Positions 1 through 64,000 of a stretch of 64,000 nt of DNA are shown here, piece after piece (position 1 is the stretch's first letter; each line of letters starts with the position of its first letter). The notes under the pieces are model-generated. The model saw only the letters and a list, made by a program, of their open reading frames with translations, was not told the DNA's origin and ran no database searches. Origin of the DNA: a virus. Taxonomy: Duplodnaviria > Heunggongvirae > Uroviricota > Caudoviricetes. Made by a program: the position numbers and the translations under genes. The stretch lies in IMG/VR virus record IMGVR_UViG_3300017971_007904; one strand, written 5' to 3'.

Positions 1-684
1 TCATGGTGCCAAATCTAAGGTGGCCGCTTGTCTGATACCTGCGGCAAATTGGTTGCGTTTGTGATCTGGAATGTCTGGGAGCACCTTTGCTAGGATATCT
101 GCTAGCTCTTCTACGCTCATATCGGCGATCTCCTCAGTACCCAGTTGGGCCCGCATACCCAACTTGTTTCTCAGGCTGTCGATGTAGGATTTTGTCCACT
201 CATCTTGATTGAGGGGCACCCCTGGCTCACGAGGTTCGTCTGGTTGGGCTTTACTTAATGCGGCCATAATTGCCTTCGCACCGATAGCGATACGATCAGG
301 TTCGATGTTTTTGGCTTGATCGGTAAGGGTACCCAGCGCTTCATCTCTATCGACAATCTCTACTCTGTCGATGTCATCTTTGTAGAAGATGTCCGGAGAA
401 GCCATTTTCCCCGATAAGGCTTTTGTGAGGTTGAACGCTTTGAAATGGGCTTGTTCAAACCCTAGATCGATATCATCATCATCGCTAGGATTCTTCATCC
501 GGGCGAAGGTGACTCGCTGGGGTTCATGAGTGGCGTAGATATCGCCCTCGAACTTGAAGTAGAAGACAAAATTCTGGCCATCAACAAGCAAACGGATGTG
601 ATTATCCCGTTTTTCTTGGATACAGACGGCATCCCACTTGTCGAGGAGTTCACGAAATTCATTACCTACGGGTGTTCGCCACAC
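1..684 (-). CDS. hypothetical protein (GTG start)
   Basis: 227-aa ORF; GGGAGA Shine-Dalgarno 6 nt upstream of GTG at 684; no recognisable motif. Confidence 0.45.
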   Translation of the reverse strand: MWRTPVGNEFRELLDKWDAVCIQEKRDNHIRLLVDGQNFVFYFKFEGDIYATHEPQRVTFARMKNPSDDDDIDLGFEQAHFKAFNLTKALSGKMASPDIFYKDDIDRVEIVDRDEALGTLTDQAKNIEPDRIAIGAKAIMAALSKAQPDEPREPGVPLNQDEWTKSYIDSLRNKLGMRAQLGTEEIADMSVEELADILAKVLPDIPDHKRNQFAAGIRQAATLDLAP

Positions 685-1143
685 AGTTCTTCTCCCATTA
701 TCAAACCTATCGTAGTATATACCTGTATGAGGTGTAAATTGCTTAAAAGCATCAATGAGTGGATGGAAGACGTTGAGAAATCCAAGAAGCCGAGCTTCGG
801 CGATTGGATGACGAGAGAGTTCGGCGTCGAGGATAAAGATTTCGCTGATATAGGCGACATTTGGCTGGCGAACACACTGTTGAAACCTGACGGCTCTGAC
901 GAGGAGATAGAAATCAAACGGCCCACGCTCTTTACGCTCTCAAGGAACGACGATGGCACTGTGTATAAACTGGTAGTTCAAGGTAAACCCGATCCTAGTG
1001 ATCCTAGAAAAGCGGCCTTTCCGCACGCTGCGGAAAGCCCGTATCACGGTAAGGAGTTCACCCTCACCAAGGATGAGTACGAGAAGTTGATAATGCCTGT
1101 TGCTCGCCAAGGTGGCGGACCAGGGCTAGGGCTTGGAATTTAG
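526..1143 (+). CDS. hypothetical protein (start uncertain: 526 or internal ATG 727)
   Basis: 205-aa ORF ending 8 nt before the REC-PAS gene; 459 nt of it lie outside any other ORF; overlaps the minus ORF 1..684 by ~160 nt if the 526 start is used. Confidence 0.4.
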   Translation: MSGVDIALELEVEDKILAINKQTDVIIPFFLDTDGIPLVEEFTKFITYGCSPHSSSPIIKPIVVYTCMRCKLLKSINEWMEDVEKSKKPSFGDWMTREFGVEDKDFADIGDIWLANTLLKPDGSDEEIEIKRPTLFTLSRNDDGTVYKLVVQGKPDPSDPRKAAFPHAAESPYHGKEFTLTKDEYEKLIMPVARQGGGPGLGLGI

Positions 1144-1151
1144 GAGGCAGA

Positions 1152-2012
1152 ATGGGGATGGCGTGCAATAAGAGATTGTTATTGCTCATAGCTGATTATG
1201 ATGAAGAGGAGCGGACGATGCTCGTGGAATATCTTCGTCCGATAAGTGCCAAGATCAAGGAGACGGATTCGGGGGAGGAGACGATTGCGCTCCTACAACA
1301 AGAACCTTTCGATTGTCTGATCACAGATTACATCCTTCCGGATTATGATGCCGTCGCCCTAATCGAGGACATCAAGAAGCTGGGAGTGAAAGTGCCCATC
1401 GTGGTTATTACGAAGAACGGGGACGAGATGACCGCTGTGAGCGTTATGAAGGCCGGGGCACATGACTACATCCCAAAAAGTAAGCTCAGTCCCGAAACGC
1501 TAACCCGTGGTGTCACCTCAGCCATCCGTTTCCAGAAATCGGCGGAAGAGGCGAACTTCTACCGGGATTTCTACGATACGGCACCAGTTGGTTTCTACAT
1601 GACGACGGTGGAGGACGGTACCTTCATCAAGGCAAATCAGCAGTGTGTGAAGATGTTCGGATACCGAACCTTCGAGCAGATGAAGGCGGATGTGAAGACT
1701 TCCGAGTTGTACTCCAAAGAACGTCGTTCAGAACTGATTGACCTGTTGAGAACTTGGGGGCAAGTAGGTCGCTTCGAGATCAAAATGATCCTCAAAGATG
1801 GTAGTGTGAAATATTTCCTGGTATCCGCCAAACTTTGTGATGACTTTGGTTGCGACTTGTGTTCTAAGGATCAGTGCATTAGGGGATCGATTATGGATAT
1901 AACTGATCAACGCATGTTGGAATTGCAACTCGATGAGTATAAGCAACAACAGCTTGAGAACATCAAGCATCTACGAGAATCCATTGAAATTAGGTTAGCA
2001 GAAGCGGTATAG
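1152..2012 (+). CDS. stand-alone response-regulator receiver (REC) domain fused to a PAS domain
   Basis: N-terminal CheY-like receiver sequence (LLLIADYDEEE...DCLITDYILPDYD...KVPIVVITKNGD...KAGAHDYIPK); C-terminal PAS-like fold (FYDTAPVGFYMTTVEDGTFIKANQQCVKMFGY...KDGSVKYFLVSAK); SD AGGAGG upstream. Confidence 0.8.
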   Translation: MGMACNKRLLLLIADYDEEERTMLVEYLRPISAKIKETDSGEETIALLQQEPFDCLITDYILPDYDAVALIEDIKKLGVKVPIVVITKNGDEMTAVSVMKAGAHDYIPKSKLSPETLTRGVTSAIRFQKSAEEANFYRDFYDTAPVGFYMTTVEDGTFIKANQQCVKMFGYRTFEQMKADVKTSELYSKERRSELIDLLRTWGQVGRFEIKMILKDGSVKYFLVSAKLCDDFGCDLCSKDQCIRGSIMDITDQRMLELQLDEYKQQQLENIKHLRESIEIRLAEAV

Positions 2013-2014
2013 AT

Positions 2015-2485
2015 ATGCGGTTTGCTGAATGGTTGCATAATATTGAAGAGAACAAGAAGCGAATGTCAGGCGGCGGTGGCGGCTCCTCTGGAGGCGGCGG
2101 TGCCGGTGGTGGTGGATCGGCTGGCGGCGGCGCAGCAGGCGGTGCTGCTGGTGGCTCTTCAGGTTCCTCAAGTAGCTCCTCAGGAGGAAGCGGCGGTGGT
2201 AATGGTGGCCCGTCAGCGGCCAGTACTTCCACAACGTCTGCTAACGGTAATGGCAACGGTTCAGATGGCGATGGTGACGGTGACGCCGGTGACGCCGGTG
2301 ACGGCGACGAGGATGGCGCAACCACTACGAAAGATATTGCCCGACGTTACCATTACTGGCCCGGTGTCTTTGCTCCCTTTTGGCGTCCTCTGAGGACCGG
2401 AAAAGAGGGTAAGCGTAAGAAGAAAAAGAAGGAGTGCAAATGGGGTCGCAAGAACGATGGGAAGTGCCGCAAGAAACCTAAGTGA
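2015..2485 (+). CDS. Gly/Ser-rich intrinsically disordered protein with aromatic motif and Lys-rich C-terminus
   Basis: Starts 3 nt after previous stop; long G/S/A low-complexity tract, then YHYWPGVFAPFWRPL and KRKKKKKECKWGRK tail; the antisense Pro-rich ORF 1990..2325 is judged its shadow. Confidence 0.45.
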   Translation: MRFAEWLHNIEENKKRMSGGGGGSSGGGGAGGGGSAGGGAAGGAAGGSSGSSSSSSGGSGGGNGGPSAASTSTTSANGNGNGSDGDGDGDAGDAGDGDEDGATTTKDIARRYHYWPGVFAPFWRPLRTGKEGKRKKKKKECKWGRKNDGKCRKKPK

Positions 2486-2669
2486 CTTCGTCTAGCTTCA
2501 TAACAATAAAGTTTTCCTTCAAATGTTCCATTCCGATAAGTCTCAGGTGATCAAAGAGGTCGAGTAAAGCTTCATCAGCCTCTTGTTTACTCATTGTATA
2601 CCAAGTCCCTACTTTAGGATGCGTTAGGACTCGTTTACTCTCTTTGTTGTAGAGTGTATACCCGGTCAT
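2478..2669 (-). CDS. hypothetical small protein
   Basis: 63-aa ORF with 4-nt overlap to the upstream minus-strand gene. Confidence 0.4.
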   Translation of the reverse strand: MTGYTLYNKESKRVLTHPKVGTWYTMSKQEADEALLDLFDHLRLIGMEHLKENFIVMKLDEVT

Positions 2670-3001
2670 ACTGTTGGTACCTGTTGCCCAGTAGTTGGTT
2701 GCACCGTTCCTGTGCCCGTGCTTAACGCCCCTGTCTTACCAGCGCCTTGTTGTAGTTGAGTTAGCCTATCCTGTAATTTCTTTTGTAGGGCCTGAATGTC
2801 TACGTCGGTGACTTTCGACGCTTCCTCTTCACCCTGTTGGTAGAGCCGTTGTTTTGACGTACCAGGAGGTGCTTTCGATGCTTGGTTTAGCTTATCTAAT
2901 GCACTGCTAATTTGTTGAGACATCGCAGCGGTGGTTGCTTCGGGGCCCTGGATATTAGGGTTGGCTAGCTCTCTTAGCTGGAAATATTCTTCAAAAGTCA
3001 T
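2666..3001 (-). CDS. hypothetical protein
   Basis: 111-aa ORF in the minus-strand gene block. Confidence 0.5.
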   Translation of the reverse strand: MTFEEYFQLRELANPNIQGPEATTAAMSQQISSALDKLNQASKAPPGTSKQRLYQQGEEEASKVTDVDIQALQKKLQDRLTQLQQGAGKTGALSTGTGTVQPTTGQQVPTV

Positions 3002-3034
3002 TGTTTGGCCTCATTTACACCGGATTCACAGTAT

Positions 3035-3361
3035 TTAGGGACCCTTCCATATTTCTTCGCCATTATCGAAGAAGTGGACTACCTCTCCACCAGTACTTTT
3101 GTACTTGCCCTCGATGACGATTTCGCCCGCATGTATGCGCCTGTGACAGTGACAACAGATGCAAAGTGTGTTGTGTTTGCGGTATTTACCACCTTCGGTG
3201 GCTGGGACGATGCGATGGACATCAAGAACATCGTAATTAGACTCGCCACATAACTGGCAAGCCTTCTCGATTCGCTTTCGACACTGTTGAAAAGACAATC
3301 TCTTTTTCACTTCCGTACTCCGTCTTAACAGAGTGCGGAGGTCAAAGTCTATGGAGACCAA
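3035..3361 (-). CDS. HNH homing endonuclease
   Basis: CQLCG...LDVHRIVP...HN..CICCHCHRRIH matches the HNH Cys/His/Asn signature. Confidence 0.8.
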   Translation of the reverse strand: MVSIDFDLRTLLRRSTEVKKRLSFQQCRKRIEKACQLCGESNYDVLDVHRIVPATEGGKYRKHNTLCICCHCHRRIHAGEIVIEGKYKSTGGEVVHFFDNGEEIWKGP

Positions 3362-3762
3362 TACTCAAAAAGAGATGCGTCATAGATGGGGAGGTCTGAA
3401 ACATCAGTAGACTCCTCTGGGGAGTCCTCTGGAGACTTCTCTGGCGGCTCCGGTCGCTTTGTATTAACGGTTTTGAGTTCCGAGAGGGCTTCCTTGTAGA
3501 TTCTGGCGATCTCTTGGTTCATCATTTCCACAGGAGACTCGTAACCGGCGATAAAAGCGTCTTCGAGCATCTTCTTCAATTTCTTCGGGGAGAGGATGTA
3601 CTGATCCATGGGTTGCTCCTTTTTAACCGGCAAGGTTTCTCTGGTGGTATCAGAGCTATAACAGCTAGAAGAAGTCGCAGAATAGTTGGAATAAGTTCCG
3701 TAATTGGAGTAAGGCGAGCCCAATGCAGAAGAAGTTGTGCTTATTGGAATATACTTAGGCAT
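3349..3762 (-). CDS. hypothetical protein (Ser/Tyr-rich N-terminus)
   Basis: 137-aa ORF overlapping its neighbours by a few nt in an operon-like arrangement. Confidence 0.45.
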   Translation of the reverse strand: MPKYIPISTTSSALGSPYSNYGTYSNYSATSSSCYSSDTTRETLPVKKEQPMDQYILSPKKLKKMLEDAFIAGYESPVEMMNQEIARIYKEALSELKTVNTKRPEPPEKSPEDSPEESTDVSDLPIYDASLFEYWSP

Positions 3763-4345
3763 CGATCTCTTTCTCCTTTACCTGTTCTAGGTTGACGCCC
3801 GCCATGCGGAACAAACCCCGGCTTGATTTACTATAGTCAGCCGCCGTTTGGAGACATACGACCTTGGCAATCTTAGCTTGAATGATCTGAATAGCACATT
3901 CATGACAAGGAACACCACAGTAGCAGTACATCGTCGAACCAACCGTGCTTACGCCCGATTGGTTCGCCGATGCGAGGGCATTTCGTTCTGCATGAGCACA
4001 CGGACAGAGGTCGAGTCGCTCCCCTGAGGGGACGCCCATAATTCGTCTGGGGCAAACTTTTTTTCCTTCATAGGCTTCGAGGAACTGTTCGAGATTGTTG
4101 ACCTTTTGAAGTTTCAGGAAGTTCTTATCGTCACCCGTTAGGAGTTCTTCCCACATGTAGGTTAGGTATTCAGCAGAATCCGGATGTGGTACCTTCTCCG
4201 CAGCGCCGTTGTACCCTAACGAAATGATGCGATTATGCTTACTGACGAGTACAACGCCTATTTTGCGTGAATAGCATGCGTCGTTATCATCAGCTAGTGT
4301 TCGTGCTAGCTTCAGGTACTTCTTAGTCCACTTATTCATACTCAT
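3755..4345 (-). CDS. dCMP (deoxycytidylate) deaminase
   Basis: Intact zinc-deaminase motifs CAHAERNAL (HAE) and PCHEC (PCxxC); GYNG motif. Confidence 0.8.
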   Translation of the reverse strand: MSMNKWTKKYLKLARTLADDNDACYSRKIGVVLVSKHNRIISLGYNGAAEKVPHPDSAEYLTYMWEELLTGDDKNFLKLQKVNNLEQFLEAYEGKKVCPRRIMGVPSGERLDLCPCAHAERNALASANQSGVSTVGSTMYCYCGVPCHECAIQIIQAKIAKVVCLQTAADYSKSSRGLFRMAGVNLEQVKEKEIDA

Positions 4346-5322
4346 TCCTTTCCGAGAACCTTCTTAAGTGATGAAGTCATATAGAATTGCCCTCCGGTTT
4401 CGTACCATGTCTCTTCGTACATGCGACTGAAGTCCTTGATATCATCTACTGCCGCCTTGATGATACCGCCTCTCGACCCGATTAGGTCAGCGCAGGATAC
4501 GATCCAGGCTTCATTAGTCATGGGCTCAGCAGCGGCTCCGAACTCTCTTCGGGTGTGATGGCTGGCTACGATGTGACTCACCTCCCTCACGAACCAGTCA
4601 TCTGTTTGGAGCTTCCTGGCCACAAGCTGAATAAAGTTAAGACCTTTACAAGCATGACCAATGAGTGTTTCTTCGGGTCGATAGGCGGGTTGTCCGACAT
4701 CATTGATGGTGTAGGTGAATACTTTGCCGATATCATGTAGGGAGGCTCCTGCAAATACGACATCGCCGCTAAGTTGTTCTTTCCAGGGGAAGTATTCCAC
4801 GATACCCTTACAGATGTTTAACACTTCTGCCGTGTGGATGATGAGCCCCCCTTGGTAAGCGTGGTGAACTTTCTTTCCTGCTGGGCACTTCAACCACTCT
4901 TCCTTATGAATCCCTAAGCATGCTGCGACAAATTGGAAGTGTCGTTCATCGGCATAAAGGCTTTGGTCCATGATAGTCTTGTATGCTTCGGCGATATCTT
5001 CTTCCTCTGCTTTCGGGACCGCCAGAAGTATTTCGAGAATCTCGGGAGGAAGCTCGCTTCTATCGACACGTTGGAACATACCTGGGTCGAAGCTGATATC
5101 GTTATATTGGCCACCACGGTTATCACGCACGCCTTTGGTGTCGGTGTTGAAGCGAATAACTTCCCCCAATCTTGGGACATCTTCTTTGTCGGGATTCACA
5201 ATACCCCACATTGTGACTTTTACCTTCTTGTCTTTGTATGTTTGCAACATAAGCTGCCAGAAGGTAGTGCTTGGGAGTTTTTTGAAGTCTTCGTGTGTTA
5301 CGAGTCCAAGTATCTCACTCAT
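4342..5322 (-). CDS. HD-domain metal-dependent phosphohydrolase
   Basis: His (LIIHTAEV) ... HD (ASLHDIGK) ... downstream His/Asp pattern typical of the HD superfamily. Confidence 0.7.
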   Translation of the reverse strand: MSEILGLVTHEDFKKLPSTTFWQLMLQTYKDKKVKVTMWGIVNPDKEDVPRLGEVIRFNTDTKGVRDNRGGQYNDISFDPGMFQRVDRSELPPEILEILLAVPKAEEEDIAEAYKTIMDQSLYADERHFQFVAACLGIHKEEWLKCPAGKKVHHAYQGGLIIHTAEVLNICKGIVEYFPWKEQLSGDVVFAGASLHDIGKVFTYTINDVGQPAYRPEETLIGHACKGLNFIQLVARKLQTDDWFVREVSHIVASHHTRREFGAAAEPMTNEAWIVSCADLIGSRGGIIKAAVDDIKDFSRMYEETWYETGGQFYMTSSLKKVLGKE

Positions 5323-5563
5323 TGTTTTCCTCGTTGTCTGTAAAGATGTTACATATCTCCTGCTTCCAGGCGGTGTCGACGGTGCCTAGGAACTCGCATA
5401 GGACGACGGAGGTACCGGACCACCAGAAAGCGATAGCTTCAGGCGCAGCCCAAGCAAGATTTTGCTTACTTTCTTCAAGTGCGGCTGCCAAGTCTTCTTG
5501 ATACTCGAAGTCGTCAGGGATGAGGGGAATGATTCGGTCGATCACGTTTTGTAGGTTTCGCAT
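5315..5563 (-). CDS. hypothetical small protein
   Basis: 82-aa ORF overlapping the hldE 3' end by 50 nt. Confidence 0.35.
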   Translation of the reverse strand: MRNLQNVIDRIIPLIPDDFEYQEDLAAALEESKQNLAWAAPEAIAFWWSGTSVVLCEFLGTVDTAWKQEICNIFTDNEENNE

Positions 5564-6989
5564 CTTTGATCTTTTCTATCGTTTTGGTTGTCGAAAAGTC
5601 CTCTAATAAAGGGCATATGATAACCTCATCCACGAGGTTACCCCCTATTACTTTATCGGCATGATAGTCCCCTCCCTTTACCAAAATCTCCATGGGAGAG
5701 AGATTTCTGATCAAATTGTACACATCACCATCGAAAGGTACGACAAAGTCAACATGCTGCATAGAAGCGATAAGCCGCATTCTTTCATCAAGTGACTTAA
5801 TCGGTTTATCTGCGCCTTTCAAACGTTTGACGTTAGCATCGCTATCGATACCAACGATTAAGATATCGCCTTGTGCCTTAGCAAACTCCAGAACCCTGAG
5901 ATGCCCTTGGTGAAGTAGATCGAAGCAACCGTTTGTAAAAACCTTGGTGCCTCGCAATGTATCAAGATGTGGACCTAACCACTTGGCGTTGTTGAAAATC
6001 TTCGCTTCTATCGGGTCAATATGAGCGTGTAGTTCCCAAGGTGTTACAGGGTCGGTGTGTTTCTTCTGGACAAAGATGGATGAGGCGTGATTGGCGATAA
6101 TGGCTGACTCTTGGAAGTCGAAGTTCAATGCGTATGCCATTGCATAAACCGCAGCAAAGCAATCCCCCGCTCCGCTGTAACCTAATGGGTGACCAACCAC
6201 TGGCTTGTCCGACTTGTATGAAAGGGGAGGTTTCTTAGGAAGGTACGTTTGGACACCATCTGCGCCTTGTGTGATAACTAGTGCCTCGCAACGCACCTCA
6301 CTGAGAATATCCTCGTTGTAACCATTGATAGTTCGGCAGAAGTCTTCTGCTTCTTTTGCATTAGGTTTGAAGATGGTACAGTTCAACCATTGATCTATAG
6401 GTTCCAACTTGGGATCAACTAGTGTGGGCACACCATACTCGCTGCATAGCTCGATCAGGTCTTGGGCCATAGTTTCGTAGAACAAACCTTTGCCATAGTC
6501 GCTGAGTATGATGATATCGGGGTCTGATCCATAGACATACTTCTCAAATTTCTCAACGAGTTGTTTGCGAGCTTTGATAAGTGGGGCCCACTCGGGATCA
6601 TAGGATTCGATATCCCATCGGCATAGCGGTAGGTCTTTGTCGAAGAACCGTCGCTTCCTAGGTGTTTGATAGCCAAATGTTATGAGGTCGCACTTGAATC
6701 CAAAATCATGCAAAAGGCTTGCGGCGTTCTTATCGGTGATACCGAACAGGGTACAATCGACGTTAAATCCCGCAAATTGATACGCCACATTCGCAGCCCC
6801 GCCCGGTAATGTCATGGTGGGTTCTTGCACTTCAGACGCCAGAACAGGTATGGGAAATTCTGGGCTAATACGATTTACTGCGACCTGATAGAATTGGTCA
6901 AGCAACACATCGCCAACGACGGCGATCTTGAGTTTTTCGTCCTCTTGAGTGTTAAGGAACTCGTGGATAAGCGAAGTGATATTTCTCAT
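5514..6989 (-). CDS. hldE: bifunctional D-beta-D-heptose 7-phosphate kinase / D-beta-D-heptose 1-phosphate adenylyltransferase (ADP-heptose synthase)
   Basis: N-terminal pfkB/ribokinase-like domain (LAVVGDVLLDQF...GAGDCF) plus C-terminal cytidylyltransferase motif (FTNGCFDLLHQGHLRVLEFAK); 491 aa, matching HldE/RfaE size. Confidence 0.85.
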   Translation of the reverse strand: MRNITSLIHEFLNTQEDEKLKIAVVGDVLLDQFYQVAVNRISPEFPIPVLASEVQEPTMTLPGGAANVAYQFAGFNVDCTLFGITDKNAASLLHDFGFKCDLITFGYQTPRKRRFFDKDLPLCRWDIESYDPEWAPLIKARKQLVEKFEKYVYGSDPDIIILSDYGKGLFYETMAQDLIELCSEYGVPTLVDPKLEPIDQWLNCTIFKPNAKEAEDFCRTINGYNEDILSEVRCEALVITQGADGVQTYLPKKPPLSYKSDKPVVGHPLGYSGAGDCFAAVYAMAYALNFDFQESAIIANHASSIFVQKKHTDPVTPWELHAHIDPIEAKIFNNAKWLGPHLDTLRGTKVFTNGCFDLLHQGHLRVLEFAKAQGDILIVGIDSDANVKRLKGADKPIKSLDERMRLIASMQHVDFVVPFDGDVYNLIRNLSPMEILVKGGDYHADKVIGGNLVDEVIICPLLEDFSTTKTIEKIKDAKPTKRDRPNHSPHP

Positions 6990-7016
6990 ACCGTTAACAA
7001 AGTAACGGTGTTATTA

Positions 7017-7316
7017 TTATTCGCCTAGCACGAGATCGAGGAGTGCATAGTATGTATCGGAGATCAACTTGATACGATTAACCGGTGATCGAAATCGCCA
7101 CAACCATGATTTCTCTAGCAGACCGATTGCTTGTTGAAGAATCACAAAGTTGATCTTATTTTCTTCGAGGCTAATCTCTGAACGCTTCCATTGTTGAATC
7201 AAATCAGCAGGAATTGCGCCGCCCACGATAGCTTCGTGTTCGCCTCCGTAATCCTCATCGTACTCAAAATGTTGGTCTTCGTCTCCGAAAAAGTCACCCT
7301 CTCCAAATCTTTTCAT
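7017..7316 (-). CDS. hypothetical acidic protein
   Basis: 99-aa ORF adjacent to hldE. Confidence 0.45.
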   Translation of the reverse strand: MKRFGEGDFFGDEDQHFEYDEDYGGEHEAIVGGAIPADLIQQWKRSEISLEENKINFVILQQAIGLLEKSWLWRFRSPVNRIKLISDTYYALLDLVLGE

Positions 7317-8080
7317 TATTTAACCATTTGATAGGTGTATCTCATTTGTTGCCACAGTTTCACTACCTGTAGCTCATCTGCCGAGAGGTCTGCGTTCTTA
7401 ACGAACTCACTCACCTGGGCAAATGGAGCCTGTAACGTCTTACTGCGAATCCATTCATCTTTTACGAAAAGACCGAATTTGTTATAACGGGTGAAGACGC
7501 CCATCTCGGAGGTTTCGGACTTACAACAAAGTTGTGATATCATATCAGGAGGTCCCATGACGGATTCCATCATCTTCATCACGGCTTGTTTATCATCCTT
7601 ATTTTCATTCCAAAACTCTCCAAAGGTATTTAGTGCTTTAACGAACCTTTCATTGTCACCACTTTTGAAGTACCATAATGGGTCGCAAACACCGAATGTA
7701 ATGTTCGGATCATTGAGTTGTTCTAACACGTCTTTTGAAAGTGATCTCACCGCCATTACATCGGGGTCAATTACAAGAAGGGGCTCTTGTACGAAGCCCT
7801 CTTTCAGAGCAATACAAGTGGCGTAGAGTTTGTTCAGCGCCGGACAGTTGTGTTTGTTTCCTAAATTTTCATGCTGAAAGAAGCGGATGCCGCATCGGTA
7901 AGGCCAGTTGAAGGATAGCTGACTTCCTGTGAAGTTGCGGGAGCACAGCACACTTACCTCAGCGTCCGGTAGATGTTGATATATCGAAAACCACGAGGCA
8001 AATGCCATCCAATCCTGGTGTTGCGAGTAATCGCAAGACAGTAGTATATTGAGCCGGTCGCCGCCTGATGTAATTTCCAT
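7316..8080 (-). CDS. hypothetical protein
   Basis: 254-aa ORF, first gene of the leftward block. Confidence 0.55.
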   Translation of the reverse strand: MEITSGGDRLNILLSCDYSQHQDWMAFASWFSIYQHLPDAEVSVLCSRNFTGSQLSFNWPYRCGIRFFQHENLGNKHNCPALNKLYATCIALKEGFVQEPLLVIDPDVMAVRSLSKDVLEQLNDPNITFGVCDPLWYFKSGDNERFVKALNTFGEFWNENKDDKQAVMKMMESVMGPPDMISQLCCKSETSEMGVFTRYNKFGLFVKDEWIRSKTLQAPFAQVSEFVKNADLSADELQVVKLWQQMRYTYQMVK

Positions 8081-8191
8081 GCCTTAATATAGTGTGGTCG
8101 TCAGGGTCTTCGGGCAAATTAGTCTTGCCCCAGTTTTACTATGAAAGTACACTGACTGGCTGACACACTGACACAAACTAAGAGGTTTATC
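8081..8191. promoter_or_regulatory. divergent intergenic/promoter region between leftward and rightward gene blocks
   Basis: 111-nt gap between divergent starts; AGAGG SD before the ATG at 8192. Confidence 0.4.
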
Positions 8192-8635
8192 ATGTCCGAA
8201 GAGCCATTGCGAGAGAAGTTAAGCGAACAATTTCTGGAAGATTGGTCGCCTGATGATGCTCAGGTCCTTTCCATGTTAGACGGAAGCGTTCAATCACAAG
8301 GTCTCGCAGTCAGTCACCGGGATTGGCTTGATATGGGTTCTGAAAGTTGGGGTGACACTCCCGACAATGTAAAAGCCGCAGCATATCAAGCCGCACACCT
8401 TACTGGCTGGGATGATGCTCGACTACGACAGATAATGCTTCACGCCTACACACATCTGACCGACCATCTAATGGATACGACAATGGAATGTCTCCGTGGC
8501 TTGGCTATGAAGTTTCCTCTTCACGTCGAAGCCGATTCTGAGAAACCGGTTGAGGTTGAAATTCGTCGTGGCTTGCAACAAGTCAAAGAGATACGTGACG
8601 AAGACGCCGATGCCGAACAAGCCGAAGCAAAGTGA
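8192..8635 (+). CDS. hypothetical acidic protein
   Basis: 147-aa ORF with SD; first gene of the rightward operon. Confidence 0.55.
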   Translation: MSEEPLREKLSEQFLEDWSPDDAQVLSMLDGSVQSQGLAVSHRDWLDMGSESWGDTPDNVKAAAYQAAHLTGWDDARLRQIMLHAYTHLTDHLMDTTMECLRGLAMKFPLHVEADSEKPVEVEIRRGLQQVKEIRDEDADAEQAEAK

Positions 8636-8644
8636 GGATATGCC

Positions 8645-9463
8645 ATGGCCCGCCGCAGAAAAGTAGTGATAGGTTGTACGGAACCTTCATATTTCACCAA
8701 CGATGTCATTCGGATGATCGAGTTGTTCTACAAAGCCAACCCCATCAAACTTTGTCAGAACGACAGCACAAACCTGAGATACTGGCTCGATCAATGTGAT
8801 GCCGTCATCCTTTCGGGAGGAAAGGACATTCATCCACGCTGCTATGGCTTCTCGGTGATGAATGAATATGGTTACAGCAACTTCGATGTTGATCGTGACC
8901 ATCGTGAGATACGGATCATCAACTATTGCTTCAAGAAAAAGAAGCCGATGTTTGGTATCTGTCGGGGGCACCAAATGTTAGGTATTCGTCACAAGGTCAG
9001 GTTTATTCCCGATCTTTCCGGTGGCGTTGTTTGCCACCAACCGATGGCGCAGAAAATCAGTCACGATAGGAATGAGCCCATGCACTGGGTTCAACTCCTC
9101 AAAGACGCCGACAAGAAGTTCCAGGTCGAAGACCCGGATGCAAAGTCCCTTCCTTCTCGGCGTGCATCAGATACGCATTGGCTCTGGGTGAACTCTTTCC
9201 ACCACCAGGGCTTGTACTACGAAGAGGGTGAGAACGATCTCGTCGAGGTACTTGGTATTACCTCTGGTACTCGCAAGCACCAGATCATCGAACTCATGCG
9301 TGGAAAGAAGAATCCGTGGTTGTCATGTCAATGGCATCCCGAGTACGACTGGGAGTTCAACGCCGCCTCCCGAATGGTTTTGACTCGCTTCGCCGAGATG
9401 ATTAAAGGGTCACTGGCAAAACCCCCGGTCGACAAAAGGGCTGCCGCCATAACCAAGAGATAA
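8645..9463 (+). CDS. class-I glutamine amidotransferase-like / peptidase C26 (gamma-glutamyl hydrolase-like) protein
   Basis: Nucleophile elbow FGICRGHQMLG and downstream WHPEYD (His-Pro-Glu) consistent with a GATase1 Cys-His-Glu triad. Confidence 0.75.
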   Translation: MARRRKVVIGCTEPSYFTNDVIRMIELFYKANPIKLCQNDSTNLRYWLDQCDAVILSGGKDIHPRCYGFSVMNEYGYSNFDVDRDHREIRIINYCFKKKKPMFGICRGHQMLGIRHKVRFIPDLSGGVVCHQPMAQKISHDRNEPMHWVQLLKDADKKFQVEDPDAKSLPSRRASDTHWLWVNSFHHQGLYYEEGENDLVEVLGITSGTRKHQIIELMRGKKNPWLSCQWHPEYDWEFNAASRMVLTRFAEMIKGSLAKPPVDKRAAAITKR

Positions 9464-9476
9464 GGAGAAACGTGAG

Positions 9477-10994
9477 ATGAACAGAAACGCTGTTCTAGCA
9501 GGCGTCGTAGGAGCCGTCTGTTTGTTTGGTGTCCTAATGGTCATCATTGTCTACAACTGCTTCAGGATCGACGTGCCTAGCAAACACATCGCCGTCCTAA
9601 CGAAGCGAACTGGTCTCGATATCGAGAACCATCAGGAGATTTCCCCAGATGCCGACCACAAAGGTATCCAGCGGGACATCCTGACTGAGGGTCGATATTT
9701 CCGGAATCCCTACTCGTGGGACTGGGAGATCATCCCCATGATCGAGGTTCCCACTGGTAAGCTTGGGGTCCCCGTGCGGCTCGTGGGGGATGACTTACCC
9801 TACGGTGATATCATCGCATGGAAAGAGGAACAGAAAGGCGTTGTCCCTAATGTTCTGCGACCTGGACGATACGCCATCAACCCCTGGATTGAAAAGGTGG
9901 AGATGCACACGCCCGTGACGGTTCCTGCCGGTTTCAAGGGAATTGTCACATTGCTTGCAGCCCCGATGCCAACCGACCCCAATGTCTTGTTGGTCGAAGC
10001 GGGTAAACGAGGTCCACAGAAAGAGACGTTGAATCCGGGGACGTATTACGTCAACCCGTATGTCAAGCGAATCAATCTTATGGACTGCCGTAGCCAACGA
10101 TTCAATCTCGGCCAGAACAAGGACTTTGGCTTTCCGAGTAAGGACGGCTTCTGGGTGAAGCTGGATGGTATCATCGAGTTCCGAGTCAAGCCCGATATGG
10201 CAGCGGAGGTTTTCGTCACCTACAACGAAGTTAGCAATGACTACGAAGGTGAGCGAGTGGACGCCGAAGTGATCAACAAGATCATCCTGCCTAACGCCCT
10301 ATCGTTCTGTCGTTTGAGAGGCTCAAATAACACCGGACGGGACTTTGTTGGTGGGGATACACGTATCCAGTTCCAAGAGGATTTCCAAAAGGCGATGCGA
10401 GCGGCCTGTGATCCGCTTGGCGTTGAGATTATTCAGGCTCTTGTTACGAAGATCGAACCGCCCGATGCCATCGCCTCCCCGATTCGGGATCGAGAGGTCG
10501 CCGAACAACGCTTGGGTCAGTACACACAACAGATCATTCAGCAGCAAAGTGAGAAGGCTCTTGAGATCGAGAAGGCACTCATCGAGCAGAAGAAGGAACT
10601 TATTGGTGCTGAACAGGAAGTTGTCGTGATGACGGTTAAGGCAAAAGAGGAACAGCAAGTTGCTGTGACTAAGGCCAATGAGAACCTTGGTGTGGCCCAA
10701 TTCAAACTGGAGGCCGCTAAGGATGAAGCACTTGCCATCGAAGCAAGAGGTAAGGCTACGGCGGACGTGATCATGTTCGACAACGCAGCCGAGGCTGCGG
10801 GGTGGAAACGTGCTGTCGCTGCGTTTAGTGGTAGCGGTCACGAGTACGCCAAGTATGTCCTCTACACCAAGTTGGCACCCGGCTTTAGGAGCATCATGGC
10901 CAATACAGCCGACTCGCCGCTGATGGAAATCTTCAAGGATTTCCGAAAGACCTCCCAATTCGCCCCGGTTCGATCTGCCCCGGCGACCCGTTAA
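9477..10994 (+). CDS. SPFH/band-7 (flotillin/YqiK-like) membrane protein, paralog 1
   Basis: N-terminal transmembrane helix; long C-terminal coiled coil with Ala/Glu-rich flotillin-like tail (EQRLGQY...KATADVIMFDNAAEAAGWKRAV..FSGSG). Confidence 0.65.
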   Translation: MNRNAVLAGVVGAVCLFGVLMVIIVYNCFRIDVPSKHIAVLTKRTGLDIENHQEISPDADHKGIQRDILTEGRYFRNPYSWDWEIIPMIEVPTGKLGVPVRLVGDDLPYGDIIAWKEEQKGVVPNVLRPGRYAINPWIEKVEMHTPVTVPAGFKGIVTLLAAPMPTDPNVLLVEAGKRGPQKETLNPGTYYVNPYVKRINLMDCRSQRFNLGQNKDFGFPSKDGFWVKLDGIIEFRVKPDMAAEVFVTYNEVSNDYEGERVDAEVINKIILPNALSFCRLRGSNNTGRDFVGGDTRIQFQEDFQKAMRAACDPLGVEIIQALVTKIEPPDAIASPIRDREVAEQRLGQYTQQIIQQQSEKALEIEKALIEQKKELIGAEQEVVVMTVKAKEEQQVAVTKANENLGVAQFKLEAAKDEALAIEARGKATADVIMFDNAAEAAGWKRAVAAFSGSGHEYAKYVLYTKLAPGFRSIMANTADSPLMEIFKDFRKTSQFAPVRSAPATR

Positions 10995-11027
10995 GTCAAC
11001 CATTCCGAATAAGTAAGGAGAAATATC

Positions 11028-12620
11028 GTGAATATGCAAAAGCTTAAGCTGATTGCAATAAGCATCGGCGTTGTGTTGTTTGTTGCGTTCTTTTTCGTCT
11101 GGACCGTCAACAGGGTCTACGTCCCCGAGGGCAAGAGTCTCTTGCTTCGATACAAGGGCCCACTGGTCTTCGGTAAGCGAGATATGGCCCCGAAGGGCCA
11201 CTTCGCCGCAGAGGGCCAAATCGGTGTTCGAGCAAAGCTGCGAGGTCCTGGTCGCCACTTCTACTGTCCCGTTTGGTGGGAGAGGACGATTGTGGATGAT
11301 CAAGTTGTCAAGCCGGGACAAGTGGCCATTGTTCGTTCCATGCTTGGTGACAATTTACCCTCTGGCCAATATCTCGTCGACGGCGAGCTTGGACAAACAA
11401 AGCACAAGGGTATTCTCCGCAAGGCGTATGCGCCAGGACGATACAGGGTTAACCCTTATGCCTACGAGTTTCAGATCGTAGAAGTCGTGAAGCAGAATGT
11501 CGGTAAACAGGTGAAGCATTCGGGGTGGGTAAGTATCCCCACCGGCTATGTCGGTGTTTGTACGAACCTTACGGATATCCCCCAACGCAAGCAAGTGACC
11601 GGTATCCAATCGAAAGTTCTGCCGCCCGGCATCTATCCTGTTAATAGTAAGGAACAACAGATCGACATCGTCGAGATCGGTTTCAGAGAAACCAGTGTTC
11701 ATGCCGAGCTACAACGGGATAGTGACGGTCAAGTGATACTGGACGATACTGGTGAACCGCAAATTGCGGATCAATCAACCGGCATCAACTACCCGAGTAA
11801 CGACGGGTTCCCCATCGTGATGGATTGGACCGCCATCTGGGGTATCATGCCCGATCAGGCACCGGAGGCCATCCGTACTTTCGGAGACGTTGATGCGGTC
11901 GAACAGAAGGTTGTCCTTCCTCAGACCGAGTCCATATGTAGGAATAAGGGCTCTCAGCACTCCGCTGTTGAACTCCTGGTTGGCGAACAACGCCAACAGT
12001 TCCAACTGGACGCCTCCGATGCCTTCCGTAATGTGCTGAAAGAGAAGAACCTCACTCTTCTCTACGGTTTGGTAAGCCACATCTACATTCCCCAAAGTGT
12101 GCGCAAGCCAATCCAGACAAAGTACATCGCCGACGAACTCAAGCTAACCAAAGACCAAGAGCAGAAAACTGCGAAGGTCGAAGCTGATCTGCGTGAGGCG
12201 GAAAGGCAGGTGGGCTTGGAAGGTGAACGAGTGAAATCTGACACGAGGAAGAAAGTTGCGGAAGCTATCGCCATGGGTCGTAAGACGGTTGGTGAAACGC
12301 ATGCCGAAACTACGAAGCTCGTGGCAGCCATCGATAAGGAGGTGGCCGAGTTAGAAGCCCAAGCAACCGTCGTGTTGGGTGAGGCGAGAGCCAACGCTGA
12401 GAAGATGCAAAAGGAGGCGAGATCGCAGAAGTTTGCGCTCGCCGTCGAAGCGTTTGGTTCCGGTTCCGCCTACAACGAGTGGGTGTTCGCTACTGGCCTG
12501 CCGGATGATGTAGACCTCAAGCTGCTATACGCAGGGGAGGGTACGTTCTGGACCGATGTCGACGGGTTCACGAACAAGCTCCTAGGCAAGCAGGAGAGGG
12601 AGCGTCAGAAGAGGAAATAA
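11028..12620 (+). CDS. SPFH/band-7 (flotillin/YqiK-like) membrane protein, paralog 2
   Basis: N-terminal TM helix; same domain order and similar C-terminal tail (…ANAEKMQKEARSQKFALAVEAFGSGSAY…) as the upstream paralog. Confidence 0.65.
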   Translation: MNMQKLKLIAISIGVVLFVAFFFVWTVNRVYVPEGKSLLLRYKGPLVFGKRDMAPKGHFAAEGQIGVRAKLRGPGRHFYCPVWWERTIVDDQVVKPGQVAIVRSMLGDNLPSGQYLVDGELGQTKHKGILRKAYAPGRYRVNPYAYEFQIVEVVKQNVGKQVKHSGWVSIPTGYVGVCTNLTDIPQRKQVTGIQSKVLPPGIYPVNSKEQQIDIVEIGFRETSVHAELQRDSDGQVILDDTGEPQIADQSTGINYPSNDGFPIVMDWTAIWGIMPDQAPEAIRTFGDVDAVEQKVVLPQTESICRNKGSQHSAVELLVGEQRQQFQLDASDAFRNVLKEKNLTLLYGLVSHIYIPQSVRKPIQTKYIADELKLTKDQEQKTAKVEADLREAERQVGLEGERVKSDTRKKVAEAIAMGRKTVGETHAETTKLVAAIDKEVAELEAQATVVLGEARANAEKMQKEARSQKFALAVEAFGSGSAYNEWVFATGLPDDVDLKLLYAGEGTFWTDVDGFTNKLLGKQERERQKRK

Positions 12621-12625
12621 CCCCC

Positions 12626-12961
12626 TTGTCGCCCCACCACCACCGGCGAAGCGAAAGCCGGTGGTGGTGGTTTTGTTATTCGAGGTATGTAGTGGTTAAG
12701 AAAAAAAGACGGCGAAAACGAAAGCGGGAACTCCGTTACGTTGCAGTTTGTGTTGACGGTCGACATATCGTTATCGGTCTGGATACGATCAGGGAGTATC
12801 GAGAGTTAGACAACGGCTTCATGTTCAAGTCGGGCTCGTTAGACTACTACTCTCCGTACTTCTTTCCTCACCATGACCTTGATATGGCTTGGCGATTCGC
12901 CAACAACTGTGCCGACGCCGAGAAGAAAGCTGACAAGATGATATGTCCCGATAAAGCATGA
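12626..12961 (+). CDS. hypothetical ORF (N-terminus coincides with terminator hairpin; real start probably internal or ORF spurious)
   Basis: 111-aa ORF whose first ~18 codons are the terminator stem; no SD. Confidence 0.2.
   Translation: MSPHHHRRSESRWWWFCYSRYVVVKKKRRRKRKRELRYVAVCVDGRHIVIGLDTIREYRELDNGFMFKSGSLDYYSPYFFPHHDLDMAWRFANNCADAEKKADKMICPDKA
12634..12680 (+). terminator. Rho-independent terminator
   Basis: CCACCACCACCGGC / GCCGGTGGTGGTGG 14-bp stem, 9-nt loop, then TTTTGTTATT. Confidence 0.75.
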
Positions 12962-12970
12962 GGTGACGCC

Positions 12971-13210
12971 ATGTTCAAATGTGGATTCTGTGGAAAGGAT
13001 GTTCCCCCTGGCATCAAAAGCACGGAGGTTATTACAAGAAGACGAAAGAAGGTTTATCCGTTTCGCCAAGATGCAAACCGGACGGCCACATGGAAGGAAG
13101 AGAAGGCCGACCGGCTGGCAAGTCAGAACGACAGTGGTGGCATCGGATGGGAGGCTGCGGAGACAGAGATCGCATGTCCTCAGTGTGTTAGAGCACGAGC
13201 CGAGAGCTAA
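12971..13210 (+). CDS. small zinc-ribbon protein
   Basis: CGFCG ... CPQC paired CxxC motifs. Confidence 0.5.
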   Translation: MFKCGFCGKDVPPGIKSTEVITRRRKKVYPFRQDANRTATWKEEKADRLASQNDSGGIGWEAAETEIACPQCVRARAES

Positions 13211-13229
13211 CAGTGTCTGCGAGGGAGCG

Positions 13230-13266
13230 AAATGCCCGCCCCGTCTAACGGGGCGGGCATTTCTAT
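13230..13266 (+). terminator. Rho-independent terminator
   Basis: AAATGCCCGCCCCG / CGGGGCGGGCATTT stem with 5-nt loop followed by T-rich tract. Confidence 0.8.
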
Positions 13267-13296
13267 TGACCTACAGGTCCTTGGTGTGGTTTAATG
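13266..13296 (+). promoter_or_regulatory. sigma70-like promoter (TTGACC, 18 nt, TGgTTTAAT extended -10) giving a near-leaderless transcript
   Basis: -35 TTGACC at 13266-71 and extended -10 TGGTTTAAT at 13287-95; ATG of the downstream gene at 13304 is only ~8 nt past the -10. Confidence 0.5.
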
Positions 13297-13303
13297 AGAT
13301 ATC

Positions 13304-15139
13304 ATGTTTGGATCAGAAGCTACACACGCCTTGGTGCAAGACAAAGAGTTTGTTAGCTGGGCCAGGAATTATCTCGTTCAGATGGCAAACAATGTGGTGG
13401 TTAAGGATTTCGACTTACTGGATAAACTCAAAGCGTCAGCCAAGTTGATGTACAATGAGTTGCAAGCGATTCATTGGACAACGTTTTACAGGCACAACTA
13501 TGCGACTGACGGTAATCTCGATTTCACGTCTCCATTCATGAAGGATTTTCTTCCGGCTCTGAGACACATTTACAACTTCACCCCTGGTATCGTTAAAGTA
13601 CATGAAGATATGAAGCGTTTAGGAAGAAAAAAACAACGTGGCAAGAAGCGGCGGCGGAAGGACCTACCACCGTTTAAGAAATTTGCGTCTGCTTGGCTCA
13701 AACGATTCTTCATCGAGGTTGTTCCTGAACCCAACCATATGCATTTCATGTGGGGCGATTTGAAGAATGCCGCTAGGCTTATCAAGTCGAAAGAAACATT
13801 TCAGAATATCGACCGGTTTCAACACGTCTCTCCACAGGATGCACATGTCAAAAACAAGGCGTTGAAGGTTTTCATTGCACCTTTGCGACATATCTACGAT
13901 AACCTTCCCGTCAGTCGCAGTGCTTTTGTTAATAAAGGTGGGGAGATCGGTTTTTCTTGGTCGCAGGTACCTTATGGCGGTAATCACCAGCAGGTGGTTA
14001 GTGGTAACGGTAAGACTACCAAACTCACCGATCTAAGAGATATTCCTGCTGATGAAATCGATGTGGTAGCGTATCCCGTTGAACTCAAGAGTAAGATGGA
14101 GGATGAGGCGTTCCGTCCGCTTGTGATAAAGGTATTGACCCACATGCTTAAGAAAGGGTATAAGTCAATATCGAGTGAGCAGTTAGCCGACTTCTTCAAA
14201 GTAGATCAGAGGGAGTTTGAGAAGTGGGCAGACGCTTGTCCGGATTTAGTTTGTAAAGAAAGCCTTCATACCAGTCGAATCTACTACGGCCTCAAACCAT
14301 TGGGGGATTTGAAAATGTCCAAGCGAGTAACTTCTGACGTTTCAGGACATACTGAGACATGCCGATGCCAGTCTTGTTGTGAGATGAGGTCTGAGGATTT
14401 TCACGCTGAGAACTGCATATGTTCGCTTTGCCGGAATACGGATTGCGAGTGCGAGTTCTGCACCAAAAAGAAAGCGAAGGCAACCGAATATGCCCTCAAT
14501 CACCCTGAGACAGAACTGGGGAGAGAGTTGGCTACGGAAGCTGCTGAGGCCGACCTCAAAAGTGCTGCGAAGTCGCTTGTTGACGAGCGCCCCGCTATGG
14601 GTACCGATGAGTTCGATACGTTTATCACGAAGTTCCTTTCTGAAGACAAAGATAAGCCTTGGCGGTCATCCGACGCCGTTACGATGTTGGGTTACGATGA
14701 GAAAAAGTTCGATGACTGGGCGTTGAAGAACCCGGCGATCACTCGACGCATCAGCACTAAGGCGACCAACGAGAAGCCGAAGATGTTATATGCCCTCGTC
14801 GCCCGGCTTGTACCGAAGCAGGAGCCTGCGGCGAAGGTAGAGCCTGAGAAGAACGGAGAGAAGAAGGAAGAGAAGAAGGACAAGAAGAAAGATGACAAAA
14901 AGAAGGTCGATGGCTCCTCTATTACAATGCAAGAGGTATTGGCCTTTGCCATGATACATAATATCTCCGATTCGCTGGTACGCACGATGAACTTCTATGC
15001 GAACAGTCTTGCGACTCGGCACCCGGAGGCATTCAGTCATCTGACAAAGGCCCAGAAGGATATGATGGCGGCTGTCGCTTTACTACAAAAAGGTGCGAAG
15101 GTAAACGACAACAAGCTACCCCCTCTAACGGATATCTGA
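13304..15139 (+). CDS. large hypothetical protein with internal duplication, Cys-cluster and Lys-rich C-terminal tract
   Basis: 611 aa; duplicated PALRHIYNF / APLRHIYDN motif; Cys cluster CRCQSCCEMRSEDFHAENCICSLCRNTDCECEFC; basic RKKQRGKKRRRK and KKEEKKDKKKDDKKK tracts. Confidence 0.6.
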   Translation: MFGSEATHALVQDKEFVSWARNYLVQMANNVVVKDFDLLDKLKASAKLMYNELQAIHWTTFYRHNYATDGNLDFTSPFMKDFLPALRHIYNFTPGIVKVHEDMKRLGRKKQRGKKRRRKDLPPFKKFASAWLKRFFIEVVPEPNHMHFMWGDLKNAARLIKSKETFQNIDRFQHVSPQDAHVKNKALKVFIAPLRHIYDNLPVSRSAFVNKGGEIGFSWSQVPYGGNHQQVVSGNGKTTKLTDLRDIPADEIDVVAYPVELKSKMEDEAFRPLVIKVLTHMLKKGYKSISSEQLADFFKVDQREFEKWADACPDLVCKESLHTSRIYYGLKPLGDLKMSKRVTSDVSGHTETCRCQSCCEMRSEDFHAENCICSLCRNTDCECEFCTKKKAKATEYALNHPETELGRELATEAAEADLKSAAKSLVDERPAMGTDEFDTFITKFLSEDKDKPWRSSDAVTMLGYDEKKFDDWALKNPAITRRISTKATNEKPKMLYALVARLVPKQEPAAKVEPEKNGEKKEEKKDKKKDDKKKVDGSSITMQEVLAFAMIHNISDSLVRTMNFYANSLATRHPEAFSHLTKAQKDMMAAVALLQKGAKVNDNKLPPLTDI

Positions 15140-15161
15140 TTTTAGGAAATAAAGGAGGCAC

Positions 15162-15575
15162 ATGCCTTTCTACACGTTTGCGACCATAGACGAGGATGTT
15201 GACAAGAAGGTTTTTGAGGTTCTTCTAACTTTTACCGGATATGACGAAGTAATGGCGGGCGATAAGCCCCTGATTCATCCGGACACTGAGAAGCCAGTAA
15301 AGGAATGGAAGCGAATCTTAGATAATGTCAACGTCCAGTTTGCACAACCTTGGGAATCATCTAAGTGGGACAACTTTGAGTACAGAGCCGCCTATAACCT
15401 CTACAAAGCACAAGATGAAAGACGAAACGCCGTGAATCGAAGTCATGTTGGAGGACAGCCATATGAGCGAACCGAACAACAATACATTGAGGGCGGACAC
15501 GTTCACGGCGTCGATTCTGGGTATTCTAACATCGCCGATCATGACATGGCAAATTTTGATGGAAAAGTGGTCTAG
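15162..15575 (+). CDS. hypothetical protein
   Basis: 137-aa ORF with SD AAGGAGG. Confidence 0.55.
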   Translation: MPFYTFATIDEDVDKKVFEVLLTFTGYDEVMAGDKPLIHPDTEKPVKEWKRILDNVNVQFAQPWESSKWDNFEYRAAYNLYKAQDERRNAVNRSHVGGQPYERTEQQYIEGGHVHGVDSGYSNIADHDMANFDGKVV

Positions 15576-15630
15576 CTTTAGATGTGAGATTTCAGTATGA
15601 TAACTTGCATCTAACCAAACGATTCTACCT

Positions 15631-15694
15631 CCGTTTTTTACTTGCGTTTTTTTTACCTGCGTTTTTTTTACCTGTTCATTGTGACTTGTGTCAC
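15631..15694 (+). repeat. three tandem T-rich ~15-nt repeats (CGTTTTTTT(T)ACYTG) followed by a 14-nt perfect palindrome GTGACTTGTGTCAC
   Basis: Direct reading of the intergenic sequence upstream of prkA; candidate UP-element or operator array. Confidence 0.6.
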
Positions 15695-15735
15695 TTGGAA
15701 ACCAGCAGGATTGACCCGCAATTTTGGAGGTAGCT

Positions 15736-17898
15736 ATGTCCACCGAGAATCCGGCCCCAGCCAGTGCCGTCGACAATGGTCAATCGACCTTTGATAAACT
15801 GGCCAAATCTTTCGACTGTGAAGAGTTCCGCAAGCTCACAACTGAGATGACCTTCTCCGAGTATCTCGAAGAGGCCGAGCGGAACCCCCTGGTGTGCCTC
15901 AGCGCCTACCAGAGAATCTACGACATGGTTCTTTCCGCTGGTGTCGAGCGCATCAAGCGGTTCAACAGAACCTTCACCCGCTACAAGTTCTTCGCCGAAC
16001 ATCCGGAGTTTCCGATCTACGGCCTGGAACAGGCCATCGACGGCTTCGTTGGCAACCTGAAAGGTGCCGCTGGGTACTATGGTACCGAAAAGCGAATCCT
16101 CCTGTTGCACGGCCCGGTCGGCTCGTCGAAGTCCACCGCTGTCCGAGCGCTCAAGCGGGGCTTGGAAGAGTACACCATGACGGATCGGGGTGCCCTCTAT
16201 ACCTTCGATTGGATTGACCTACCCGTCGAAGACGACGACGACGGCCCCGGCCTGGAGCTTCGCAAAATTGCGCCGTGCCCCATGCAGGACGACCCCGTCA
16301 AACTCATCCCGCCCGGCCCGATGCGAAAAGAGATGGAGAAGAAGCTCAACGTCGCATTGGAGAACATGAAACTCAGCGATGACGAAGCCGTCGACGCCGA
16401 GCTTCACCGCATCTTCAAGATTCGCCTGGATGGTGAACTCAACCCGCACGACAAGTTCTTCTACCGTGAGTTGCTTCGTCGCTACAAGGGCGACTGGCGG
16501 AGGGTCATGGAGAAGCACATTCGTGTGCGGCGTGTCGTCCTCTCCGAGTCCGACCGTGTCGGCATCGGTACGTTCAGCCCCAAGGACGAGAAGAACCAGG
16601 ATTCGACGGAGTTGAGTGGCGATGTCAACTATATGAAGTTGGGCCAGTACGGTGTCGACTCCGACCCCCGTGCCTTCAACTTTGATGGTGAGTTCGAGGT
16701 GAGCAACCGAGGGCTCTTGGAGATGATCGAAATGCTCAAACTCAACCAGGAGTTCTTGTACGACCTCCTGGGGGCAGCACAAGAGCGACAGATCAAACCC
16801 AAGAAGTTCCCGCAGGTTGGCATCGACGTGTGCATCCTCGGCCACACCAACGATCCGGAATACCAGAAGCTCCTCAAAAACGAGTGCATGGAGGCGCTGA
16901 AGGATAGGACGATTCGGGTCGACTGGCCCTACGTCCTTCGTTGGGAAGACGAGATCAATGTCCTTCGTCACGACTACAACCAGGAAAGGGTTCGACAGCA
17001 CATCGCTCCCCACACCATCGAGATCGCAGCGCTGTTCGCAATTCTCACCCGGTTGAAGACCGACAAGAACATCAAGCTCGATCCGGTCAAGAAGGCCAAG
17101 CTCTACAACGGCCAGACCGTCCCCGGCTATACGGAAGAAGCCGTCAAGGAGTTGATGGACGCCGAACCGTCCGAGGGTATGGACCAGGGCATCAGCGCCC
17201 GTTACGTCCAGAACAAGCTGTCGAACTCCCTCGTGTCCCACCACGACTACGTCAACCCGTTCATGGTTCTCCACGAACTGAAAGAGGGTCTGAAGACCTA
17301 CTCCCTCGTCGGTGACAACGAAAACCGTCGTGCGTTCTACGAGACGTGCGTCGACCTCGCCAAGAAGGAGTTGGACGAGATTCTCAAGAACGAGGTTCGT
17401 CGGGCTCTCGTTATGGACGATGAAGCCATCAGTCGGATGTTCACCTCGTACTTGGACAACGTCTTCGCCTATATCAACAACGAGAAGGTGAAGAACGAGT
17501 ACACCGGTGAGTTCGAGGAACCGAATGAGCGGTTGATGCGGTCCATCGAAGAGAAGATCGACGTTCCCGATCAGGGTGTCGACGACTTCCGCCGCAGCAT
17601 CGCCGCTTACGTCGGCCACATCACCCGCAACGAGGGCGAGAAGGCCCTCAAGTGGGACAGCAACCCCGATCTTGCAAGGGCACTGGAATTGAAGCTGTTC
17701 GAGGAAACGAAGGACAGCATCAAGCTCAGCAGCCTTACCAAGGTCACCGGCGTCATCGACCCGGATATGCAAGAGAAGATCAACCAGATCAAAACCCGGT
17801 TGGTCAAAAACTACGGTTACGACGAGCGCAGTGCGACCGACGTGTTGAACTACGTCGGCTCCATCTTCGCCCGTGGTGACATGGTCGAACAGCAGTAA
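15736..17898 (+). CDS. prkA: PrkA/YeaG-family serine protein kinase (AAA+ N-terminal domain)
   Basis: Walker A LLLHGPVGSSKST in a PrkA-type AAA domain; 721 aa from the ATG at 15736 (GGAGG SD); the C-terminal half matches the PrkA kinase region. Confidence 0.85.
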   Translation: MSTENPAPASAVDNGQSTFDKLAKSFDCEEFRKLTTEMTFSEYLEEAERNPLVCLSAYQRIYDMVLSAGVERIKRFNRTFTRYKFFAEHPEFPIYGLEQAIDGFVGNLKGAAGYYGTEKRILLLHGPVGSSKSTAVRALKRGLEEYTMTDRGALYTFDWIDLPVEDDDDGPGLELRKIAPCPMQDDPVKLIPPGPMRKEMEKKLNVALENMKLSDDEAVDAELHRIFKIRLDGELNPHDKFFYRELLRRYKGDWRRVMEKHIRVRRVVLSESDRVGIGTFSPKDEKNQDSTELSGDVNYMKLGQYGVDSDPRAFNFDGEFEVSNRGLLEMIEMLKLNQEFLYDLLGAAQERQIKPKKFPQVGIDVCILGHTNDPEYQKLLKNECMEALKDRTIRVDWPYVLRWEDEINVLRHDYNQERVRQHIAPHTIEIAALFAILTRLKTDKNIKLDPVKKAKLYNGQTVPGYTEEAVKELMDAEPSEGMDQGISARYVQNKLSNSLVSHHDYVNPFMVLHELKEGLKTYSLVGDNENRRAFYETCVDLAKKELDEILKNEVRRALVMDDEAISRMFTSYLDNVFAYINNEKVKNEYTGEFEEPNERLMRSIEEKIDVPDQGVDDFRRSIAAYVGHITRNEGEKALKWDSNPDLARALELKLFEETKDSIKLSSLTKVTGVIDPDMQEKINQIKTRLVKNYGYDERSATDVLNYVGSIFARGDMVEQQ

Positions 17899-17923
17899 CG
17901 CTCGCTGGGTTAGGGACGACCAG

Positions 17924-17966
17924 CCCCCACCTGTCGCTGCACGCTGCGACAGGTGGGGGCATTTTA
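17924..17966 (+). terminator. Rho-independent terminator after prkA
   Basis: CCCCCACCTGTCGC / GCGACAGGTGGGGG 14-bp stem followed by ATTTT. Confidence 0.7.
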
Positions 17967-17979
17967 CCCGAGGTTTGTC

Positions 17980-18258
17980 ATGGTCAAGTACGTTAACTTT
18001 CAGGTTCCCGGTTTTGGTTCGGTTGTGTCGGTCGAGTCGGGGCATTCGCTCGTCCGGTTGGCCCAGTTGCCGTTAGAAGATGCTATCGTTGCCCTGAAGG
18101 ATTGGGGTAAGAAGTTTCGCAAAAGGTTGATACAGCAATCAGCAACCCCACGAGACCGTTATACCGAATTGGCCCCTTATAACAACCCTCAAGGTTACAC
18201 GGAGCAATCTGCCCAGGATGTTTTCAATCACGTAGGTCAACTACTGGCCACTTCGTAG
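17980..18258 (+). CDS. small protein resembling the PrkA C-terminal tail
   Basis: ATG with GAGG SD; C-terminus GYTEQSAQDVFNHVGQLLA parallels the PrkA C-terminus GYDERSATDVLNYVGSIFA. Confidence 0.4.
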   Translation: MVKYVNFQVPGFGSVVSVESGHSLVRLAQLPLEDAIVALKDWGKKFRKRLIQQSATPRDRYTELAPYNNPQGYTEQSAQDVFNHVGQLLATS

Positions 18259-18268
18259 GAGGTGCAAC

Positions 18269-19501
18269 ATGCCACGGCGCATACAAGAAGATCATAAGAT
18301 GTTCCGAGACGTAGTGTCCGGAACCACAAGACGGGAGTTGAAGAAGTGGATTAAGAGTGGTCGTATCGTCCGCCGTCGAGGTAAGGACAAGCTTGCCATT
18401 CCGATCCCCCGAATCGACCTCCCGCATTTCATATTCGGTAGGCCGACCGAAGGCATCGGTCGGGGGCCCGGCAAGGATGGTGACAAGGTCGGTGAAGAAC
18501 CTGCCCCAAATCAAGGCGACGGGGCCAGCACCGATCCAGGTGATGCCATCCTGGTCGATGTCGACATGGAACGAATCCTCAAGGAAATGGGCGAGGATTG
18601 GGGCTTGCCGAACATGCTCCCGAAAGAGAACGCCACTTTCGAGGAAGTGAAGATTCGGTACAACAGCTTGTCGAAGATCGGCCCGCCGAGTTTGCTTCAC
18701 AAGCGGAAGACCATTCTTCAAACCCTCAAACGTATGTCGGCCATGGGCCAGTTGGGTCCGGAGAACGCACGGATACTCCCCGGTTACAACGTGCCCGTCA
18801 CGCCGCTGATTCCAATCAAGGATGATATGCGGTTTCGCAAGTGGACGGAGCAGCGCATCCCGTCCAGCAACGCCGTCATCTTCTTCGCCCGTGATATCTC
18901 GGGTTCGATGACGACATACAAGTGCGAGATCGTTTCGGACATGGCGTGGTGGATCGATATGTGGATTCGCCAGTTCTATGAAAAAACTGAGCGGGTCTAC
19001 GTTGTTCACGACACCCGTGCCAAAGAAGTCGACGAAGAACGGTTCTACAAGCTCAGGATGGGTGGTGGAACCATTTGCAGTAGCGCACTGAGGTACATCG
19101 CCAAACAGTTGAAGCATCGCTATCCCCCGGAGAAATGGAACGTGTACGTGTTCTATTTTTCGGACGGCGACAACTGGATGGACGACAACGACAAGTTCGT
19201 CAAGGTTCTCCGTGATGACCTTCCGCCCGACAAGGTCAACTTGTTTGGCATGACGCTGATTCTTCCCTGGTGCCAGGAGGGGCTCAAGGAACACCTGGAT
19301 GCTTTGATCAAGAATGGCAAGCTTGACAACAAGTTCATCCGTACCACCGGCATTGATCGTCCGGACAAGGATAAGAACGACCGGTGGGGTTGGTGGTGGT
19401 GGGACGAAACCATGGATGAAGATGCCCGTAACGATGCCATCCGCAACGCTATCCGAGAGTTGCTGGGGGCTCACGATCAGGCTTCCGAAAAAGCCGCATA
19501 A
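18269..19501 (+). CDS. yeaH: YeaH/YhbH-family DUF444 (vWA-like) protein
   Basis: vWA-like core FFARDISGSM...YVFYFSDGDNW; size and position between prkA and spoVR as in bacterial yeaG-yeaH-ycgB loci. Confidence 0.85.
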   Translation: MPRRIQEDHKMFRDVVSGTTRRELKKWIKSGRIVRRRGKDKLAIPIPRIDLPHFIFGRPTEGIGRGPGKDGDKVGEEPAPNQGDGASTDPGDAILVDVDMERILKEMGEDWGLPNMLPKENATFEEVKIRYNSLSKIGPPSLLHKRKTILQTLKRMSAMGQLGPENARILPGYNVPVTPLIPIKDDMRFRKWTEQRIPSSNAVIFFARDISGSMTTYKCEIVSDMAWWIDMWIRQFYEKTERVYVVHDTRAKEVDEERFYKLRMGGGTICSSALRYIAKQLKHRYPPEKWNVYVFYFSDGDNWMDDNDKFVKVLRDDLPPDKVNLFGMTLILPWCQEGLKEHLDALIKNGKLDNKFIRTTGIDRPDKDKNDRWGWWWWDETMDEDARNDAIRNAIRELLGAHDQASEKAA

Positions 19502-19515
19502 TTGGAGGTGCAACC

Positions 19516-21144
19516 ATGCCCAGTACGATGTTGCACGGGTCGCCGATTTTACTCGACGACAATACCGTGCCCGGCGTGAAGTACACGCCAGAACTTGAGG
19601 AGGTTATTCCAAAGGTCATCCAAGCGTGCTTGGACTTCGGGCTCAAGCCCTACAAGCCTGTTGTCGAGGTCCTCACATACGATGACATTTCGGAGGTGGC
19701 TGCCTACGGGGGCTTCCCCGTGAGGTTCCCCCACTGGTCCTTTGGGATGGAGTATGAAGAACTCAGCAAAGGCTATGAGTTCGGCATGCACAAGATTTAC
19801 GAGATGGTAATCAATACCAATCCGGCATACATCTACTGTCTCGATTCCAACCCCCTGCTCGACCACGTTACGGTCATCGCTCACGCCACAGGCCACAGCG
19901 ATTTCTTCCGCCAGAACGTCTGGTTCGAGCCGACTACCGAGAACGCTCTGAACGAATTGGCCAACCACGGCAGCCGGATTCGGCGGTACATGGACCGCTG
20001 GGGCCGGGAGAAGGTCGGCCAGTTCATCGATTGGGTCCTTTGCGTCGACGATCTGATCGACCTATCCGCATCGTGGCGGTCGAGGCAGGTCAAAGAGCTA
20101 CGAGTCAAGGATAGGCGGGAATACCACTACCCCCGTCGACTCAAGCTGCCGTCGACCGAGGACGAAGAGCACGATTACATGGAACCCTGGATCAACGACG
20201 ATCAGTGGAAGAAGTTCGAGAAGGAACGTCTGGCTCGCCTGGAAGCGGCGCAGACCTTGAACATCTTCAAAGGTAACGACAAGGATGTCCTGGGTTACCT
20301 CGTCAAGAACGCTCCGTTGGTCCCCTGGCAACAGGACATCATCAGTATGCTCTACCGGGAGGCGCAATACTTTGCCCCCCAAGCCTTGACCAAGATGATG
20401 AACGAGGGCTGGGCGTCCTACGTCGATTACAACATCATGGCCCGAAAGCATTGGGCTGGTGGTGGTGGAATCTACGACTACTCCAAGCACAAGATGGGTG
20501 TGCTGGGTGGTAAGTACTCGACCAACCCGTATGCCGTTGGGTTTAAGCTCTTCCTTTACATTGAAGAGCGATGGAACAAGGGCCGCTTCGGAAGGGAATA
20601 CGAGCAGTGCGAAGACATGACCAAGAGGAAGAATTGGGACACGAAGGCCGGTAAGGGCCACGAGAAGGTGTTCGAGGTTCGGGAAATCCACAACGACCTG
20701 ACGGCGATCCAGCAGTTCGTCGACCAGGAGTTCGTGGACCAGTACGAACTCTACGTCTGGGAGAAGTTCCCACGACCGGACGGCGGGTTCGACTACCGGA
20801 TCAAGACACGGGATGCCAAGGAGATCAAGAAAATCCTCATGCAGAGGTACTCCAACGGTGGTCGTCCCGACATCCGCCTTACCGACCCGAACTACGCCAA
20901 CAAGGACATCCTCTTATTGCAACACTTTTGGGAGGGACGAATCCTCGCCCGGCGCTACGCCCAGGCCACCCTCGTCTGCCTCTGGAACCTCTGGAACCAG
21001 GGTGGCGTGGCCGGAAAGCGGCCTGTCGCCGTTGCGACGAAGGACAAGGACGGCGAAGAATTTGTCTACGTCTGCACCGGTACCAAACCGGAGCAGAACC
21101 AGATTCTCCGTCGCAAGAAGTTCGAGGAAGAGTTCGGCTCCTAA
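19516..21144 (+). CDS. spoVR: SpoVR/YcgB-family protein
   Basis: Conserved FPHWSFGMEYEEL, IYEMVINTNPAYIY, HATGHSDFF motifs; 542 aa. Confidence 0.88.
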   Translation: MPSTMLHGSPILLDDNTVPGVKYTPELEEVIPKVIQACLDFGLKPYKPVVEVLTYDDISEVAAYGGFPVRFPHWSFGMEYEELSKGYEFGMHKIYEMVINTNPAYIYCLDSNPLLDHVTVIAHATGHSDFFRQNVWFEPTTENALNELANHGSRIRRYMDRWGREKVGQFIDWVLCVDDLIDLSASWRSRQVKELRVKDRREYHYPRRLKLPSTEDEEHDYMEPWINDDQWKKFEKERLARLEAAQTLNIFKGNDKDVLGYLVKNAPLVPWQQDIISMLYREAQYFAPQALTKMMNEGWASYVDYNIMARKHWAGGGGIYDYSKHKMGVLGGKYSTNPYAVGFKLFLYIEERWNKGRFGREYEQCEDMTKRKNWDTKAGKGHEKVFEVREIHNDLTAIQQFVDQEFVDQYELYVWEKFPRPDGGFDYRIKTRDAKEIKKILMQRYSNGGRPDIRLTDPNYANKDILLLQHFWEGRILARRYAQATLVCLWNLWNQGGVAGKRPVAVATKDKDGEEFVYVCTGTKPEQNQILRRKKFEEEFGS

Positions 21145-21193
21145 GGGCACGAAGCACCTCCTTGGGTCAAGTTCGCTGAACAGGGCCCTGCAC

Positions 21194-21233
21194 AGCCAGC
21201 CACCAGACATTGTCTGGTGGCTGGCTTTTTTTC
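21194..21233 (+). terminator. Rho-independent terminator after spoVR
   Basis: AGCCAGCCACCAGACA / TGTCTGGTGGCTGGCT stem followed by TTTTTTT. Confidence 0.8.
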
Positions 21234-21320
21234 TCATCTTTCTTGTCTCTCCTGCCGATACCTAGAATAGGAAGCATATTGCTACCTTAAGGATGAGGGT
21301 AACGTGTCCTTGGAGAAACC

Positions 21321-21989
21321 ATGCCTAGAGGTCCTAAGAAGCAAATCCCGCAATCAGAGGTGTCACAACTAATCAATGACGTGCATGGTTTGAATATCAA
21401 TGCACGAACCAGAGAACTCTTCTTAATGGGATATGCGGGAGATTCGCAGGAAGAAGACCCTGGAGTTGATTACCGTTCAGCCGGTACCTTTTTGAAGAAC
21501 TTGCACATCTTAGAGACCCTTGGCCGCTCCAAAATCATCGTCCACATGCAAATCACGGGCGGTGAGTGGAGTTATGGTATGGGCATTTACAATGCCATCC
21601 AGGCGGCAAAATCTTCTGTTACGATAGTCGCCTATGCTCACGCCACTTCGATGAGTGGTGTGATCCTTCAGGCGGCTGATAACCGCATCCTGATGCCGGA
21701 TACGCACTTCATGTTGCACTACGGTTCTCTGGGGATCGAATCGACCTCACAGGCCGTTTTAGCGTGTGTGGAGCAGAATGAGCGGGATAACAAGCGGATG
21801 CTTGAAATCTTCGCTGAGCGGGCCGTAGAGGGCCCACATTTCCGTGCCAAGCGGTGGGGCGTGAAACGAGTGTCCGATTACATCGACCACGAGATGCGGC
21901 AGAAAGGTGATTGGTACCTGAGCGCCACGGAGGCTGTGGAGTATGGCTTTGCGGATGGTGTCTTAGGACGAGACATTACGAAAGTATGA
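21321..21989 (+). CDS. ClpP-family (S14) serine peptidase
   Basis: ClpP-like core with catalytic Ser in ATSMSG and His in MPDTHFMLHYG; 222 aa. Confidence 0.75.
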   Translation: MPRGPKKQIPQSEVSQLINDVHGLNINARTRELFLMGYAGDSQEEDPGVDYRSAGTFLKNLHILETLGRSKIIVHMQITGGEWSYGMGIYNAIQAAKSSVTIVAYAHATSMSGVILQAADNRILMPDTHFMLHYGSLGIESTSQAVLACVEQNERDNKRMLEIFAERAVEGPHFRAKRWGVKRVSDYIDHEMRQKGDWYLSATEAVEYGFADGVLGRDITKV

Positions 21990-22000
21990 AAGGAGTAGAA

Positions 22001-22390
22001 ATGATTCAAGCATATAATATTGCTGAGTTCAGCAAGGTGACACTTTGGCACGAGTCGGAAGTGCTAAAAGCTAGACGAAAACGTAATTTGGCTCGCTTTT
22101 ACAAACAGTATGACGACTCGGATGGCTCTGGAACCCTTTGGCGGATATGCCTTAATTCGGATCACAACGAAAGTCTCGATATGGAGAAGGGTGGTTGCTA
22201 CGAGGTTCCTTTGTCTCGAATGACGACACCCGCAGCGTTTGTTAATTGGTTGGTCCATTTGAGTGACAAAGAGTGGTTCACGGCCCAAATGCAAGCCGAT
22301 TTTATCACAGAGTTATTTGATGCCTTAGTGGCGATAAATGTATCACCGCATGACTGCGGTAACGAGTGGAACTGGCCTGAAGGAGAATAA
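22001..22390 (+). CDS. hypothetical protein
   Basis: ATG at 22001 with AAAGGAG SD (listed ORF 21911..22390 starts inside clpP). Confidence 0.5.
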   Translation: MIQAYNIAEFSKVTLWHESEVLKARRKRNLARFYKQYDDSDGSGTLWRICLNSDHNESLDMEKGGCYEVPLSRMTTPAAFVNWLVHLSDKEWFTAQMQADFITELFDALVAINVSPHDCGNEWNWPEGE

Positions 22391-22391
22391 A

Positions 22392-22625
22392 ATGCCAAGA
22401 AAGAAAGAGGAACCTATGGATATCATGAACATTGACATCTTGAATCCAGAGTTTATAGCCTTAGCTACGGAAGCCAAGGAGCTTCACGACAAAAAAGAGG
22501 CTACCACCGCTGAGTTCAAGAAGCTTTATGTGAAGCACAAGGCCGACATGGCTGAACTCGAACACGAGGCCGAGGAACTCAAGAAGAAGATGGCTGCGCT
22601 AACCACAGAAAAAGCTTCAGAATGA
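22392..22625 (+). CDS. hypothetical coiled-coil protein
   Basis: ATG at 22392 with GGAGAA SD; charged helical sequence. Confidence 0.45.
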   Translation: MPRKKEEPMDIMNIDILNPEFIALATEAKELHDKKEATTAEFKKLYVKHKADMAELEHEAEELKKKMAALTTEKASE

Positions 22626-22664
22626 CCCCCGTATTCTCCGATACTTAAGAAGACGGAGGATGAC

Positions 22665-25193
22665 ATGAAGAAGTGTGAAACGTGTGGCCTAGAGCATTTG
22701 CATCGACACTCAGATTTCTCTCTCCTAGACGGGTTTGCTACCGTCGAGGAGTATGCGGCTTACTCCGAGGCCGCTAATCAGAAGTATCTGTGTATCAGCG
22801 ACCACGGTATGCTTGGTTGCATCCCCCGCCAGATTCGGGCTTGTGACGAGTACAATCTTCAGCCGGTATTTGCCTGTCTTACCGCTGGCCAGCCGATATA
22901 TCTAAAGGATGGAATCAAGCCAATCGAAGAGGTATTGGTTGGTGATCAGGTGTTGACCGATAAGGGTCGTTATCGCAAAGTACTACGAGTGATGAGTCGG
23001 CGGTATCAGGGAAGTCTTTATAAAGTCAAGTTGGCGAACCAAACTGGTAGAGCCTTGATGCAAACGCTAACAGGGGAGCATCCGATTCTCATAAGGAGCT
23101 ATAATGGTCAATATAGCTGGATACCAGTATCGCAAATATTGACAGGCCGTCCCACTACGAAGCGTGGACTTAAAAACCACAATTCGTATGTCTGTTATCC
23201 GCAGAGCAGATCGTCACGTTCTGTAACTTTGAAGATTAGTGACTATCTTCCTGATATTTTTGAATGCGGTGATACCATTGTTCGTACTGGTTGGAAAGGG
23301 GTAGCTGCTTATGAGTGGGAAATTCCACCTGAGTTTGAATTAGATGAGAATTTTGCATATTTCTTGGGCTTATATGTGGCGGAAGGCTCATCGACCACCA
23401 ATAAAAAAGGTTTGCCAAATGGAGCTATGAGGTTGTCATTACATGCCAAAGAGTCTCCTTTGGTGGAAAGGTGCCAACCTGCTGTTGAAGCATTTGGTAT
23501 CAAATTTCATTTGTATCCACGACCTGAGATCAATCGTTTAGATGTTCATTTTGGTTGTCTACCCTTATCTTACATCATTAGGCAACTGTGCGGTATTGGA
23601 TCGCATTGCAAAAAAGTACCCTCCCCAATCTTTCAAAGCTCACTTTCGGTGAAAAAGGCTTTTATGGAAGGTTTGATGGATGGCGATGGCAAAATTAGTG
23701 GTGTGCAAGATGTGTTGAGGGTAGCGTCAAAAGAGTTGGCGTGGGGTGTCAAGAGATTGTTATCCGATTTAGGGTATTGGTCTAATGTTGGGCTTTCTAA
23801 GGATGGTGACAAGGAGTGCTACCATCTCAGTTATTGTCCGGAACGAACATATGCTAGAAGTTTTGTCGAAGATGGCTCTGTAATGTCACCGGTTCAAGAC
23901 ATTGTTGAATTACGTGATCAAGATGTCATGGTATACAATTTAGAGGTAGAAGAGGACAACAGCTATGTCAGTTATTTCGCTGTACATAACTGTGAGTTGT
24001 ACGTCAACAACGCACAACCCATTTGCCGAGACCCAGAAGACTACGTCAAATACGTCGAAGAGAACTCTCCCGAGACGAAGGAGACCCTTCGTAAGTCCTA
24101 TCATCTACTGGCGATAGCTTACACGAATCAAGGTTACAGCAACCTCGTACAGCTTGCGTCGTGGGGCCACATTTATGGTTGGGGTGGCGTACCACGTCGA
24201 CCACGGATCACGCACGAGCAGTTGATGAAGCACAAAGAGGGCTTGATCTTTTCATCGTGTTGCTATCTCTCGGAGATTGGTCAAACCTTTGATCGGTACG
24301 GTCGAGATGCCGCTTTTGCCATGATCGAGAAGTACATGGCCATGTTTGGCGATAACTTCTATCTGGAGTTGATGCTCTTGGACTTCAAGAAGCAAAAGCC
24401 ATACGACCAGTTTCTTATTGAGGCTCATGACCGGTATCACATCCCTCTGAACATCACGCAGGATTGCCACTACTGCAAACAAGAGGATGCTAAGTACCAG
24501 CAGTATATGCTGATGATACGCACGAAGCACACGGTGGCTGACATTGAGGCGGCTATCGAACAGGGTGAGGCAAGGGAAGGTTTCTTTGAGTTACAGGATC
24601 AGCAACTTTGGATGAAAACTGAAGAGGAGTTGAACGAAAAGTGGAACGAAGATTACACCGACGCAATCCCGTATGAACTCTTTTGTCAGGCTAAGCATAA
24701 CACGGTCGAGATATGTCGGAAAGCCGAAGGAGTTGAGATCGACCGTACCATCAAGTTGCCCGAAATCGACGAGGCTGACGAGAAGCTCTGGGAGGGGCTT
24801 TGTAAAGGTTTCAAATGGCGAGGTTTGGAGGGTAAGGCTGACTATATGCAACGCTTGAGAGAGGAGTATGAGCTTATCTGCCGCAAAGACTTCTCCAGTT
24901 ACTTTCTCTTGACAAAGATGTTTACGGATGAGGGTCGTCGAGCGTGCCCCAAACTGATTGGTTGGGGAACTGGCGAAGAGGCAATTAGCCCTGGCCGAGG
25001 GTCGGGTGTGAGCTTCCTATCCAATTACGTCTTGGGTATTACGGATGTTGATCCAATCCGCCACGACTTAGTCCCAGAAAGGTTCCTCAGTGATGCACGG
25101 GGTGGTCGTCAACTGAAGCTACAGTTTGATAGTGAGCCGATTAGTACGGCTCATAGTCATCCGGAATCTCCCAATCATCCGGAATCGGAATGA
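22665..25193 (+). CDS. dnaE: DNA polymerase III alpha subunit (DnaE), N-terminal fragment (PHP domain through the GPGRGSG region), interrupted by an intein
   Basis: PHP motif LHRHSDFSLLDG; after the intein, SYFLLTKMF...SPGRGSGVSFLSNYVLGITDVDPIRHDLVPERFLSDAR aligns with E. coli DnaE ~residues 300-400; the last ~30 aa are non-homologous. Confidence 0.85.
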   Translation: MKKCETCGLEHLHRHSDFSLLDGFATVEEYAAYSEAANQKYLCISDHGMLGCIPRQIRACDEYNLQPVFACLTAGQPIYLKDGIKPIEEVLVGDQVLTDKGRYRKVLRVMSRRYQGSLYKVKLANQTGRALMQTLTGEHPILIRSYNGQYSWIPVSQILTGRPTTKRGLKNHNSYVCYPQSRSSRSVTLKISDYLPDIFECGDTIVRTGWKGVAAYEWEIPPEFELDENFAYFLGLYVAEGSSTTNKKGLPNGAMRLSLHAKESPLVERCQPAVEAFGIKFHLYPRPEINRLDVHFGCLPLSYIIRQLCGIGSHCKKVPSPIFQSSLSVKKAFMEGLMDGDGKISGVQDVLRVASKELAWGVKRLLSDLGYWSNVGLSKDGDKECYHLSYCPERTYARSFVEDGSVMSPVQDIVELRDQDVMVYNLEVEEDNSYVSYFAVHNCELYVNNAQPICRDPEDYVKYVEENSPETKETLRKSYHLLAIAYTNQGYSNLVQLASWGHIYGWGGVPRRPRITHEQLMKHKEGLIFSSCCYLSEIGQTFDRYGRDAAFAMIEKYMAMFGDNFYLELMLLDFKKQKPYDQFLIEAHDRYHIPLNITQDCHYCKQEDAKYQQYMLMIRTKHTVADIEAAIEQGEAREGFFELQDQQLWMKTEEELNEKWNEDYTDAIPYELFCQAKHNTVEICRKAEGVEIDRTIKLPEIDEADEKLWEGLCKGFKWRGLEGKADYMQRLREEYELICRKDFSSYFLLTKMFTDEGRRACPKLIGWGTGEEAISPGRGSGVSFLSNYVLGITDVDPIRHDLVPERFLSDARGGRQLKLQFDSEPISTAHSHPESPNHPESE
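22875..23990 (+). mobile_element. intein (372 aa) with LAGLIDADG homing-endonuclease domain inserted in the DnaE PHP domain
   Basis: N-splice block CLTAGQPIYL, block B TLTGEHPIL, LAGLIDADG-like FAYFLGLYVAEGS and FMEGLMDGDGKIS, C-terminal VYNLEVEE...FAVHN followed by extein Cys (CELYV). Confidence 0.8.
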
Positions 25194-25653
25194 ATTGTGG
25201 TGGTTTGTCGGCCCGGTACATGATGACTTCGGCGTGGGTTTCTTGTATATCGATATCCCAGCCCAACATGTCTTGTTCGGGCATTATCACAAAGAAGCAA
25301 TTACTGCCGTAGCTACCACCCATGCCCCATCGATCACTACCGAATGGTTCGCTTTTTGAAACAAAGACCCATCGTATTCCGTTATCCCATAGGAACTCTT
25401 CCATCTTTTCGGCCCACTCTTCATACTCACCGGAGTATTTGTCGTTGTTTGGAGGTTCTTGGATGCCTAAGTCGTAAAGTTTATCAGTTAGATTGTAAGG
25501 TATGTGCTCCAGAATCCAATTACCCCATTGTGACTGGGTAAAGTAACTGGCTACGATACGGCCATCTGGCTTTTCGTACTTGCTACAATGAAAACCCCTG
25601 AAGTCGGGACTCTCCATTGGATCGTTCTGTTCAAGCCATAGTCGGAATTGCAT
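25141..25653 (-). CDS. hypothetical protein (Trp/acidic-rich), overlapping the 3' tail of the dnaE N-fragment
   Basis: 170-aa ORF with protein-like composition; overlaps the non-homologous tail of the DnaE N-fragment by 53 nt. Confidence 0.5.
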   Translation of the reverse strand: MQFRLWLEQNDPMESPDFRGFHCSKYEKPDGRIVASYFTQSQWGNWILEHIPYNLTDKLYDLGIQEPPNNDKYSGEYEEWAEKMEEFLWDNGIRWVFVSKSEPFGSDRWGMGGSYGSNCFFVIMPEQDMLGWDIDIQETHAEVIMYRADKPPQFIPIPDDWEIPDDYEPY

Positions 25654-25718
25654 GTCATATCTACTGGGAGAAAGGAGAAAATTGCCCTCCCGATGCTAAA
25701 TAACAAACAGACTAGGAG

Positions 25719-25904
25719 GTGGTTATGATCAAACGTGACGTAGACAACGCTCTGGTATTTGGTGTGTGTGCTGGCATAGCGAAGCACCTGGATGTCAGTG
25801 TGGCGTTAGTGCGTGTGCTAACGGTTTTGAGTTTCATTTTCACGGGCTCCATTACGTTTTGGGCCTATATCATAGCTGCGATTTTGCTGCCAAAAGAAGA
25901 ATAA
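25719..25904 (+). CDS. PspC-domain small membrane protein
   Basis: GVCAGIAKHLDV...VRVLTVL followed by a TM segment; SD AGGAGG. Confidence 0.6.
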   Translation: MVMIKRDVDNALVFGVCAGIAKHLDVSVALVRVLTVLSFIFTGSITFWAYIIAAILLPKEE

Positions 25905-25919
25905 TGTGTAGGAGAAGCA

Positions 25920-27149
25920 ATGGGTAAATACCGTGCTTTTGATGATTTCGTTGAAGGTAAGAAGCTTGATGACAAGCCCCCTAAGAAGGCGAAGGTGAGT
26001 GCTGATGTGCCACCACAAGGTAAGAACCCCACGCCTTATTACGGCCCTCATGCGAAGAACGACCCCAAGCCGAAGCTGAGAGTTGTCGAGAAGCCAGCTA
26101 ATGCACTTGGCGATGAGGCAACACCGGCGCTGAAAAAACCCGAAGATAACCTTCCCTCTGGTAAGAAGCCGTCTCACGACCATATGACAATCGAGAGATA
26201 CATCGAAGCTAGGAATAAGGGTAAGAAGATCAAGGATGAGTACGATGGCAAAGTTCGTGTCAGGGTGACTGATAAGGTTGAAGCGGGTCTCGGCGACGAG
26301 GCTAGCCCCCGCATGGAGAAGCCAGATACGAACCTCCCCACGGGCAAAAAGCCGACTCGAAAGGGTTTGACTACTGAGGAATACTTGAGGGAAACGGAGG
26401 AGCTTTCCGACTCCGAGTTCATCATCTCTGAGGTAAAAAAAACGAAAAACGACGATGAAGATGTCGGCCCGGTAATGCATTGCCAACGAAGGGGTATCGC
26501 AATAGTCCCCTCATCGAGTGAGGCAGCTAGTTACATGGCCAGCGTTATACCCATCAATGATCGTGCGGTGCGAACACTCGTACACGAAGTGATAAACACT
26601 CCGGGTGCATTGGGAGCTTTGATCGCAGAATTGGCAGCACATAATGATACCTACTCAGAACTTGTAGGTCAGATGAATGGTCCTGATTCAAGAGTACCAC
26701 GTCGTTTGGTGAAAGCAATGAGAGAAGACTATGATAAGTTCATGTCAGACCTCGGGCTCAACGAAGCGGTGAATGCACCAATGGATGATCGGGATAAGGC
26801 TGCCGACCCGGTCCCGGCCCCGGCCCCCGAAGGAGCAGCCTCACCTACGTCTGAGATTACAGCAGGTGCTAGTTTAATGGGACCGGAAGGTGTTCCCGGT
26901 GGACCAGCCCCAGCAGCAGGACCAGGACCAGGACCAGGACCAGGACCAGTAGGGCCGCCTCCAGCACCGGCACCGGGACCTCCAGCGCCAGCGGCAGGTG
27001 CGCCAGCAATGCCGCCAGCAACGCCGCCAACAGCGGGTGGACGACAGCCACTAGCGGCAAACAGGAAGTTTGCATACCATCACGTCCTGAAAGAGATGGG
27101 CAAACACGATAACATGATGAATTATATGAGAGAGATAATAGGTGGTTAA
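25920..27149 (+). CDS. repeat-containing Pro/Ala/Gly-rich protein
   Basis: Two ~45-aa repeats (ALGDEATPALKKPEDNLPSGKKPS... / GLGDEASPRMEKPDTNLPTGKKPT...) and a C-terminal PAPAPGPGPGPGP tract; SD AGGAGA. Confidence 0.6.
   Translation: MGKYRAFDDFVEGKKLDDKPPKKAKVSADVPPQGKNPTPYYGPHAKNDPKPKLRVVEKPANALGDEATPALKKPEDNLPSGKKPSHDHMTIERYIEARNKGKKIKDEYDGKVRVRVTDKVEAGLGDEASPRMEKPDTNLPTGKKPTRKGLTTEEYLRETEELSDSEFIISEVKKTKNDDEDVGPVMHCQRRGIAIVPSSSEAASYMASVIPINDRAVRTLVHEVINTPGALGALIAELAAHNDTYSELVGQMNGPDSRVPRRLVKAMREDYDKFMSDLGLNEAVNAPMDDRDKAADPVPAPAPEGAASPTSEITAGASLMGPEGVPGGPAPAAGPGPGPGPGPVGPPPAPAPGPPAPAAGAPAMPPATPPTAGGRQPLAANRKFAYHHVLKEMGKHDNMMNYMREIIGG
26919..26948 (+). repeat. (GGACCA)x5 hexanucleotide tandem repeat inside the CDS (encodes GPGPGPGPGP)
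   Basis: Direct reading of the sequence. Confidence 0.8.
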
Positions 27150-27150
27150 C

Positions 27151-27582
27151 ATGACAAGATTCAAATCGTGGAACGAGTACGCTACGGAACGTGCGGCAAA
27201 CGAAGGTAAGGAGCCAACAAACGAAAGTAAGGACACCAAGAAGGAGTTCATCCATCTTTCTAAGACGCCTGAAGAGCAGAATGCTACGTGCTCTGGTGAG
27301 CCCCTTGATCTGACTTACCGTGAGGAAGACGAGTATAAGAAGATGTTAGACTTCCTTCGAGGTAAGAAGAATGTCCCCGATCCTCCGAAACCACCCGCCG
27401 AAGCACCGAAAGGTTGGTTCATCGCCGATGAGCAGAGCCGTGGTTTCTGGTATGACAATGGTTGGACTCAAGACACTAGTTTCCTCAATGAAGCGGTTAT
27501 CGATTCAGAGCGAGCAGCACACGCTTTAGCCCAGGTTGTGGGCGGCGTTGTCATCCCCGCTGAAGAGGTAATGGGTAACTGA
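27151..27582 (+). CDS. hypothetical protein
   Basis: ATG at 27151 with AGGTGG SD; 143 aa. Confidence 0.5.
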   Translation: MTRFKSWNEYATERAANEGKEPTNESKDTKKEFIHLSKTPEEQNATCSGEPLDLTYREEDEYKKMLDFLRGKKNVPDPPKPPAEAPKGWFIADEQSRGFWYDNGWTQDTSFLNEAVIDSERAAHALAQVVGGVVIPAEEVMGN

Positions 27583-27635
27583 CATTGACTCAGTTTTCTC
27601 CATAAATTACAATACGTCTACTCCATTGGGAGTAA

Positions 27636-27985
27636 GGGGGCGACAGGTATCGATTGGCTATGTCGATAACGGGTTGCCTGCCGTGGTTGGTCAGCAGGCC
27701 ACGTAAAAAGCCGACCACTAAACTTTAAGTGCCGAACCGGTACGAATGGCTGCTTAAGAGTAGCCCAGGCCAAGGAAGCCCGCCAGCGGCGTCCGGAAGC
27801 CTGCCGAAAATGTTGGCTGGATTCAGGTCATTGTCGACTACGCCTGGGTTGAGATCAGTTGTCATGACTAGCCGTTAGAACTTTGTTCGCCGAGGTCGAA
27901 TCGGTAAAACCAAAAGACGAACTATTGCAGGTAGACGCCTTTTTGAGACTAGTGCAACACAGCGGTTCGAGTCCGCTCGCCTCCA
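27636..27985 (+). ncRNA. ssrA: tmRNA (ssrA)
   Basis: 5' GGGGGCG pairs with 3' CGCCUCC as a 7-bp acceptor stem carrying the G3:U70 alanine identity pair; T-arm AGCGG-UUCGAGU-CCGCU; internal GGUUGG...CGUAAAAAGCCG closely matches E. coli tmRNA upstream of the tag ORF; candidate tag reading frame GCC GAA CCG GUA CGA AUG GCU GCU UAA (AEPVRMAA) at 27730-27756; discriminator A; CCA not fully encoded. Confidence 0.8.
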
Positions 27986-27994
27986 CTTTCTACA

Positions 27995-28040
27995 CCACCA
28001 CCCTTCCAGCCTAGTGGCTGGAAGGGTGGTGGCCCCTTTC
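27995..28040 (+). terminator. Rho-independent terminator after the tmRNA
   Basis: CCACCACCCTTCCAGCC / GGCTGGAAGGGTGGTGG 17-bp stem, 4-nt loop, then CCCCTTTCT. Confidence 0.7.
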
Positions 28041-28053
28041 TGAGGACGAACCG

Positions 28054-28260
28054 ATGAAAAGTCTTCCCTACCTTATCATGTTGTTCGTTATTTTTCCACT
28101 TGGCATCTGGCATCATTTTTGCAATAAAGTGGTGGTAACAGGCCCGGCAACTCCCCACGAGTTCATGATTGCGAATTACAGCCAACACCCCGTCTTCACA
28201 GGGGTCTTTTTCGGAGTCTTTGTACTAATACTCGTCTTGATGGCGATTACTTGGAAGTAA
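28054..28260 (+). CDS. small hydrophobic membrane protein
   Basis: 68 aa with two predicted TM helices. Confidence 0.4.
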   Translation: MKSLPYLIMLFVIFPLGIWHHFCNKVVVTGPATPHEFMIANYSQHPVFTGVFFGVFVLILVLMAITWK

Positions 28261-28283
28261 CCCTTTTATCAGGAGGTATCACG

Positions 28284-28418
28284 ATGAAACGGCTTTCAAT
28301 GTTAATCTATGATGTTTATCCGTGTGAAGGTTATCTTGCCGCCGACCCTCCTGACAACCCAGAGATTTCGGCACCGGACTCCATCGACTTATCAGAAGTT
28401 GGAACGGAACGAGAATGA
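28284..28418 (+). CDS. 44-aa upstream ORF translationally coupled to the GluRS-like gene (possible leader peptide)
   Basis: Strong SD AGGAGGT 6 nt upstream; its stop TGA overlaps the ATG of the next gene (gaATGa); its first 15 nt ATGAAACGGCTTTCA nearly duplicate the start of the next gene (ATGAAAACGGCTTTCA). Confidence 0.4.
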   Translation: MKRLSMLIYDVYPCEGYLAADPPDNPEISAPDSIDLSEVGTERE

Positions 28419-29743
28419 AAACGGCTTTCATTTACCACGCCTCCTGGGTGCCCGGATTGCATCTTGGAGCAGCCCGACTTGCGCTGTTGAACTACCTTTA
28501 TGCCAAAAAGCATGGTGGTTCGTGTGTTCTTATCTGTAATGATATCGCATCGCCGCCCAAGCCGTTCCACGACAGCCTCCCAATGTTGTTGGAGTGGCTG
28601 AACATCCGCTGGGGGGAAGGCCCATACCACAACGTCCACTTCAGGGGGAAGTATCGTGAGGTGGTAGAGCGTCTGCTCAGTTGCAACTTGGCCTATTACG
28701 ATTACGCCACACCGGAGGAGATTCACAGCGAGCAGCAAGCTGCTCGTAAGTCGAAGGAGCCATTCCTTTACAGTCGCTTGTATGAAGGTCACACGCCCAC
28801 TGACTGCCGGAACTGGGAGGCAGAAGGCCGGAAAGCTGTTATTAGGCTTCGGATGCCTCGGACGGATGATGAGACCTACCGTTACGAAGAGGCGATTATG
28901 GATGATATGATCTACGACCGCAAGATTACCGATCTGGCGACGGAAAATGACTACGTCATTCAGCGAACTGACGGCAGTTACACAACATATCTCACGCAAG
29001 CGGTTGATTACGATCTCCACAACATCGATGTTGTGTTCAGGGACATCAATGATCGGGCTTCGTTAGCCGCCGAAACCTTCATTGCCAGATGGGCGGGCTT
29101 GAAGCAGCCTAAGTTTGGCCATATTCCTTACTTTGCTGGGCCTGTTGGCTCTCATCGGTTCTCACCCAAGCACGATAAGGATTATGCCCGCCACGTCGAG
29201 TTTTGCGAGATGCTCGATCTGGTCATGGAGATTGACGCCAAGATTCCAACTTACTCACAATGGGGCGTTTTTCATCCGTGTTATGTGCGATTTTACGAGA
29301 AGGTTGGATTCCTCCCAGAGGCGGTTTCTCACTACCTGTATCAGTCGCTCCTGAAAACGTCTGTAGAATGCGATTCTAGGCCCCTCACAGCCTCTCAGAT
29401 GGCCTCTAAGCTCGAATTGGACTCAGTAGACCCTGGTATAAAACAATTCGATACAGAGGCTCTGGAAGCCTGCCAGAGGGAGGCTATGAAAGGCTGCGGA
29501 TTAGGGCGTAAAGCTAAGCTCATTCACTCATTGGCTCGCTCGATCCGCCCCTTCGATTACAAGCGTGATTTTGGAGGCGTGCAATCAGAAGCGGTTCAAG
29601 CCTTTAAGGATTTTGCTGAAAGCCAGGACCTCTTCTTGATAGGAGAGGCGGCTCTTCGCCCAAATGATCTTCCATGCGGCTTTGCACCTGAGCCTACGCT
29701 TGAAGAGGACGCTTTTACCAACGAAGGCTGTCCACACAGTTGA
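28415..29743 (+). CDS. class-I aminoacyl-tRNA synthetase catalytic-domain protein, glutamyl-tRNA synthetase / GluQ-RS-like
   Basis: N-terminal WVPGLHLGAARLALLNYLYAKKHGGSCVLICNDI resembles the GluRS HIGH region (PSPTGxLHxGxARTALxNWLxAR..GGxFxLRIEDTD); 442 aa, no recognisable anticodon-binding domain. Confidence 0.65.
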   Translation: MKTAFIYHASWVPGLHLGAARLALLNYLYAKKHGGSCVLICNDIASPPKPFHDSLPMLLEWLNIRWGEGPYHNVHFRGKYREVVERLLSCNLAYYDYATPEEIHSEQQAARKSKEPFLYSRLYEGHTPTDCRNWEAEGRKAVIRLRMPRTDDETYRYEEAIMDDMIYDRKITDLATENDYVIQRTDGSYTTYLTQAVDYDLHNIDVVFRDINDRASLAAETFIARWAGLKQPKFGHIPYFAGPVGSHRFSPKHDKDYARHVEFCEMLDLVMEIDAKIPTYSQWGVFHPCYVRFYEKVGFLPEAVSHYLYQSLLKTSVECDSRPLTASQMASKLELDSVDPGIKQFDTEALEACQREAMKGCGLGRKAKLIHSLARSIRPFDYKRDFGGVQSEAVQAFKDFAESQDLFLIGEAALRPNDLPCGFAPEPTLEEDAFTNEGCPHS

Positions 29744-29780
29744 ATCTTGCTCGTGAATACGCTAAATAGGGCGAGCCACG

Positions 29781-30482
29781 ATGTCTGATAACATCCACAG
29801 ACCGAAAGATGTGAGAGCAGCCATCTTCGATTTGGATGGTGTGATCATTTCGTCGAAAGTGGCCGAGTACGAATCGTGGCGTAGGGTCTTCCGAGTCTTC
29901 AACTCTAACTTGACACTCCAACAGTGGGTCAAGATCATCGACAGTCCAGACGGTGTATTCGATCCCGCAACCGTCTTGAGGCAAAAATGCAAGATAGAGT
30001 TGCTTGCCAACGGCCAAATCGAGACCATGAGGACGAACCTGTATGAGTCGCTGCGCCGGGAGCTAGTAGCATTGCCGGGGATCGTGGGGCTCATCAAAGA
30101 ATGCACATCAATGGATTTGATGCTTGGTGTGGCCTCCAACGGAGACCACACCAAGGTAATGTACCACTTAGGTCGACTCAAGTTGCTTCGTTACTTCCAT
30201 GTGATCAAGTGTCGGGACGATGTTCGGAACAAGAAGCCCGCCCCGGATATCTATATGGCCACCGTGCGGGACTTGGGCGTGAATCCTGGGACCGTAGTTG
30301 TCTTTGAGGATTCCCCACCAGGGATCACTGCCGCCAAAGCGGCTGGCCTGTATTGCATTGGGTGCCCGAACAAGATCACGAAGTATCTCGACCTTTCTGA
30401 AGCGGACGAGATATGCAAGTCCTTCAAACGTTTCTCTATGCAAGAGTTCATTAACCCTGCCAACAAACTGACGAGGTTGTAG
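29781..30482 (+). CDS. HAD-superfamily hydrolase, beta-phosphoglucomutase/phosphatase-like
   Basis: Motif I AAIFDLDGVII; motif II GVASNG; motif III/IV KKPAPDIY...FEDSPPGITAAKAAG. Confidence 0.8.
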   Translation: MSDNIHRPKDVRAAIFDLDGVIISSKVAEYESWRRVFRVFNSNLTLQQWVKIIDSPDGVFDPATVLRQKCKIELLANGQIETMRTNLYESLRRELVALPGIVGLIKECTSMDLMLGVASNGDHTKVMYHLGRLKLLRYFHVIKCRDDVRNKKPAPDIYMATVRDLGVNPGTVVVFEDSPPGITAAKAAGLYCIGCPNKITKYLDLSEADEICKSFKRFSMQEFINPANKLTRL

Positions 30483-30507
30483 ATGAAACAGGAGGTTATC
30501 AAAAAGC

Positions 30508-31440
30508 TCATGGGGTGAGTAGACATCGGCGAATAGCTTCTTTTACCTTGACGGTAGGTTGAAAGCCCAGGTCTCTTTCGGCTTTTGATATGTCTGGAAC
30601 CCTAACCAACACATCGTCTTTGTATTCCTTCATCGTTTCAAACTTGAGTTCCTCTTTGCCTTGGTAGATCAACCTCGCTAGGTCTTTCATTGTGATGGGT
30701 TCTGGATTCCCGATGTTGTAGGTTTCATTGTTGGTTTTGTCTTCAAATGACCACTCACCAATGATGTTAGCAACATCCTCGATCCAGGTGAAACACCTTA
30801 TCTGGTTACCGTCACCAATGATGGGCAATGGGTTTCTACTTTCATTCGCTATCTTCTGAATGAAGTCGGCGAACACATGACTTAAACCCTGTTCTTTCCC
30901 GGCAATTTCATGTGGGCTTATTATGTTGAAAGGTCTCCAGATGACGTACCGGATGTCATATTGTTGAGCGAAAGCCCTACACATTCTTTCGCCGACCACT
31001 TTGGACAAGCCGTAGTCTGTGGAGGGTGTCGGTGACTCAAATGCATCTTCTTCTTTACTTGGCTGGTTATGGCACCTTTCGTAGACCATGGAAGAACTGA
31101 TGTATGCTATCTTCTTGACATGATGCTTCACCATAGCCCACAGAATGTTTTGGTGTAGAGCGACATCTTTCGATAGAATATCTGCTGCGTGCTTGTGGAA
31201 TCCGCCCACACCGTAGCACAGCGCCGCTGCCTGTACTACGCCGTCGACTCCCGTCATCACCTCATCCACGAACTTGCTATCGGTAAGATCGCCTCGATGA
31301 AAGGTATAGGTTCTAGTTCTATTGATTTCACCGTATCGAACAAAGTTATCCACCCCTAGAACTTCATGGCCGTTCTTCATCAAGACTGGGATCACGAATT
31401 GCATCAATGACCCTTCTGATCCCGTAACAAGTATCTTCAC
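30508..31440 (-). CDS. NAD-dependent epimerase/dehydratase (extended SDR) family protein
   Basis: N-terminal Rossmann VTGSEGSLMQFV; catalytic YGLSK (YxxxK); 310 aa. Confidence 0.75.
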   Translation of the reverse strand: MKILVTGSEGSLMQFVIPVLMKNGHEVLGVDNFVRYGEINRTRTYTFHRGDLTDSKFVDEVMTGVDGVVQAAALCYGVGGFHKHAADILSKDVALHQNILWAMVKHHVKKIAYISSSMVYERCHNQPSKEEDAFESPTPSTDYGLSKVVGERMCRAFAQQYDIRYVIWRPFNIISPHEIAGKEQGLSHVFADFIQKIANESRNPLPIIGDGNQIRCFTWIEDVANIIGEWSFEDKTNNETYNIGNPEPITMKDLARLIYQGKEELKFETMKEYKDDVLVRVPDISKAERDLGFQPTVKVKEAIRRCLLTP

Positions 31441-32234
31441 ATCTCCCTCATTCCGTCAAAAACAGTTGTCTCGAACTGTTCGTTATCGCTCAAGACAGCT
31501 TGAAAGAGTCTTCCCTTTGTCTGTAGTTCGTTTGCCAGTTGACTGATGGTATGAGTATCTTTCGGTAGACACACGCCGCCGAAACCCTTGAAGTTATCGT
31601 TGCAGTCTAAGTAACTATCTGTAATATGGCTTCTATTCACAGCGGCGTTTTTAACCGTAGTGTAATCAACATTCATCTTCTCGCATATTTCGTAGAAGTT
31701 GTTTGCGAATGTCACTAGGGTGGCGTTGTAGACATTGATGAAGTATTTCACCAATTCGGCCTCTGTGGGAAGAAGTCGGACTGTTTTCTTCGGATACTTC
31801 CCATGAGCGGATTTAATGATCTCAAAGACACAGGAAGTCTTTGTTCCGATTACGCATAGGTCATGATTCTCCATAAAGTCAGATATAGCACATCGCTCTC
31901 TTAGGAACTCGGGAACATAGCATAGAATCCTACTTGGGTATTCGTGCTGTAGCCTTTCAGTAAAGCCCGGTTCTACAGTTGATTTGATTGCTATTATCCC
32001 AGCGTAGTCGATTGCGTCTAATTCGTTTATTACACTTTCGACAATGCTAACATCGCACTTGCCAGTGCCCAGTGAGGGTGTGGGTACGCAAATGAATGCG
32101 ATTTCCGTATTTTCCAGGTCTCGAATTGAGGTCTCGCATTTCGTATCGTGAACGAAGACTCTGTGCCCTATCTTCTCAAAGCCTTCCTTTATGGCTGAGC
32201 CTACAACACCTAAACCGATTATTCCTATCTTCAT
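31437..32234 (-). CDS. UDP-glucose/GDP-mannose dehydrogenase-family protein, short form
   Basis: Start taken at MKIGIIGLGVVGSA (GxGxxG); IKSTVEPGFTERL and YVPEFLRERCAISDF...DLCVIG match the UDPGDH N-terminal and central domains; no C-terminal UDP-binding domain (265 aa). Confidence 0.65.
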   Translation of the reverse strand: MKIGIIGLGVVGSAIKEGFEKIGHRVFVHDTKCETSIRDLENTEIAFICVPTPSLGTGKCDVSIVESVINELDAIDYAGIIAIKSTVEPGFTERLQHEYPSRILCYVPEFLRERCAISDFMENHDLCVIGTKTSCVFEIIKSAHGKYPKKTVRLLPTEAELVKYFINVYNATLVTFANNFYEICEKMNVDYTTVKNAAVNRSHITDSYLDCNDNFKGFGGVCLPKDTHTISQLANELQTKGRLFQAVLSDNEQFETTVFDGMREM

Positions 32235-32299
32235 GCCATAAGAGAGGGTTTGTTGAGAAAATGCTAAGGTTTTTGGCCCGATAAGCCGATACATGAAGT

Positions 32300-34936
32300 A
32301 TGACGAAGAAGGAACTGCTGAAGAAGTTATGCCTTGGGCGAATGAAGAAACTAGGCATACTTGATGCTGCGCACCTTGCTCGTCTCAAGAATGAACTTAT
32401 CGAGATCGAAGTTCAGGACCAATACGAGTATTTTCTAGGCCATTGTAAGAGTGGAACCCGCTGGGAACACAACGACCACAATCTGTTGGTTCCTTATCTC
32501 CTCAATCTATGTCCCGAGTTTGATATCACGAAGGAAACCGCCTTTACGATGGGTGAGTTTCCGGACATCGATGTGGACTATCTGGCTGTCGTGCGTGAGT
32601 ATCTGATGAACGAGTGGGCTCCAAAAAAGTTCGGAGCCGACAAGGTTTGCCATATTGGCACCTATTCCACGTACAACCTCAAACAGTCGCTAATCGACAT
32701 GGCTCGCATCTTTGGCGAGAGTAGAACTGAAGTGATGAATGTCACGACCCAGTTTGGTGCGAAGGATGACGAGGGTGATGCTTTGACCTGGGAAAAAGCC
32801 CTAACCATCTATCCGTCCTTTCGAGAGTACGTCAAGAACCACCCCGACGTGGCGGATGCCGCAAAGAAGATTTGTGGTCGGAATCGCAATATGGGCCAGC
32901 ATGCTGGTGGTTTCATTGTGTCTCGAACGCCCCTGACTGGTTTTGTACCATTGGTCCGAAACAAGAAGGATAACCAGCTTATGACGGCGTGGCCCGAGGG
33001 GCAGTCGGCGCAGGAGCTACAGGCGGTGGGCTTGGTAAAGCTGGACTTACTTTCGAGCAAGATGTCGACCCAGATCAAGGACTGTATTGGTTTGATTCGC
33101 CAGCGTCACGGCGAGGTGAAGATTTCGGCAAGAGAGGGGGGCTCGAATTGGTCGGATCATTCGTACTTGGACGATCCGAAGTGTATGGAAATGGCCAATA
33201 AGGGTGACTTACGATTCATCTTCCAATTTGATTCAGATGGTATCCGTCGTCTCGTTAGGACTGGTGGCGTCGATGGGTTTCAGGACTTAGAGGCATATTC
33301 GGCGTTATATCGTCCTGGGACCCTGAGCATGGGCATGCATGACGTGTACTGCAACCGGAAGAAAGGTAAGGAGGTATTCGACATACACCCTGTCTTGGAG
33401 CCGTATTTGCAAAAGACGTATGGTGTAGCAGTCTTCCAAGAGAGCGTGATGAAGGTTCTAAACAAGGCGGGCGGAATCCCGCTGCGGGATTGTATGGCGG
33501 TAATTAAGGCCATCAGCAAGAAGAAAATCGAGAAGTTTGCGAAGTACAAAGAGCTATTCATCCGGAACAGCCAGAGGATTCTGGGGATCAAGAAGGAGGC
33601 TGCCGGGCAGTTTTGGGAGCAGATTGAGGCGTTTGCTGGTTACGGGTTTAACAAGGCTCACTCTTGCGTCTATACGCATGTAAGCGCCCGACAGCTATAT
33701 CTGAAGTGTTACTATCCACTGGAGTACTATTGTAGTTATCTGAATCACATCAAAGGCGCAGACGCAAAGATGCGTGATTGTGTGCGGGATGCTGCTCGAC
33801 ACAATGTAACGGTTAACTCAATCGACATCAACAAGTCGGAAGAGCATTTTCAGATTGCGGATGACGATGAAATCTACTTCGGATTTGCCAACGTCAAGCA
33901 TGTGGGCGAGAAAGTGGCTACGAGGTTAGTAGAAGAGCGACGTAACGGCCCCTTTACGGACTTCCAGAACTTCCTAGATCGATTTGGGACGGATGCCAAG
34001 ATCATCCAGGCCCTTGTTTCTCTGGGGGCCTTTGAGGGTGATCCGGTTTGTCTCTACGAGTATTACGAGTACTACAAGGATTATCACACGAAGCAGACGC
34101 AGCGACGGAAGAGGTATGAGGTAGCACTTAAGAGGTACGAAGATCAATTCCATGAATTTGCCGGTCACAATTTCGCCTTTGGTACTGAGGAGCAGATTAC
34201 CTTCGCAATCGATAATATCGATGATGAGGAGGCTAAGGCAAAGCTTCGTCGCCTGCGTGGGAACTATCGCCGTACCTTGACGAACAATACAAACAACGAG
34301 CGGAACGATACAGGCCCTGTATCATTTGAAAATTTCGTTTCGCCAAAGAAATCTGCTATCAAAGAGGACCTTCGCAAGATTCTACAAGACAAGGCAGTAG
34401 CCGAAATTGAGTATTACGGTTTCACATGGTCCAGCCCGCTGGAAAGTTGCCCTAATCTCGAAGGGGACACGTTTGCGGAATACCGGTCTGCCCGTCTAGC
34501 TTTGGGCCCCGTGGAGGGAGCTATACAGGATGTGCGGGAGGTGAAGAGCCGAAAGGGTAATAAGTACTACGTTGTACAGCTTCTGGATGCTAACTGGGAA
34601 CTTGGGTTCGTCAATGTCTGGACGGCAGACATGGCTGAGTTTACCGATAAGTTGAAACCTGGGAATATTGTCCGCATGCGGCTTCAGGCTCCCAATCCTA
34701 AGTTTGCTTCTGAGCGGTACAGTCTGGAAAGCTACCCTCGGAAGCGACGGGGTATCACACGAGAACAGTCAAACGCTCGTGTTATGATACTACGTTCTCC
34801 GGATCAAGAGGTAAAGGTCGTGACCAATGAGCCCCCAATTACTCTTGATAAGGAAAGGGAAAAGAAATTGGAGGTAAAAGAGGATGTCGAAACAGCCGAA
34901 CTGTACCAAGACCTCGACAAACTCCTCGGCTTATGA
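32300..34936 (+). CDS. dnaE: DNA polymerase III alpha subunit (DnaE), C-terminal fragment (palm/fingers/thumb core)
   Basis: PDIDVDY, GQHAGGFIVSRTPL and FNKAHSCVYTHVSARQLYLKCYYPLEYY catalytic-core motifs; its N-terminal ~80 aa re-encode the helical region (ARLKNELIEIEVQDQYEYFL) also present at the end of the N-fragment. Confidence 0.88.
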   Translation: MTKKELLKKLCLGRMKKLGILDAAHLARLKNELIEIEVQDQYEYFLGHCKSGTRWEHNDHNLLVPYLLNLCPEFDITKETAFTMGEFPDIDVDYLAVVREYLMNEWAPKKFGADKVCHIGTYSTYNLKQSLIDMARIFGESRTEVMNVTTQFGAKDDEGDALTWEKALTIYPSFREYVKNHPDVADAAKKICGRNRNMGQHAGGFIVSRTPLTGFVPLVRNKKDNQLMTAWPEGQSAQELQAVGLVKLDLLSSKMSTQIKDCIGLIRQRHGEVKISAREGGSNWSDHSYLDDPKCMEMANKGDLRFIFQFDSDGIRRLVRTGGVDGFQDLEAYSALYRPGTLSMGMHDVYCNRKKGKEVFDIHPVLEPYLQKTYGVAVFQESVMKVLNKAGGIPLRDCMAVIKAISKKKIEKFAKYKELFIRNSQRILGIKKEAAGQFWEQIEAFAGYGFNKAHSCVYTHVSARQLYLKCYYPLEYYCSYLNHIKGADAKMRDCVRDAARHNVTVNSIDINKSEEHFQIADDDEIYFGFANVKHVGEKVATRLVEERRNGPFTDFQNFLDRFGTDAKIIQALVSLGAFEGDPVCLYEYYEYYKDYHTKQTQRRKRYEVALKRYEDQFHEFAGHNFAFGTEEQITFAIDNIDDEEAKAKLRRLRGNYRRTLTNNTNNERNDTGPVSFENFVSPKKSAIKEDLRKILQDKAVAEIEYYGFTWSSPLESCPNLEGDTFAEYRSARLALGPVEGAIQDVREVKSRKGNKYYVVQLLDANWELGFVNVWTADMAEFTDKLKPGNIVRMRLQAPNPKFASERYSLESYPRKRRGITREQSNARVMILRSPDQEVKVVTNEPPITLDKEREKKLEVKEDVETAELYQDLDKLLGL

Positions 34937-35552
34937 AAAGCTATTCGGGGAGAATCAGGACATTTTAGAGGAAGTGGAGAGCCGAGGGCATTCAATCAAT
35001 GAGTTCAAAGGTTGGTTGATGCGCAATGACGACCCGGCTCCCGACAAGTTGACACTCACAGATGTTTGCCATTTCCTTGACTGGAAAGAGTCCTTGAAAA
35101 CTGTCGAGATTGATGAATCTAACTTTGAGCAATACTTCTTTGACATTAGAAAGAACGGGCCAAAGCCTGGGCAGGTGCTGGCATGTTATGAAGCAATGGC
35201 AGATTTCGTGGATGGGAATATGAAGCGGGATGTCATCCACATACTCATGCACAGTGACAAAGGTGGCGAAGCGGGCCCGAGGTTACTTCGGAAGCTTGCC
35301 GGTGCCACAGAATCGTCTGCCTTTCGTGTTATTCGGGAGATGGTGAAGGACTTACTTTCCGGTATGAGTTCTGAAGAGGTAGCGAAGAAAGCGTATGAAA
35401 TGCGGTGCCAACACTTCTATTACACGCAAAAGGAGTGCCTTCCAGAGGATGATCCCCACTGGTGGAGCACCTGTTTGATTGATGTTAACCACCCATCACA
35501 GGAAGAAATCAACCGTGTAATGTCTGAACTTTCGCAAGAATCGCAAAATTAG
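34884..35552 (+). CDS. hypothetical protein
   Basis: 222 aa; GGAGG SD; overlaps the dnaE-C end by 53 nt. Confidence 0.5.
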   Translation: MSKQPNCTKTSTNSSAYEKLFGENQDILEEVESRGHSINEFKGWLMRNDDPAPDKLTLTDVCHFLDWKESLKTVEIDESNFEQYFFDIRKNGPKPGQVLACYEAMADFVDGNMKRDVIHILMHSDKGGEAGPRLLRKLAGATESSAFRVIREMVKDLLSGMSSEEVAKKAYEMRCQHFYYTQKECLPEDDPHWWSTCLIDVNHPSQEEINRVMSELSQESQN

Positions 35553-35602
35553 TAGTTCCTTGCTAAATACTACTGTGGTCATATACACAAAGGTCGATTG
35601 CT

Positions 35603-36157
35603 ATGGAACACGAAAATATACGAGACGAGTTGGAATACTACCAGGGCTTGTGGGACAATGCCCAAGACAAGATGCAAGTAGAACCAATCCACCCCCACCC
35701 CCAATCTGAAGAGGCTCCCAAGAGAATTGACGCCAATGAGCTTTTGAATGAGCGACGGGCGGCGGCTGACCGTGAACTGGATTGGCGGGATATGTTACTG
35801 GTGTCTGAGAACATCGATAAGATATTCAACCCCGAACGGATTGACGAAGCCGAAAGGAGTAAGTCAGCAGTAGCCGATGTCGCCAAACGAGCGGCCAGTG
35901 CCCCCAACCCAGTTGAGAAGTGGACTTTAGGGAAAGATCAGGCTTTGCGGGTTACTCCGAATTTCAACGATAGTGAAGCTCTTCGAGAATTGGCCGATCT
36001 GAAAATTCGTTTTGAGGCTCTGGAGCGGGAAATACATGCCTCTAATGTGCATGGTGAAGAAAAACAAGAAAATAAACTAAACAAACAGCTTGATTCTCTC
36101 CGATCTAAACTAGAGGAGCTTAACGATCAGTTAACTCCACACATGTACGACCTTTGA
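35603..36157 (+). CDS. hypothetical coiled-coil protein
   Basis: 184 aa, charged/helical. Confidence 0.5.
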   Translation: MEHENIRDELEYYQGLWDNAQDKMQVEPIHPHPQSEEAPKRIDANELLNERRAAADRELDWRDMLLVSENIDKIFNPERIDEAERSKSAVADVAKRAASAPNPVEKWTLGKDQALRVTPNFNDSEALRELADLKIRFEALEREIHASNVHGEEKQENKLNKQLDSLRSKLEELNDQLTPHMYDL

Positions 36158-36177
36158 TCTAGTTTCGGAGAAAGACA

Positions 36178-36708
36178 ATGCCAATTCGTCACGTAAAGGC
36201 TCCAGCCGCTATTATGGAGCGCATGGCCGCTGTCCAGGCCAAGAACCACCCGCACCTCGATGATGCACTCATCTGTATCGAGTTCGTCGACTCGAAGCCC
36301 TACCTGAAGGACAGGCTCAACCTCGGTAAGGTTGCTAAATTCTCAGCAGCCTTGAAGCTCTGGCTACACAACAGCTACGATTTTCGCCTGAGTATCTGTA
36401 GCGATGTGTGGTACGATCTACTGGATGATGACCAGCGAGAGGCGTATCTCGACCTCCTACTCACCCGGTGCCAGATCGAATACGAACCGAACACCGTGGT
36501 GGTGAATGGTAAGAGGCAGGTTGTGAAGGATGAGTGGGGTCGGATCGAATACACCGACGAACCCAAGTATGATGATGAGGGCCATCCGGTATGGAAAGTG
36601 TCGCCCTTGGACATCGCCGTCATCTCACAGAACATCAAACGGTATGGCTTGTGGTTTGATGATTTGGTAGAATTGAAACAAGCCATTGAATCCCATGAGA
36701 AGGAATGA
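36178..36708 (+). CDS. hypothetical protein
   Basis: 176 aa with SD. Confidence 0.5.
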   Translation: MPIRHVKAPAAIMERMAAVQAKNHPHLDDALICIEFVDSKPYLKDRLNLGKVAKFSAALKLWLHNSYDFRLSICSDVWYDLLDDDQREAYLDLLLTRCQIEYEPNTVVVNGKRQVVKDEWGRIEYTDEPKYDDEGHPVWKVSPLDIAVISQNIKRYGLWFDDLVELKQAIESHEKE

Positions 36709-36709
36709 G

Positions 36710-37153
36710 ATGTTCCGACAAATCCTAAAGGATAATGCGATCATTATCGGCATTGTGGTGGTAGTGGCCGTTGTCGGCCTCATCTTTACCGCTGTTTCGA
36801 GTCATGCGCCACCGCCCCCTTCTACATCCATACCTGGAAAAACCCTCGAAATAGGGAATAGGTACAAGGTATTGAAGGTTCGTGTATTGGAAGGCCACGT
36901 TTTTGATGTTTACTTGGAAAACCAGAAGCGGTATCTTGTAGCGTTGGAGGGGGTGATCGGTACGCCCCCAGAGGCGAAAGAACATGTCGTTCGATTACTC
37001 AATAAATCTCAGGACGAGGGCCATTTTGTCACGATCATTCCACGAGAGTGGAATGATCGTGAATACTGGTGGATGGTTGATATGTACTTCAACTCCCAAG
37101 ACGTTACATTAGCCGAGTGGCTTAGGGCGAGGGAGTTGGTGTATAACCAATAG
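36710..37153 (+). CDS. hypothetical membrane-anchored protein
   Basis: ATG at 36710 just after the previous stop; N-terminal TM helix. Confidence 0.5.
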   Translation: MFRQILKDNAIIIGIVVVVAVVGLIFTAVSSHAPPPPSTSIPGKTLEIGNRYKVLKVRVLEGHVFDVYLENQKRYLVALEGVIGTPPEAKEHVVRLLNKSQDEGHFVTIIPREWNDREYWWMVDMYFNSQDVTLAEWLRARELVYNQ

Positions 37154-37164
37154 CAGGTGTAACA

Positions 37165-38277
37165 ATGGCCAAAACCGATAAAGAACCATTGCCTAGCAAT
37201 GGTAAAGGGAAGTCCGTGGCAACCTCTGACTCGCAGAAGTTAGACGACTTTCTGACTAAAAAGCTCGTTTCTGTGAAGGGGACGAAGAGGGTAGCGATCT
37301 TTAGTCATGCAACACCCGACCCAGATACCATAGGGTCGTTTGTAGCGTTGCGGCATCTGCTCCTTCACTCTCATGATCTGGAAGCCGACTGCTTCTATGA
37401 CGGCGACATTTCACACCCCCAGAATAAGACGGCGGTTCAGCTTCTGAACCCTGATATGAAACGGGTGAGGAACTACAAGGCGAGTGACTATTTGGTGAAT
37501 ATTCTGGTGGATACCATTCCAAGTCATGCTGGCACCGGCGATCACGATATCGATTTCGATATCGTGATCGACCACCACAAGGAGCTTCCTGGTGAGGAGT
37601 TCAAAGGGCTCTGCATACACCATCATAGTGGAAGTTGCACTGGCATCATCCATAGTTTGATGGAAGAGTATAGTCTGGAGTGGCAGGATGATGACGAGTC
37701 GCATATCCAGGTGGCGTCGGCTATCCTCGTCGGGATTATGACTGATACGGACTTTTGCACAAGGCCCGACACGACATACCGTGACTTCCAAGCCCAACAA
37801 CACATGTTTCGCTACAGCGATGCTGACATTGTGCGAAAGGTAGTGCGGTTCAACTGGCCTATGAGTTGGATCAAATTGATGGGCACGGCAATCAATGAAT
37901 ATCACGTTCAAGAGGGTGTCGCTGTTGCTGGTCTCGGTGCGTTAGAGGCGAACCAAAAGGATGCCGTTGCGTCCATCGCTGACTGGATGCTGACGTGGGG
38001 GAATATCCAAACGTCGGTTGTATTTGCTTTCTTTGATGGCGAGTACATTTCTGGGTCCATTCGGACGGTCGACCCAACGATTGAGGTCCACGAACTCTGC
38101 GCTAAATTGGGTGGCCGATTTGGTGAGGGGGGCGGAAAGAGTTTCGCCGGGCGGTACGCTAAGCCACTGGGTGCATTCGAGTTCGATCACGAGGAGGACC
38201 CGGAAGTGGTTGATCGCTGGTGGAGCCTCCAGAAGGAGCGTGAGATCGGCAAGATATTCAAGCTTCTCAATAAGTAG
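37165..38277 (+). CDS. DHH-family phosphoesterase (NrnA-like nanoRNase / pAp phosphatase)
   Basis: Motif I VAIFSHATPDPDTIGS, DHH motif IVIDHHK; DHHA1-like C-terminal region with GGG..FAG; 370 aa. Confidence 0.75.
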   Translation: MAKTDKEPLPSNGKGKSVATSDSQKLDDFLTKKLVSVKGTKRVAIFSHATPDPDTIGSFVALRHLLLHSHDLEADCFYDGDISHPQNKTAVQLLNPDMKRVRNYKASDYLVNILVDTIPSHAGTGDHDIDFDIVIDHHKELPGEEFKGLCIHHHSGSCTGIIHSLMEEYSLEWQDDDESHIQVASAILVGIMTDTDFCTRPDTTYRDFQAQQHMFRYSDADIVRKVVRFNWPMSWIKLMGTAINEYHVQEGVAVAGLGALEANQKDAVASIADWMLTWGNIQTSVVFAFFDGEYISGSIRTVDPTIEVHELCAKLGGRFGEGGGKSFAGRYAKPLGAFEFDHEEDPEVVDRWWSLQKEREIGKIFKLLNK

Positions 38278-38304
38278 ATCGACCACTCCTCACTCTAATA
38301 GGGT

Positions 38305-38610
38305 ATGGCACAACGACTATACCTTATCTACTGCTCACACTGTCACTTCAAGAAGTTGACAGACGGTTCTGACCTCGCCAATTTCGTTGAGGTTAAGACC
38401 TGCAAAGACTGTGGCGGCGCTCGCAAGTTCAAGTGTCCCCAATGTGGCCGTTTAGCGAAGGCTACAAAGGCGAATATCGGTACGCAAACCGAATCGCAAA
38501 AGCACATAGAGAAGATACGGGCGCAGCAAGAGTTGGAAAAAGAGAAGCGTAAGAAAGATCATCGCCGCTGGGTTAAAGAACGGTACGAAAAGGAGAAACG
38601 AGACGAATGA
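38305..38610 (+). CDS. small zinc-ribbon protein with Lys/Glu-rich tail
   Basis: CSHCH ... CKDCGG...CPQCG. Confidence 0.5.
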   Translation: MAQRLYLIYCSHCHFKKLTDGSDLANFVEVKTCKDCGGARKFKCPQCGRLAKATKANIGTQTESQKHIEKIRAQQELEKEKRKKDHRRWVKERYEKEKRDE

Positions 38611-39812
38611 AATTAAAGACGCTGCCCGGCGTACTTTACAACCCCGGTAATAGGGTTGAGGTTGATTCAGAAGAACCGTTACAAGATGTTCAATTCAACG
38701 TCCATAAGTTCACCAACCGTCCCAAACCGCCGAAGTCGAAGATTGTGATTATGTCAGCCTTCTCCGAGTTTGGGTGCGAATCGCTCATCCCCCTATATTG
38801 CATCCCTAGTTTACTTCAGAAGAAGTATCGTGGGTACTATTCTGTCGTTATGGGTTGGTATGGACGGGAATATCTCTACCGTCACCTAGTGGACGAGTTT
38901 TGGGAGTTGAAGGAGGAGTTTCAACCGCTACGGGATTACTGTCGGGCGTTTCACCACACGTCAAAAAACTTGAAGAACGTGGAGCGAAAGGCTGCTGAGT
39001 TCGGTAACGTAGTCAATGCGGGCGAGATCGGCGCTGTGGCGACTTACCCTCGTTTCTTGGTATGCGTGGTAGAACGGAAGGGTGTAAAGTGTGGCGGGCG
39101 TGTGACACAATTTCAAGAGTTTCAACAATGTCAAAAGTGTGGTTTCAGATATCAAGCTGCTGGAGTATTTGCGGATTGCGAAAAGGCTAGGAAGTCGGCA
39201 CGTTGGCTACCAATGCCTGCGAGCGAGAAGATGGAGCATGCGAAATCCATACTTCCGCCTAACGCCGTTGGTGTAACCGCTCGTGGTCGCAAGTGTTATG
39301 GTCGGAACTTGACCCCGGAGTTTTACGAAAGGCTCATTTGGTTGCTTGAGGATTTGGGGTATTCGCCCGTTTGGTTAGGAGAGAAGGTCACTACGTTACC
39401 ATGTCCTTGTTCTCACATTCTTGACATGAGTCGAAATACTGGGGCGAGGGATTTTGAACAAACACTGGCGTATGTGTCGCATATGACTTTTACAATCCAG
39501 TTTTGGACAGCATCGACACGTTTGGCCGGTCTAGTTGGTACGCCATTTGTCCTTTTCGAGTCGCCGGATCAGATATGGGGAGGTGGCCAGGAGGGTTACC
39601 GGTTACATCTTACAACGAGAGGTTCAAAGAAACTTGTCGCCGCTGATTACTTAACTGTAAATGAGAACAATACGAAGGCCCTTAAAGTGGTGGAGTCCGC
39701 AGTCCATGGTGTTGAAGAGGGGGACTTCTCGACAATGATAGGCCCCGTGGCGGACGAGTCAGCCGTCAAGAACATAATGCGTGGACGGCGTCATGAAATT
39801 AGTTGGTTTTAA
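38607..39812 (+). CDS. hypothetical protein
   Basis: 401 aa; ATGA overlap with the upstream gene. Confidence 0.55.
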   Translation: MKLKTLPGVLYNPGNRVEVDSEEPLQDVQFNVHKFTNRPKPPKSKIVIMSAFSEFGCESLIPLYCIPSLLQKKYRGYYSVVMGWYGREYLYRHLVDEFWELKEEFQPLRDYCRAFHHTSKNLKNVERKAAEFGNVVNAGEIGAVATYPRFLVCVVERKGVKCGGRVTQFQEFQQCQKCGFRYQAAGVFADCEKARKSARWLPMPASEKMEHAKSILPPNAVGVTARGRKCYGRNLTPEFYERLIWLLEDLGYSPVWLGEKVTTLPCPCSHILDMSRNTGARDFEQTLAYVSHMTFTIQFWTASTRLAGLVGTPFVLFESPDQIWGGGQEGYRLHLTTRGSKKLVAADYLTVNENNTKALKVVESAVHGVEEGDFSTMIGPVADESAVKNIMRGRRHEISWF

Positions 39813-40933
39813 GGAGAGCAATGTCAGAAGTACTTGATTTCATCCAGCGGGTTATCGATAGGACGGGGTTCACACGAGAGGTCTTTGTCGATAGGAAACT
39901 GCCGCTCAATCTCTCACGCTTGAGGATTATCCCCTTTTTCGGAGATAGCCGATCCGAATTTGTTTTAGCGACACTGATCCTTCCGAGACTCTTCCCAGAG
40001 GATTACACGATAGTGTGTTCGTGGCCCGGCCATGGTGGTCTTTATTCTGGCATTTCCGAGTACTGGTCAATTACTGACGAGGATGCCTTGTCTGATCTTG
40101 CTCGCAATCTCGATGGGTTTAACAACTTCAAAGCGGGTCAATACGAGCGGTTATTACTTCGCTACTTTGACAACGTCACAACCATTGACCAGTTGGTTCC
40201 CCAGTACTATCTGCACGGTTTCGGAGAGATGTTTTTCGAGAATTTCGATAAGATCGAGTATCACTTACCTTCGCTACCCTCAGTGAGCCTGGGGTGGGAT
40301 GATACCGCTGCTTTGAATCGTAAGGAGCGAATCTTTCTGATGCCGACGAAGTATATTACCCGTTGGTCCAACAAAGGTAGCTCGTCACAAATGTTTGTCG
40401 AGGAGAAGTTCTGGAGTAATCTTGTTAATAAGCTTCTCGCTAGAGATTACATGCCGATCCTCATGCAGAATTATATGACATACGACCTGTCACCGGAGTT
40501 TGCGAGCCAATGTGCTTACATCACCGAGAGGAATATCCTTGCTCGTCTCGGCGTTATGCGGGCTTGCGATTGCGTATTGGATGTCTTCAATGGTTTGTCA
40601 CGTTATGCTTTGGCGGCTCGATGTCCTTATTTCATTTGTGACGAAAGACAAAGGTACTTTTCGACGAGAGACTACATCCTTGACGACTTGTGTGGTAGTG
40701 AGTTACCAAAGGGTTTCTTGTTCTCTTTTGCTCCCATGGCGACAACTGATGCGGCTGAAAGGGTGAATAGTGCTATTGTGAATCGTTTGTATGACTTCCT
40801 TCTCAAGGTGAATCGTAATAGCTTGCCATCCACGGTTGAATGCACCCAGAGTCTTTCATATGACAACATTCGCAAGAGAGAGATCAATCGCATAGGCGTG
40901 CGTTTCATTTCATTACCACAAGAGGATAAGTAA
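39803..40933 (+). CDS. hypothetical protein
   Basis: 376 aa, overlapping the upstream gene by 10 nt. Confidence 0.55.
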   Translation: MVLRRAMSEVLDFIQRVIDRTGFTREVFVDRKLPLNLSRLRIIPFFGDSRSEFVLATLILPRLFPEDYTIVCSWPGHGGLYSGISEYWSITDEDALSDLARNLDGFNNFKAGQYERLLLRYFDNVTTIDQLVPQYYLHGFGEMFFENFDKIEYHLPSLPSVSLGWDDTAALNRKERIFLMPTKYITRWSNKGSSSQMFVEEKFWSNLVNKLLARDYMPILMQNYMTYDLSPEFASQCAYITERNILARLGVMRACDCVLDVFNGLSRYALAARCPYFICDERQRYFSTRDYILDDLCGSELPKGFLFSFAPMATTDAAERVNSAIVNRLYDFLLKVNRNSLPSTVECTQSLSYDNIRKREINRIGVRFISLPQEDK

Positions 40934-40999
40934 TTTGAGGAGGTTCATACTTTAATAATGCGGGTAAGCAAGCCCGTAACCTGAGGAAGAAGAACGAAT

Positions 41000-41206
41000 A
41001 TGAGCGTTTGCAATGTAAGAGTAGTTAACAGGCGGGGCTTTGAGCAGATGTTGAGAGCTTTCCGCCGAGCTTGTACCGAACACGGTATTCTGCATGAATG
41101 GAAAAGGCATGAATACTATGAGAAACCATCAGAGAAGCGAAGAAAGAAGGTTCGACAGATGGAGCGAGAAAAGAAGAAGGCCCAGCGTAAAAGAGGGAAA
41201 CGGTGA
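41000..41206 (+). CDS. rpsU: ribosomal protein bS21 homolog
   Basis: VRVVNRRGFEQMLRAFRRACTEHGILHEWKRHEYYEKPSEKRRKK parallels bacterial S21 ([39 protein letters not shown]..RKR). Confidence 0.8.
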   Translation: MSVCNVRVVNRRGFEQMLRAFRRACTEHGILHEWKRHEYYEKPSEKRRKKVRQMEREKKKAQRKRGKR

Positions 41207-41209
41207 TTT

Positions 41210-41566
41210 ATGAGTAAAACAACGAAAGTAATCAGTTTGTCAGTGCCGCCTCCCATCGATGATCACCTCACCGAAGTAGCGACCTTGCACGGACACGGTA
41301 ATCGGTCTAAGATAGCATGTGAAGTATTTGGGGATTTCCTCGACTTGAGTCCAAAGTCCCAAAGTGCCCTGCGGCGTGCTGCTGAGAAGCGTGGCGCTAC
41401 GGTGGCCGAACTGGTTGAATTTTTAGTCGACAAATTTCCTTTAGAAGATGATAGTGTTAGGCCGATAGTACTAAAGGTACCGGTGGATGTTTTGCGAGAC
41501 CCAGTGATGCTTGAATCCTGGCTTAAACGGAAAGTCGCCGCTTTGGTAAACCATCTTCATTCGTAA
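41210..41566 (+). CDS. hypothetical protein, possible ribbon-helix-helix N-terminus
   Basis: Beta strand (VISLSVP) followed by helices, weakly Arc/CopG-like. Confidence 0.4.
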   Translation: MSKTTKVISLSVPPPIDDHLTEVATLHGHGNRSKIACEVFGDFLDLSPKSQSALRRAAEKRGATVAELVEFLVDKFPLEDDSVRPIVLKVPVDVLRDPVMLESWLKRKVAALVNHLHS

Positions 41567-41585
41567 CGGTTAGCACAACGTAACC

Positions 41586-42059
41586 ATGCAAATTGTCGAA
41601 TCTAACGCAATACCAACTGATGTACGTCCGGTAATCGCCGAGGAGGTTGTGGAGGCGTTTAAGGTGGCTACACAGATGGAGAAAATTTGCCGGGAACATG
41701 ACGGTTTAGGAGTAGCAGCAGTCCAAGTCGGAATCCCTTGGCAACTTTTTGTTATTGCATTAAACGGCGATTTCCGCTATTGTGTTAATTGTACATACGA
41801 GCCAACGCCGGGCACATCTCGTGCCAGTAGTATCGAGGGTTGCCTGTCGTTACCAGGAAGGTTTTTTACTGTTGAAAGGTGGGCTGAAGTTCAAGTGGAG
41901 GGTCAGGAGATCATTCTGGAGGATGGGAAGCCAGCATTTACCGCATTCAGCATGTTAACGAACTTCATCGCCTTTCAGCACGAAATTGATCATCAGAACG
42001 GAATCTTGATTAGTGACTGTGGGGGTGAAGTGTTTCTTAGGCCCCTTAAGAGAAAGTAA
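41586..42059 (+). CDS. def: peptide deformylase
   Basis: All three PDF motifs: GVAAVQVG, EGCLSLPG, HEIDHQNG. Confidence 0.88.
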   Translation: MQIVESNAIPTDVRPVIAEEVVEAFKVATQMEKICREHDGLGVAAVQVGIPWQLFVIALNGDFRYCVNCTYEPTPGTSRASSIEGCLSLPGRFFTVERWAEVQVEGQEIILEDGKPAFTAFSMLTNFIAFQHEIDHQNGILISDCGGEVFLRPLKRK

Positions 42060-42067
42060 GGATTGTC

Positions 42068-42415
42068 ATGCCACTCACCGAAAAACAAGTACAACACGTT
42101 TGCCTTGCACACGTTGGTGCCAGAACCTGTCGTTACCTGGAGAACGACAAGAAGAATTGGCGGCTTCATCACTGTGTAAAGAAGGTATCTGGCAAGAAGA
42201 GGGCTATCGACAAAGAAGTCGCCAAGTATCTTGCCGATTGTAAAGCCAATCACAGCGACCCGAAGCAAGGTTGGAAACCCATTGGAGACGGTGGCACTTG
42301 TCAGGGCTATGCCTACCTGCCAACTGTTCTTCAGGGTTATGATATGAGTCATCAGAATGTCAACACGAGCCCGCCAAAGGTGAAGAAGGCGAAAAAGTTG
42401 CATTCGCATCCGTAA
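42068..42415 (+). CDS. hypothetical basic protein
   Basis: 115-aa ORF in an operon with def. Confidence 0.45.
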   Translation: MPLTEKQVQHVCLAHVGARTCRYLENDKKNWRLHHCVKKVSGKKRAIDKEVAKYLADCKANHSDPKQGWKPIGDGGTCQGYAYLPTVLQGYDMSHQNVNTSPPKVKKAKKLHSHP

Positions 42416-42429
42416 CCCAGGAGGCAATC

Positions 42430-42666
42430 ATGCCGAACCCCGAACTACGAGAGACAAAACCTGAACTCGCTGACGTGGTCGAACAACTTGAAGCTCGATA
42501 CGGAAGGGCTTTTGACCTTGGCGAAATGGCCGACCAAGCGACTTGCGCCGAAGGTATGCAGGAGCTTGGAAGGCACATCGCTAGGAACAGTTCGCAGGCC
42601 ACCATCAGCATTGGCGTCGGAGCCAAGGGTATCACACAAGTGACCATCACCGCAAACCCCAAGTAA
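42430..42666 (+). CDS. hypothetical small protein
   Basis: 78 aa, SD AGGAGG. Confidence 0.45.
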   Translation: MPNPELRETKPELADVVEQLEARYGRAFDLGEMADQATCAEGMQELGRHIARNSSQATISIGVGAKGITQVTITANPK

Positions 42667-42701
42667 TCAGGGAAACCCCGTAGAATCGCCCTGGTTAGAT
42701 G

Positions 42702-42731
42702 CCCTCGCACGCATGGCGTGCGAGGGTTTTT
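42702..42731 (+). terminator. Rho-independent terminator (between convergent genes)
   Basis: CCCTCGCACGC / GCGTGCGAGGG stem followed by TTTTT. Confidence 0.75.
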
Positions 42732-43177
42732 CATTTGATCATTTTGTATACGGTCTTCTCAACCTCGGTGTTCCAGGCGGCAGCCATAATGTCATCCTTC
42801 AAGTCCCAGTCGTCCACCATCCGAACTTGATCTGCGAGGATCGTAGAGACCTTCTTGTACTTCGATGACTTGTACATGTAGAACAGCAACAGGCCGATAG
42901 TGCCGATACCAAAAACTCCGATCAAGATACCGTCAGCTTGGATGTTAAGCCAGCCTTGCTGGACCTCATTATTTTCACCCTGGATTTCCAGAGCGTTTTG
43001 CAAACGGCCCAGTTCGATTTTGATGGCGTTCTGGTTGTTTTCTAGTGTGTTTTGATTCCCCTTAAGCTCTTCCAGTTGTTGTTCGAGTTCTGGGTTAATT
43101 CGGGGTGATAAATTGCCGCATCCGGATAGTGCTATCACACATATGACAGCTATCATAGCGATTGCGAGTCTAACCAT
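42731..43177 (-). CDS. lipoprotein with coiled-coil region and C-terminal TM helix (unimolecular-spanin-like architecture)
   Basis: Start at MVRLAIAM with AAGGAGG SD; lipobox LSGC; heptad-like QQLEELKGNQNTLENNQNAIKIELGRLQNALEIQ; TM segment ILIGVFGIGTIGLLLFYMY near the C-terminus. Confidence 0.55.
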   Translation of the reverse strand: MVRLAIAMIAVICVIALSGCGNLSPRINPELEQQLEELKGNQNTLENNQNAIKIELGRLQNALEIQGENNEVQQGWLNIQADGILIGVFGIGTIGLLLFYMYKSSKYKKVSTILADQVRMVDDWDLKDDIMAAAWNTEVEKTVYKMIK

Positions 43178-43264
43178 GTTCCCTCCTTTGTGAATATCTA
43201 TTGACGTAGATTGAAACTTCTGGTTCAATAAGGGTGTCAACCAAGTTCTGTGTGAGGTAGTCCT

Positions 43265-43750
43265 ATGTCTATACAACCAACGGACCCGTCTAAGCAACGG
43301 GAAATGGAGTCGTTTTTTCTGTCAGAAAGCGAACAGGACGACACTTTTACGGATGAAAGTGACGTAATGGAATTGATCGCTGTAGCGCCCAAGTCTCGTA
43401 TCCTTGAAGATGGCGATGAAGATGACACACCGGACGAGTCCGTAACAATGGAAGATGCGGCGGATTTCCTTACTCGTTTTTTCGAGGGCAAACGATGGCA
43501 TTGTGGTGGTCCGATCCCTAAAGCGGTTCTTCTATGTGACCGCCACCTGCAAATGGTTTTACGGCTTGAAATGAACGATTGCGTTGACCTCTTTTATGAG
43601 GCGCTGGGTGTTCCCAAACGATTTACTCGTAAAGAAACAAAGTTGCTATCATCTCTTTTGGATGAGGCGTACCAGAAGTCAATTCCGAAACATCATACTG
43701 GAGGTTTGGTGTTGGTGTATTTGCGGCTTTGCATCGGTCTGGATATCTGA
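43265..43750 (+). CDS. hypothetical acidic protein
   Basis: 161 aa. Confidence 0.5.
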   Translation: MSIQPTDPSKQREMESFFLSESEQDDTFTDESDVMELIAVAPKSRILEDGDEDDTPDESVTMEDAADFLTRFFEGKRWHCGGPIPKAVLLCDRHLQMVLRLEMNDCVDLFYEALGVPKRFTRKETKLLSSLLDEAYQKSIPKHHTGGLVLVYLRLCIGLDI

Positions 43751-43772
43751 TCGCAACATACTCCAATAGTGC

Positions 43773-44102
43773 ATGGACCTAGAATTGATATCAGGTGCGT
43801 TCTTTTACGATGATATCGTGCCGAAAGACAAGCGATACCTATTTAAGTACTTCAGTGGTGATCCACAACGGAGGTTTGTTGCATACGCATTTACTTTCGA
43901 GAAATTCAGAGATCGTCATGGGTCGTACAAGTTCTGCCGTGGCTTTGTAGACCATACTGGGTTTCAGGTGACACGGCGTGTCATTTTCAAATGGCTAGCA
44001 CGGATTAGAGACATCGAGGCAGCGCTATCAGAAGCCACCAAAGCTTTTGATATGCAGACGATAGAGACCATCAGGACAGGTAAATTTCGCTTTAGGTGTT
44101 AA
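43773..44102 (+). CDS. hypothetical protein
   Basis: 109 aa. Confidence 0.45.
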   Translation: MDLELISGAFFYDDIVPKDKRYLFKYFSGDPQRRFVAYAFTFEKFRDRHGSYKFCRGFVDHTGFQVTRRVIFKWLARIRDIEAALSEATKAFDMQTIETIRTGKFRFRC

Positions 44103-45073
44103 CAATGCCACAGCTTCGAGCGGTTCTCATAATGGGTTCCCCGTCTTCTGGGAAGACGAGCTATGCAATGTCGGATGTCTTCTCCAACTTTGTTCGCATA
44201 TCGCCTGAGGCATTTGACAGCAAAGAGGCATTACGAGAGACGATCCAGATCGTAGTGGAGAAAGGTCGGCACCTCGTCATCGATGCTTGTAATGGAACGG
44301 TTTCCCAGAGAAAGTTCTACATCGATATCATTCAGCCCAGTGGAAAGTATCAGATCGAATGCCACCACCTAAAGACCACCATGAGGGAAGCCAGAGACAA
44401 CGCCCGTGTTCGCCAGAAACGTGGTGGGCATCGTTTGAACACGGCTCAATTCATCAAGTACAGAAATGGCCTCGTTTCGCCGTCTGCCGAGGAAGGTTTT
44501 TCCGTTGTAGTGGAGATTGATTTTGTTCGCCGGGCCGAGCGGGAGTTTCACAATATTGGCGTCTTCTTGTCGTTATGGTCTATATGTTTCTCCAAGGTAC
44601 CGAAGGAATTTCCCCGTCATCCTGACGAGTTGGAGATGCATTCGGATATCGACGACATCTTGTTAGCGTACTTCAAGCGGGGTTACAAGTTTGTGATCTT
44701 GGCCAACATACCTGAAATTGCCGAGAGGGTTGTGACCGAGACAATGGCGCAGAATTGTATCATCGAGGCTATCAAAAGGTTATCGGTGCCCGTTGATGCG
44801 TTCTACTACAGCCCCCACGCATTGACTGAAGCTCACGATACAACCCTTCCTAACACCAAGTTTGCTATCTTGGCGAGAGACAAACACAAGATCGACCTGG
44901 GTCGGTCTACCATGGTGGGCCACTCAGAAGTAGAGAGGTGTTTCGCTCGCCAAGCCGGATTTGGATTGTACCTGCCAAGAGATCAGTTCTTTTGGAGTGG
45001 CAGGAACCGCCTGACGGAAGAAGAGCCGGATGGCGAAGCAAAAGAAGCCCTCAAAGTGGTGGAAGACTCATGA
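44096..45073 (+). CDS. P-loop kinase-like protein (polynucleotide-kinase-like N-terminus)
   Basis: Walker A MGSPSSGKTS within the first 25 aa; C-terminal half sits where T4 Pnk carries its HAD phosphatase, but the DxDGT motif is not conserved. Confidence 0.5.
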   Translation: MLTMPQLRAVLIMGSPSSGKTSYAMSDVFSNFVRISPEAFDSKEALRETIQIVVEKGRHLVIDACNGTVSQRKFYIDIIQPSGKYQIECHHLKTTMREARDNARVRQKRGGHRLNTAQFIKYRNGLVSPSAEEGFSVVVEIDFVRRAEREFHNIGVFLSLWSICFSKVPKEFPRHPDELEMHSDIDDILLAYFKRGYKFVILANIPEIAERVVTETMAQNCIIEAIKRLSVPVDAFYYSPHALTEAHDTTLPNTKFAILARDKHKIDLGRSTMVGHSEVERCFARQAGFGLYLPRDQFFWSGRNRLTEEEPDGEAKEALKVVEDS

Positions 45074-45705
45074 GTGTTTTGAAGATTCGAGATGATGACC
45101 TTCTTTGGAAGTACTACCAGAAGTATTACACGGTGGATGACCTTAAGGTTCCACATCCGCAGAACCTCTGTAACTACTTTTGGACGGCGGTCTTTGGTGC
45201 TATTCGATCCTTCTATATTGAAAAGCCGCTGTGGGTCGTTTGGCTGTCCGCCATTGTCTTGATTGGTGGGGTGCAGATGCTATTCTCTTGTTTGGGAACT
45301 TGGAATTTACCCGTGTTCATTCGTGTGTTCTTTGTTCCGCTTATTTTTGTCATACCTATAAGCGGGGCATTAACACTCGCCTCGACAGGGGGACGATTAA
45401 AGGGTTGGGCACTTTCCATCTATGCTGGTCTTCTACTGGGGGCGGTCATCGGTATGTTCATCGGGGCTCTGATGCTGGCGTTCAATGATCCTAACCTCAC
45501 ATGGGAGTCGTTTCTATTGTGCTTTGCTGCTCTCGCAGGTGCCGCTCTGGTGGTCGGCGTGTTCATAGGTCTAGGCTTCTTGATATATACCATCTGTAAA
45601 CCGGTGGCTGGCTGGCGGTTTGTTAAGACGATAGGCGTTTACCTTATGGCCGTCAAGCATCGTATGTGTCCTTTGATGGAACCTCCCCAGTCATTCAAAG
45701 AATAA
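45070..45705 (+). CDS. integral membrane protein (about 4 TM helices)
   Basis: ATG at 45070 overlapping the previous stop (ATGA); hydrophobic segments. Confidence 0.5.
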   Translation: MSVLKIRDDDLLWKYYQKYYTVDDLKVPHPQNLCNYFWTAVFGAIRSFYIEKPLWVVWLSAIVLIGGVQMLFSCLGTWNLPVFIRVFFVPLIFVIPISGALTLASTGGRLKGWALSIYAGLLLGAVIGMFIGALMLAFNDPNLTWESFLLCFAALAGAALVVGVFIGLGFLIYTICKPVAGWRFVKTIGVYLMAVKHRMCPLMEPPQSFKE

Positions 45706-46150
45706 CCGAATCTTCATCGACACAGATACCTCGATAGACATTCACACAGTCAGAATCTTCCGACACCATGAGGTAGTCGAGATGGTAGTCGGAGGTGAAA
45801 TACTCGCAAAATGAAGGGGTGTCGCTGGTGGCGTAGGCTGCTTGACCCTTTTGATAGACGAAGTCTTCCTCGCCGCCACACAAGACAATTTCGTCAGCAA
45901 AGTCGTCGCTATCAAAACAGTCGATTTCTTCGCCGAAACCCTCACAAATGGCGCAAATCATGCTACCGCTTAGATACGTCACGATCAAGGAGTAGTCACC
46001 GAGTTCGGCGATTGCGATATCCACACCGTCGACATCGTACCTCTCAACTTGGTTGATCACAAAGTCCTCTTGACCAGTGAACTGCTTTGATATTTCATCG
46101 TCGACCGATATCATTGCACCGCTTTTCAGCATGGCCAGTTCGTCAATCAT
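45695..46150 (-). CDS. hypothetical acidic protein
   Basis: 151 aa, Asp/Glu/Cys-rich. Confidence 0.45.
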   Translation of the reverse strand: MIDELAMLKSGAMISVDDEISKQFTGQEDFVINQVERYDVDGVDIAIAELGDYSLIVTYLSGSMICAICEGFGEEIDCFDSDDFADEIVLCGGEEDFVYQKGQAAYATSDTPSFCEYFTSDYHLDYLMVSEDSDCVNVYRGICVDEDSVIL

Positions 46151-46273
46151 GCGTATCTCCCTTTTCGTATATCTAGTAACATCCCAGATTTTATGACTAA
46201 TTTGCCTAAGGAATGTGGGTTCTGGATGCCGATAAAGGAAATAGACCCAATTTATCTCCTAAAGGATTAACTG

Positions 46274-46849
46274 ATGCCTGGCTCATTACCCTTCGTTAAA
46301 GCTGAGATGCAGAGACTGTATGAGAAATACCTAGGAAGTGATCTTGTGCAAAGACGGCGTTTAGGCGACAATAACTTAGACGATGATGAGTCGTTAGCTA
46401 AAGCTGGAGCATCTACCATGAACGAAGATACAAGACAGAAAGATATCGTCGACATACAGGAATCACTTGAGATTCAAGCGATTCCTGGTAGGACGTATCT
46501 GTGCGTTGTGGTTTTGGACTCTCCCAAAGAGGGTCAGAGGCGTATGCACAAAGTGCGGCATGTTCGGTGTTATCACGGTTCGGCTTTCACTCAAGGCTAT
46601 CCCTACGATCAGAATAGCGACTCATATCTAATCAACTGCGTAGAGGCTCTACACATAGGCCACATTTCACTTGCATTTCAAGTGGCCGTGCCTGATACGG
46701 AATGGAAAGTGACGATTCCCGTGCCGCCATCTGTTGTGGATCGCCACCTGTCCGATTCTCAGAAAGCAGAACTCAAAATGATACGAGACAGGTATAAGGA
46801 CGACCGGTTTCAACTTAAGATGGTACAAATGTCGGGGTGTGAGTGCTAA
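46274..46849 (+). CDS. hypothetical protein
   Basis: 191 aa. Confidence 0.5.
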   Translation: MPGSLPFVKAEMQRLYEKYLGSDLVQRRRLGDNNLDDDESLAKAGASTMNEDTRQKDIVDIQESLEIQAIPGRTYLCVVVLDSPKEGQRRMHKVRHVRCYHGSAFTQGYPYDQNSDSYLINCVEALHIGHISLAFQVAVPDTEWKVTIPVPPSVVDRHLSDSQKAELKMIRDRYKDDRFQLKMVQMSGCEC

Positions 46850-47415
46850 CAATGGCTGCTATCGATAAGAAAGAACGAAGGCTGCAAGCTAGAATAACGC
46901 CTGCGAAGGAAGAGTACTTCATGGGCGTTTTGTTCATGCTATCCGCCATATGCAAGGACCCACATGGCCAGGAAGCGGCCCTATTGATCGATAACAAGGA
47001 TCGGCTAATCACCTTTGGAGTCAACCATATCTCACAGCCCGCAGGTTACCAGAACAGAAAGCTCAGTTGGGACCCCGAGGATCGGTACCTTGGGATGACC
47101 GCTTCCGGCGACTCAGCAATGGATCGGGCTTTGAAATTGTATGTCCCAGCGTCGACGATGTGCGAACCGTTTACAAGCCACACGATGTATCTGACTGGAC
47201 CGCCGACTTTGCGGTTGGTTAACCGAGCGGCGGCGAATGGTCTCAAGAATTTCATATATGGGCCACTAAGGTCTCAGATGTTTGACGAAGACGATTGGAA
47301 GCAGGCGGTCGAGCTTGCCAAAGTACACGACATGACACTGAAGGAGTTTAATGGGAATTTAGGTTGGTTGCGTGATCGCACGAAAGCCCTATCTGAGACA
47401 TTCCGTTTATTCTAA
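46843..47415 (+). CDS. dCMP-deaminase-fold protein with degenerate zinc/catalytic motifs
   Basis: KEEYFMGVLFMLSAICKDPHGQEAALLIDNKDRLITFGVNH parallels the dCMP deaminase N-terminal core (EYFMxVAxLSAxRSKDPxxQVGAxIVxxxNKIVGIGYNG), but the HAE and PCxxC positions read GMTASGD / PASTMCEP. Confidence 0.45.
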   Translation: MLTMAAIDKKERRLQARITPAKEEYFMGVLFMLSAICKDPHGQEAALLIDNKDRLITFGVNHISQPAGYQNRKLSWDPEDRYLGMTASGDSAMDRALKLYVPASTMCEPFTSHTMYLTGPPTLRLVNRAAANGLKNFIYGPLRSQMFDEDDWKQAVELAKVHDMTLKEFNGNLGWLRDRTKALSETFRLF

Positions 47416-48256
47416 CGGTTTGCCGCTGGATAGGATCAATGTTCAATCACTATATACTTACATGACAAATTCCTGCTCAACAACTAGTGGTGTGAATCAG
47501 TTAGGTTGTCCCGACCCATCGTTGGGCATCTGTCCTGACTTTCGCATCAAACGACATGACACGAAACCACCCTTCGAGGTAGTAGTAAAAGATTGTAACG
47601 AGCCGATTGACTTGACCAATACAGTTGTCGAGGCTTCCATGTGGGCTACGGCAAAATTCAAGTCGGCAGTTGCGGAAACGGATACGTACTTCCGTTTGGC
47701 TGATGACATCGGATTTGAGCAATCTATGGTTGGAGATATCATCGTAATCGCAAATCAGGTACGAGCACCAGAGCAGATGCTTGTAACTGGTTTCGATGAA
47801 GAGAATAAGTTGATTCGGGTTCAAAGGGAATACAACGGAACGAAAGCTTGGCCATACAAGAAAGGCACCCCAATCAGGATATTTAGATTCATCAATTCGG
47901 TCGGTTCGACCGAGATGACGTATATGGATATCGCACAGGTGGATGGAACAACTGAAGAAGATGTTCTGGTTGAAAGCAAATTGATTTATGAGTGGACATC
48001 ACAGGACACCTGCCTTCCTGGCTGTTATTATCTGGAGTTGAAATTACTGAAAATGGTTTTACCTAACGGTTCTCCAAGTAATGTGTCTTCAATGTACCTT
48101 ACATCGCCTATAGTACCGAGTTTTGTTAGTCCCAGTGCCTCTGATCTAGGGTGCGACCTTGGATTGGGGGTTGAATGGGTTCGTCGATTTCCGGTGGACA
48201 AACCCGGTTTCCTTATCGAAATTGTCGATTCTCCGACAAATGAAAACCTTGTGTAA
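47372..48256 (+). CDS. hypothetical protein (start ambiguous: GTG 47372 or ATG 47462)
   Basis: 294-aa ORF; no clear SD at either start. Confidence 0.45.
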   Translation: MIARKPYLRHSVYSNGLPLDRINVQSLYTYMTNSCSTTSGVNQLGCPDPSLGICPDFRIKRHDTKPPFEVVVKDCNEPIDLTNTVVEASMWATAKFKSAVAETDTYFRLADDIGFEQSMVGDIIVIANQVRAPEQMLVTGFDEENKLIRVQREYNGTKAWPYKKGTPIRIFRFINSVGSTEMTYMDIAQVDGTTEEDVLVESKLIYEWTSQDTCLPGCYYLELKLLKMVLPNGSPSNVSSMYLTSPIVPSFVSPSASDLGCDLGLGVEWVRRFPVDKPGFLIEIVDSPTNENLV

Positions 48257-48270
48257 AGGGGGTTAAACTC

Positions 48271-49893
48271 ATGCCTAGTGTAGCGCAGTTCCTAATGGAG
48301 CGACTCGATCCATTAGTAGATTCAATCTTCGGTATTCCAGGCGACTACATCCTAAATTTCTACAACCAAATAGACCAGAAATTCGATGTGATCAATACCA
48401 CGGATGAGCAATGCGCCGGGTTTGCGGCGGATGCTTATGCACGAGTCCACGGCTTTGGCGTGGTATGTGTCACCTATTGTGTTGGCGGCTTTAAGTTACT
48501 CAACTCAGTAGCGTGCGCCTACGCTGAAAAGTCGCCAGTCTTGATTATCAGTGGTGCCCCTGGCGTAAAGGAGAGGCATGCTGGGTTACTACTCCATCAT
48601 GCTGCTGGGCCGTATGAGTGCCAACGACGTGTCTTCGAGCACGTCACCTGCGCAAGCGCTATCCTCGATGACCCAACATGGGCTGGTCACGAGATTGACC
48701 GTGTCATTGATGCGATACAGCACTTCAAGCAGCCCGGCTACTTGGAGATACCTAGGGACATGGTCGACAAGAACGTCAAGTACGATGTGTACGCTCAGGG
48801 TACGCCACAGTCCTTCGTGGGAGACCCGGAGAATCTCCAAGAGGCTCTCGAAAAGTCCATCGAGTGGATCAGCAACAGCGAAAAGCCGGTGATCCTCGCT
48901 GGTGTTGAACTCGCCCGTTTCGATCTGGGTTCAGAGTTGATTAAGTTCGCAGAGCGAACTAACATTCCTGTGGCCACGACAATTCTCGGCAAGTCAGTTG
49001 TCAGCGAGTACCACCCGCTCTGCCTCGGTGTGTACGGCGGAACGATGAGTCGTGATGTGGTACGGGAAATGGTCGAGACCTCCGATTGCGTTCTACAGTT
49101 GGGCGTGATGCAAACCGACATGAACTTGGGCTTCCGACCCTTCCAATGCAATCAAACCAACGTGATCATGGCGAACACGGATCGAGTTCGTATTCGTCGG
49201 AGTACCTACGAGAACGTTGCCTTCTTGGAGTTCGTTAACAGCCTTCTCAAGTCCGAAGTCGAACCGAAGGTCTCGGTGAAGGTTCCCCGAAAGCAAGTCA
49301 CTAAGTTTGTTCCGCAAAATTCGCCGATCACTGCGGAGCGGTTGTTCGAGAAGATCGATTCGATCCTCGACACCAACACAGCTATCATCGCTGATGTCGG
49401 CGACAGTTTGTTCGGCGCAACGGACCTGACCGTCCGCCACCACAACCACTTTCTGGCCCCGGCGTTCTACACCAGTATGGGCAATGCCGTGCCCGGAGCC
49501 CTCGGCGTCCAGACGGCCATCCCTGATGTTCGTCCAGTCGTCATCGTCGGCGATGGGGCGTTCCAGATGACTGGTATGGAAATATCGACCATTGTGCGGC
49601 GAGGTTTGAACCCCATTATCATTGTCCTCAACAATGACGGGTATGGGACAGAGCGATGCCTGGGCAATGATGGCCAATACAATGACCTACAGCGGTGGGA
49701 TTACCACCGGGTCACAGAAGTCGTAGGTGGTGGTAACGGTTTTCTTGTTGAAAATGAGCGAGAGTTGGATGCGGCGATGACCGAAGCTTTAGCAGATAAA
49801 AAATCGGTCTCGATCCTCAACGTCGTTATTGATAGGATGGACGTTACGCCAGCCCTGAAACGAATGACAGCCAATTTGAAAGATAGAGTATAG
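48271..49893 (+). CDS. thiamine-diphosphate-dependent 2-keto-acid decarboxylase (indolepyruvate/pyruvate decarboxylase family)
   Basis: N-terminal PYR domain GIPGDYILNF...; C-terminal TPP-binding motif GDGAFQMTGMEISTIVRRGLNPIIIVLNNDGYG; 540 aa. Confidence 0.85.
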   Translation: MPSVAQFLMERLDPLVDSIFGIPGDYILNFYNQIDQKFDVINTTDEQCAGFAADAYARVHGFGVVCVTYCVGGFKLLNSVACAYAEKSPVLIISGAPGVKERHAGLLLHHAAGPYECQRRVFEHVTCASAILDDPTWAGHEIDRVIDAIQHFKQPGYLEIPRDMVDKNVKYDVYAQGTPQSFVGDPENLQEALEKSIEWISNSEKPVILAGVELARFDLGSELIKFAERTNIPVATTILGKSVVSEYHPLCLGVYGGTMSRDVVREMVETSDCVLQLGVMQTDMNLGFRPFQCNQTNVIMANTDRVRIRRSTYENVAFLEFVNSLLKSEVEPKVSVKVPRKQVTKFVPQNSPITAERLFEKIDSILDTNTAIIADVGDSLFGATDLTVRHHNHFLAPAFYTSMGNAVPGALGVQTAIPDVRPVVIVGDGAFQMTGMEISTIVRRGLNPIIIVLNNDGYGTERCLGNDGQYNDLQRWDYHRVTEVVGGGNGFLVENERELDAAMTEALADKKSVSILNVVIDRMDVTPALKRMTANLKDRV

Positions 49894-49903
49894 GAGAACA
49901 GTT

Positions 49904-50431
49904 ATCGATAAGAAGCGTTCACACCAACCAGATCAACGACGCCCTACAAACAATAATATCAGGGCGTCCAAGGTTCGAGTAATCTTGGAAGGTCGCAATA
50001 TGGGTATTGTTTCAAGGTATGATGCCCTTACTCTCGCCAGAGAGCGAAAGCTTGACCTCGTCCAGGTCTCGGAAAGTAAGAAAGGGGAACCTCCCGTTTG
50101 CCAAATCATCGATTACGGTAAGTTCTGTTACAACCAGAAGAAACGGGCGAAGAAGAATAAGCAGAAACAAATTGACTGGAAGGAAGTGCGAATGACGCCC
50201 GGTACGGGTGAGCACGATATCCAGACTAAGATACGCCAGATTCGACAGTTTTTAGAACAGGGCAAGTATGTAAAGCTCGCTATCAAATATCGAAGGCGAC
50301 AGATTGTCCATGTTGACGAAGGTCACAAGATCATGGAGAGCGTGCTTGCTGCCATTGAGGATGTGGGGAAATCACAAAATCGACCCCGTATGGAAAACAG
50401 ACAGCTTACCATCCACATCGTTCCCAAATAG
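49904..50431 (+). CDS. infC: translation initiation factor IF-3 with a non-AUG (AUC) start codon
   Basis: Translated sequence RRPTNNNIRASKVRVILEGRNMGIVSRYDALTLARERKLDLVQVS..EPPVCQIIDYGKF aligns with E. coli IF3 ([61 protein letters not shown]); the conserved N-terminus has no in-frame AUG/GUG/UUG upstream, only ATC at 49904 preceded by AGGAGA SD with a 6-nt spacer. Confidence 0.75.
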   Translation: MDKKRSHQPDQRRPTNNNIRASKVRVILEGRNMGIVSRYDALTLARERKLDLVQVSESKKGEPPVCQIIDYGKFCYNQKKRAKKNKQKQIDWKEVRMTPGTGEHDIQTKIRQIRQFLEQGKYVKLAIKYRRRQIVHVDEGHKIMESVLAAIEDVGKSQNRPRMENRQLTIHIVPK

Positions 50432-50439
50432 GCTCACCG

Positions 50440-51879
50440 ATGCCTACTACCAACGAGAACATCGCTCTTAAATTAACGAGGTTGCTTCGTGAAGGTCGCT
50501 TCCTTGATGCTGCGCACTTCTACCGGGATCAGAGTGGGGTTAGTCGTGATGAAGCATCGGGTTTCATTGCCGACCTCATCCAAGGGATTCATGTGGATAA
50601 GCCTGATCTTTTTGGCCACCTTAAAGCTAAGAACAAAATCCCAGATGATGTCGAAGAGGCTCAGGAGATAGCCCTCTCTACACTAGGTAAACCCTCGAAG
50701 TGTCTCCCAAAATCGAAGGTGAGTATTCTGGAGAAGCTCGCTGACTATGATGCGGACCTCATTGTATTCGCTCTCGGTGATCTGGGTCGAGATTTCTTAA
50801 GATTTCGAGATAGCGTGAATGCTGGACATCCGTGTTTGAGTCGGATCAACAGTGGTACACTTGTGGAAGGGGGTAAAGTTTTTGAACGGCTCTACGAGTC
50901 GGTCGTGCTGGCGAAGTTCGCCAAAGAAAACAAACTTTGCACGATGCCGCTTGTGATACGTGATTGGCTCAATCGAAACCATGGCCGCATCCGCAAAGTC
51001 ATGCAGAAACCACCCGCCTCTATATACAAGAGTCCGGCGTCCCGTAAGGCGGCTCGTAGTATCGCCAAGCAGAAAGACATTAACTTGAGTGAGGTGCTTG
51101 AGCGAGGCCGTCGAACAAGTTGGGATGGCCTCCCAAAGTCATTTGTACCCTTTGTTCGCCAAGGCCCTGGCTTCCGAAAGGAAAAGGAGAGGATAGGCAA
51201 AATGGCTAGCGAGTTCAAGTCGCTAGGAATGATTAACCAGGAAAGTGCAATGTTGGTGTCTGTGTCTGCTATGGACGACTGTATCTCCGATCAGTATTGT
51301 GGCTTCGTCCGAATCAAAATGACCGACGCCGCTCTCATAGCTGCCAAGACTATGAGGGCCGAATGGAACAGAGTTCTGGGCACCCGCATCGCCATCCCAA
51401 CAAGTCACTTTACCGTCCCCGTATGGTTAACTAACAACACCGGCGATAAGATGGAGGACGATCCGCTCCTTACGGATGTTTACGAGCGACACATCCAAGT
51501 TGAGGCTAACTACCCCCAGACGGGAAGTTCTGTCATATCGCTCACCTACGCCCCCAGAGCGTATCCCCTGTGTCATTTTACAGCCGAGATGCCCGAGAGG
51601 GCGTCTCGGCTCATCGAAGCCGTAGAAAGCCACCCAGACGCCGCAGGGGGCCCCCTGTTCGATAATCTGTGGGTGATCGTCCCCTCGGTGCATGTCAACC
51701 CAAAAAAAGGAGATCATTACGAGTTCTTTGACGGGGCGACACACCGCAAGTACTATGAGTATTGGGAATACTGCAAGGCGCTCGATACCTACCTTGTCGA
51801 AACACAACAGGTTTTTCCGTTGCTCCTAGGCGAACAAGTTATGCTGAAGAAGTGTTACTTCTTAGGATATTGGGCATAG
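50440..51879 (+). CDS. hypothetical protein
   Basis: 479 aa immediately downstream of infC. Confidence 0.55.
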   Translation: MPTTNENIALKLTRLLREGRFLDAAHFYRDQSGVSRDEASGFIADLIQGIHVDKPDLFGHLKAKNKIPDDVEEAQEIALSTLGKPSKCLPKSKVSILEKLADYDADLIVFALGDLGRDFLRFRDSVNAGHPCLSRINSGTLVEGGKVFERLYESVVLAKFAKENKLCTMPLVIRDWLNRNHGRIRKVMQKPPASIYKSPASRKAARSIAKQKDINLSEVLERGRRTSWDGLPKSFVPFVRQGPGFRKEKERIGKMASEFKSLGMINQESAMLVSVSAMDDCISDQYCGFVRIKMTDAALIAAKTMRAEWNRVLGTRIAIPTSHFTVPVWLTNNTGDKMEDDPLLTDVYERHIQVEANYPQTGSSVISLTYAPRAYPLCHFTAEMPERASRLIEAVESHPDAAGGPLFDNLWVIVPSVHVNPKKGDHYEFFDGATHRKYYEYWEYCKALDTYLVETQQVFPLLLGEQVMLKKCYFLGYWA

Positions 51880-51890
51880 TCTTTGTTGAA

Positions 51891-51924
51891 CCACCACCCG
51901 CACGCCTAGGCGTGCGGGTGGTGG
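51891..51924. terminator. strong GC hairpin between convergent genes (putative bidirectional terminator; weak U-tract)
   Basis: CCACCACCCGCACGCC / CGTGCGGGTGGTGG stem with 4-nt loop. Confidence 0.5.
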
Positions 51925-51934
51925 TGGTGGGTAC

Positions 51935-52294
51935 TCAAACTGGTGATTGGCTCCAAGAGTTTCCTAAGGTATCAAGGTCTTGGATGATTTGGGGTAATTG
52001 CTGTTGCTGCCAAGATGATGGCATATCGACTGCCGTGCGTTGAAGTCTATCTTTCACGAGTCGCACATTTCGTGCTGACCGTTTCCCAAAGCTTTTCAGG
52101 TTATCGTTGATACTCTTGATCATATCACGCATCCTCTTAGCCTCTCCTGTAAATGAGCTTCCGCCATAACCGGTAACGCCCGTTGCGCCGCCTCCAACGA
52201 CATCTTGAAAAGCTTGCCAAGTGCGGTTCAAGATTTCTTCTTCTTCGGCGGTTGCCCTGCCCATCTCGGCTAAGAATTGCTTGAATTTCTCCAT
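51935..52294 (-). CDS. hypothetical protein
   Basis: 119 aa. Confidence 0.45.
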   Translation of the reverse strand: MEKFKQFLAEMGRATAEEEEILNRTWQAFQDVVGGGATGVTGYGGSSFTGEAKRMRDMIKSINDNLKSFGKRSARNVRLVKDRLQRTAVDMPSSWQQQQLPQIIQDLDTLGNSWSQSPV

Positions 52295-52350
52295 GACATA
52301 TCCTCTGGTGATATGTAGTTGGATTTGCTGGATTATTACTCATTCACGGT

Positions 52351-52743
52351 ATGAAGAAGATACATTACCTGATATTTGGGTGGGTGAGTTTCCTGCTACT
52401 ATATGCCGCAGCATTGGGTTGGTATGTGCGGTATTGGTCTCAGTCGCCCCAAACCCAGCTACCAACAGCGAGTGTCTTACTGTTGGAAGAAGTGTCACCC
52501 GCCTCCTACCAGAATCTTGCCCTGGATGTTTTCCTCTTTCCAGAGGTGAAGCCATTGATCGAGATGGCGATGGAAGATGATAAAGTGACTATGTTGGAAC
52601 TGCATTACATTTACAGTAGTTGGGAGTGGTGGCTAAGTTACGAATCGCCTAATCCCCTCGTCCGAAAATGGGTCGAGCGCAAGGGTGAGGCGACGAAATT
52701 GTACAAACGAGAGTTGAGAGAAGCCTTAAAGGAGGCAAGATGA
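52351..52743 (+). CDS. hypothetical membrane-anchored protein
   Basis: N-terminal TM helix; ATGA overlap with the downstream gene. Confidence 0.5.
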   Translation: MKKIHYLIFGWVSFLLLYAAALGWYVRYWSQSPQTQLPTASVLLLEEVSPASYQNLALDVFLFPEVKPLIEMAMEDDKVTMLELHYIYSSWEWWLSYESPNPLVRKWVERKGEATKLYKRELREALKEAR

Positions 52744-53633
52744 AAACCATTGGTGTTGTTGGTTGTGGGTTTGTGGGTACGGCGGTTGCCAAGGGTATGT
52801 GTCATGCATTTCAGGTATATGGTGTAGACAAGAAGGACCCTGGCTTGTTAAAGAAGTGGTGTGGCTTAGACGACCACGTAGTTTCAGCAGGGGGAAACGA
52901 TTCGTTAGAGGAACTTATCGAGAGGGTGGATGGACCCATCTTCATTTGTGTGCCGACGCCGATGAGACCTAATGGTAGTTGTGACACTACCATTGTGCAG
53001 TCGGTGATATCTGGTATCGACTCTTTAGCTCTTGTGGCGAAACGTCAGATTGTGGTAGTAATCAAATCGACGGTACCGCCCGGCACAACAGATCGTTTGA
53101 ATGGGCAGTTTCACCATGTACATGTGTGCTTCAATCCTGAGTTCTTAAGGGAGGCTACGGCGGTGGAGGACTTCAAGAACCAAGATAGAATCATTCTAGG
53201 TGGCCCTCGTTCTGGTACGAACATCTTGAAGCAAATGTACCAACATGCGTATCCCGATGTTCCCACCACGAAGACACACTCGACAATCGCAGAGATGGTC
53301 AAATATGTGACCAACTGCTTTCTCGCCACAAAAGTGAGTTTCGCTAATGAGGTTTACCAGTTGTGCGAGGCTCTGGAGATCGATTATGACAAGGTCGTAG
53401 AGTATGCAACTAAGGATAAGCGGCTTGGCATATCGCACTGGGCGGTGCCAGGACCTGATGGGCATTACGGTTTTGGTCTAACGTGCTTCCCTAAGGATTT
53501 GAATGCACTCATGTACAAGGCCGGGGAGTTGGGTGTGGAACCGACAATCATGCAAGCTGCTTGGCGTAAGAATTTGGAAGTTCGACCAGAAAAGGATTGG
53601 GAGCAGATGAAGGGCCGTGCTGTTAGCGAATAG
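52740..53633 (+). CDS. UDP-glucose/GDP-mannose dehydrogenase-family protein, short form (paralog of 31437..32234)
   Basis: MKTIGVVGCGFVGTAVA Rossmann fold; VIKSTVPPGTTDRL; FNPEFLREATAVEDF...RIILGG; 297 aa, no C-terminal UDP-binding domain. Confidence 0.7.
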   Translation: MKTIGVVGCGFVGTAVAKGMCHAFQVYGVDKKDPGLLKKWCGLDDHVVSAGGNDSLEELIERVDGPIFICVPTPMRPNGSCDTTIVQSVISGIDSLALVAKRQIVVVIKSTVPPGTTDRLNGQFHHVHVCFNPEFLREATAVEDFKNQDRIILGGPRSGTNILKQMYQHAYPDVPTTKTHSTIAEMVKYVTNCFLATKVSFANEVYQLCEALEIDYDKVVEYATKDKRLGISHWAVPGPDGHYGFGLTCFPKDLNALMYKAGELGVEPTIMQAAWRKNLEVRPEKDWEQMKGRAVSE

Positions 53634-53641
53634 GAGGTTGC

Positions 53642-54127
53642 ATGGATTTTGAATCATTTCGGATCAAGAAGGATAAATTGGCGGTCAAATCGCATGAGGA
53701 GTACATGGGAATTGCGATAACTGCGGCTAAGGCTGCCAAGTCGAAAGGATTTGCGCCTATCGGTGCGTGTTTAGCTTTCACCAGTAGCCACCTAAGTGAG
53801 CACTCTACTGGCGATGTGCTGCGAACCGCTGGTATCAACGTCATTCGGAAGGCGATGGATATGTTGCCATACAAAGTGCCTAATAGTGTTTTGTATTGTA
53901 CCGTGGAGCCTGACGCTCTTACGGCGCTGGCGGCATACAAAAGTGGTATCAATGAGATTGTATTTGGTGCATTCGACCCCAAGAATGGGTTTGTTAGTTC
54001 TACTTCAAGGAATCTAAATCCCGAACTTTGCGCCATAAAGCAACGGGGTGGCGTTCTAGCGAATGAGTGCTGTGAGCTTTTATCTGAAGATATGAGGGAA
54101 TATTGTGAGACCGACCCCCAAACCTAA
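53642..54127 (+). CDS. TadA/cytidine-deaminase-fold protein with degenerate active site (predicted catalytically inactive)
   Basis: Aligns with TadA (HEEYMGIAITAAK..PIGACLAF; LYCTVEPDALTALAAYKSGINEIVFGAFDPKNG; LANECCELLSE), but PCxxC reads PDALT and HAE reads HST. Confidence 0.55.
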   Translation: MDFESFRIKKDKLAVKSHEEYMGIAITAAKAAKSKGFAPIGACLAFTSSHLSEHSTGDVLRTAGINVIRKAMDMLPYKVPNSVLYCTVEPDALTALAAYKSGINEIVFGAFDPKNGFVSSTSRNLNPELCAIKQRGGVLANECCELLSEDMREYCETDPQT

Positions 54128-54410
54128 GCGTGTGCATTGCACCGAAAAGGACATTCTATTGGCTCTAAGGGAAGCCTTCGAGGCGGGGCTGTCCAGTCCT
54201 TATGAATTGAAGTCACAAGAGGTCAATAGGATTTACAAGAAGTTGGCCGAGTCGCCTAAACCACGACCTCCTAAGGTCAAACCGTCCATCTGTCCAAATT
54301 GTTCTTCCTCTAATCTTGAGCACATGGTAGAATCGTGTGGTTTTGTTGGGCCTATTTACACCACAAAATGCAAGGACTGTTGGTATCGGTCATTTGGATC
54401 GGGGGTTTGA
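54105..54410 (+). CDS. hypothetical protein with C-terminal Cys pairs
   Basis: GTG start with GAGGGA SD; CPNC...CKDC. Confidence 0.4.
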   Translation: MRPTPKPKRVHCTEKDILLALREAFEAGLSSPYELKSQEVNRIYKKLAESPKPRPPKVKPSICPNCSSSNLEHMVESCGFVGPIYTTKCKDCWYRSFGSGV

Positions 54411-54412
54411 AC

Positions 54413-55501
54413 ATGGCACAAGACTACTACGAAACTCTTGGTCTCAAAAAAAACGCCTCGCCCGACGAGATTAGCGATGCTTACCGTGAGATGGCAAAGC
54501 TATATCACCCGGATCGCAACCCTGGTGACGAAGAGTCGGTGAAACGGTTCAAAGCTTGCGCTGAAGCTTTCGAGGTCCTGAGCGATCCCGTGAGGCGACG
54601 GGAGTTCGATCAGTATGGTAAGGTCGGGGGTGGACCGTCCATTCATATTAACCCATTCGATGTTTTCAACAACATCTTTGGCGATCCATTTGGCGACCGT
54701 CCCCGAAAAGGCGCAGATATTCATAGAGAGGTTCGGCTCTCACTTAAAGAGGCGTTCACCGGTTGCAAGCGAACGATTACCTCATGTGCTCACGTCAACT
54801 GCGAGCCGTGCGCCGGTACCGGGGTTTCAAAATGGGATTCTTGTCCGACATGTGGAGGTGAAGGTCAGGTTGTTACCCAAAGAGGGCCGATTTCTATCGC
54901 CGTTACCTGCACCCGTTGCCAGGGTAGAGGAGAGCTTCCTGTTGTCAAGTGTGAAGAATGCGGCGGCGAAGGTCGCATAGCTTGTAATGAGAAGGAACAC
55001 GAAATCAATCTTCCCCCTGGAATTGATACCGGCGTCAGTGTGAAGTTGCCAGGAAAGGGAGAGGTTTCTCAGAGCGGTTATGCAGGTGACCTGTATTGCA
55101 CCGTGTATGTAGACCCTGATGACCTCTTTGAGCGAGATGGTCCCGATCTATTCTGTGCGGTACCCATAACCTACGCCCAGGCTATTCTCGGCCACAAGAT
55201 GAAATTGCCATTGCTTTCGGGAAATCAATGTACTGTTAAGATTCCGCCCGGCACCCGATCTGGACAACTCCTGCGCATTGCCGGGATGGGAATGCCAACG
55301 ACGGTCGACCGGATGCGCAAGAAAAAGCCCTTTGGAGACTTGATAGTTCGTGTCGACATACAAATCCCCACCGAGCCTAGCAAAAAATATCTGGATTTGG
55401 TTAAGAAATTGGCTGATTTAGACGATAACGAATCATATGGGAGGATTCTGTCGTTTGAATCCTGTGTTGACAAATGCCGAGCTTTAGAAAAAGGAGCCTA
55501 A
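54413..55501 (+). CDS. dnaJ: DnaJ (Hsp40) co-chaperone
   Basis: J domain with HPD motif (DYYETLGL...LYHPDRNPGD); four CxxCxGxG zinc-finger repeats; C-terminal substrate-binding domains; start at ATG 54413 with GGGGGT SD. Confidence 0.88.
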   Translation: MAQDYYETLGLKKNASPDEISDAYREMAKLYHPDRNPGDEESVKRFKACAEAFEVLSDPVRRREFDQYGKVGGGPSIHINPFDVFNNIFGDPFGDRPRKGADIHREVRLSLKEAFTGCKRTITSCAHVNCEPCAGTGVSKWDSCPTCGGEGQVVTQRGPISIAVTCTRCQGRGELPVVKCEECGGEGRIACNEKEHEINLPPGIDTGVSVKLPGKGEVSQSGYAGDLYCTVYVDPDDLFERDGPDLFCAVPITYAQAILGHKMKLPLLSGNQCTVKIPPGTRSGQLLRIAGMGMPTTVDRMRKKKPFGDLIVRVDIQIPTEPSKKYLDLVKKLADLDDNESYGRILSFESCVDKCRALEKGA

Positions 55502-55503
55502 CT

Positions 55504-55707
55504 GTGCAATTTCTCACAAAGTCATGGCTATTCCCAGCTATTTTGGTTATCTTCGCATTGATTGCTATCGTCCATCAGACCAACTTCTCAGTTGTGGATT
55601 GTCTTCCGGATCGGCTCGTGGATCGAGTTGCGGATCGAGTGATCGAGAAGCTGGATGCTGACTACAGTCCATTTGGACCCTCGGGACCTGTGGAACCCGG
55701 CAACTAG
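55504..55707 (+). CDS. small membrane protein
   Basis: GTG start with AAAGGAG SD; hydrophobic N-terminus. Confidence 0.4.
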   Translation: MQFLTKSWLFPAILVIFALIAIVHQTNFSVVDCLPDRLVDRVADRVIEKLDADYSPFGPSGPVEPGN

Positions 55708-56156
55708 TGGCCGTATTGGTCTGTTGGGCCGACAGAGCCACTCGTGGGCGACTTATGTCCCCATGTGCGGACGAACACATCAGGTTTGGCTTGTACTAGC
55801 TTGTAGTCGCTTAGGCTGCCGTCTTGGTCGAAGACGACATGGATAATATCACCTTCTTTGGGTGGCTCCGTGTCTTTCGATACGAATTTGTCGTATGGAA
55901 TGTTGACCTCTGCGGAGTTCCCATTCGGGTCTTCAACAGAGAGGGTGACGGTATCTCCCTCCACCTCTTTACTGCGAATGACACCTTGGATATCGCTCTG
56001 TCCGAGGACCATCCGCACCCCAGGCATTTCTTGTTGACGGCCTGAGCCAGTAGGTTTGGTTCCTTCGGGCTCGAAGTAACCCGCCGTTATCTCTAGGAAT
56101 TTTCGGAATCTCATTTCTCTGATGTATATAGGAGAACCAATGAGAATCAAGAACAT
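55704..56156 (-). CDS. hypothetical protein (start uncertain)
   Basis: 150-aa ORF; an alternative start at 56114 gives 136 aa. Confidence 0.4.
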   Translation of the reverse strand: MFLILIGSPIYIREMRFRKFLEITAGYFEPEGTKPTGSGRQQEMPGVRMVLGQSDIQGVIRSKEVEGDTVTLSVEDPNGNSAEVNIPYDKFVSKDTEPPKEGDIIHVVFDQDGSLSDYKLVQAKPDVFVRTWGHKSPTSGSVGPTDQYGH

Positions 56157-56454
56157 TCATCCACTTATACCGTTCTGCGTAGAACTAGAATCTGGCGGTT
56201 CGGCCTTCTTCTTTGTTGATAAGGATTGCCGAGAACTTATTCCGTTGAACTCGTCCACCTCACAGGGGTGGTATGAGGATTCATGGAATGAATTGACGGA
56301 GGCCGTTTTTGCCGAGCTTGATGAGCAAGACGCCACAGTTTTCAAAGCCCCGGTAATTCCGAAGCAGGTATTGGAATCGGCCAATAAGTGTACGTTGAAG
56401 ATGAATCAATACCGGGAAGAGGCGGTAAAGAAAGCGGGTCCTAATGCATTTTGA
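56140..56454 (+). CDS. hypothetical protein
   Basis: ATG at 56140 with AGGAGA SD. Confidence 0.45.
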   Translation: MRIKNIHPLIPFCVELESGGSAFFFVDKDCRELIPLNSSTSQGWYEDSWNELTEAVFAELDEQDATVFKAPVIPKQVLESANKCTLKMNQYREEAVKKAGPNAF

Positions 56455-56710
56455 AAATTTCAAATCGGAAGTCACGATGCCGGGCGACCGACCTAGGTCG
56501 AAAAGGCAGAATGTGCTCAGCCCGGATAAGCTTACGCATTATCATATGCGCAACTGGGTTCAGAATGCTGCCCTCGATGAAGAGACCAAAGTTGAGCTTC
56601 TCAAAGAGATTGCGAAGTACCCCGCCAACACGATGCACCACTTCTTTGACAACATCCACAAACATATCGCTCGTATTCACAAGAAGCGAAACAAAAAAGA
56701 AGAAGATTGA
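56444..56710 (+). CDS. hypothetical basic protein
   Basis: 88 aa. Confidence 0.4.
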   Translation: MHFENFKSEVTMPGDRPRSKRQNVLSPDKLTHYHMRNWVQNAALDEETKVELLKEIAKYPANTMHHFFDNIHKHIARIHKKRNKKEED

Positions 56711-56754
56711 TACTCATATACTCATAATAACCCCTTAAGATTGTGAGTGTATGT

Positions 56755-57240
56755 ATGGCAACGATTGATACAGAAAACCCTGTTGTCCATCTGGACGAAT
56801 TGAAGGAATTAGCGGGAAGAGTGGCGGAACTTGAGAAAGACGCCGTCAAAGTAATGAAGCAACGTGTTGAACAGGTCAAAATCTACGCCAGTGATGAAGC
56901 TTGCTTCCCCACGCCTGATGGAAGTCATGGCTTTGATTTGAAGTTCAGTTCCGACTCGCCAGAACCAGCAATTCCACCACGGATGGCTTTTCCCCTTGAC
57001 TGCGGCTTCTCGGTTGAACTACCCAAGGGAATGCGGGTAGCAGTACAAGTAACCGAAGATTGGGCCAAGAAGGGCCTTATCCTTACCGTCAATACGTATG
57101 ACGAGTCCGTAGAACGCCGTCAGGTTACCGTTATGGCTTACAATGTCGGAAGGCAAATTCTGGCCTTTGAGCACGGTCAAATCCTTGGCAAAATCTGGTT
57201 TGTGAAAGCCGACCAAGTAGCTTTGGTGAGTTGCAAATGA
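56755..57240 (+). CDS. hypothetical protein, possibly dUTPase/dCTP-deaminase-like beta-barrel fold
   Basis: Weak resemblance to dUTPase motifs (DGSHGFDL; AKKGLILTVNTYDES); no SD. Confidence 0.3.
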   Translation: MATIDTENPVVHLDELKELAGRVAELEKDAVKVMKQRVEQVKIYASDEACFPTPDGSHGFDLKFSSDSPEPAIPPRMAFPLDCGFSVELPKGMRVAVQVTEDWAKKGLILTVNTYDESVERRQVTVMAYNVGRQILAFEHGQILGKIWFVKADQVALVSCK

Positions 57241-57452
57241 AACAAGCTTGGGTAGTTTGGCAAGTAGCGAGACAAGTCGAAGGAGACAATCTCAGTCCGT
57301 TGATCGAATTGGTTACGACGAATAAGCAACGGGCCGAGCAATTTGTACAAGACAATCAAATCAAAGATAGATTCGTCAACATCGGCGGTCACCAATATGC
57401 CGTAGTTCAACGTGCAATTATTGAAGTTGATCTTGACGATAGCGAAGAATAA
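57231..57452 (+). CDS. hypothetical small protein
   Basis: 73 aa. Confidence 0.4.
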   Translation: MQMKQAWVVWQVARQVEGDNLSPLIELVTTNKQRAEQFVQDNQIKDRFVNIGGHQYAVVQRAIIEVDLDDSEE

Positions 57453-57460
57453 GGAGTTGC

Positions 57461-58198
57461 ATGACAACAGTATACAATCCTTTAGAGGGAGATCGTGCCG
57501 AACTAAGTATCGATGTGGCCGAACAGGGTTCTGAAGAGCGAATCTCGATCATCATCATACACAAAGATCGACCAGAGTACTTAAACATCTGCCTCCAGAC
57601 CATTACAGTTACCAGTCTTAATAACAACTATGAGTTAATTGTGGTCGATAATGGTTCGGGTCAAAGAACTCAAGACTTCCTCACTGAACTAGAGGAAGAT
57701 GGTGTTAAGGTCATCCGGAATGATGAGAATGTTTGGTGGGCCGAGGCTGCGAATCAAGGGGTAAAAGCCGCTAGTAAGAACTCGAAGTACCTCGTATTCC
57801 TCCACCACGATATCAACGTGACTAATCCAGCGTGGCTTGATCTCATGATCAATGTATCAGAGGCTACAAAGTCTGGGCTCGTGGGAATGAATCTGCGACG
57901 TTACGAGTTGAATAACCAGTTTATTCCGTTTGTTGACGAGAGTTGTATGATGGTTAGTCGAGAGTGTTGGAATGATGTTGGTCCCTTTGTTGAAGATTTC
58001 AAACAAGAGGGGGCACCGTTTTTCTTTACATTCAAAGCCAACAAGTTGGGTTACAACCCTCAGGCAATCGATCAGAAGCACACGCCGTGTGTACATCATT
58101 TTCGTATCTTCGCTTTGGATTATAGTGATTACGAAAGGTTCTGTGAGAAGGCCCGAATTACCCTCCCGCAACACATTGGTGAATTGCAAAAGGTATGA
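57461..58198 (+). CDS. family-2 glycosyltransferase (GT-A fold)
   Basis: ISIIIIHKDRPEYLNICLQTI...YELIVVDNGSG and a DxD-like region; 245 aa. Confidence 0.75.
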   Translation: MTTVYNPLEGDRAELSIDVAEQGSEERISIIIIHKDRPEYLNICLQTITVTSLNNNYELIVVDNGSGQRTQDFLTELEEDGVKVIRNDENVWWAEAANQGVKAASKNSKYLVFLHHDINVTNPAWLDLMINVSEATKSGLVGMNLRRYELNNQFIPFVDESCMMVSRECWNDVGPFVEDFKQEGAPFFFTFKANKLGYNPQAIDQKHTPCVHHFRIFALDYSDYERFCEKARITLPQHIGELQKV

Positions 58199-58500
58199 AG
58201 TATTGCACCGCAGAGGACATTGCGACACGTATCATAAGGAGGTACCCAGATGCGGGTTACTTCCCCGAGGCTTCTCGCCTTGTTGTAGGGACACCAGGAA
58301 GGCGACATTCGCAGCCCGGTTGGTGTGCGATTGGGCTTTTGTATGAAGTCGAGGCTAATTCATGGGCCATTTTGACTGGCTTGATGGATGAGGATGGCTA
58401 CCGACCGCTATGGGATGTATACGCCAACCGGGAGTTGGTAGAGGAAGAACTGGCGAAAGCATGTAAGGGTCTGGGCGGCGTGTACGCTAAAGGTTATTAG
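58195..58500 (+). CDS. hypothetical protein
   Basis: 101 aa; ATGA overlap with the upstream gene. Confidence 0.45.
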   Translation: MKYCTAEDIATRIIRRYPDAGYFPEASRLVVGTPGRRHSQPGWCAIGLLYEVEANSWAILTGLMDEDGYRPLWDVYANRELVEEELAKACKGLGGVYAKGY

Positions 58501-58946
58501 ACCATTTTCTTGATGAATCTCTCCCATTCGGGATGGTTGTGAACTTCGATCTTATTCTTGGCATATGTGTTGGCATAAGCGTGACAGAATAACTCTTCGG
58601 CTCCCTGATTCACCTTACCTTTTGTCTTTTTGACGATTGCTTTCCATTGCCTTTTCGTATGCGCACACATCAGGTGACACCAGACGAGGTGTCCTATCTC
58701 ATGGAGAATGGCAAACTCACGCCCATAATTCCAAGGTGCCGCAATTACAATCTTTTTATGATCAAGATCATTTGAGCCGATATTGTCGTCTGAGCCTGAT
58801 AGCACGTTATCGCCTTGGAAGTCGAAGCTGTAACCCTTTAGGAATTTGCGGTGACTCTTAGGTATCTTTCCCAGCGTGGTACTCAGGTCCCCAGACTCTT
58901 TTTTGCTCTTAGCTTCGTTCAGATAGTAGAAAACTCGGAATTGCAT
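58497..58946 (-). CDS. putative zinc metallopeptidase (HExxH)
   Basis: FAILHEIGHLVWCH HExxH motif with a downstream His/Glu. Confidence 0.5.
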   Translation of the reverse strand: MQFRVFYYLNEAKSKKESGDLSTTLGKIPKSHRKFLKGYSFDFQGDNVLSGSDDNIGSNDLDHKKIVIAAPWNYGREFAILHEIGHLVWCHLMCAHTKRQWKAIVKKTKGKVNQGAEELFCHAYANTYAKNKIEVHNHPEWERFIKKMV

Positions 58947-59462
58947 GTGTTATTTAGCCAAGAAAAACTCAAATTGCATTACGATCTTGCCGATGGTATA
59001 AATAGGGGCAACGGCAACGATTTGTTTCCGTTGCCCTGATTGTCCAGAAAGGTGGAAACCGCCATTAGTCATCACGGGTCTGCTATCTATCTGCGGCGGC
59101 GAGGTTTGTCATTGAGTGATCATAACACGTCATATCCCTCACGTCGCAGAGAAGTAGAGACAAAGCATCAAAGGTGATCCCAAATATGCGAAACTATCAT
59201 GTTTGTCGTTTCATGATACTACGCAGACCGAGGAGATTCGGAGGTGTCAACGGCCTGACCCAAATGACCAAGCACCTATTGTAAGGATCGGTGCCGTAAT
59301 TTTGCATTACGTGGCTTCGGTGTCGTCACCCACCTTTCATTGACTCCGGAAACGGACAGTGGACCACTCTTTATGGCCACTGCCCAATTCCGGAGTCTTT
59401 ACTTGTGAAAAGGCACTTTATCTTGGCTATTATAAAGAAAGACTTCAGAGGAAAGTTCATAC
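58947..59462. promoter_or_regulatory. 516-nt noncoding region with several hairpins/inverted repeats upstream of phoH
   Basis: Hairpins at ~59013-59037 (GGGCAACGG/CCGTTGCCC), ~59195-59218 (TATCATG/CATGATA) and a nested inverted repeat at 59342-59397 (GACTCCGGAA ... TTCCGGAGTC with inner CAGTGGACC/GGCCACTG); TATTATAAA -10-like element and AGAGGAAAG SD precede the phoH ATG. Confidence 0.5.
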
Positions 59463-60137
59463 ATGCCAAGACGTAGTGCGAGACGCAAGGAACAGGAATC
59501 ATCCCACGTTCCAATACCGCAAGAGTTTGCGTTAGAGTTTTTACACCCATCACAGGAGTTAGCATACCGTCAGTACCAACGACATGACCTACTGTTTTTG
59601 CTGGGTCCCGCTGGAACTGGAAAAACGCATTTAGCGACTGGGTTTGCTATTCAGGAGATTCTGCAAAAGAGAAAAGAACGTATCATTGTGACAAGGCCAG
59701 TCGTAGAGTCGGGGGAAAGCCTTGGCTACCTCCCAGGAGATTTCTACGAGAAGGTTTTACCATATATGATGCCGGTCTACGATTGCATCGATAAGATTGT
59801 CGGAAAAGGTAGTGTAAACTGGGAGAAGGTTCGAGCCGCCCTCGAAATCGTACCTATCAATTACATGAGGGGGCGAACATTTGATTCATCAGTATTCATT
59901 TTGGACGAGGCGCAAAATTGCACATATGACCAAATCAAGCTAGCCATCAGCCGGTTGGGTTTTGATAGTAAAATGGTCATTACCGGTGATCCGCAACAAT
60001 CGGATTTAGTTGGTGAAGTTGCGTTGGAGAATGTTGTAGCGAAAATTAGCCCACTTTCGGGAGTTGCAACCATGCGGTTCAAGGAGAACGATATCGTAAG
60101 GCATTCTCTTATTGCACGTATCCTTAAAAGGTTGTAG
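59463..60137 (+). CDS. phoH: PhoH-like ATPase
   Basis: Walker A GPAGTGKT and the typical PhoH core (VTRPVVE...LGYLPGD...DEAQN...ITGDPQQSD). Confidence 0.9.
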   Translation: MPRRSARRKEQESSHVPIPQEFALEFLHPSQELAYRQYQRHDLLFLLGPAGTGKTHLATGFAIQEILQKRKERIIVTRPVVESGESLGYLPGDFYEKVLPYMMPVYDCIDKIVGKGSVNWEKVRAALEIVPINYMRGRTFDSSVFILDEAQNCTYDQIKLAISRLGFDSKMVITGDPQQSDLVGEVALENVVAKISPLSGVATMRFKENDIVRHSLIARILKRL

Positions 60138-60156
60138 AATACTGTACGGTGATGAT

Positions 60157-61071
60157 ATGGATGAACCGATAACATATCCTACATGGTCCGATGTGAACAT
60201 CCCCCAATCGCTCATTCATGATGTGCGCCGATTGGGTACCGGGATCATTCTCGATTACCTGATCCTGAATCGCATCTATCGATTCCAGATCAAGGCTCAG
60301 TATGTTTATACCTGTCAGAGTTGCGGTTACCAAAAGCGGATAAGTCGAAACTACGAGAGCTATCTGCAATGCGAACAGTGTAGGTCGGGCTTGATATCTT
60401 CCCTTGCCAACTGGCGTATGGGTAAGGATCGGATCGAAGGGTGGAGCCGAAAGACTAACGATGGTTTATTGAGAAAAACCATTCGCCAGATGTCGGCGAA
60501 CTATACCCACTACTTTAGAGATTACCCGCCTGAGGATTTCTTGAAGTGTGATTGGGTCATGAAAAAACCATCGTTTGATATTCCTGAAAACGGAGTTGCA
60601 TGGGGTCAAAATTCGCCGGACCTTATGGACCTTCCTTCCGAAATGCCGTCATTCGCAGCGAAGTTCTGTTGTGGCGAGCAGGTGGTGGGTGGTAACCAGC
60701 AGATATGCATTTACAAAGCCGCTGTGTTGTGTCCGTTTCTTTGGGATGACTGTTTCGATTGGAAATACCTATCACCCAAGGATTCTGGTCGAGAGACGCA
60801 CATTTTTCCCGTCTTAAACCTTTGGTGTAAACTAAAGGGTGATCGTAAATCTAAGAAGTCCGCTTGGGCCTCCTCATCAGAAGGATTCCAATTCGCCGAT
60901 GAGGAGGAAGTTCCTATGTACAATCCTCCCCAACCTTTGCATGCCCCAGATCAGCAGAACGAAGCGCCCGCACCAGTGGAAGCTGCTCCTGTTGGACCCA
61001 ACTCTGTACCTGCGGCTGTTCTCGAAGCTCTTGCCGATGATCCCGATATATTGAATGAAATGTTCCAATGA
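60157..61071 (+). CDS. hypothetical protein with Cys pairs (start uncertain: TTG 60112 or ATG 60157)
   Basis: CQSCG...CEQC motifs; Pro/Ala-rich C-terminus. Confidence 0.45.
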   Translation: MDEPITYPTWSDVNIPQSLIHDVRRLGTGIILDYLILNRIYRFQIKAQYVYTCQSCGYQKRISRNYESYLQCEQCRSGLISSLANWRMGKDRIEGWSRKTNDGLLRKTIRQMSANYTHYFRDYPPEDFLKCDWVMKKPSFDIPENGVAWGQNSPDLMDLPSEMPSFAAKFCCGEQVVGGNQQICIYKAAVLCPFLWDDCFDWKYLSPKDSGRETHIFPVLNLWCKLKGDRKSKKSAWASSSEGFQFADEEEVPMYNPPQPLHAPDQQNEAPAPVEAAPVGPNSVPAAVLEALADDPDILNEMFQ

Positions 61072-61616
61072 GTAACTTGCTTGAAGAATACCGCCGACGC
61101 CATCGCATTCCCAGCGTGTGGCCGGTGAACGAGGGTATGTTGTTTTTCGACTTCAAGAAGAAGCCGGGTTTGATCGCAATTACAAGTTCATTCAGCAAGA
61201 GCGTGCATGCGTGTCCTGCCTGTCCGGAGAATACGGAAGCAATCGTGTTGGAAATCTTTCGATCATATCGCTTCCCACATTGCGTCCAACGGGTGATTCA
61301 TACTCACATGCCACCGGATGCCGACCTACTTCAGTATGTTCGTAACCACGTTCCGAAAGGGGATAAATTCGATCCTTATATTTCGCCAGGAGAGCGTAAT
61401 CAAGAGCGGTGGTTGTGGGAGTTCTTCCTTCAATCAAACCCGCTTAGTTCAAAGGCCCACGAGCAAATGGCTAAACTTCCATGCGAGCGACCTGACCTGC
61501 TCTGGTTGGAGCAGGCAATATGGATGATGAATAGGCAGCCGGAACAGTTCCGTACATTCTACCAAAATGTTTACTCGATATGCATGGTAAACCGCCGTTA
61601 CATTCTCATGGCTTAG
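61068..61616 (+). CDS. hypothetical protein
   Basis: 182 aa; ATGA overlap. Confidence 0.5.
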   Translation: MSNLLEEYRRRHRIPSVWPVNEGMLFFDFKKKPGLIAITSSFSKSVHACPACPENTEAIVLEIFRSYRFPHCVQRVIHTHMPPDADLLQYVRNHVPKGDKFDPYISPGERNQERWLWEFFLQSNPLSSKAHEQMAKLPCERPDLLWLEQAIWMMNRQPEQFRTFYQNVYSICMVNRRYILMA

Positions 61617-61882
61617 ACCTTGAGATTTGGCATGATTGCCTCGGCGATCCGGTGCTGTTCAAAAGCGGCTTGTTCCTGCTCCTTCTGAACGATAAATCGA
61701 CCGATCAACCAGCGTCGGTATTCACCATCAAGTGCTCTGGCTTCGCTTGGTGCCATTTGTAGGTGGTAGATTAGGAAAAAGCACTCTTCGTCTTGTTCGG
61801 TGGCTTGGTAAGTCACTTCGAGGACGTGCTCGCCATCGTTTTGATCTTTATCGCTGGGCTCTGGCATGATGATTTTGGGCAT
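61613..61882 (-). CDS. hypothetical small protein
   Basis: 89 aa, convergent with the upstream gene. Confidence 0.4.
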   Translation of the reverse strand: MPKIIMPEPSDKDQNDGEHVLEVTYQATEQDEECFFLIYHLQMAPSEARALDGEYRRWLIGRFIVQKEQEQAAFEQHRIAEAIMPNLKV

Positions 61883-61914
61883 TATTCTCTCCTTTTGTGT
61901 TAATGTAGTATTGG

Positions 61915-62442
61915 GTGTCTAAATACCACATGCGATGCTTCAAGGAGTCTAGCTGGGACGAACTTTACCAAAGTGCTGTGGATGCATTTCCACGTACTAC
62001 GATGCGACAACATGCGACCGATCCGATTGATATCACCAACTTGACGGTTGTTCCATTTCTCGGGTTCAAGACATTGTTTCTGCGCTCTAGGGCTTTGAAT
62101 GAAGATCGTGAATACTCGCCAATCGTACTCGTGAAAGGTGTTATTTATCGAGAGGATCGGCAGCCCGGTGTGATAGAAATTGAGGCGTCAGACGGGGAGA
62201 CTTATCTATTTGATCGCTTGTCGTTGGCAGACCATGACGTTTTACTGCGGTGTAATTGTCCCGACTTCTATTGGCGGTTCAATTATTACGACCACTTGGA
62301 TCACTCATTGTACGGACGGAAGCGAGCGTCCTATACAGCGACGGTGAACCCAGGATCGGCCAATCCTCTTCATATGCCTGGGGCCTGCAAACACATCATG
62401 AAGATGATGCAAGTTCTATTTAACAGTGGCATTTTTAGGTAA
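61915..62442 (+). CDS. SWIM zinc-finger-containing protein
   Basis: CNCPDF ... CKHI matches the SWIM CxCxnCxH pattern. Confidence 0.5.
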   Translation: MSKYHMRCFKESSWDELYQSAVDAFPRTTMRQHATDPIDITNLTVVPFLGFKTLFLRSRALNEDREYSPIVLVKGVIYREDRQPGVIEIEASDGETYLFDRLSLADHDVLLRCNCPDFYWRFNYYDHLDHSLYGRKRASYTATVNPGSANPLHMPGACKHIMKMMQVLFNSGIFR

Positions 62443-63373
62443 CCAAATTGACCATTTCATCTAAAAGGGACTCGAAGGTATAATCGGCTTTCCAACCTAG
62501 TACGGATTTCGCCTTGTTGGCATCCCCTTTGATACGTTGCGATTTCTTGGGCGGATCGGGTGTTACATACTGTTCATAATTGATGTCGAGTTTCTGGAAC
62601 ACGTACCTACACATATCTTCGATGGTATGTTCGTCCCCGGATGCAAGAACAAAGTCATCTGGTTCCTTGTGGTGCATTATAAGATGTATTGCACGAACAT
62701 AGTCTTTAGTGTGTCCCCAGTCTCTATACTCATTCACGTTAGGTAACTTGAGGTTTGATTGCTTACCCGCCTTGATTGCTTTGGCTGCCCTTATCACTTG
62801 TACGGTAATAGAACTGGGGTTGCTACGGGGGCTTTCGTGATCAAAGATGATACCGTTAACCGCAAATATTTTGTGCGACATACGGTAGTTCCGAACCATA
62901 TGGTATCCAAATAGCTTTGAACAACCATATGGTGTGACGGGATTCATTCTGGTAGCTTCCCTTTGATAACCATCTTCATCCGTTTCAATGCCAAACATCT
63001 CTGCTGAGGCCGTGTTATAGAACTTACAATAGGGTGCATTCAATCTACATGCCTCTAATATGTTCACGGTGCCTAGGATATTCGCTTTGGTTGTCATCAT
63101 CGGCCAATGGTTATTTGGCCGTACTGAGGCGAGGTGGTACACCTCGTCGGGCTGTATCGAGCGAATGAATCTTTCAACACCACTCGCATCGGTGATATCT
63201 CCATACTCCACGTCGATTGCGTCTTCTATGTGCCTTAGCCGTGAAGGGTGGTGGTCCGCCAGGGAGTTTTTGCGGGCTAGACCATGCACCTTGTAGTTTT
63301 TTTTCAGCAGATGTTCTGCGAGATAACTTCCGTCTTGACCGCAGATACCCGTGATAATAGCAGTTTTCTTCAT
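62435..63373 (-). CDS. gmd: GDP-mannose 4,6-dehydratase
   Basis: MKKTAIITGICGQDGSYLAEHLLKKNYKVHG, PDEVYHLA, YGCSKLFGY, NGIIFDHESPRSN, RDWGHTKDY closely track E. coli Gmd. Confidence 0.9.
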   Translation of the reverse strand: MKKTAIITGICGQDGSYLAEHLLKKNYKVHGLARKNSLADHHPSRLRHIEDAIDVEYGDITDASGVERFIRSIQPDEVYHLASVRPNNHWPMMTTKANILGTVNILEACRLNAPYCKFYNTASAEMFGIETDEDGYQREATRMNPVTPYGCSKLFGYHMVRNYRMSHKIFAVNGIIFDHESPRSNPSSITVQVIRAAKAIKAGKQSNLKLPNVNEYRDWGHTKDYVRAIHLIMHHKEPDDFVLASGDEHTIEDMCRYVFQKLDINYEQYVTPDPPKKSQRIKGDANKAKSVLGWKADYTFESLLDEMVNLVT

Positions 63374-63447
63374 ACATCACCCCCAACGTTTGATGTCCTA
63401 AGTTAGTGTAAGATTCTATCTAATTACTCCTTTATCTCATAAAAACA

Positions 63448-63699
63448 ATGAGGTTTGCCATGGAAATTGCCATTCTCGTATTAGTCTGCATATCACTCTT
63501 CTTTCACATCGTAATGGGTATCTTCCTGGTACGGATGCGTGAAAACCACGAAAACATAACGAAAGACCTGAACCGCCGCATAGAGAATCTCACAAAGGAG
63601 TTGCTTGTTAGATTGCCACCTCGACCTTATGGAGTAAATGTTGAAGAGAGGGAACCGGCTCTCACAACGGGGCCGATGGATTGGCGCACGCCAACGTGA
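63448..63699 (+). CDS. small membrane protein
   Basis: N-terminal TM helix. Confidence 0.4.
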   Translation: MRFAMEIAILVLVCISLFFHIVMGIFLVRMRENHENITKDLNRRIENLTKELLVRLPPRPYGVNVEEREPALTTGPMDWRTPT

Positions 63700-63770
63700 G
63701 ATTGACATTCACTTCTTCGTGATTTACACTGCCTGTGTAAGGATAAGTTCTCACAGGAGTTGGTAGGTCC

Positions 63771-64000
63771 AATGAAGGTGAAATATCTCAAGTTCAACAC
63801 GAAGCGTCGGTTTGGAGTTGAAATAGAACTGAACCGCCACTTAAGCCAGCAAGGTCTTCGTGAGGTAGTCGGTGATGTTGTCGGTTATGATAATACGGCG
63901 ATCCATGGATGGGGTTATACCTGTAATAACACCCAATGGATCATCAAGCCGGATTCCTCATGCGGAGATTTAGGAAACAAAAACAAAGACGGCGGCGGTT
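63771..64000 (+). CDS. hypothetical protein, 3'-truncated by window edge
   Basis: ORF running off the end; AGGT upstream. Confidence 0.4.

Follow-up and report, generated by a model that had tools for sequence, protein, structure and literature searches.

A predicted zinc-less TadA-fold protein of a huge phage and its phage-restricted family with repeated catalytic losses

The locus and the predicted fold of its product

The window analyzed here, a 64,000-nucleotide (64-kb) stretch of DNA from a huge phage, carries a gene for a 161-residue protein related to the tRNA adenosine deaminase TadA. The gene sits in a conserved block composed of sugar genes, the TadA-like gene, a small ORF, DnaJ, GT2 and PhoH. 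Its Shine-Dalgarno sequence (AGGAGG, 53632-53637) lies 4 nt upstream of the ATG and is overlapped by the stop of the preceding dehydrogenase-family gene. The small ORF that follows overlaps the stop of the TadA-like gene by 23 nt. The features of this part of the window are:

52740..53633, plus strand: UDP-glucose/GDP-mannose dehydrogenase-family gene, directly upstream (Pfam; same order in the related locus L004)
53642..54127, plus strand: TadA-fold gene, 161 aa, probable pseudo-deaminase predicted to lack zinc and the catalytic Glu (ORF, Shine-Dalgarno sequence, TadA homology, AF2 and Foldseek)
53642..53689, plus strand: family-specific N-terminal helix, residues 1-16, with conserved F3, F/Y6 and K10 (alignments; none in canonical TadA)
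54105..54410, plus strand: small ORF, 101 aa, with C-terminal CxxC...CxxC, zinc-ribbon-like (conserved in the dead clade)
54410..55501, plus strand: phage DnaJ with J domain, CXXCXGXG zinc finger and C-terminal domain (Pfam)

DnaJ was the downstream neighbor in every related locus, with synteny in L001, L002, L005, L006 and L008, and the small ORFs between it and the TadA-like gene varied among clades. The small ORF of the window matched a 109-aa ORF of L020 (BLASTP E 7e-13) and an ORF of L004 (E 2e-8) and had no Pfam or PADLOC match. Genes for IF3 and tmRNA are found in the neighborhood along with DnaJ. A six-frame HMM scan of the 64-kb window and inspection of the 10-kb flanks of eight loci found no second TadA-like gene, and no contig in the IMG/VR and metagenome scans carried two loci of the family. 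The identical protein was recovered from JGI, Logan and ENA assemblies, the longest contig being 297,696 bp.

Homology to TadA spanned the full length of the protein. A lengthwise alignment with TadA had been reported in a preliminary description of this DNA, and phmmer, NCBIfam, Pfam, AF2 and Foldseek all agreed with it. The best phmmer matches in the PDB were 7cph (E 1.8e-12) and 1z3a (E 9.8e-11), and the NCBIfam TadA profile matched with E 1.2e-13, although its score of 51.2 bits was below the curated equivalog cut-off of 150 bits for TadA (NF008113). The Pfam family MafB19-deam (PF14437) scored 29.3 bits, above its gathering score of 27, whereas PF00383 scored 24.2 bits, just under its gathering score of 25. 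PF14439 did not match, and of its HAExN motif just the Asn (N66) is left. No PHROGs family and no PADLOC match were returned for the protein, and no close relative was present among the viral structures of BFVD.

The AF2 model (pLDDT 89, pTM 0.84) was predicted to adopt the deaminase fold of the helix-4 division, with two helices past strand 5. The top 30 PDB matches of the model by Foldseek were all TadA, with TM scores of 0.65-0.77 (0.75-0.77 for the best of them), and ADAT2/ADAT3 chains were also among the structural matches. The model contained a strand at residues 133-136 and no N-terminal globular domain. The N-terminal helix was modeled at residues 3-11 with pLDDT 67-77, and the C-terminus was modeled with low confidence (pLDDT about 57).

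Loss of the active site

The positions of the catalytic motifs were taken from six alignments, four independent pairwise ones by HMMER and two by MAFFT, which placed three elements of interest as follows:

53825..53833, plus strand: T62-A63-G64, the column of TadA H57-A58-E59 (HMMER pairwise; MAFFT, with E. coli TadA as the numbering reference)
53909..53923, plus strand: P90-D91-A92-L93-T94, opposite TadA P86-C87-V-M-C90, with neither zinc Cys left (alignments)
54104..54106, plus strand: C155, part of a clade-specific C-terminal E-Y-C motif (10 of 10 in the main dead clade; L, V or T in most others)

At the first column the zinc His and the catalytic Glu are both replaced, and at the second the protein reads E89-P90-D91-A-L-T94 against EPCxMC. 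As judged from these alignments, none of the three zinc ligands is left, and the catalytic Glu is likewise replaced. The PDALT reading of PCxxC given in the preliminary description was reproduced. Its reading of the HAE column as HST was a misplacement: H54-S55-T56 lies in strand 2, opposite E. coli W45-N46-R47 (HN in B. subtilis), and was rejected. Because the HAE column is T62-A63-G64, the loss is more complete than had been stated. The reported absence of both Cys and the Glu was borne out, and the zinc His is gone as well.

The sole literal HxE of the protein, H18-E19-E20, falls in helix 1, opposite E. coli H8-E9-Y10, and is not an active site, and a search of the whole protein found no CxxC. 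Thus no intact motif is present elsewhere in the protein. Two of the checks that had been proposed, inspection of the motif columns and structure prediction, were run; the former found no intact HxE or PCxxC elsewhere in the protein and the latter predicted a TadA fold at pLDDT 89. The proposal of a non-catalytic pseudo-enzyme is supported by this combination of a TadA fold and a lost catalytic apparatus.

Several of the replacements are themselves conserved. T62 was present in 92% of the dead clade, and in the main dead clade D91 and S/T94 were each found in 8 of 10 members. Outside the motif columns, that clade has C143 in 10 of 10 and H54 in 8 of 9. The column of the catalytic Glu is occupied by G, S, T or P, without mutual conservation.

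A phage-only family with recurrent catalytic loss

The protein belongs to a TadA-derived, phage-restricted family of 38 sequences, with 24 cluster representatives among 1.84 billion proteins. In that collection the representatives scored at least 126 bits and canonical TadA at most 119 bits, and monophyly of the family was recovered in 100% of bootstraps. Against the NF008113 TadA profile the members scored 45-91 bits (57-85 for those with intact motifs), compared with the cut-off of 150 and with 214 bits for the canonical control P0048. By these profile scores the family is not orthodox TadA. PF14437 and PF00383 were matched by 20 of 20 and 19 of 20 members, respectively, and PF14439 by 7 of 20. 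The family was absent from 185,579 species genomes save for one match at 27% identity. A tblastn search of 50,697 deposited phages returned nine matches at about 30% identity, none of them in the family; those with annotation lay at the ends of E. coli phage records and were labeled as genes for tRNA-specific adenosine-34 deaminase.

Eleven of the 38 members retain intact H/E/C/C, nine have lost the Glu only and 18 have lost zinc ligands. The Glu-only losses, in which H/C/C is kept and E is changed to V or to I, A, M or C, were found in P0017, P0018, P0028, P0032, P0033, P0037, P0039, P0040 and P0041. If loss is assumed to be irreversible, the minimum is eight losses of the Glu and three of the zinc site. 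For example, P0017 (HAV) nests with P0016 and P0013 (both HAE) with 79% bootstrap support and 64% identity. Different lineages have lost different subsets of residues. The main point that the preliminary description had missed is that the protein does not stand alone but comes from a phage-only family in which catalytic residues were lost repeatedly and independently.

Despite inactivation, N66 and K70 of the once catalytic helix, E89-P90, the loop G116-F-V-S-S120, the motif GGVLA.EC and the N-terminal helix remained invariant in the family. The cleft-proximal or family-specific residues conserved in dead members were T56, A63, N66, K70, E89, P90, D112, G116, F117 and S119; these could equally mark a protein-protein interface. 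In sister phages, the orthologues of the gene at this position encode motif-intact enzymes, and at least 12 full-length orthologues (43-57% identity) were found without frameshifts or stops.

Purifying selection acts on the dead clade, for which dN/dS was 0.13-0.18 at near-saturated dS. The protein is 54% identical to its L004 orthologue, a value inside the 45-78% span of functional neighbors but below the 71-74% of neighboring enzymes. The repeated loss of catalytic residues in the family, together with the maintained scaffold, argues that the protein does something other than deamination.

tRNA-contact residues

E. coli TadA contacts the anticodon loop of tRNA-Arg through K110, R153, R74, R98, D108, F148, R26 and R152, of which R98 is a documented trans contact from monomer B (PMC10586758). 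K114, K78 and D112 retain such contact residues in the phage protein. The remaining positions are changed (R98 to G102, R153 to C155, F148 to D150, R26 to G36 and R152 to Y154), and G102 and E105, which stand in place of E. coli R98 and R101, are invariant in the family. Most of the tRNA-Arg contact residues are missing family-wide, motif-intact members included. The family is acidic: its core pI is about 5.2-5.4, and the C-terminal helix carries a net negative charge. Charge and pI were set aside as a guide to RNA binding, being uninformative and slightly unfavorable. No tRNA genes were found in the 64-kb window or in six related loci, and tmRNA was the sole match of the Rfam scan. The tRNA binding that had been predicted from the sequence found no support, given the absent anticodon-loop contacts, the acidic character of the family and the lack of tRNA genes in the window and these loci.

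Other deaminase-fold genes in the window

Two further genes of the window encode deaminase-fold proteins:

46843..47415, plus strand: degenerate dCMP-deaminase-like gene, with HAE changed to TAS and PCxxC to PTLRL (alignments; model)
3755..4345, minus strand: intact dCMP deaminase, HAE118 and PCHEC146 (PF00383 68.9 bits; phrog_174 E 3e-32)

Both had been named in the preliminary description. The intact enzyme was confirmed by its motifs and its PF00383 match and lies on the minus strand. The degenerate gene had no Pfam match, but BLASTP (E 5e-27 to the intact PF00383 protein L008:2037-2597), alignments and a model identified it as a second degenerate deaminase fold. In the aligned motif PCSEC is changed to PTLRL, so that the HAE and PCxxC of dCMP deaminase are not present. 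Its model (pLDDT 70) best matched the dCMP deaminases 2w4l, 7fh4, 2hvw and 1vq2, with TM scores of 0.56-0.75 relative to the target, and the three homologues found for it were also dead. Joint decay of the two degenerate deaminases as parts of a complex was rejected as a rule, since L012 and L018 pair a degenerate TadA-like gene with an intact homologue of this second gene.

Comparison with known deaminases

The phage protein shares fold and order of strands and helices with the bacterial TadA proteins of E. coli (1Z3A), S. aureus (2B3J) and B. subtilis (7CPH), at 27-33% identity and TM scores of 0.75-0.8. The motifs LY.T.EP, VVFGA.D and G.L..EC..LL, as well as D108 (D112 in the phage protein), are common to both. 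Unlike TadA, it is phage-encoded, has an extra N-terminal helix, carries NV.RK past the former HAE and has a GFVSS loop in place of GAAGS.

Known pseudo-deaminases include ADAT3, ADAD1/2 and the "broken" domains of CDA. Eukaryotic ADAT3/Tad3 (7BV5, 7NZ7), the partner of ADAT2, is like the phage protein a TadA-derived pseudo-deaminase kept by selection. However, ADAT3 retains H/C/C and depends on zinc to be stable (PMC7713142), whereas the phage protein is predicted to be zinc-less. Its N-terminal tRNA-binding domain is roughly 150 aa long, compared with 16 extra residues, one helix, in the phage protein. It has a catalytic paralogue in the same genome, and none was found for the phage protein in the window or in the 10-kb flanks of its relatives. 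The Bd3614-like branch of the TadA clade (PF14439) has HAExN on helix 2 and M in CxMC (PMC3239186). N66 is likewise invariant in the phage family, but the protein studied here has no HAE; it also has neither the distinct N-terminal globular domain of Bd3614-like deaminases nor their lack of strand 5. The C-terminal domain of plant CDA is inactive (Iyer et al. 2011, Table 1; PMC3239186).

"Broken" CDA domains have the CDA fold without zinc ligands and are kept for their pairing with an active module, which they complete. In E. coli-type CDA the C-terminal domain is of this zinc-less kind. These domains belong to the C-terminal-hairpin division and are fused to the active domain in the same chain, whereas the phage protein is free-standing and of the helix-4 (TadA) division. 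In the literature we found neither a free-standing TadA-fold protein without zinc nor any such protein from a phage.

Proposed role and alternatives

Taken together, the protein is very probably a non-catalytic pseudo-deaminase maintained by selection. A lineage of huge phages would have retained a zinc-less descendant of TadA for a non-deaminating job. The ancestral protein presumably already had an activity independent of catalysis, and it is this activity that selection would preserve. Binding would most likely be stoichiometric and use the dimer surface together with what was once the substrate cleft, the nucleic-acid or nucleotide ligand of the family being retained without turnover. Possible analogues are a substrate-trapping deaminase mutant and tRNA-modification enzymes in which a chaperone role outweighs catalysis. 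The protein may act within a phage module that seizes host translation and proteostasis, as its proximity to IF3, tmRNA and DnaJ would suggest. A homodimeric ligand or RNA binder is offered as the specific mechanism with considerable reserve; the combined proposal, a selected dead deaminase that acts by binding through cleft and dimer surface, is a tentative one. The missing tRNA-Arg contacts, the acidic character of the family, unlike that of a classic RNA binder, and the lack of tRNA genes or an evident RNA partner in the sequences scanned speak against it. From the confident model and the selection on the gene, we infer that the protein would fold without zinc, although zinc-less ADAT3 mutants are insoluble (PMC7713142).

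A more specific alternative is that the dead protein is a partner of the ADAT3/Tad3 kind, heterodimerizing with an active TadA-fold enzyme, either host TadA or a phage enzyme encoded outside the window. It would contribute the monomer B part of a composite site and thereby change wobble A-to-I editing in infected cells, by redirecting, broadening or dampening it. Enzymes with the TadA fold work as obligate dimers, with active sites built from both subunits (PMC10586758, PMC8216470). The nine members with a replaced Glu and retained H/C/C bear the ADAT3 signature, recurrent loss of its own site is expected for a subunit whose site is dispensable in a heterodimer, and the ADAT2/ADAT3 chains among the structural matches and the family-invariant G102 and E105 in place of R98 and R101 are also consistent with it. 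Yet R98, the trans RNA contact, is Gly in the phage protein, which also has neither the zinc site nor the large N-terminal tRNA-binding domain of ADAT3. No second TadA-like gene was found in the window or the flanks of related loci, nor any contig with two family loci, and the intact members occupy the same single-copy position, which argues that the ancestor was probably a homodimer. Poisoning of host TadA would moreover hurt the phage, 58% of whose own Arg codons are CGU, CGC or CGA. An ADAT3-like partnership is rather unlikely. The stronger version, in which the family is the viral counterpart of ADAT3, pairs with host TadA and reprograms which tRNAs receive wobble inosine and how much, is distinctly improbable; if true, it would be a hitherto unknown viral retuning of host decoding, with the E-to-V and zinc losses recording the dispensability of the viral site. 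A new role for the scaffold without any nucleic acid, as a partner of the zinc-ribbon-like ORF or DnaJ or as a component of a nucleotide-sugar pathway, possibly with a new metal or disulfide site formed by the clade-specific H54, C143 and C155, is likewise unlikely. The adjacency to DnaJ kept in all loci, the translational coupling of the downstream ORF, the acidic surface and the near-complete conservation of these three residues in the main dead clade speak for it. Gene order by itself is weak evidence in phages, however, the small ORFs before DnaJ differ between clades and the C-terminus is modeled with low confidence.

The preliminary description had suggested a decoy, an inhibitor of deaminase-based defenses or a protector of tRNA. 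The dead fold would then mimic a deaminase-type effector or toxin, forming an inactive hetero-oligomer with it or occupying its substrate, or would shield tRNA anticodon loops from anticodon nucleases. Inactive mimics and sponges that counter defense systems are indeed found in phages, the protein is confined to phages and diverges fairly quickly (54% identity compared with 71-74% in neighboring enzymes), and the motif-intact P0016 weakly resembles an anti-phage dCTP deaminase core (PADLOC E 2e-10 over 49 residues). This resemblance, which also appeared in NCBIfam, is to the generic HAE..PCxxC core. The protein itself has no PADLOC match and is missing the tRNA contact residues, its gene is part of a conserved block of metabolic and chaperone genes and not of a variable anti-defense island, and a pure decoy origin fits poorly with the motif-intact orthologues found in that position; such a role is very unlikely. 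Continued enzymatic activity, by metal-independent chemistry or at a new His/Cys site, appears remote. The conserved T62, D91 and S/T94 and the clade-specific H54 and C155 would suit such a site, but the Glu column is unconserved and the lineage-varying losses look like decay of a site and not its redesign. We know of no zinc-independent deaminase of the CDA fold, and none appears in the literature consulted. That the gene is decaying under relaxed selection, or is an artefact of assembly or annotation, might be read from the loss of all catalytic residues, the lack of a PHROG match and the borderline Pfam scores. This reading is effectively refuted by the identical protein in independent assemblies, the full-length orthologues and their dN/dS, the confident model and the strong Shine-Dalgarno sequence.

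TadA is the chassis of adenine base editors, and a naturally zinc-free TadA scaffold with family-specific substrate loops may interest protein engineers. For the selected pseudo-deaminase favored here, the family provides a natural series of positional orthologues, from intact through loss of the Glu to loss of the zinc site, with many independent transitions. Such a series is a rare chance to study the role of a deaminase fold without deamination and the stability of that fold without zinc, a zinc-less protein not having been attained by mutagenesis of ADAT3 (PMC7713142). An action of the protein on host tRNA editing, or on the stability of tRNA or other RNA, would, if borne out, represent a new layer in the takeover of translation by huge phages.

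Retention of the TadA fold without the zinc site

The TadA-like protein (161 aa) is encoded at 53642..54127 (+), downstream of an AGGAGG Shine-Dalgarno sequence (53632-53637) that overlaps the stop codon of the preceding gene. It scored 29.3 bits against Pfam MafB19-deam (gathering score 27) and 24.2 bits against PF00383 (gathering score 25), matched the NCBIfam TadA model (E 1.2e-13), and aligned over its full length with solved TadA structures (7cph, E 1.8e-12; 1z3a, E 9.8e-11). An AlphaFold2 model from 20 family sequences was confident (pLDDT 89, pTM 0.84), and all of its 30 best PDB matches (TM 0.65-0.77) were to bacterial TadA or to base-editor domains derived from it, with ADAT2 and ADAT3 next in rank. 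Taken together, the profile matches, the PDB sequence matches and the structural matches of the model make the predicted TadA fold a sound assignment.

The motif columns were placed by four HMMER pairwise and two MAFFT alignments, one MAFFT alignment including E. coli TadA as ruler, and all agreed. The column of TadA H57-A58-E59 was occupied by T62-A63-G64 and that of P86-C87-V-M-C90 by P90-D91-A-L-T94; thus, none of the three zinc ligands remains, nor does the catalytic Glu. The preliminary description had correctly recognized the fold, the loss of the Glu and both Cys, and the PDALT motif, but had read HST (54-56) as the HAE column. These residues lie in strand 2, opposite E. coli W45-N46-R47, and the zinc His is also lost. 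Intact motifs elsewhere in the protein, which that description had named as a possible refutation, were looked for and not found: the only literal HxE, H18-E-E20, falls opposite E. coli H8-E9-Y10 in helix 1 and is not the motif, and CxxC is absent from the whole protein.

A phage-restricted family with recurrent inactivation

A word-indexed search recovered 22 relatives. When 1.84 billion cluster representatives were searched exhaustively with a profile, 24 family representatives scored 126 bits or more, separated by a gap from canonical TadAs at 119 bits or less. Scans of IMG/VR and metagenomes added further family loci, carried by viral contigs 31-214 kb long, and 185,579 species genomes yielded a single match (27% identity). 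Every bootstrap (100%) separated the family from canonical TadA as a monophyletic group. It is marked by an N-terminal helix in which F3, F/Y6 and K10 are conserved, 'NV.RK' immediately following the HAE column, G102 and E105 in place of TadA R98 and R101, a 'GFVSS' loop, and 'GGVLA.EC'.

Judged by its sequences, the phage family is not orthodox TadA. The equivalog model for TadA has a cut-off of 150 bits; against it, motif-intact members scored 57-85, P0017 91, inactive members 45-51, and a canonical control 214. Among the documented TadA residues that hold the tRNA-Arg anticodon loop (PMC10586758), only D108 is kept family-wide; R98, R153, F148, R26 and R152 are replaced throughout, motif-intact members included, and the target's own clade tends to Lys at the E. 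coli K110 and R74 positions. The 'HAExN' feature of the family is reminiscent of the Bd3614 branch within the TadA clade (PMC3239186), and 7/20 members matched PF14439.

Motif states in 38 family members (P numbers denote member proteins)
H/E/C/C all kept: 11/38 (P0012-16, 19, 25, 27, 29, 34, 38)
H/C/C kept, Glu replaced (ADAT3 pattern): 9/38 (P0017, 18, 28, 32, 33, 37, 39, 40, 41)
Zinc ligands lost, Glu kept: 5/38 (P0010, 11, 26, 31, 36)
Mixed (H, I, N, C): 1/38 (P0030)
All four lost: 12/38 (target, P0002-P0009, P0020, P0024, P0035)

In members with the ADAT3 pattern the Glu position holds V (five times), C, A or M, or V within 'HEV'. Further phage loci vary as well: the motifs are intact in L009 and L014, RAI with PCAMC in L012, and YAV with PNLLC in L010 and L018. 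On neighbor-joining trees from which the motif columns, four in all, were left out (100 bootstraps, losses assumed irreversible), the Glu was lost at least 8 times (median 12) and the zinc site at least 3 times (median 5); tree noise from 155 columns inflates these counts, and the minima are robust. The HAV-bearing P0017 grouped in 79% of replicates with P0016 and P0013, which both carry HAE.

Selection on the inactive clade

The dN/dS of P0002 versus P0003 was 0.13 by NG86 (dN 0.20, dS 1.55) and 0.145 by YN00; the target versus either gave 0.17-0.18 by NG86 at a saturated dS of about 2.1. The target was 54% identical to its orthologue in the related locus L004, within the range of syntenic neighbors (orf479 45%, deam2 56%, IF3 64%, UDP-glucose dehydrogenase 71%, thiamine-pyrophosphate enzyme 74%, orf294 78%). 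Within the inactive clade the replacements of the zinc ligands are themselves conserved (T62 92%, D91 8/10, S/T94 8/10), and T56, A63, N66, K70, E89, P90, G116, F117 and S119 near the cleft are invariant. The low dN/dS, neighbor-like divergence and conserved residues effectively rule out a decaying gene; by these sequence criteria the target is a maintained protein.

Three residues are characteristic of the fully inactive clade:
53801..53803 (+), H54 (8/9)
54068..54070 (+), C143 (10/10)
54104..54106 (+), C155, in 'E-Y-C' near the C-terminus (10/10)
In other family members position 155 is mostly L/V/T and position 54 mostly G/C/Y. Together, H54, C143 and C155 might provide a substitute metal or disulfide site or, by analogy with the C-terminal Cys of yeast ADAT3, a C-terminal plug.

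A second inactive deaminase-fold protein

Two further deaminase-fold genes had been named in the preliminary description, and both were borne out:
46843..47415 (+), deam2, degenerate dCMP-deaminase-like protein of a family with a C-terminal 'GNLxWLRDR' extension
3755..4345 (-), intact dCMP deaminase (PF00383, 68.9 bits; HAE118, PCHEC146)

deam2 had no Pfam or NCBIfam match and was homologous (E 5e-27) to L008:2037-2597 from a related phage, which matches PF00383 and carries VHAECNA and PCSEC. Its motif columns read TAS and PTLRL, and its model (pLDDT 70) best matched the dCMP deaminases of human, PBCV-1, S. mutans and T4. The three homologues found are likewise inactive; in the window and these homologues the columns read TAS/TAA/TAC/SAI and PTLRL/PCLRV/PSLRA/PMLRD. 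The TadA-like protein and deam2 are both inactive in the window and L004 (L004:267-836) and both intact in L008. In L012 and L018, however, deam2 is intact (L012:371-901) while the TadA-like protein is degenerate. The two proteins therefore decayed independently and not through obligate co-evolution. Since deam2 coexists with an intact dCMP deaminase, the inactive paralogue could be a regulatory or structural subunit of that hexameric enzyme.

Genomic setting

The evidence points to a huge phage as the source of the window. The identical target protein is present in JGI, Logan and ENA assemblies (longest contig 297,696 bp), and the gene set includes IF3, DnaJ, PhoH, many nucleotide-sugar genes and several phage-only PHROGs:
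22665..25193 and 32300..34936 (+), DnaE-type DNA polymerase III alpha, split between two genes about 7 kb apart (phage family phrog_405)
27636..27988 (+), phage-encoded tmRNA (ARAGORN tag peptide AEPVRMAA*; Rfam RF00023, 95.6 bits)
48271..49893 (+), thiamine-pyrophosphate enzyme, acetolactate-synthase-like architecture
49985..50431 (+), IF3
54410..55501 (+), full-length DnaJ
The last three are syntenic in L004 and L008. The DnaE pieces cover phrog_405 positions 112-439 and 441-1103, and the nearest DnaE (40% identity) belongs to LR756511.1, a 595-kb uncultured huge phage. Residues 228-378 of the first piece also match the endonuclease family phrog_4645. Huge phages carry IF3, tmRNA and tRNA-modification genes (Al-Shayeb et al. 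2020, PMC7162821); the word 'deaminase' is absent from that paper.

The dense nucleotide-sugar gene set of the window and its relatives suggests glycan or DNA-glycosylation chemistry:
5514..6989 (-), heptose kinase/adenylyltransferase-like
52740..53633 (+), UDP-glucose dehydrogenase family
57461..58198 (+), GT2 glycosyltransferase
62435..63373 (-), epimerase
Upstream regions of L005 and L006 also hold a DegT aminotransferase, cupin isomerase and NTP-transferase, and in L001 an Amidoligase_2 gene comes just after.

In every locus with enough flank the order was sugar genes, TadA-like gene, 0-2 small ORFs, DnaJ, GT2 and PhoH, so the TadA-like genes are positional orthologues. The target is descended from, and orthologous to, motif-intact enzymes. 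PhoH is split by intein/LAGLIDADG homing-endonuclease domains (Hom_end_hint, LAGLIDADG_3) at L006:16162-19140 and L008:18464-20531, and a free-standing LAGLIDADG_2 gene separates the TadA-like gene from DnaJ in L006 and L007.

One small ORF overlaps the stop of the pseudo-deaminase by 23 nt:
54105..54410 (+), 101 aa, without family assignment
It has a conserved N-terminal 'A-F-x-A-G-x-x-S-P-Y-E-L' and a zinc-ribbon-like C-terminal CPNC...CKDC, with conserved counterparts in L020 (E 7e-13) and L004; it may be a partner protein.

Proposed function

Catalytically inactive deaminase-fold proteins are already known (ADAT3, ADAD and inactive CDA domains; PMC3239186). New here are a free-standing TadA-fold protein that lacks a zinc site and is under purifying selection, a TadA-derived family restricted to phages, and a natural series of positional orthologues inactivated many times independently; no description of any of these was found in the searchable literature.

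The target is a folded TadA scaffold that has lost the catalytic apparatus and is under selection. Because inactivation occurred in many lineages and the gene was always kept, the retained function was probably independent of catalysis and already present in the family ancestor. In the main alternative to the stoichiometric binding role favored below, the target would, like ADAT3, be the non-catalytic subunit in a heterodimer, paired with host TadA or with a phage enzyme encoded outside the window. The exact E-to-V pattern in nine relatives and the composite active site of TadA dimers favor this arrangement, yet no partner gene was found in the 64-kb window, the flanks of related loci, or IMG/VR and metagenome contigs, and the intact single-copy orthologues imply a homodimeric ancestor. 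Moreover, the target has no zinc site, whereas the stability of ADAT3 depends on zinc (PMC7713142), and R98, an RNA-contact residue acting in trans, is Gly in the target. A simple poison of TadA is disfavored by the phage's own codon usage, with 58% of Arg codons being CGU, CGC or CGA. The decoy or tRNA-protection role proposed earlier found no positive support: PADLOC gave no match for the target, tRNA contacts are missing, and the protein is acidic.

The conserved surfaces are the former substrate cleft with its loop and, next to it, the area of contact between TadA monomers. These surfaces and the probable catalysis-independent function lead us to favor a stoichiometric binding role for the phage pseudo-deaminase. 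The target would hold the family's putative nucleic-acid or nucleotide ligand without turnover, and this binding would serve a phage module for takeover of translation and proteostasis.
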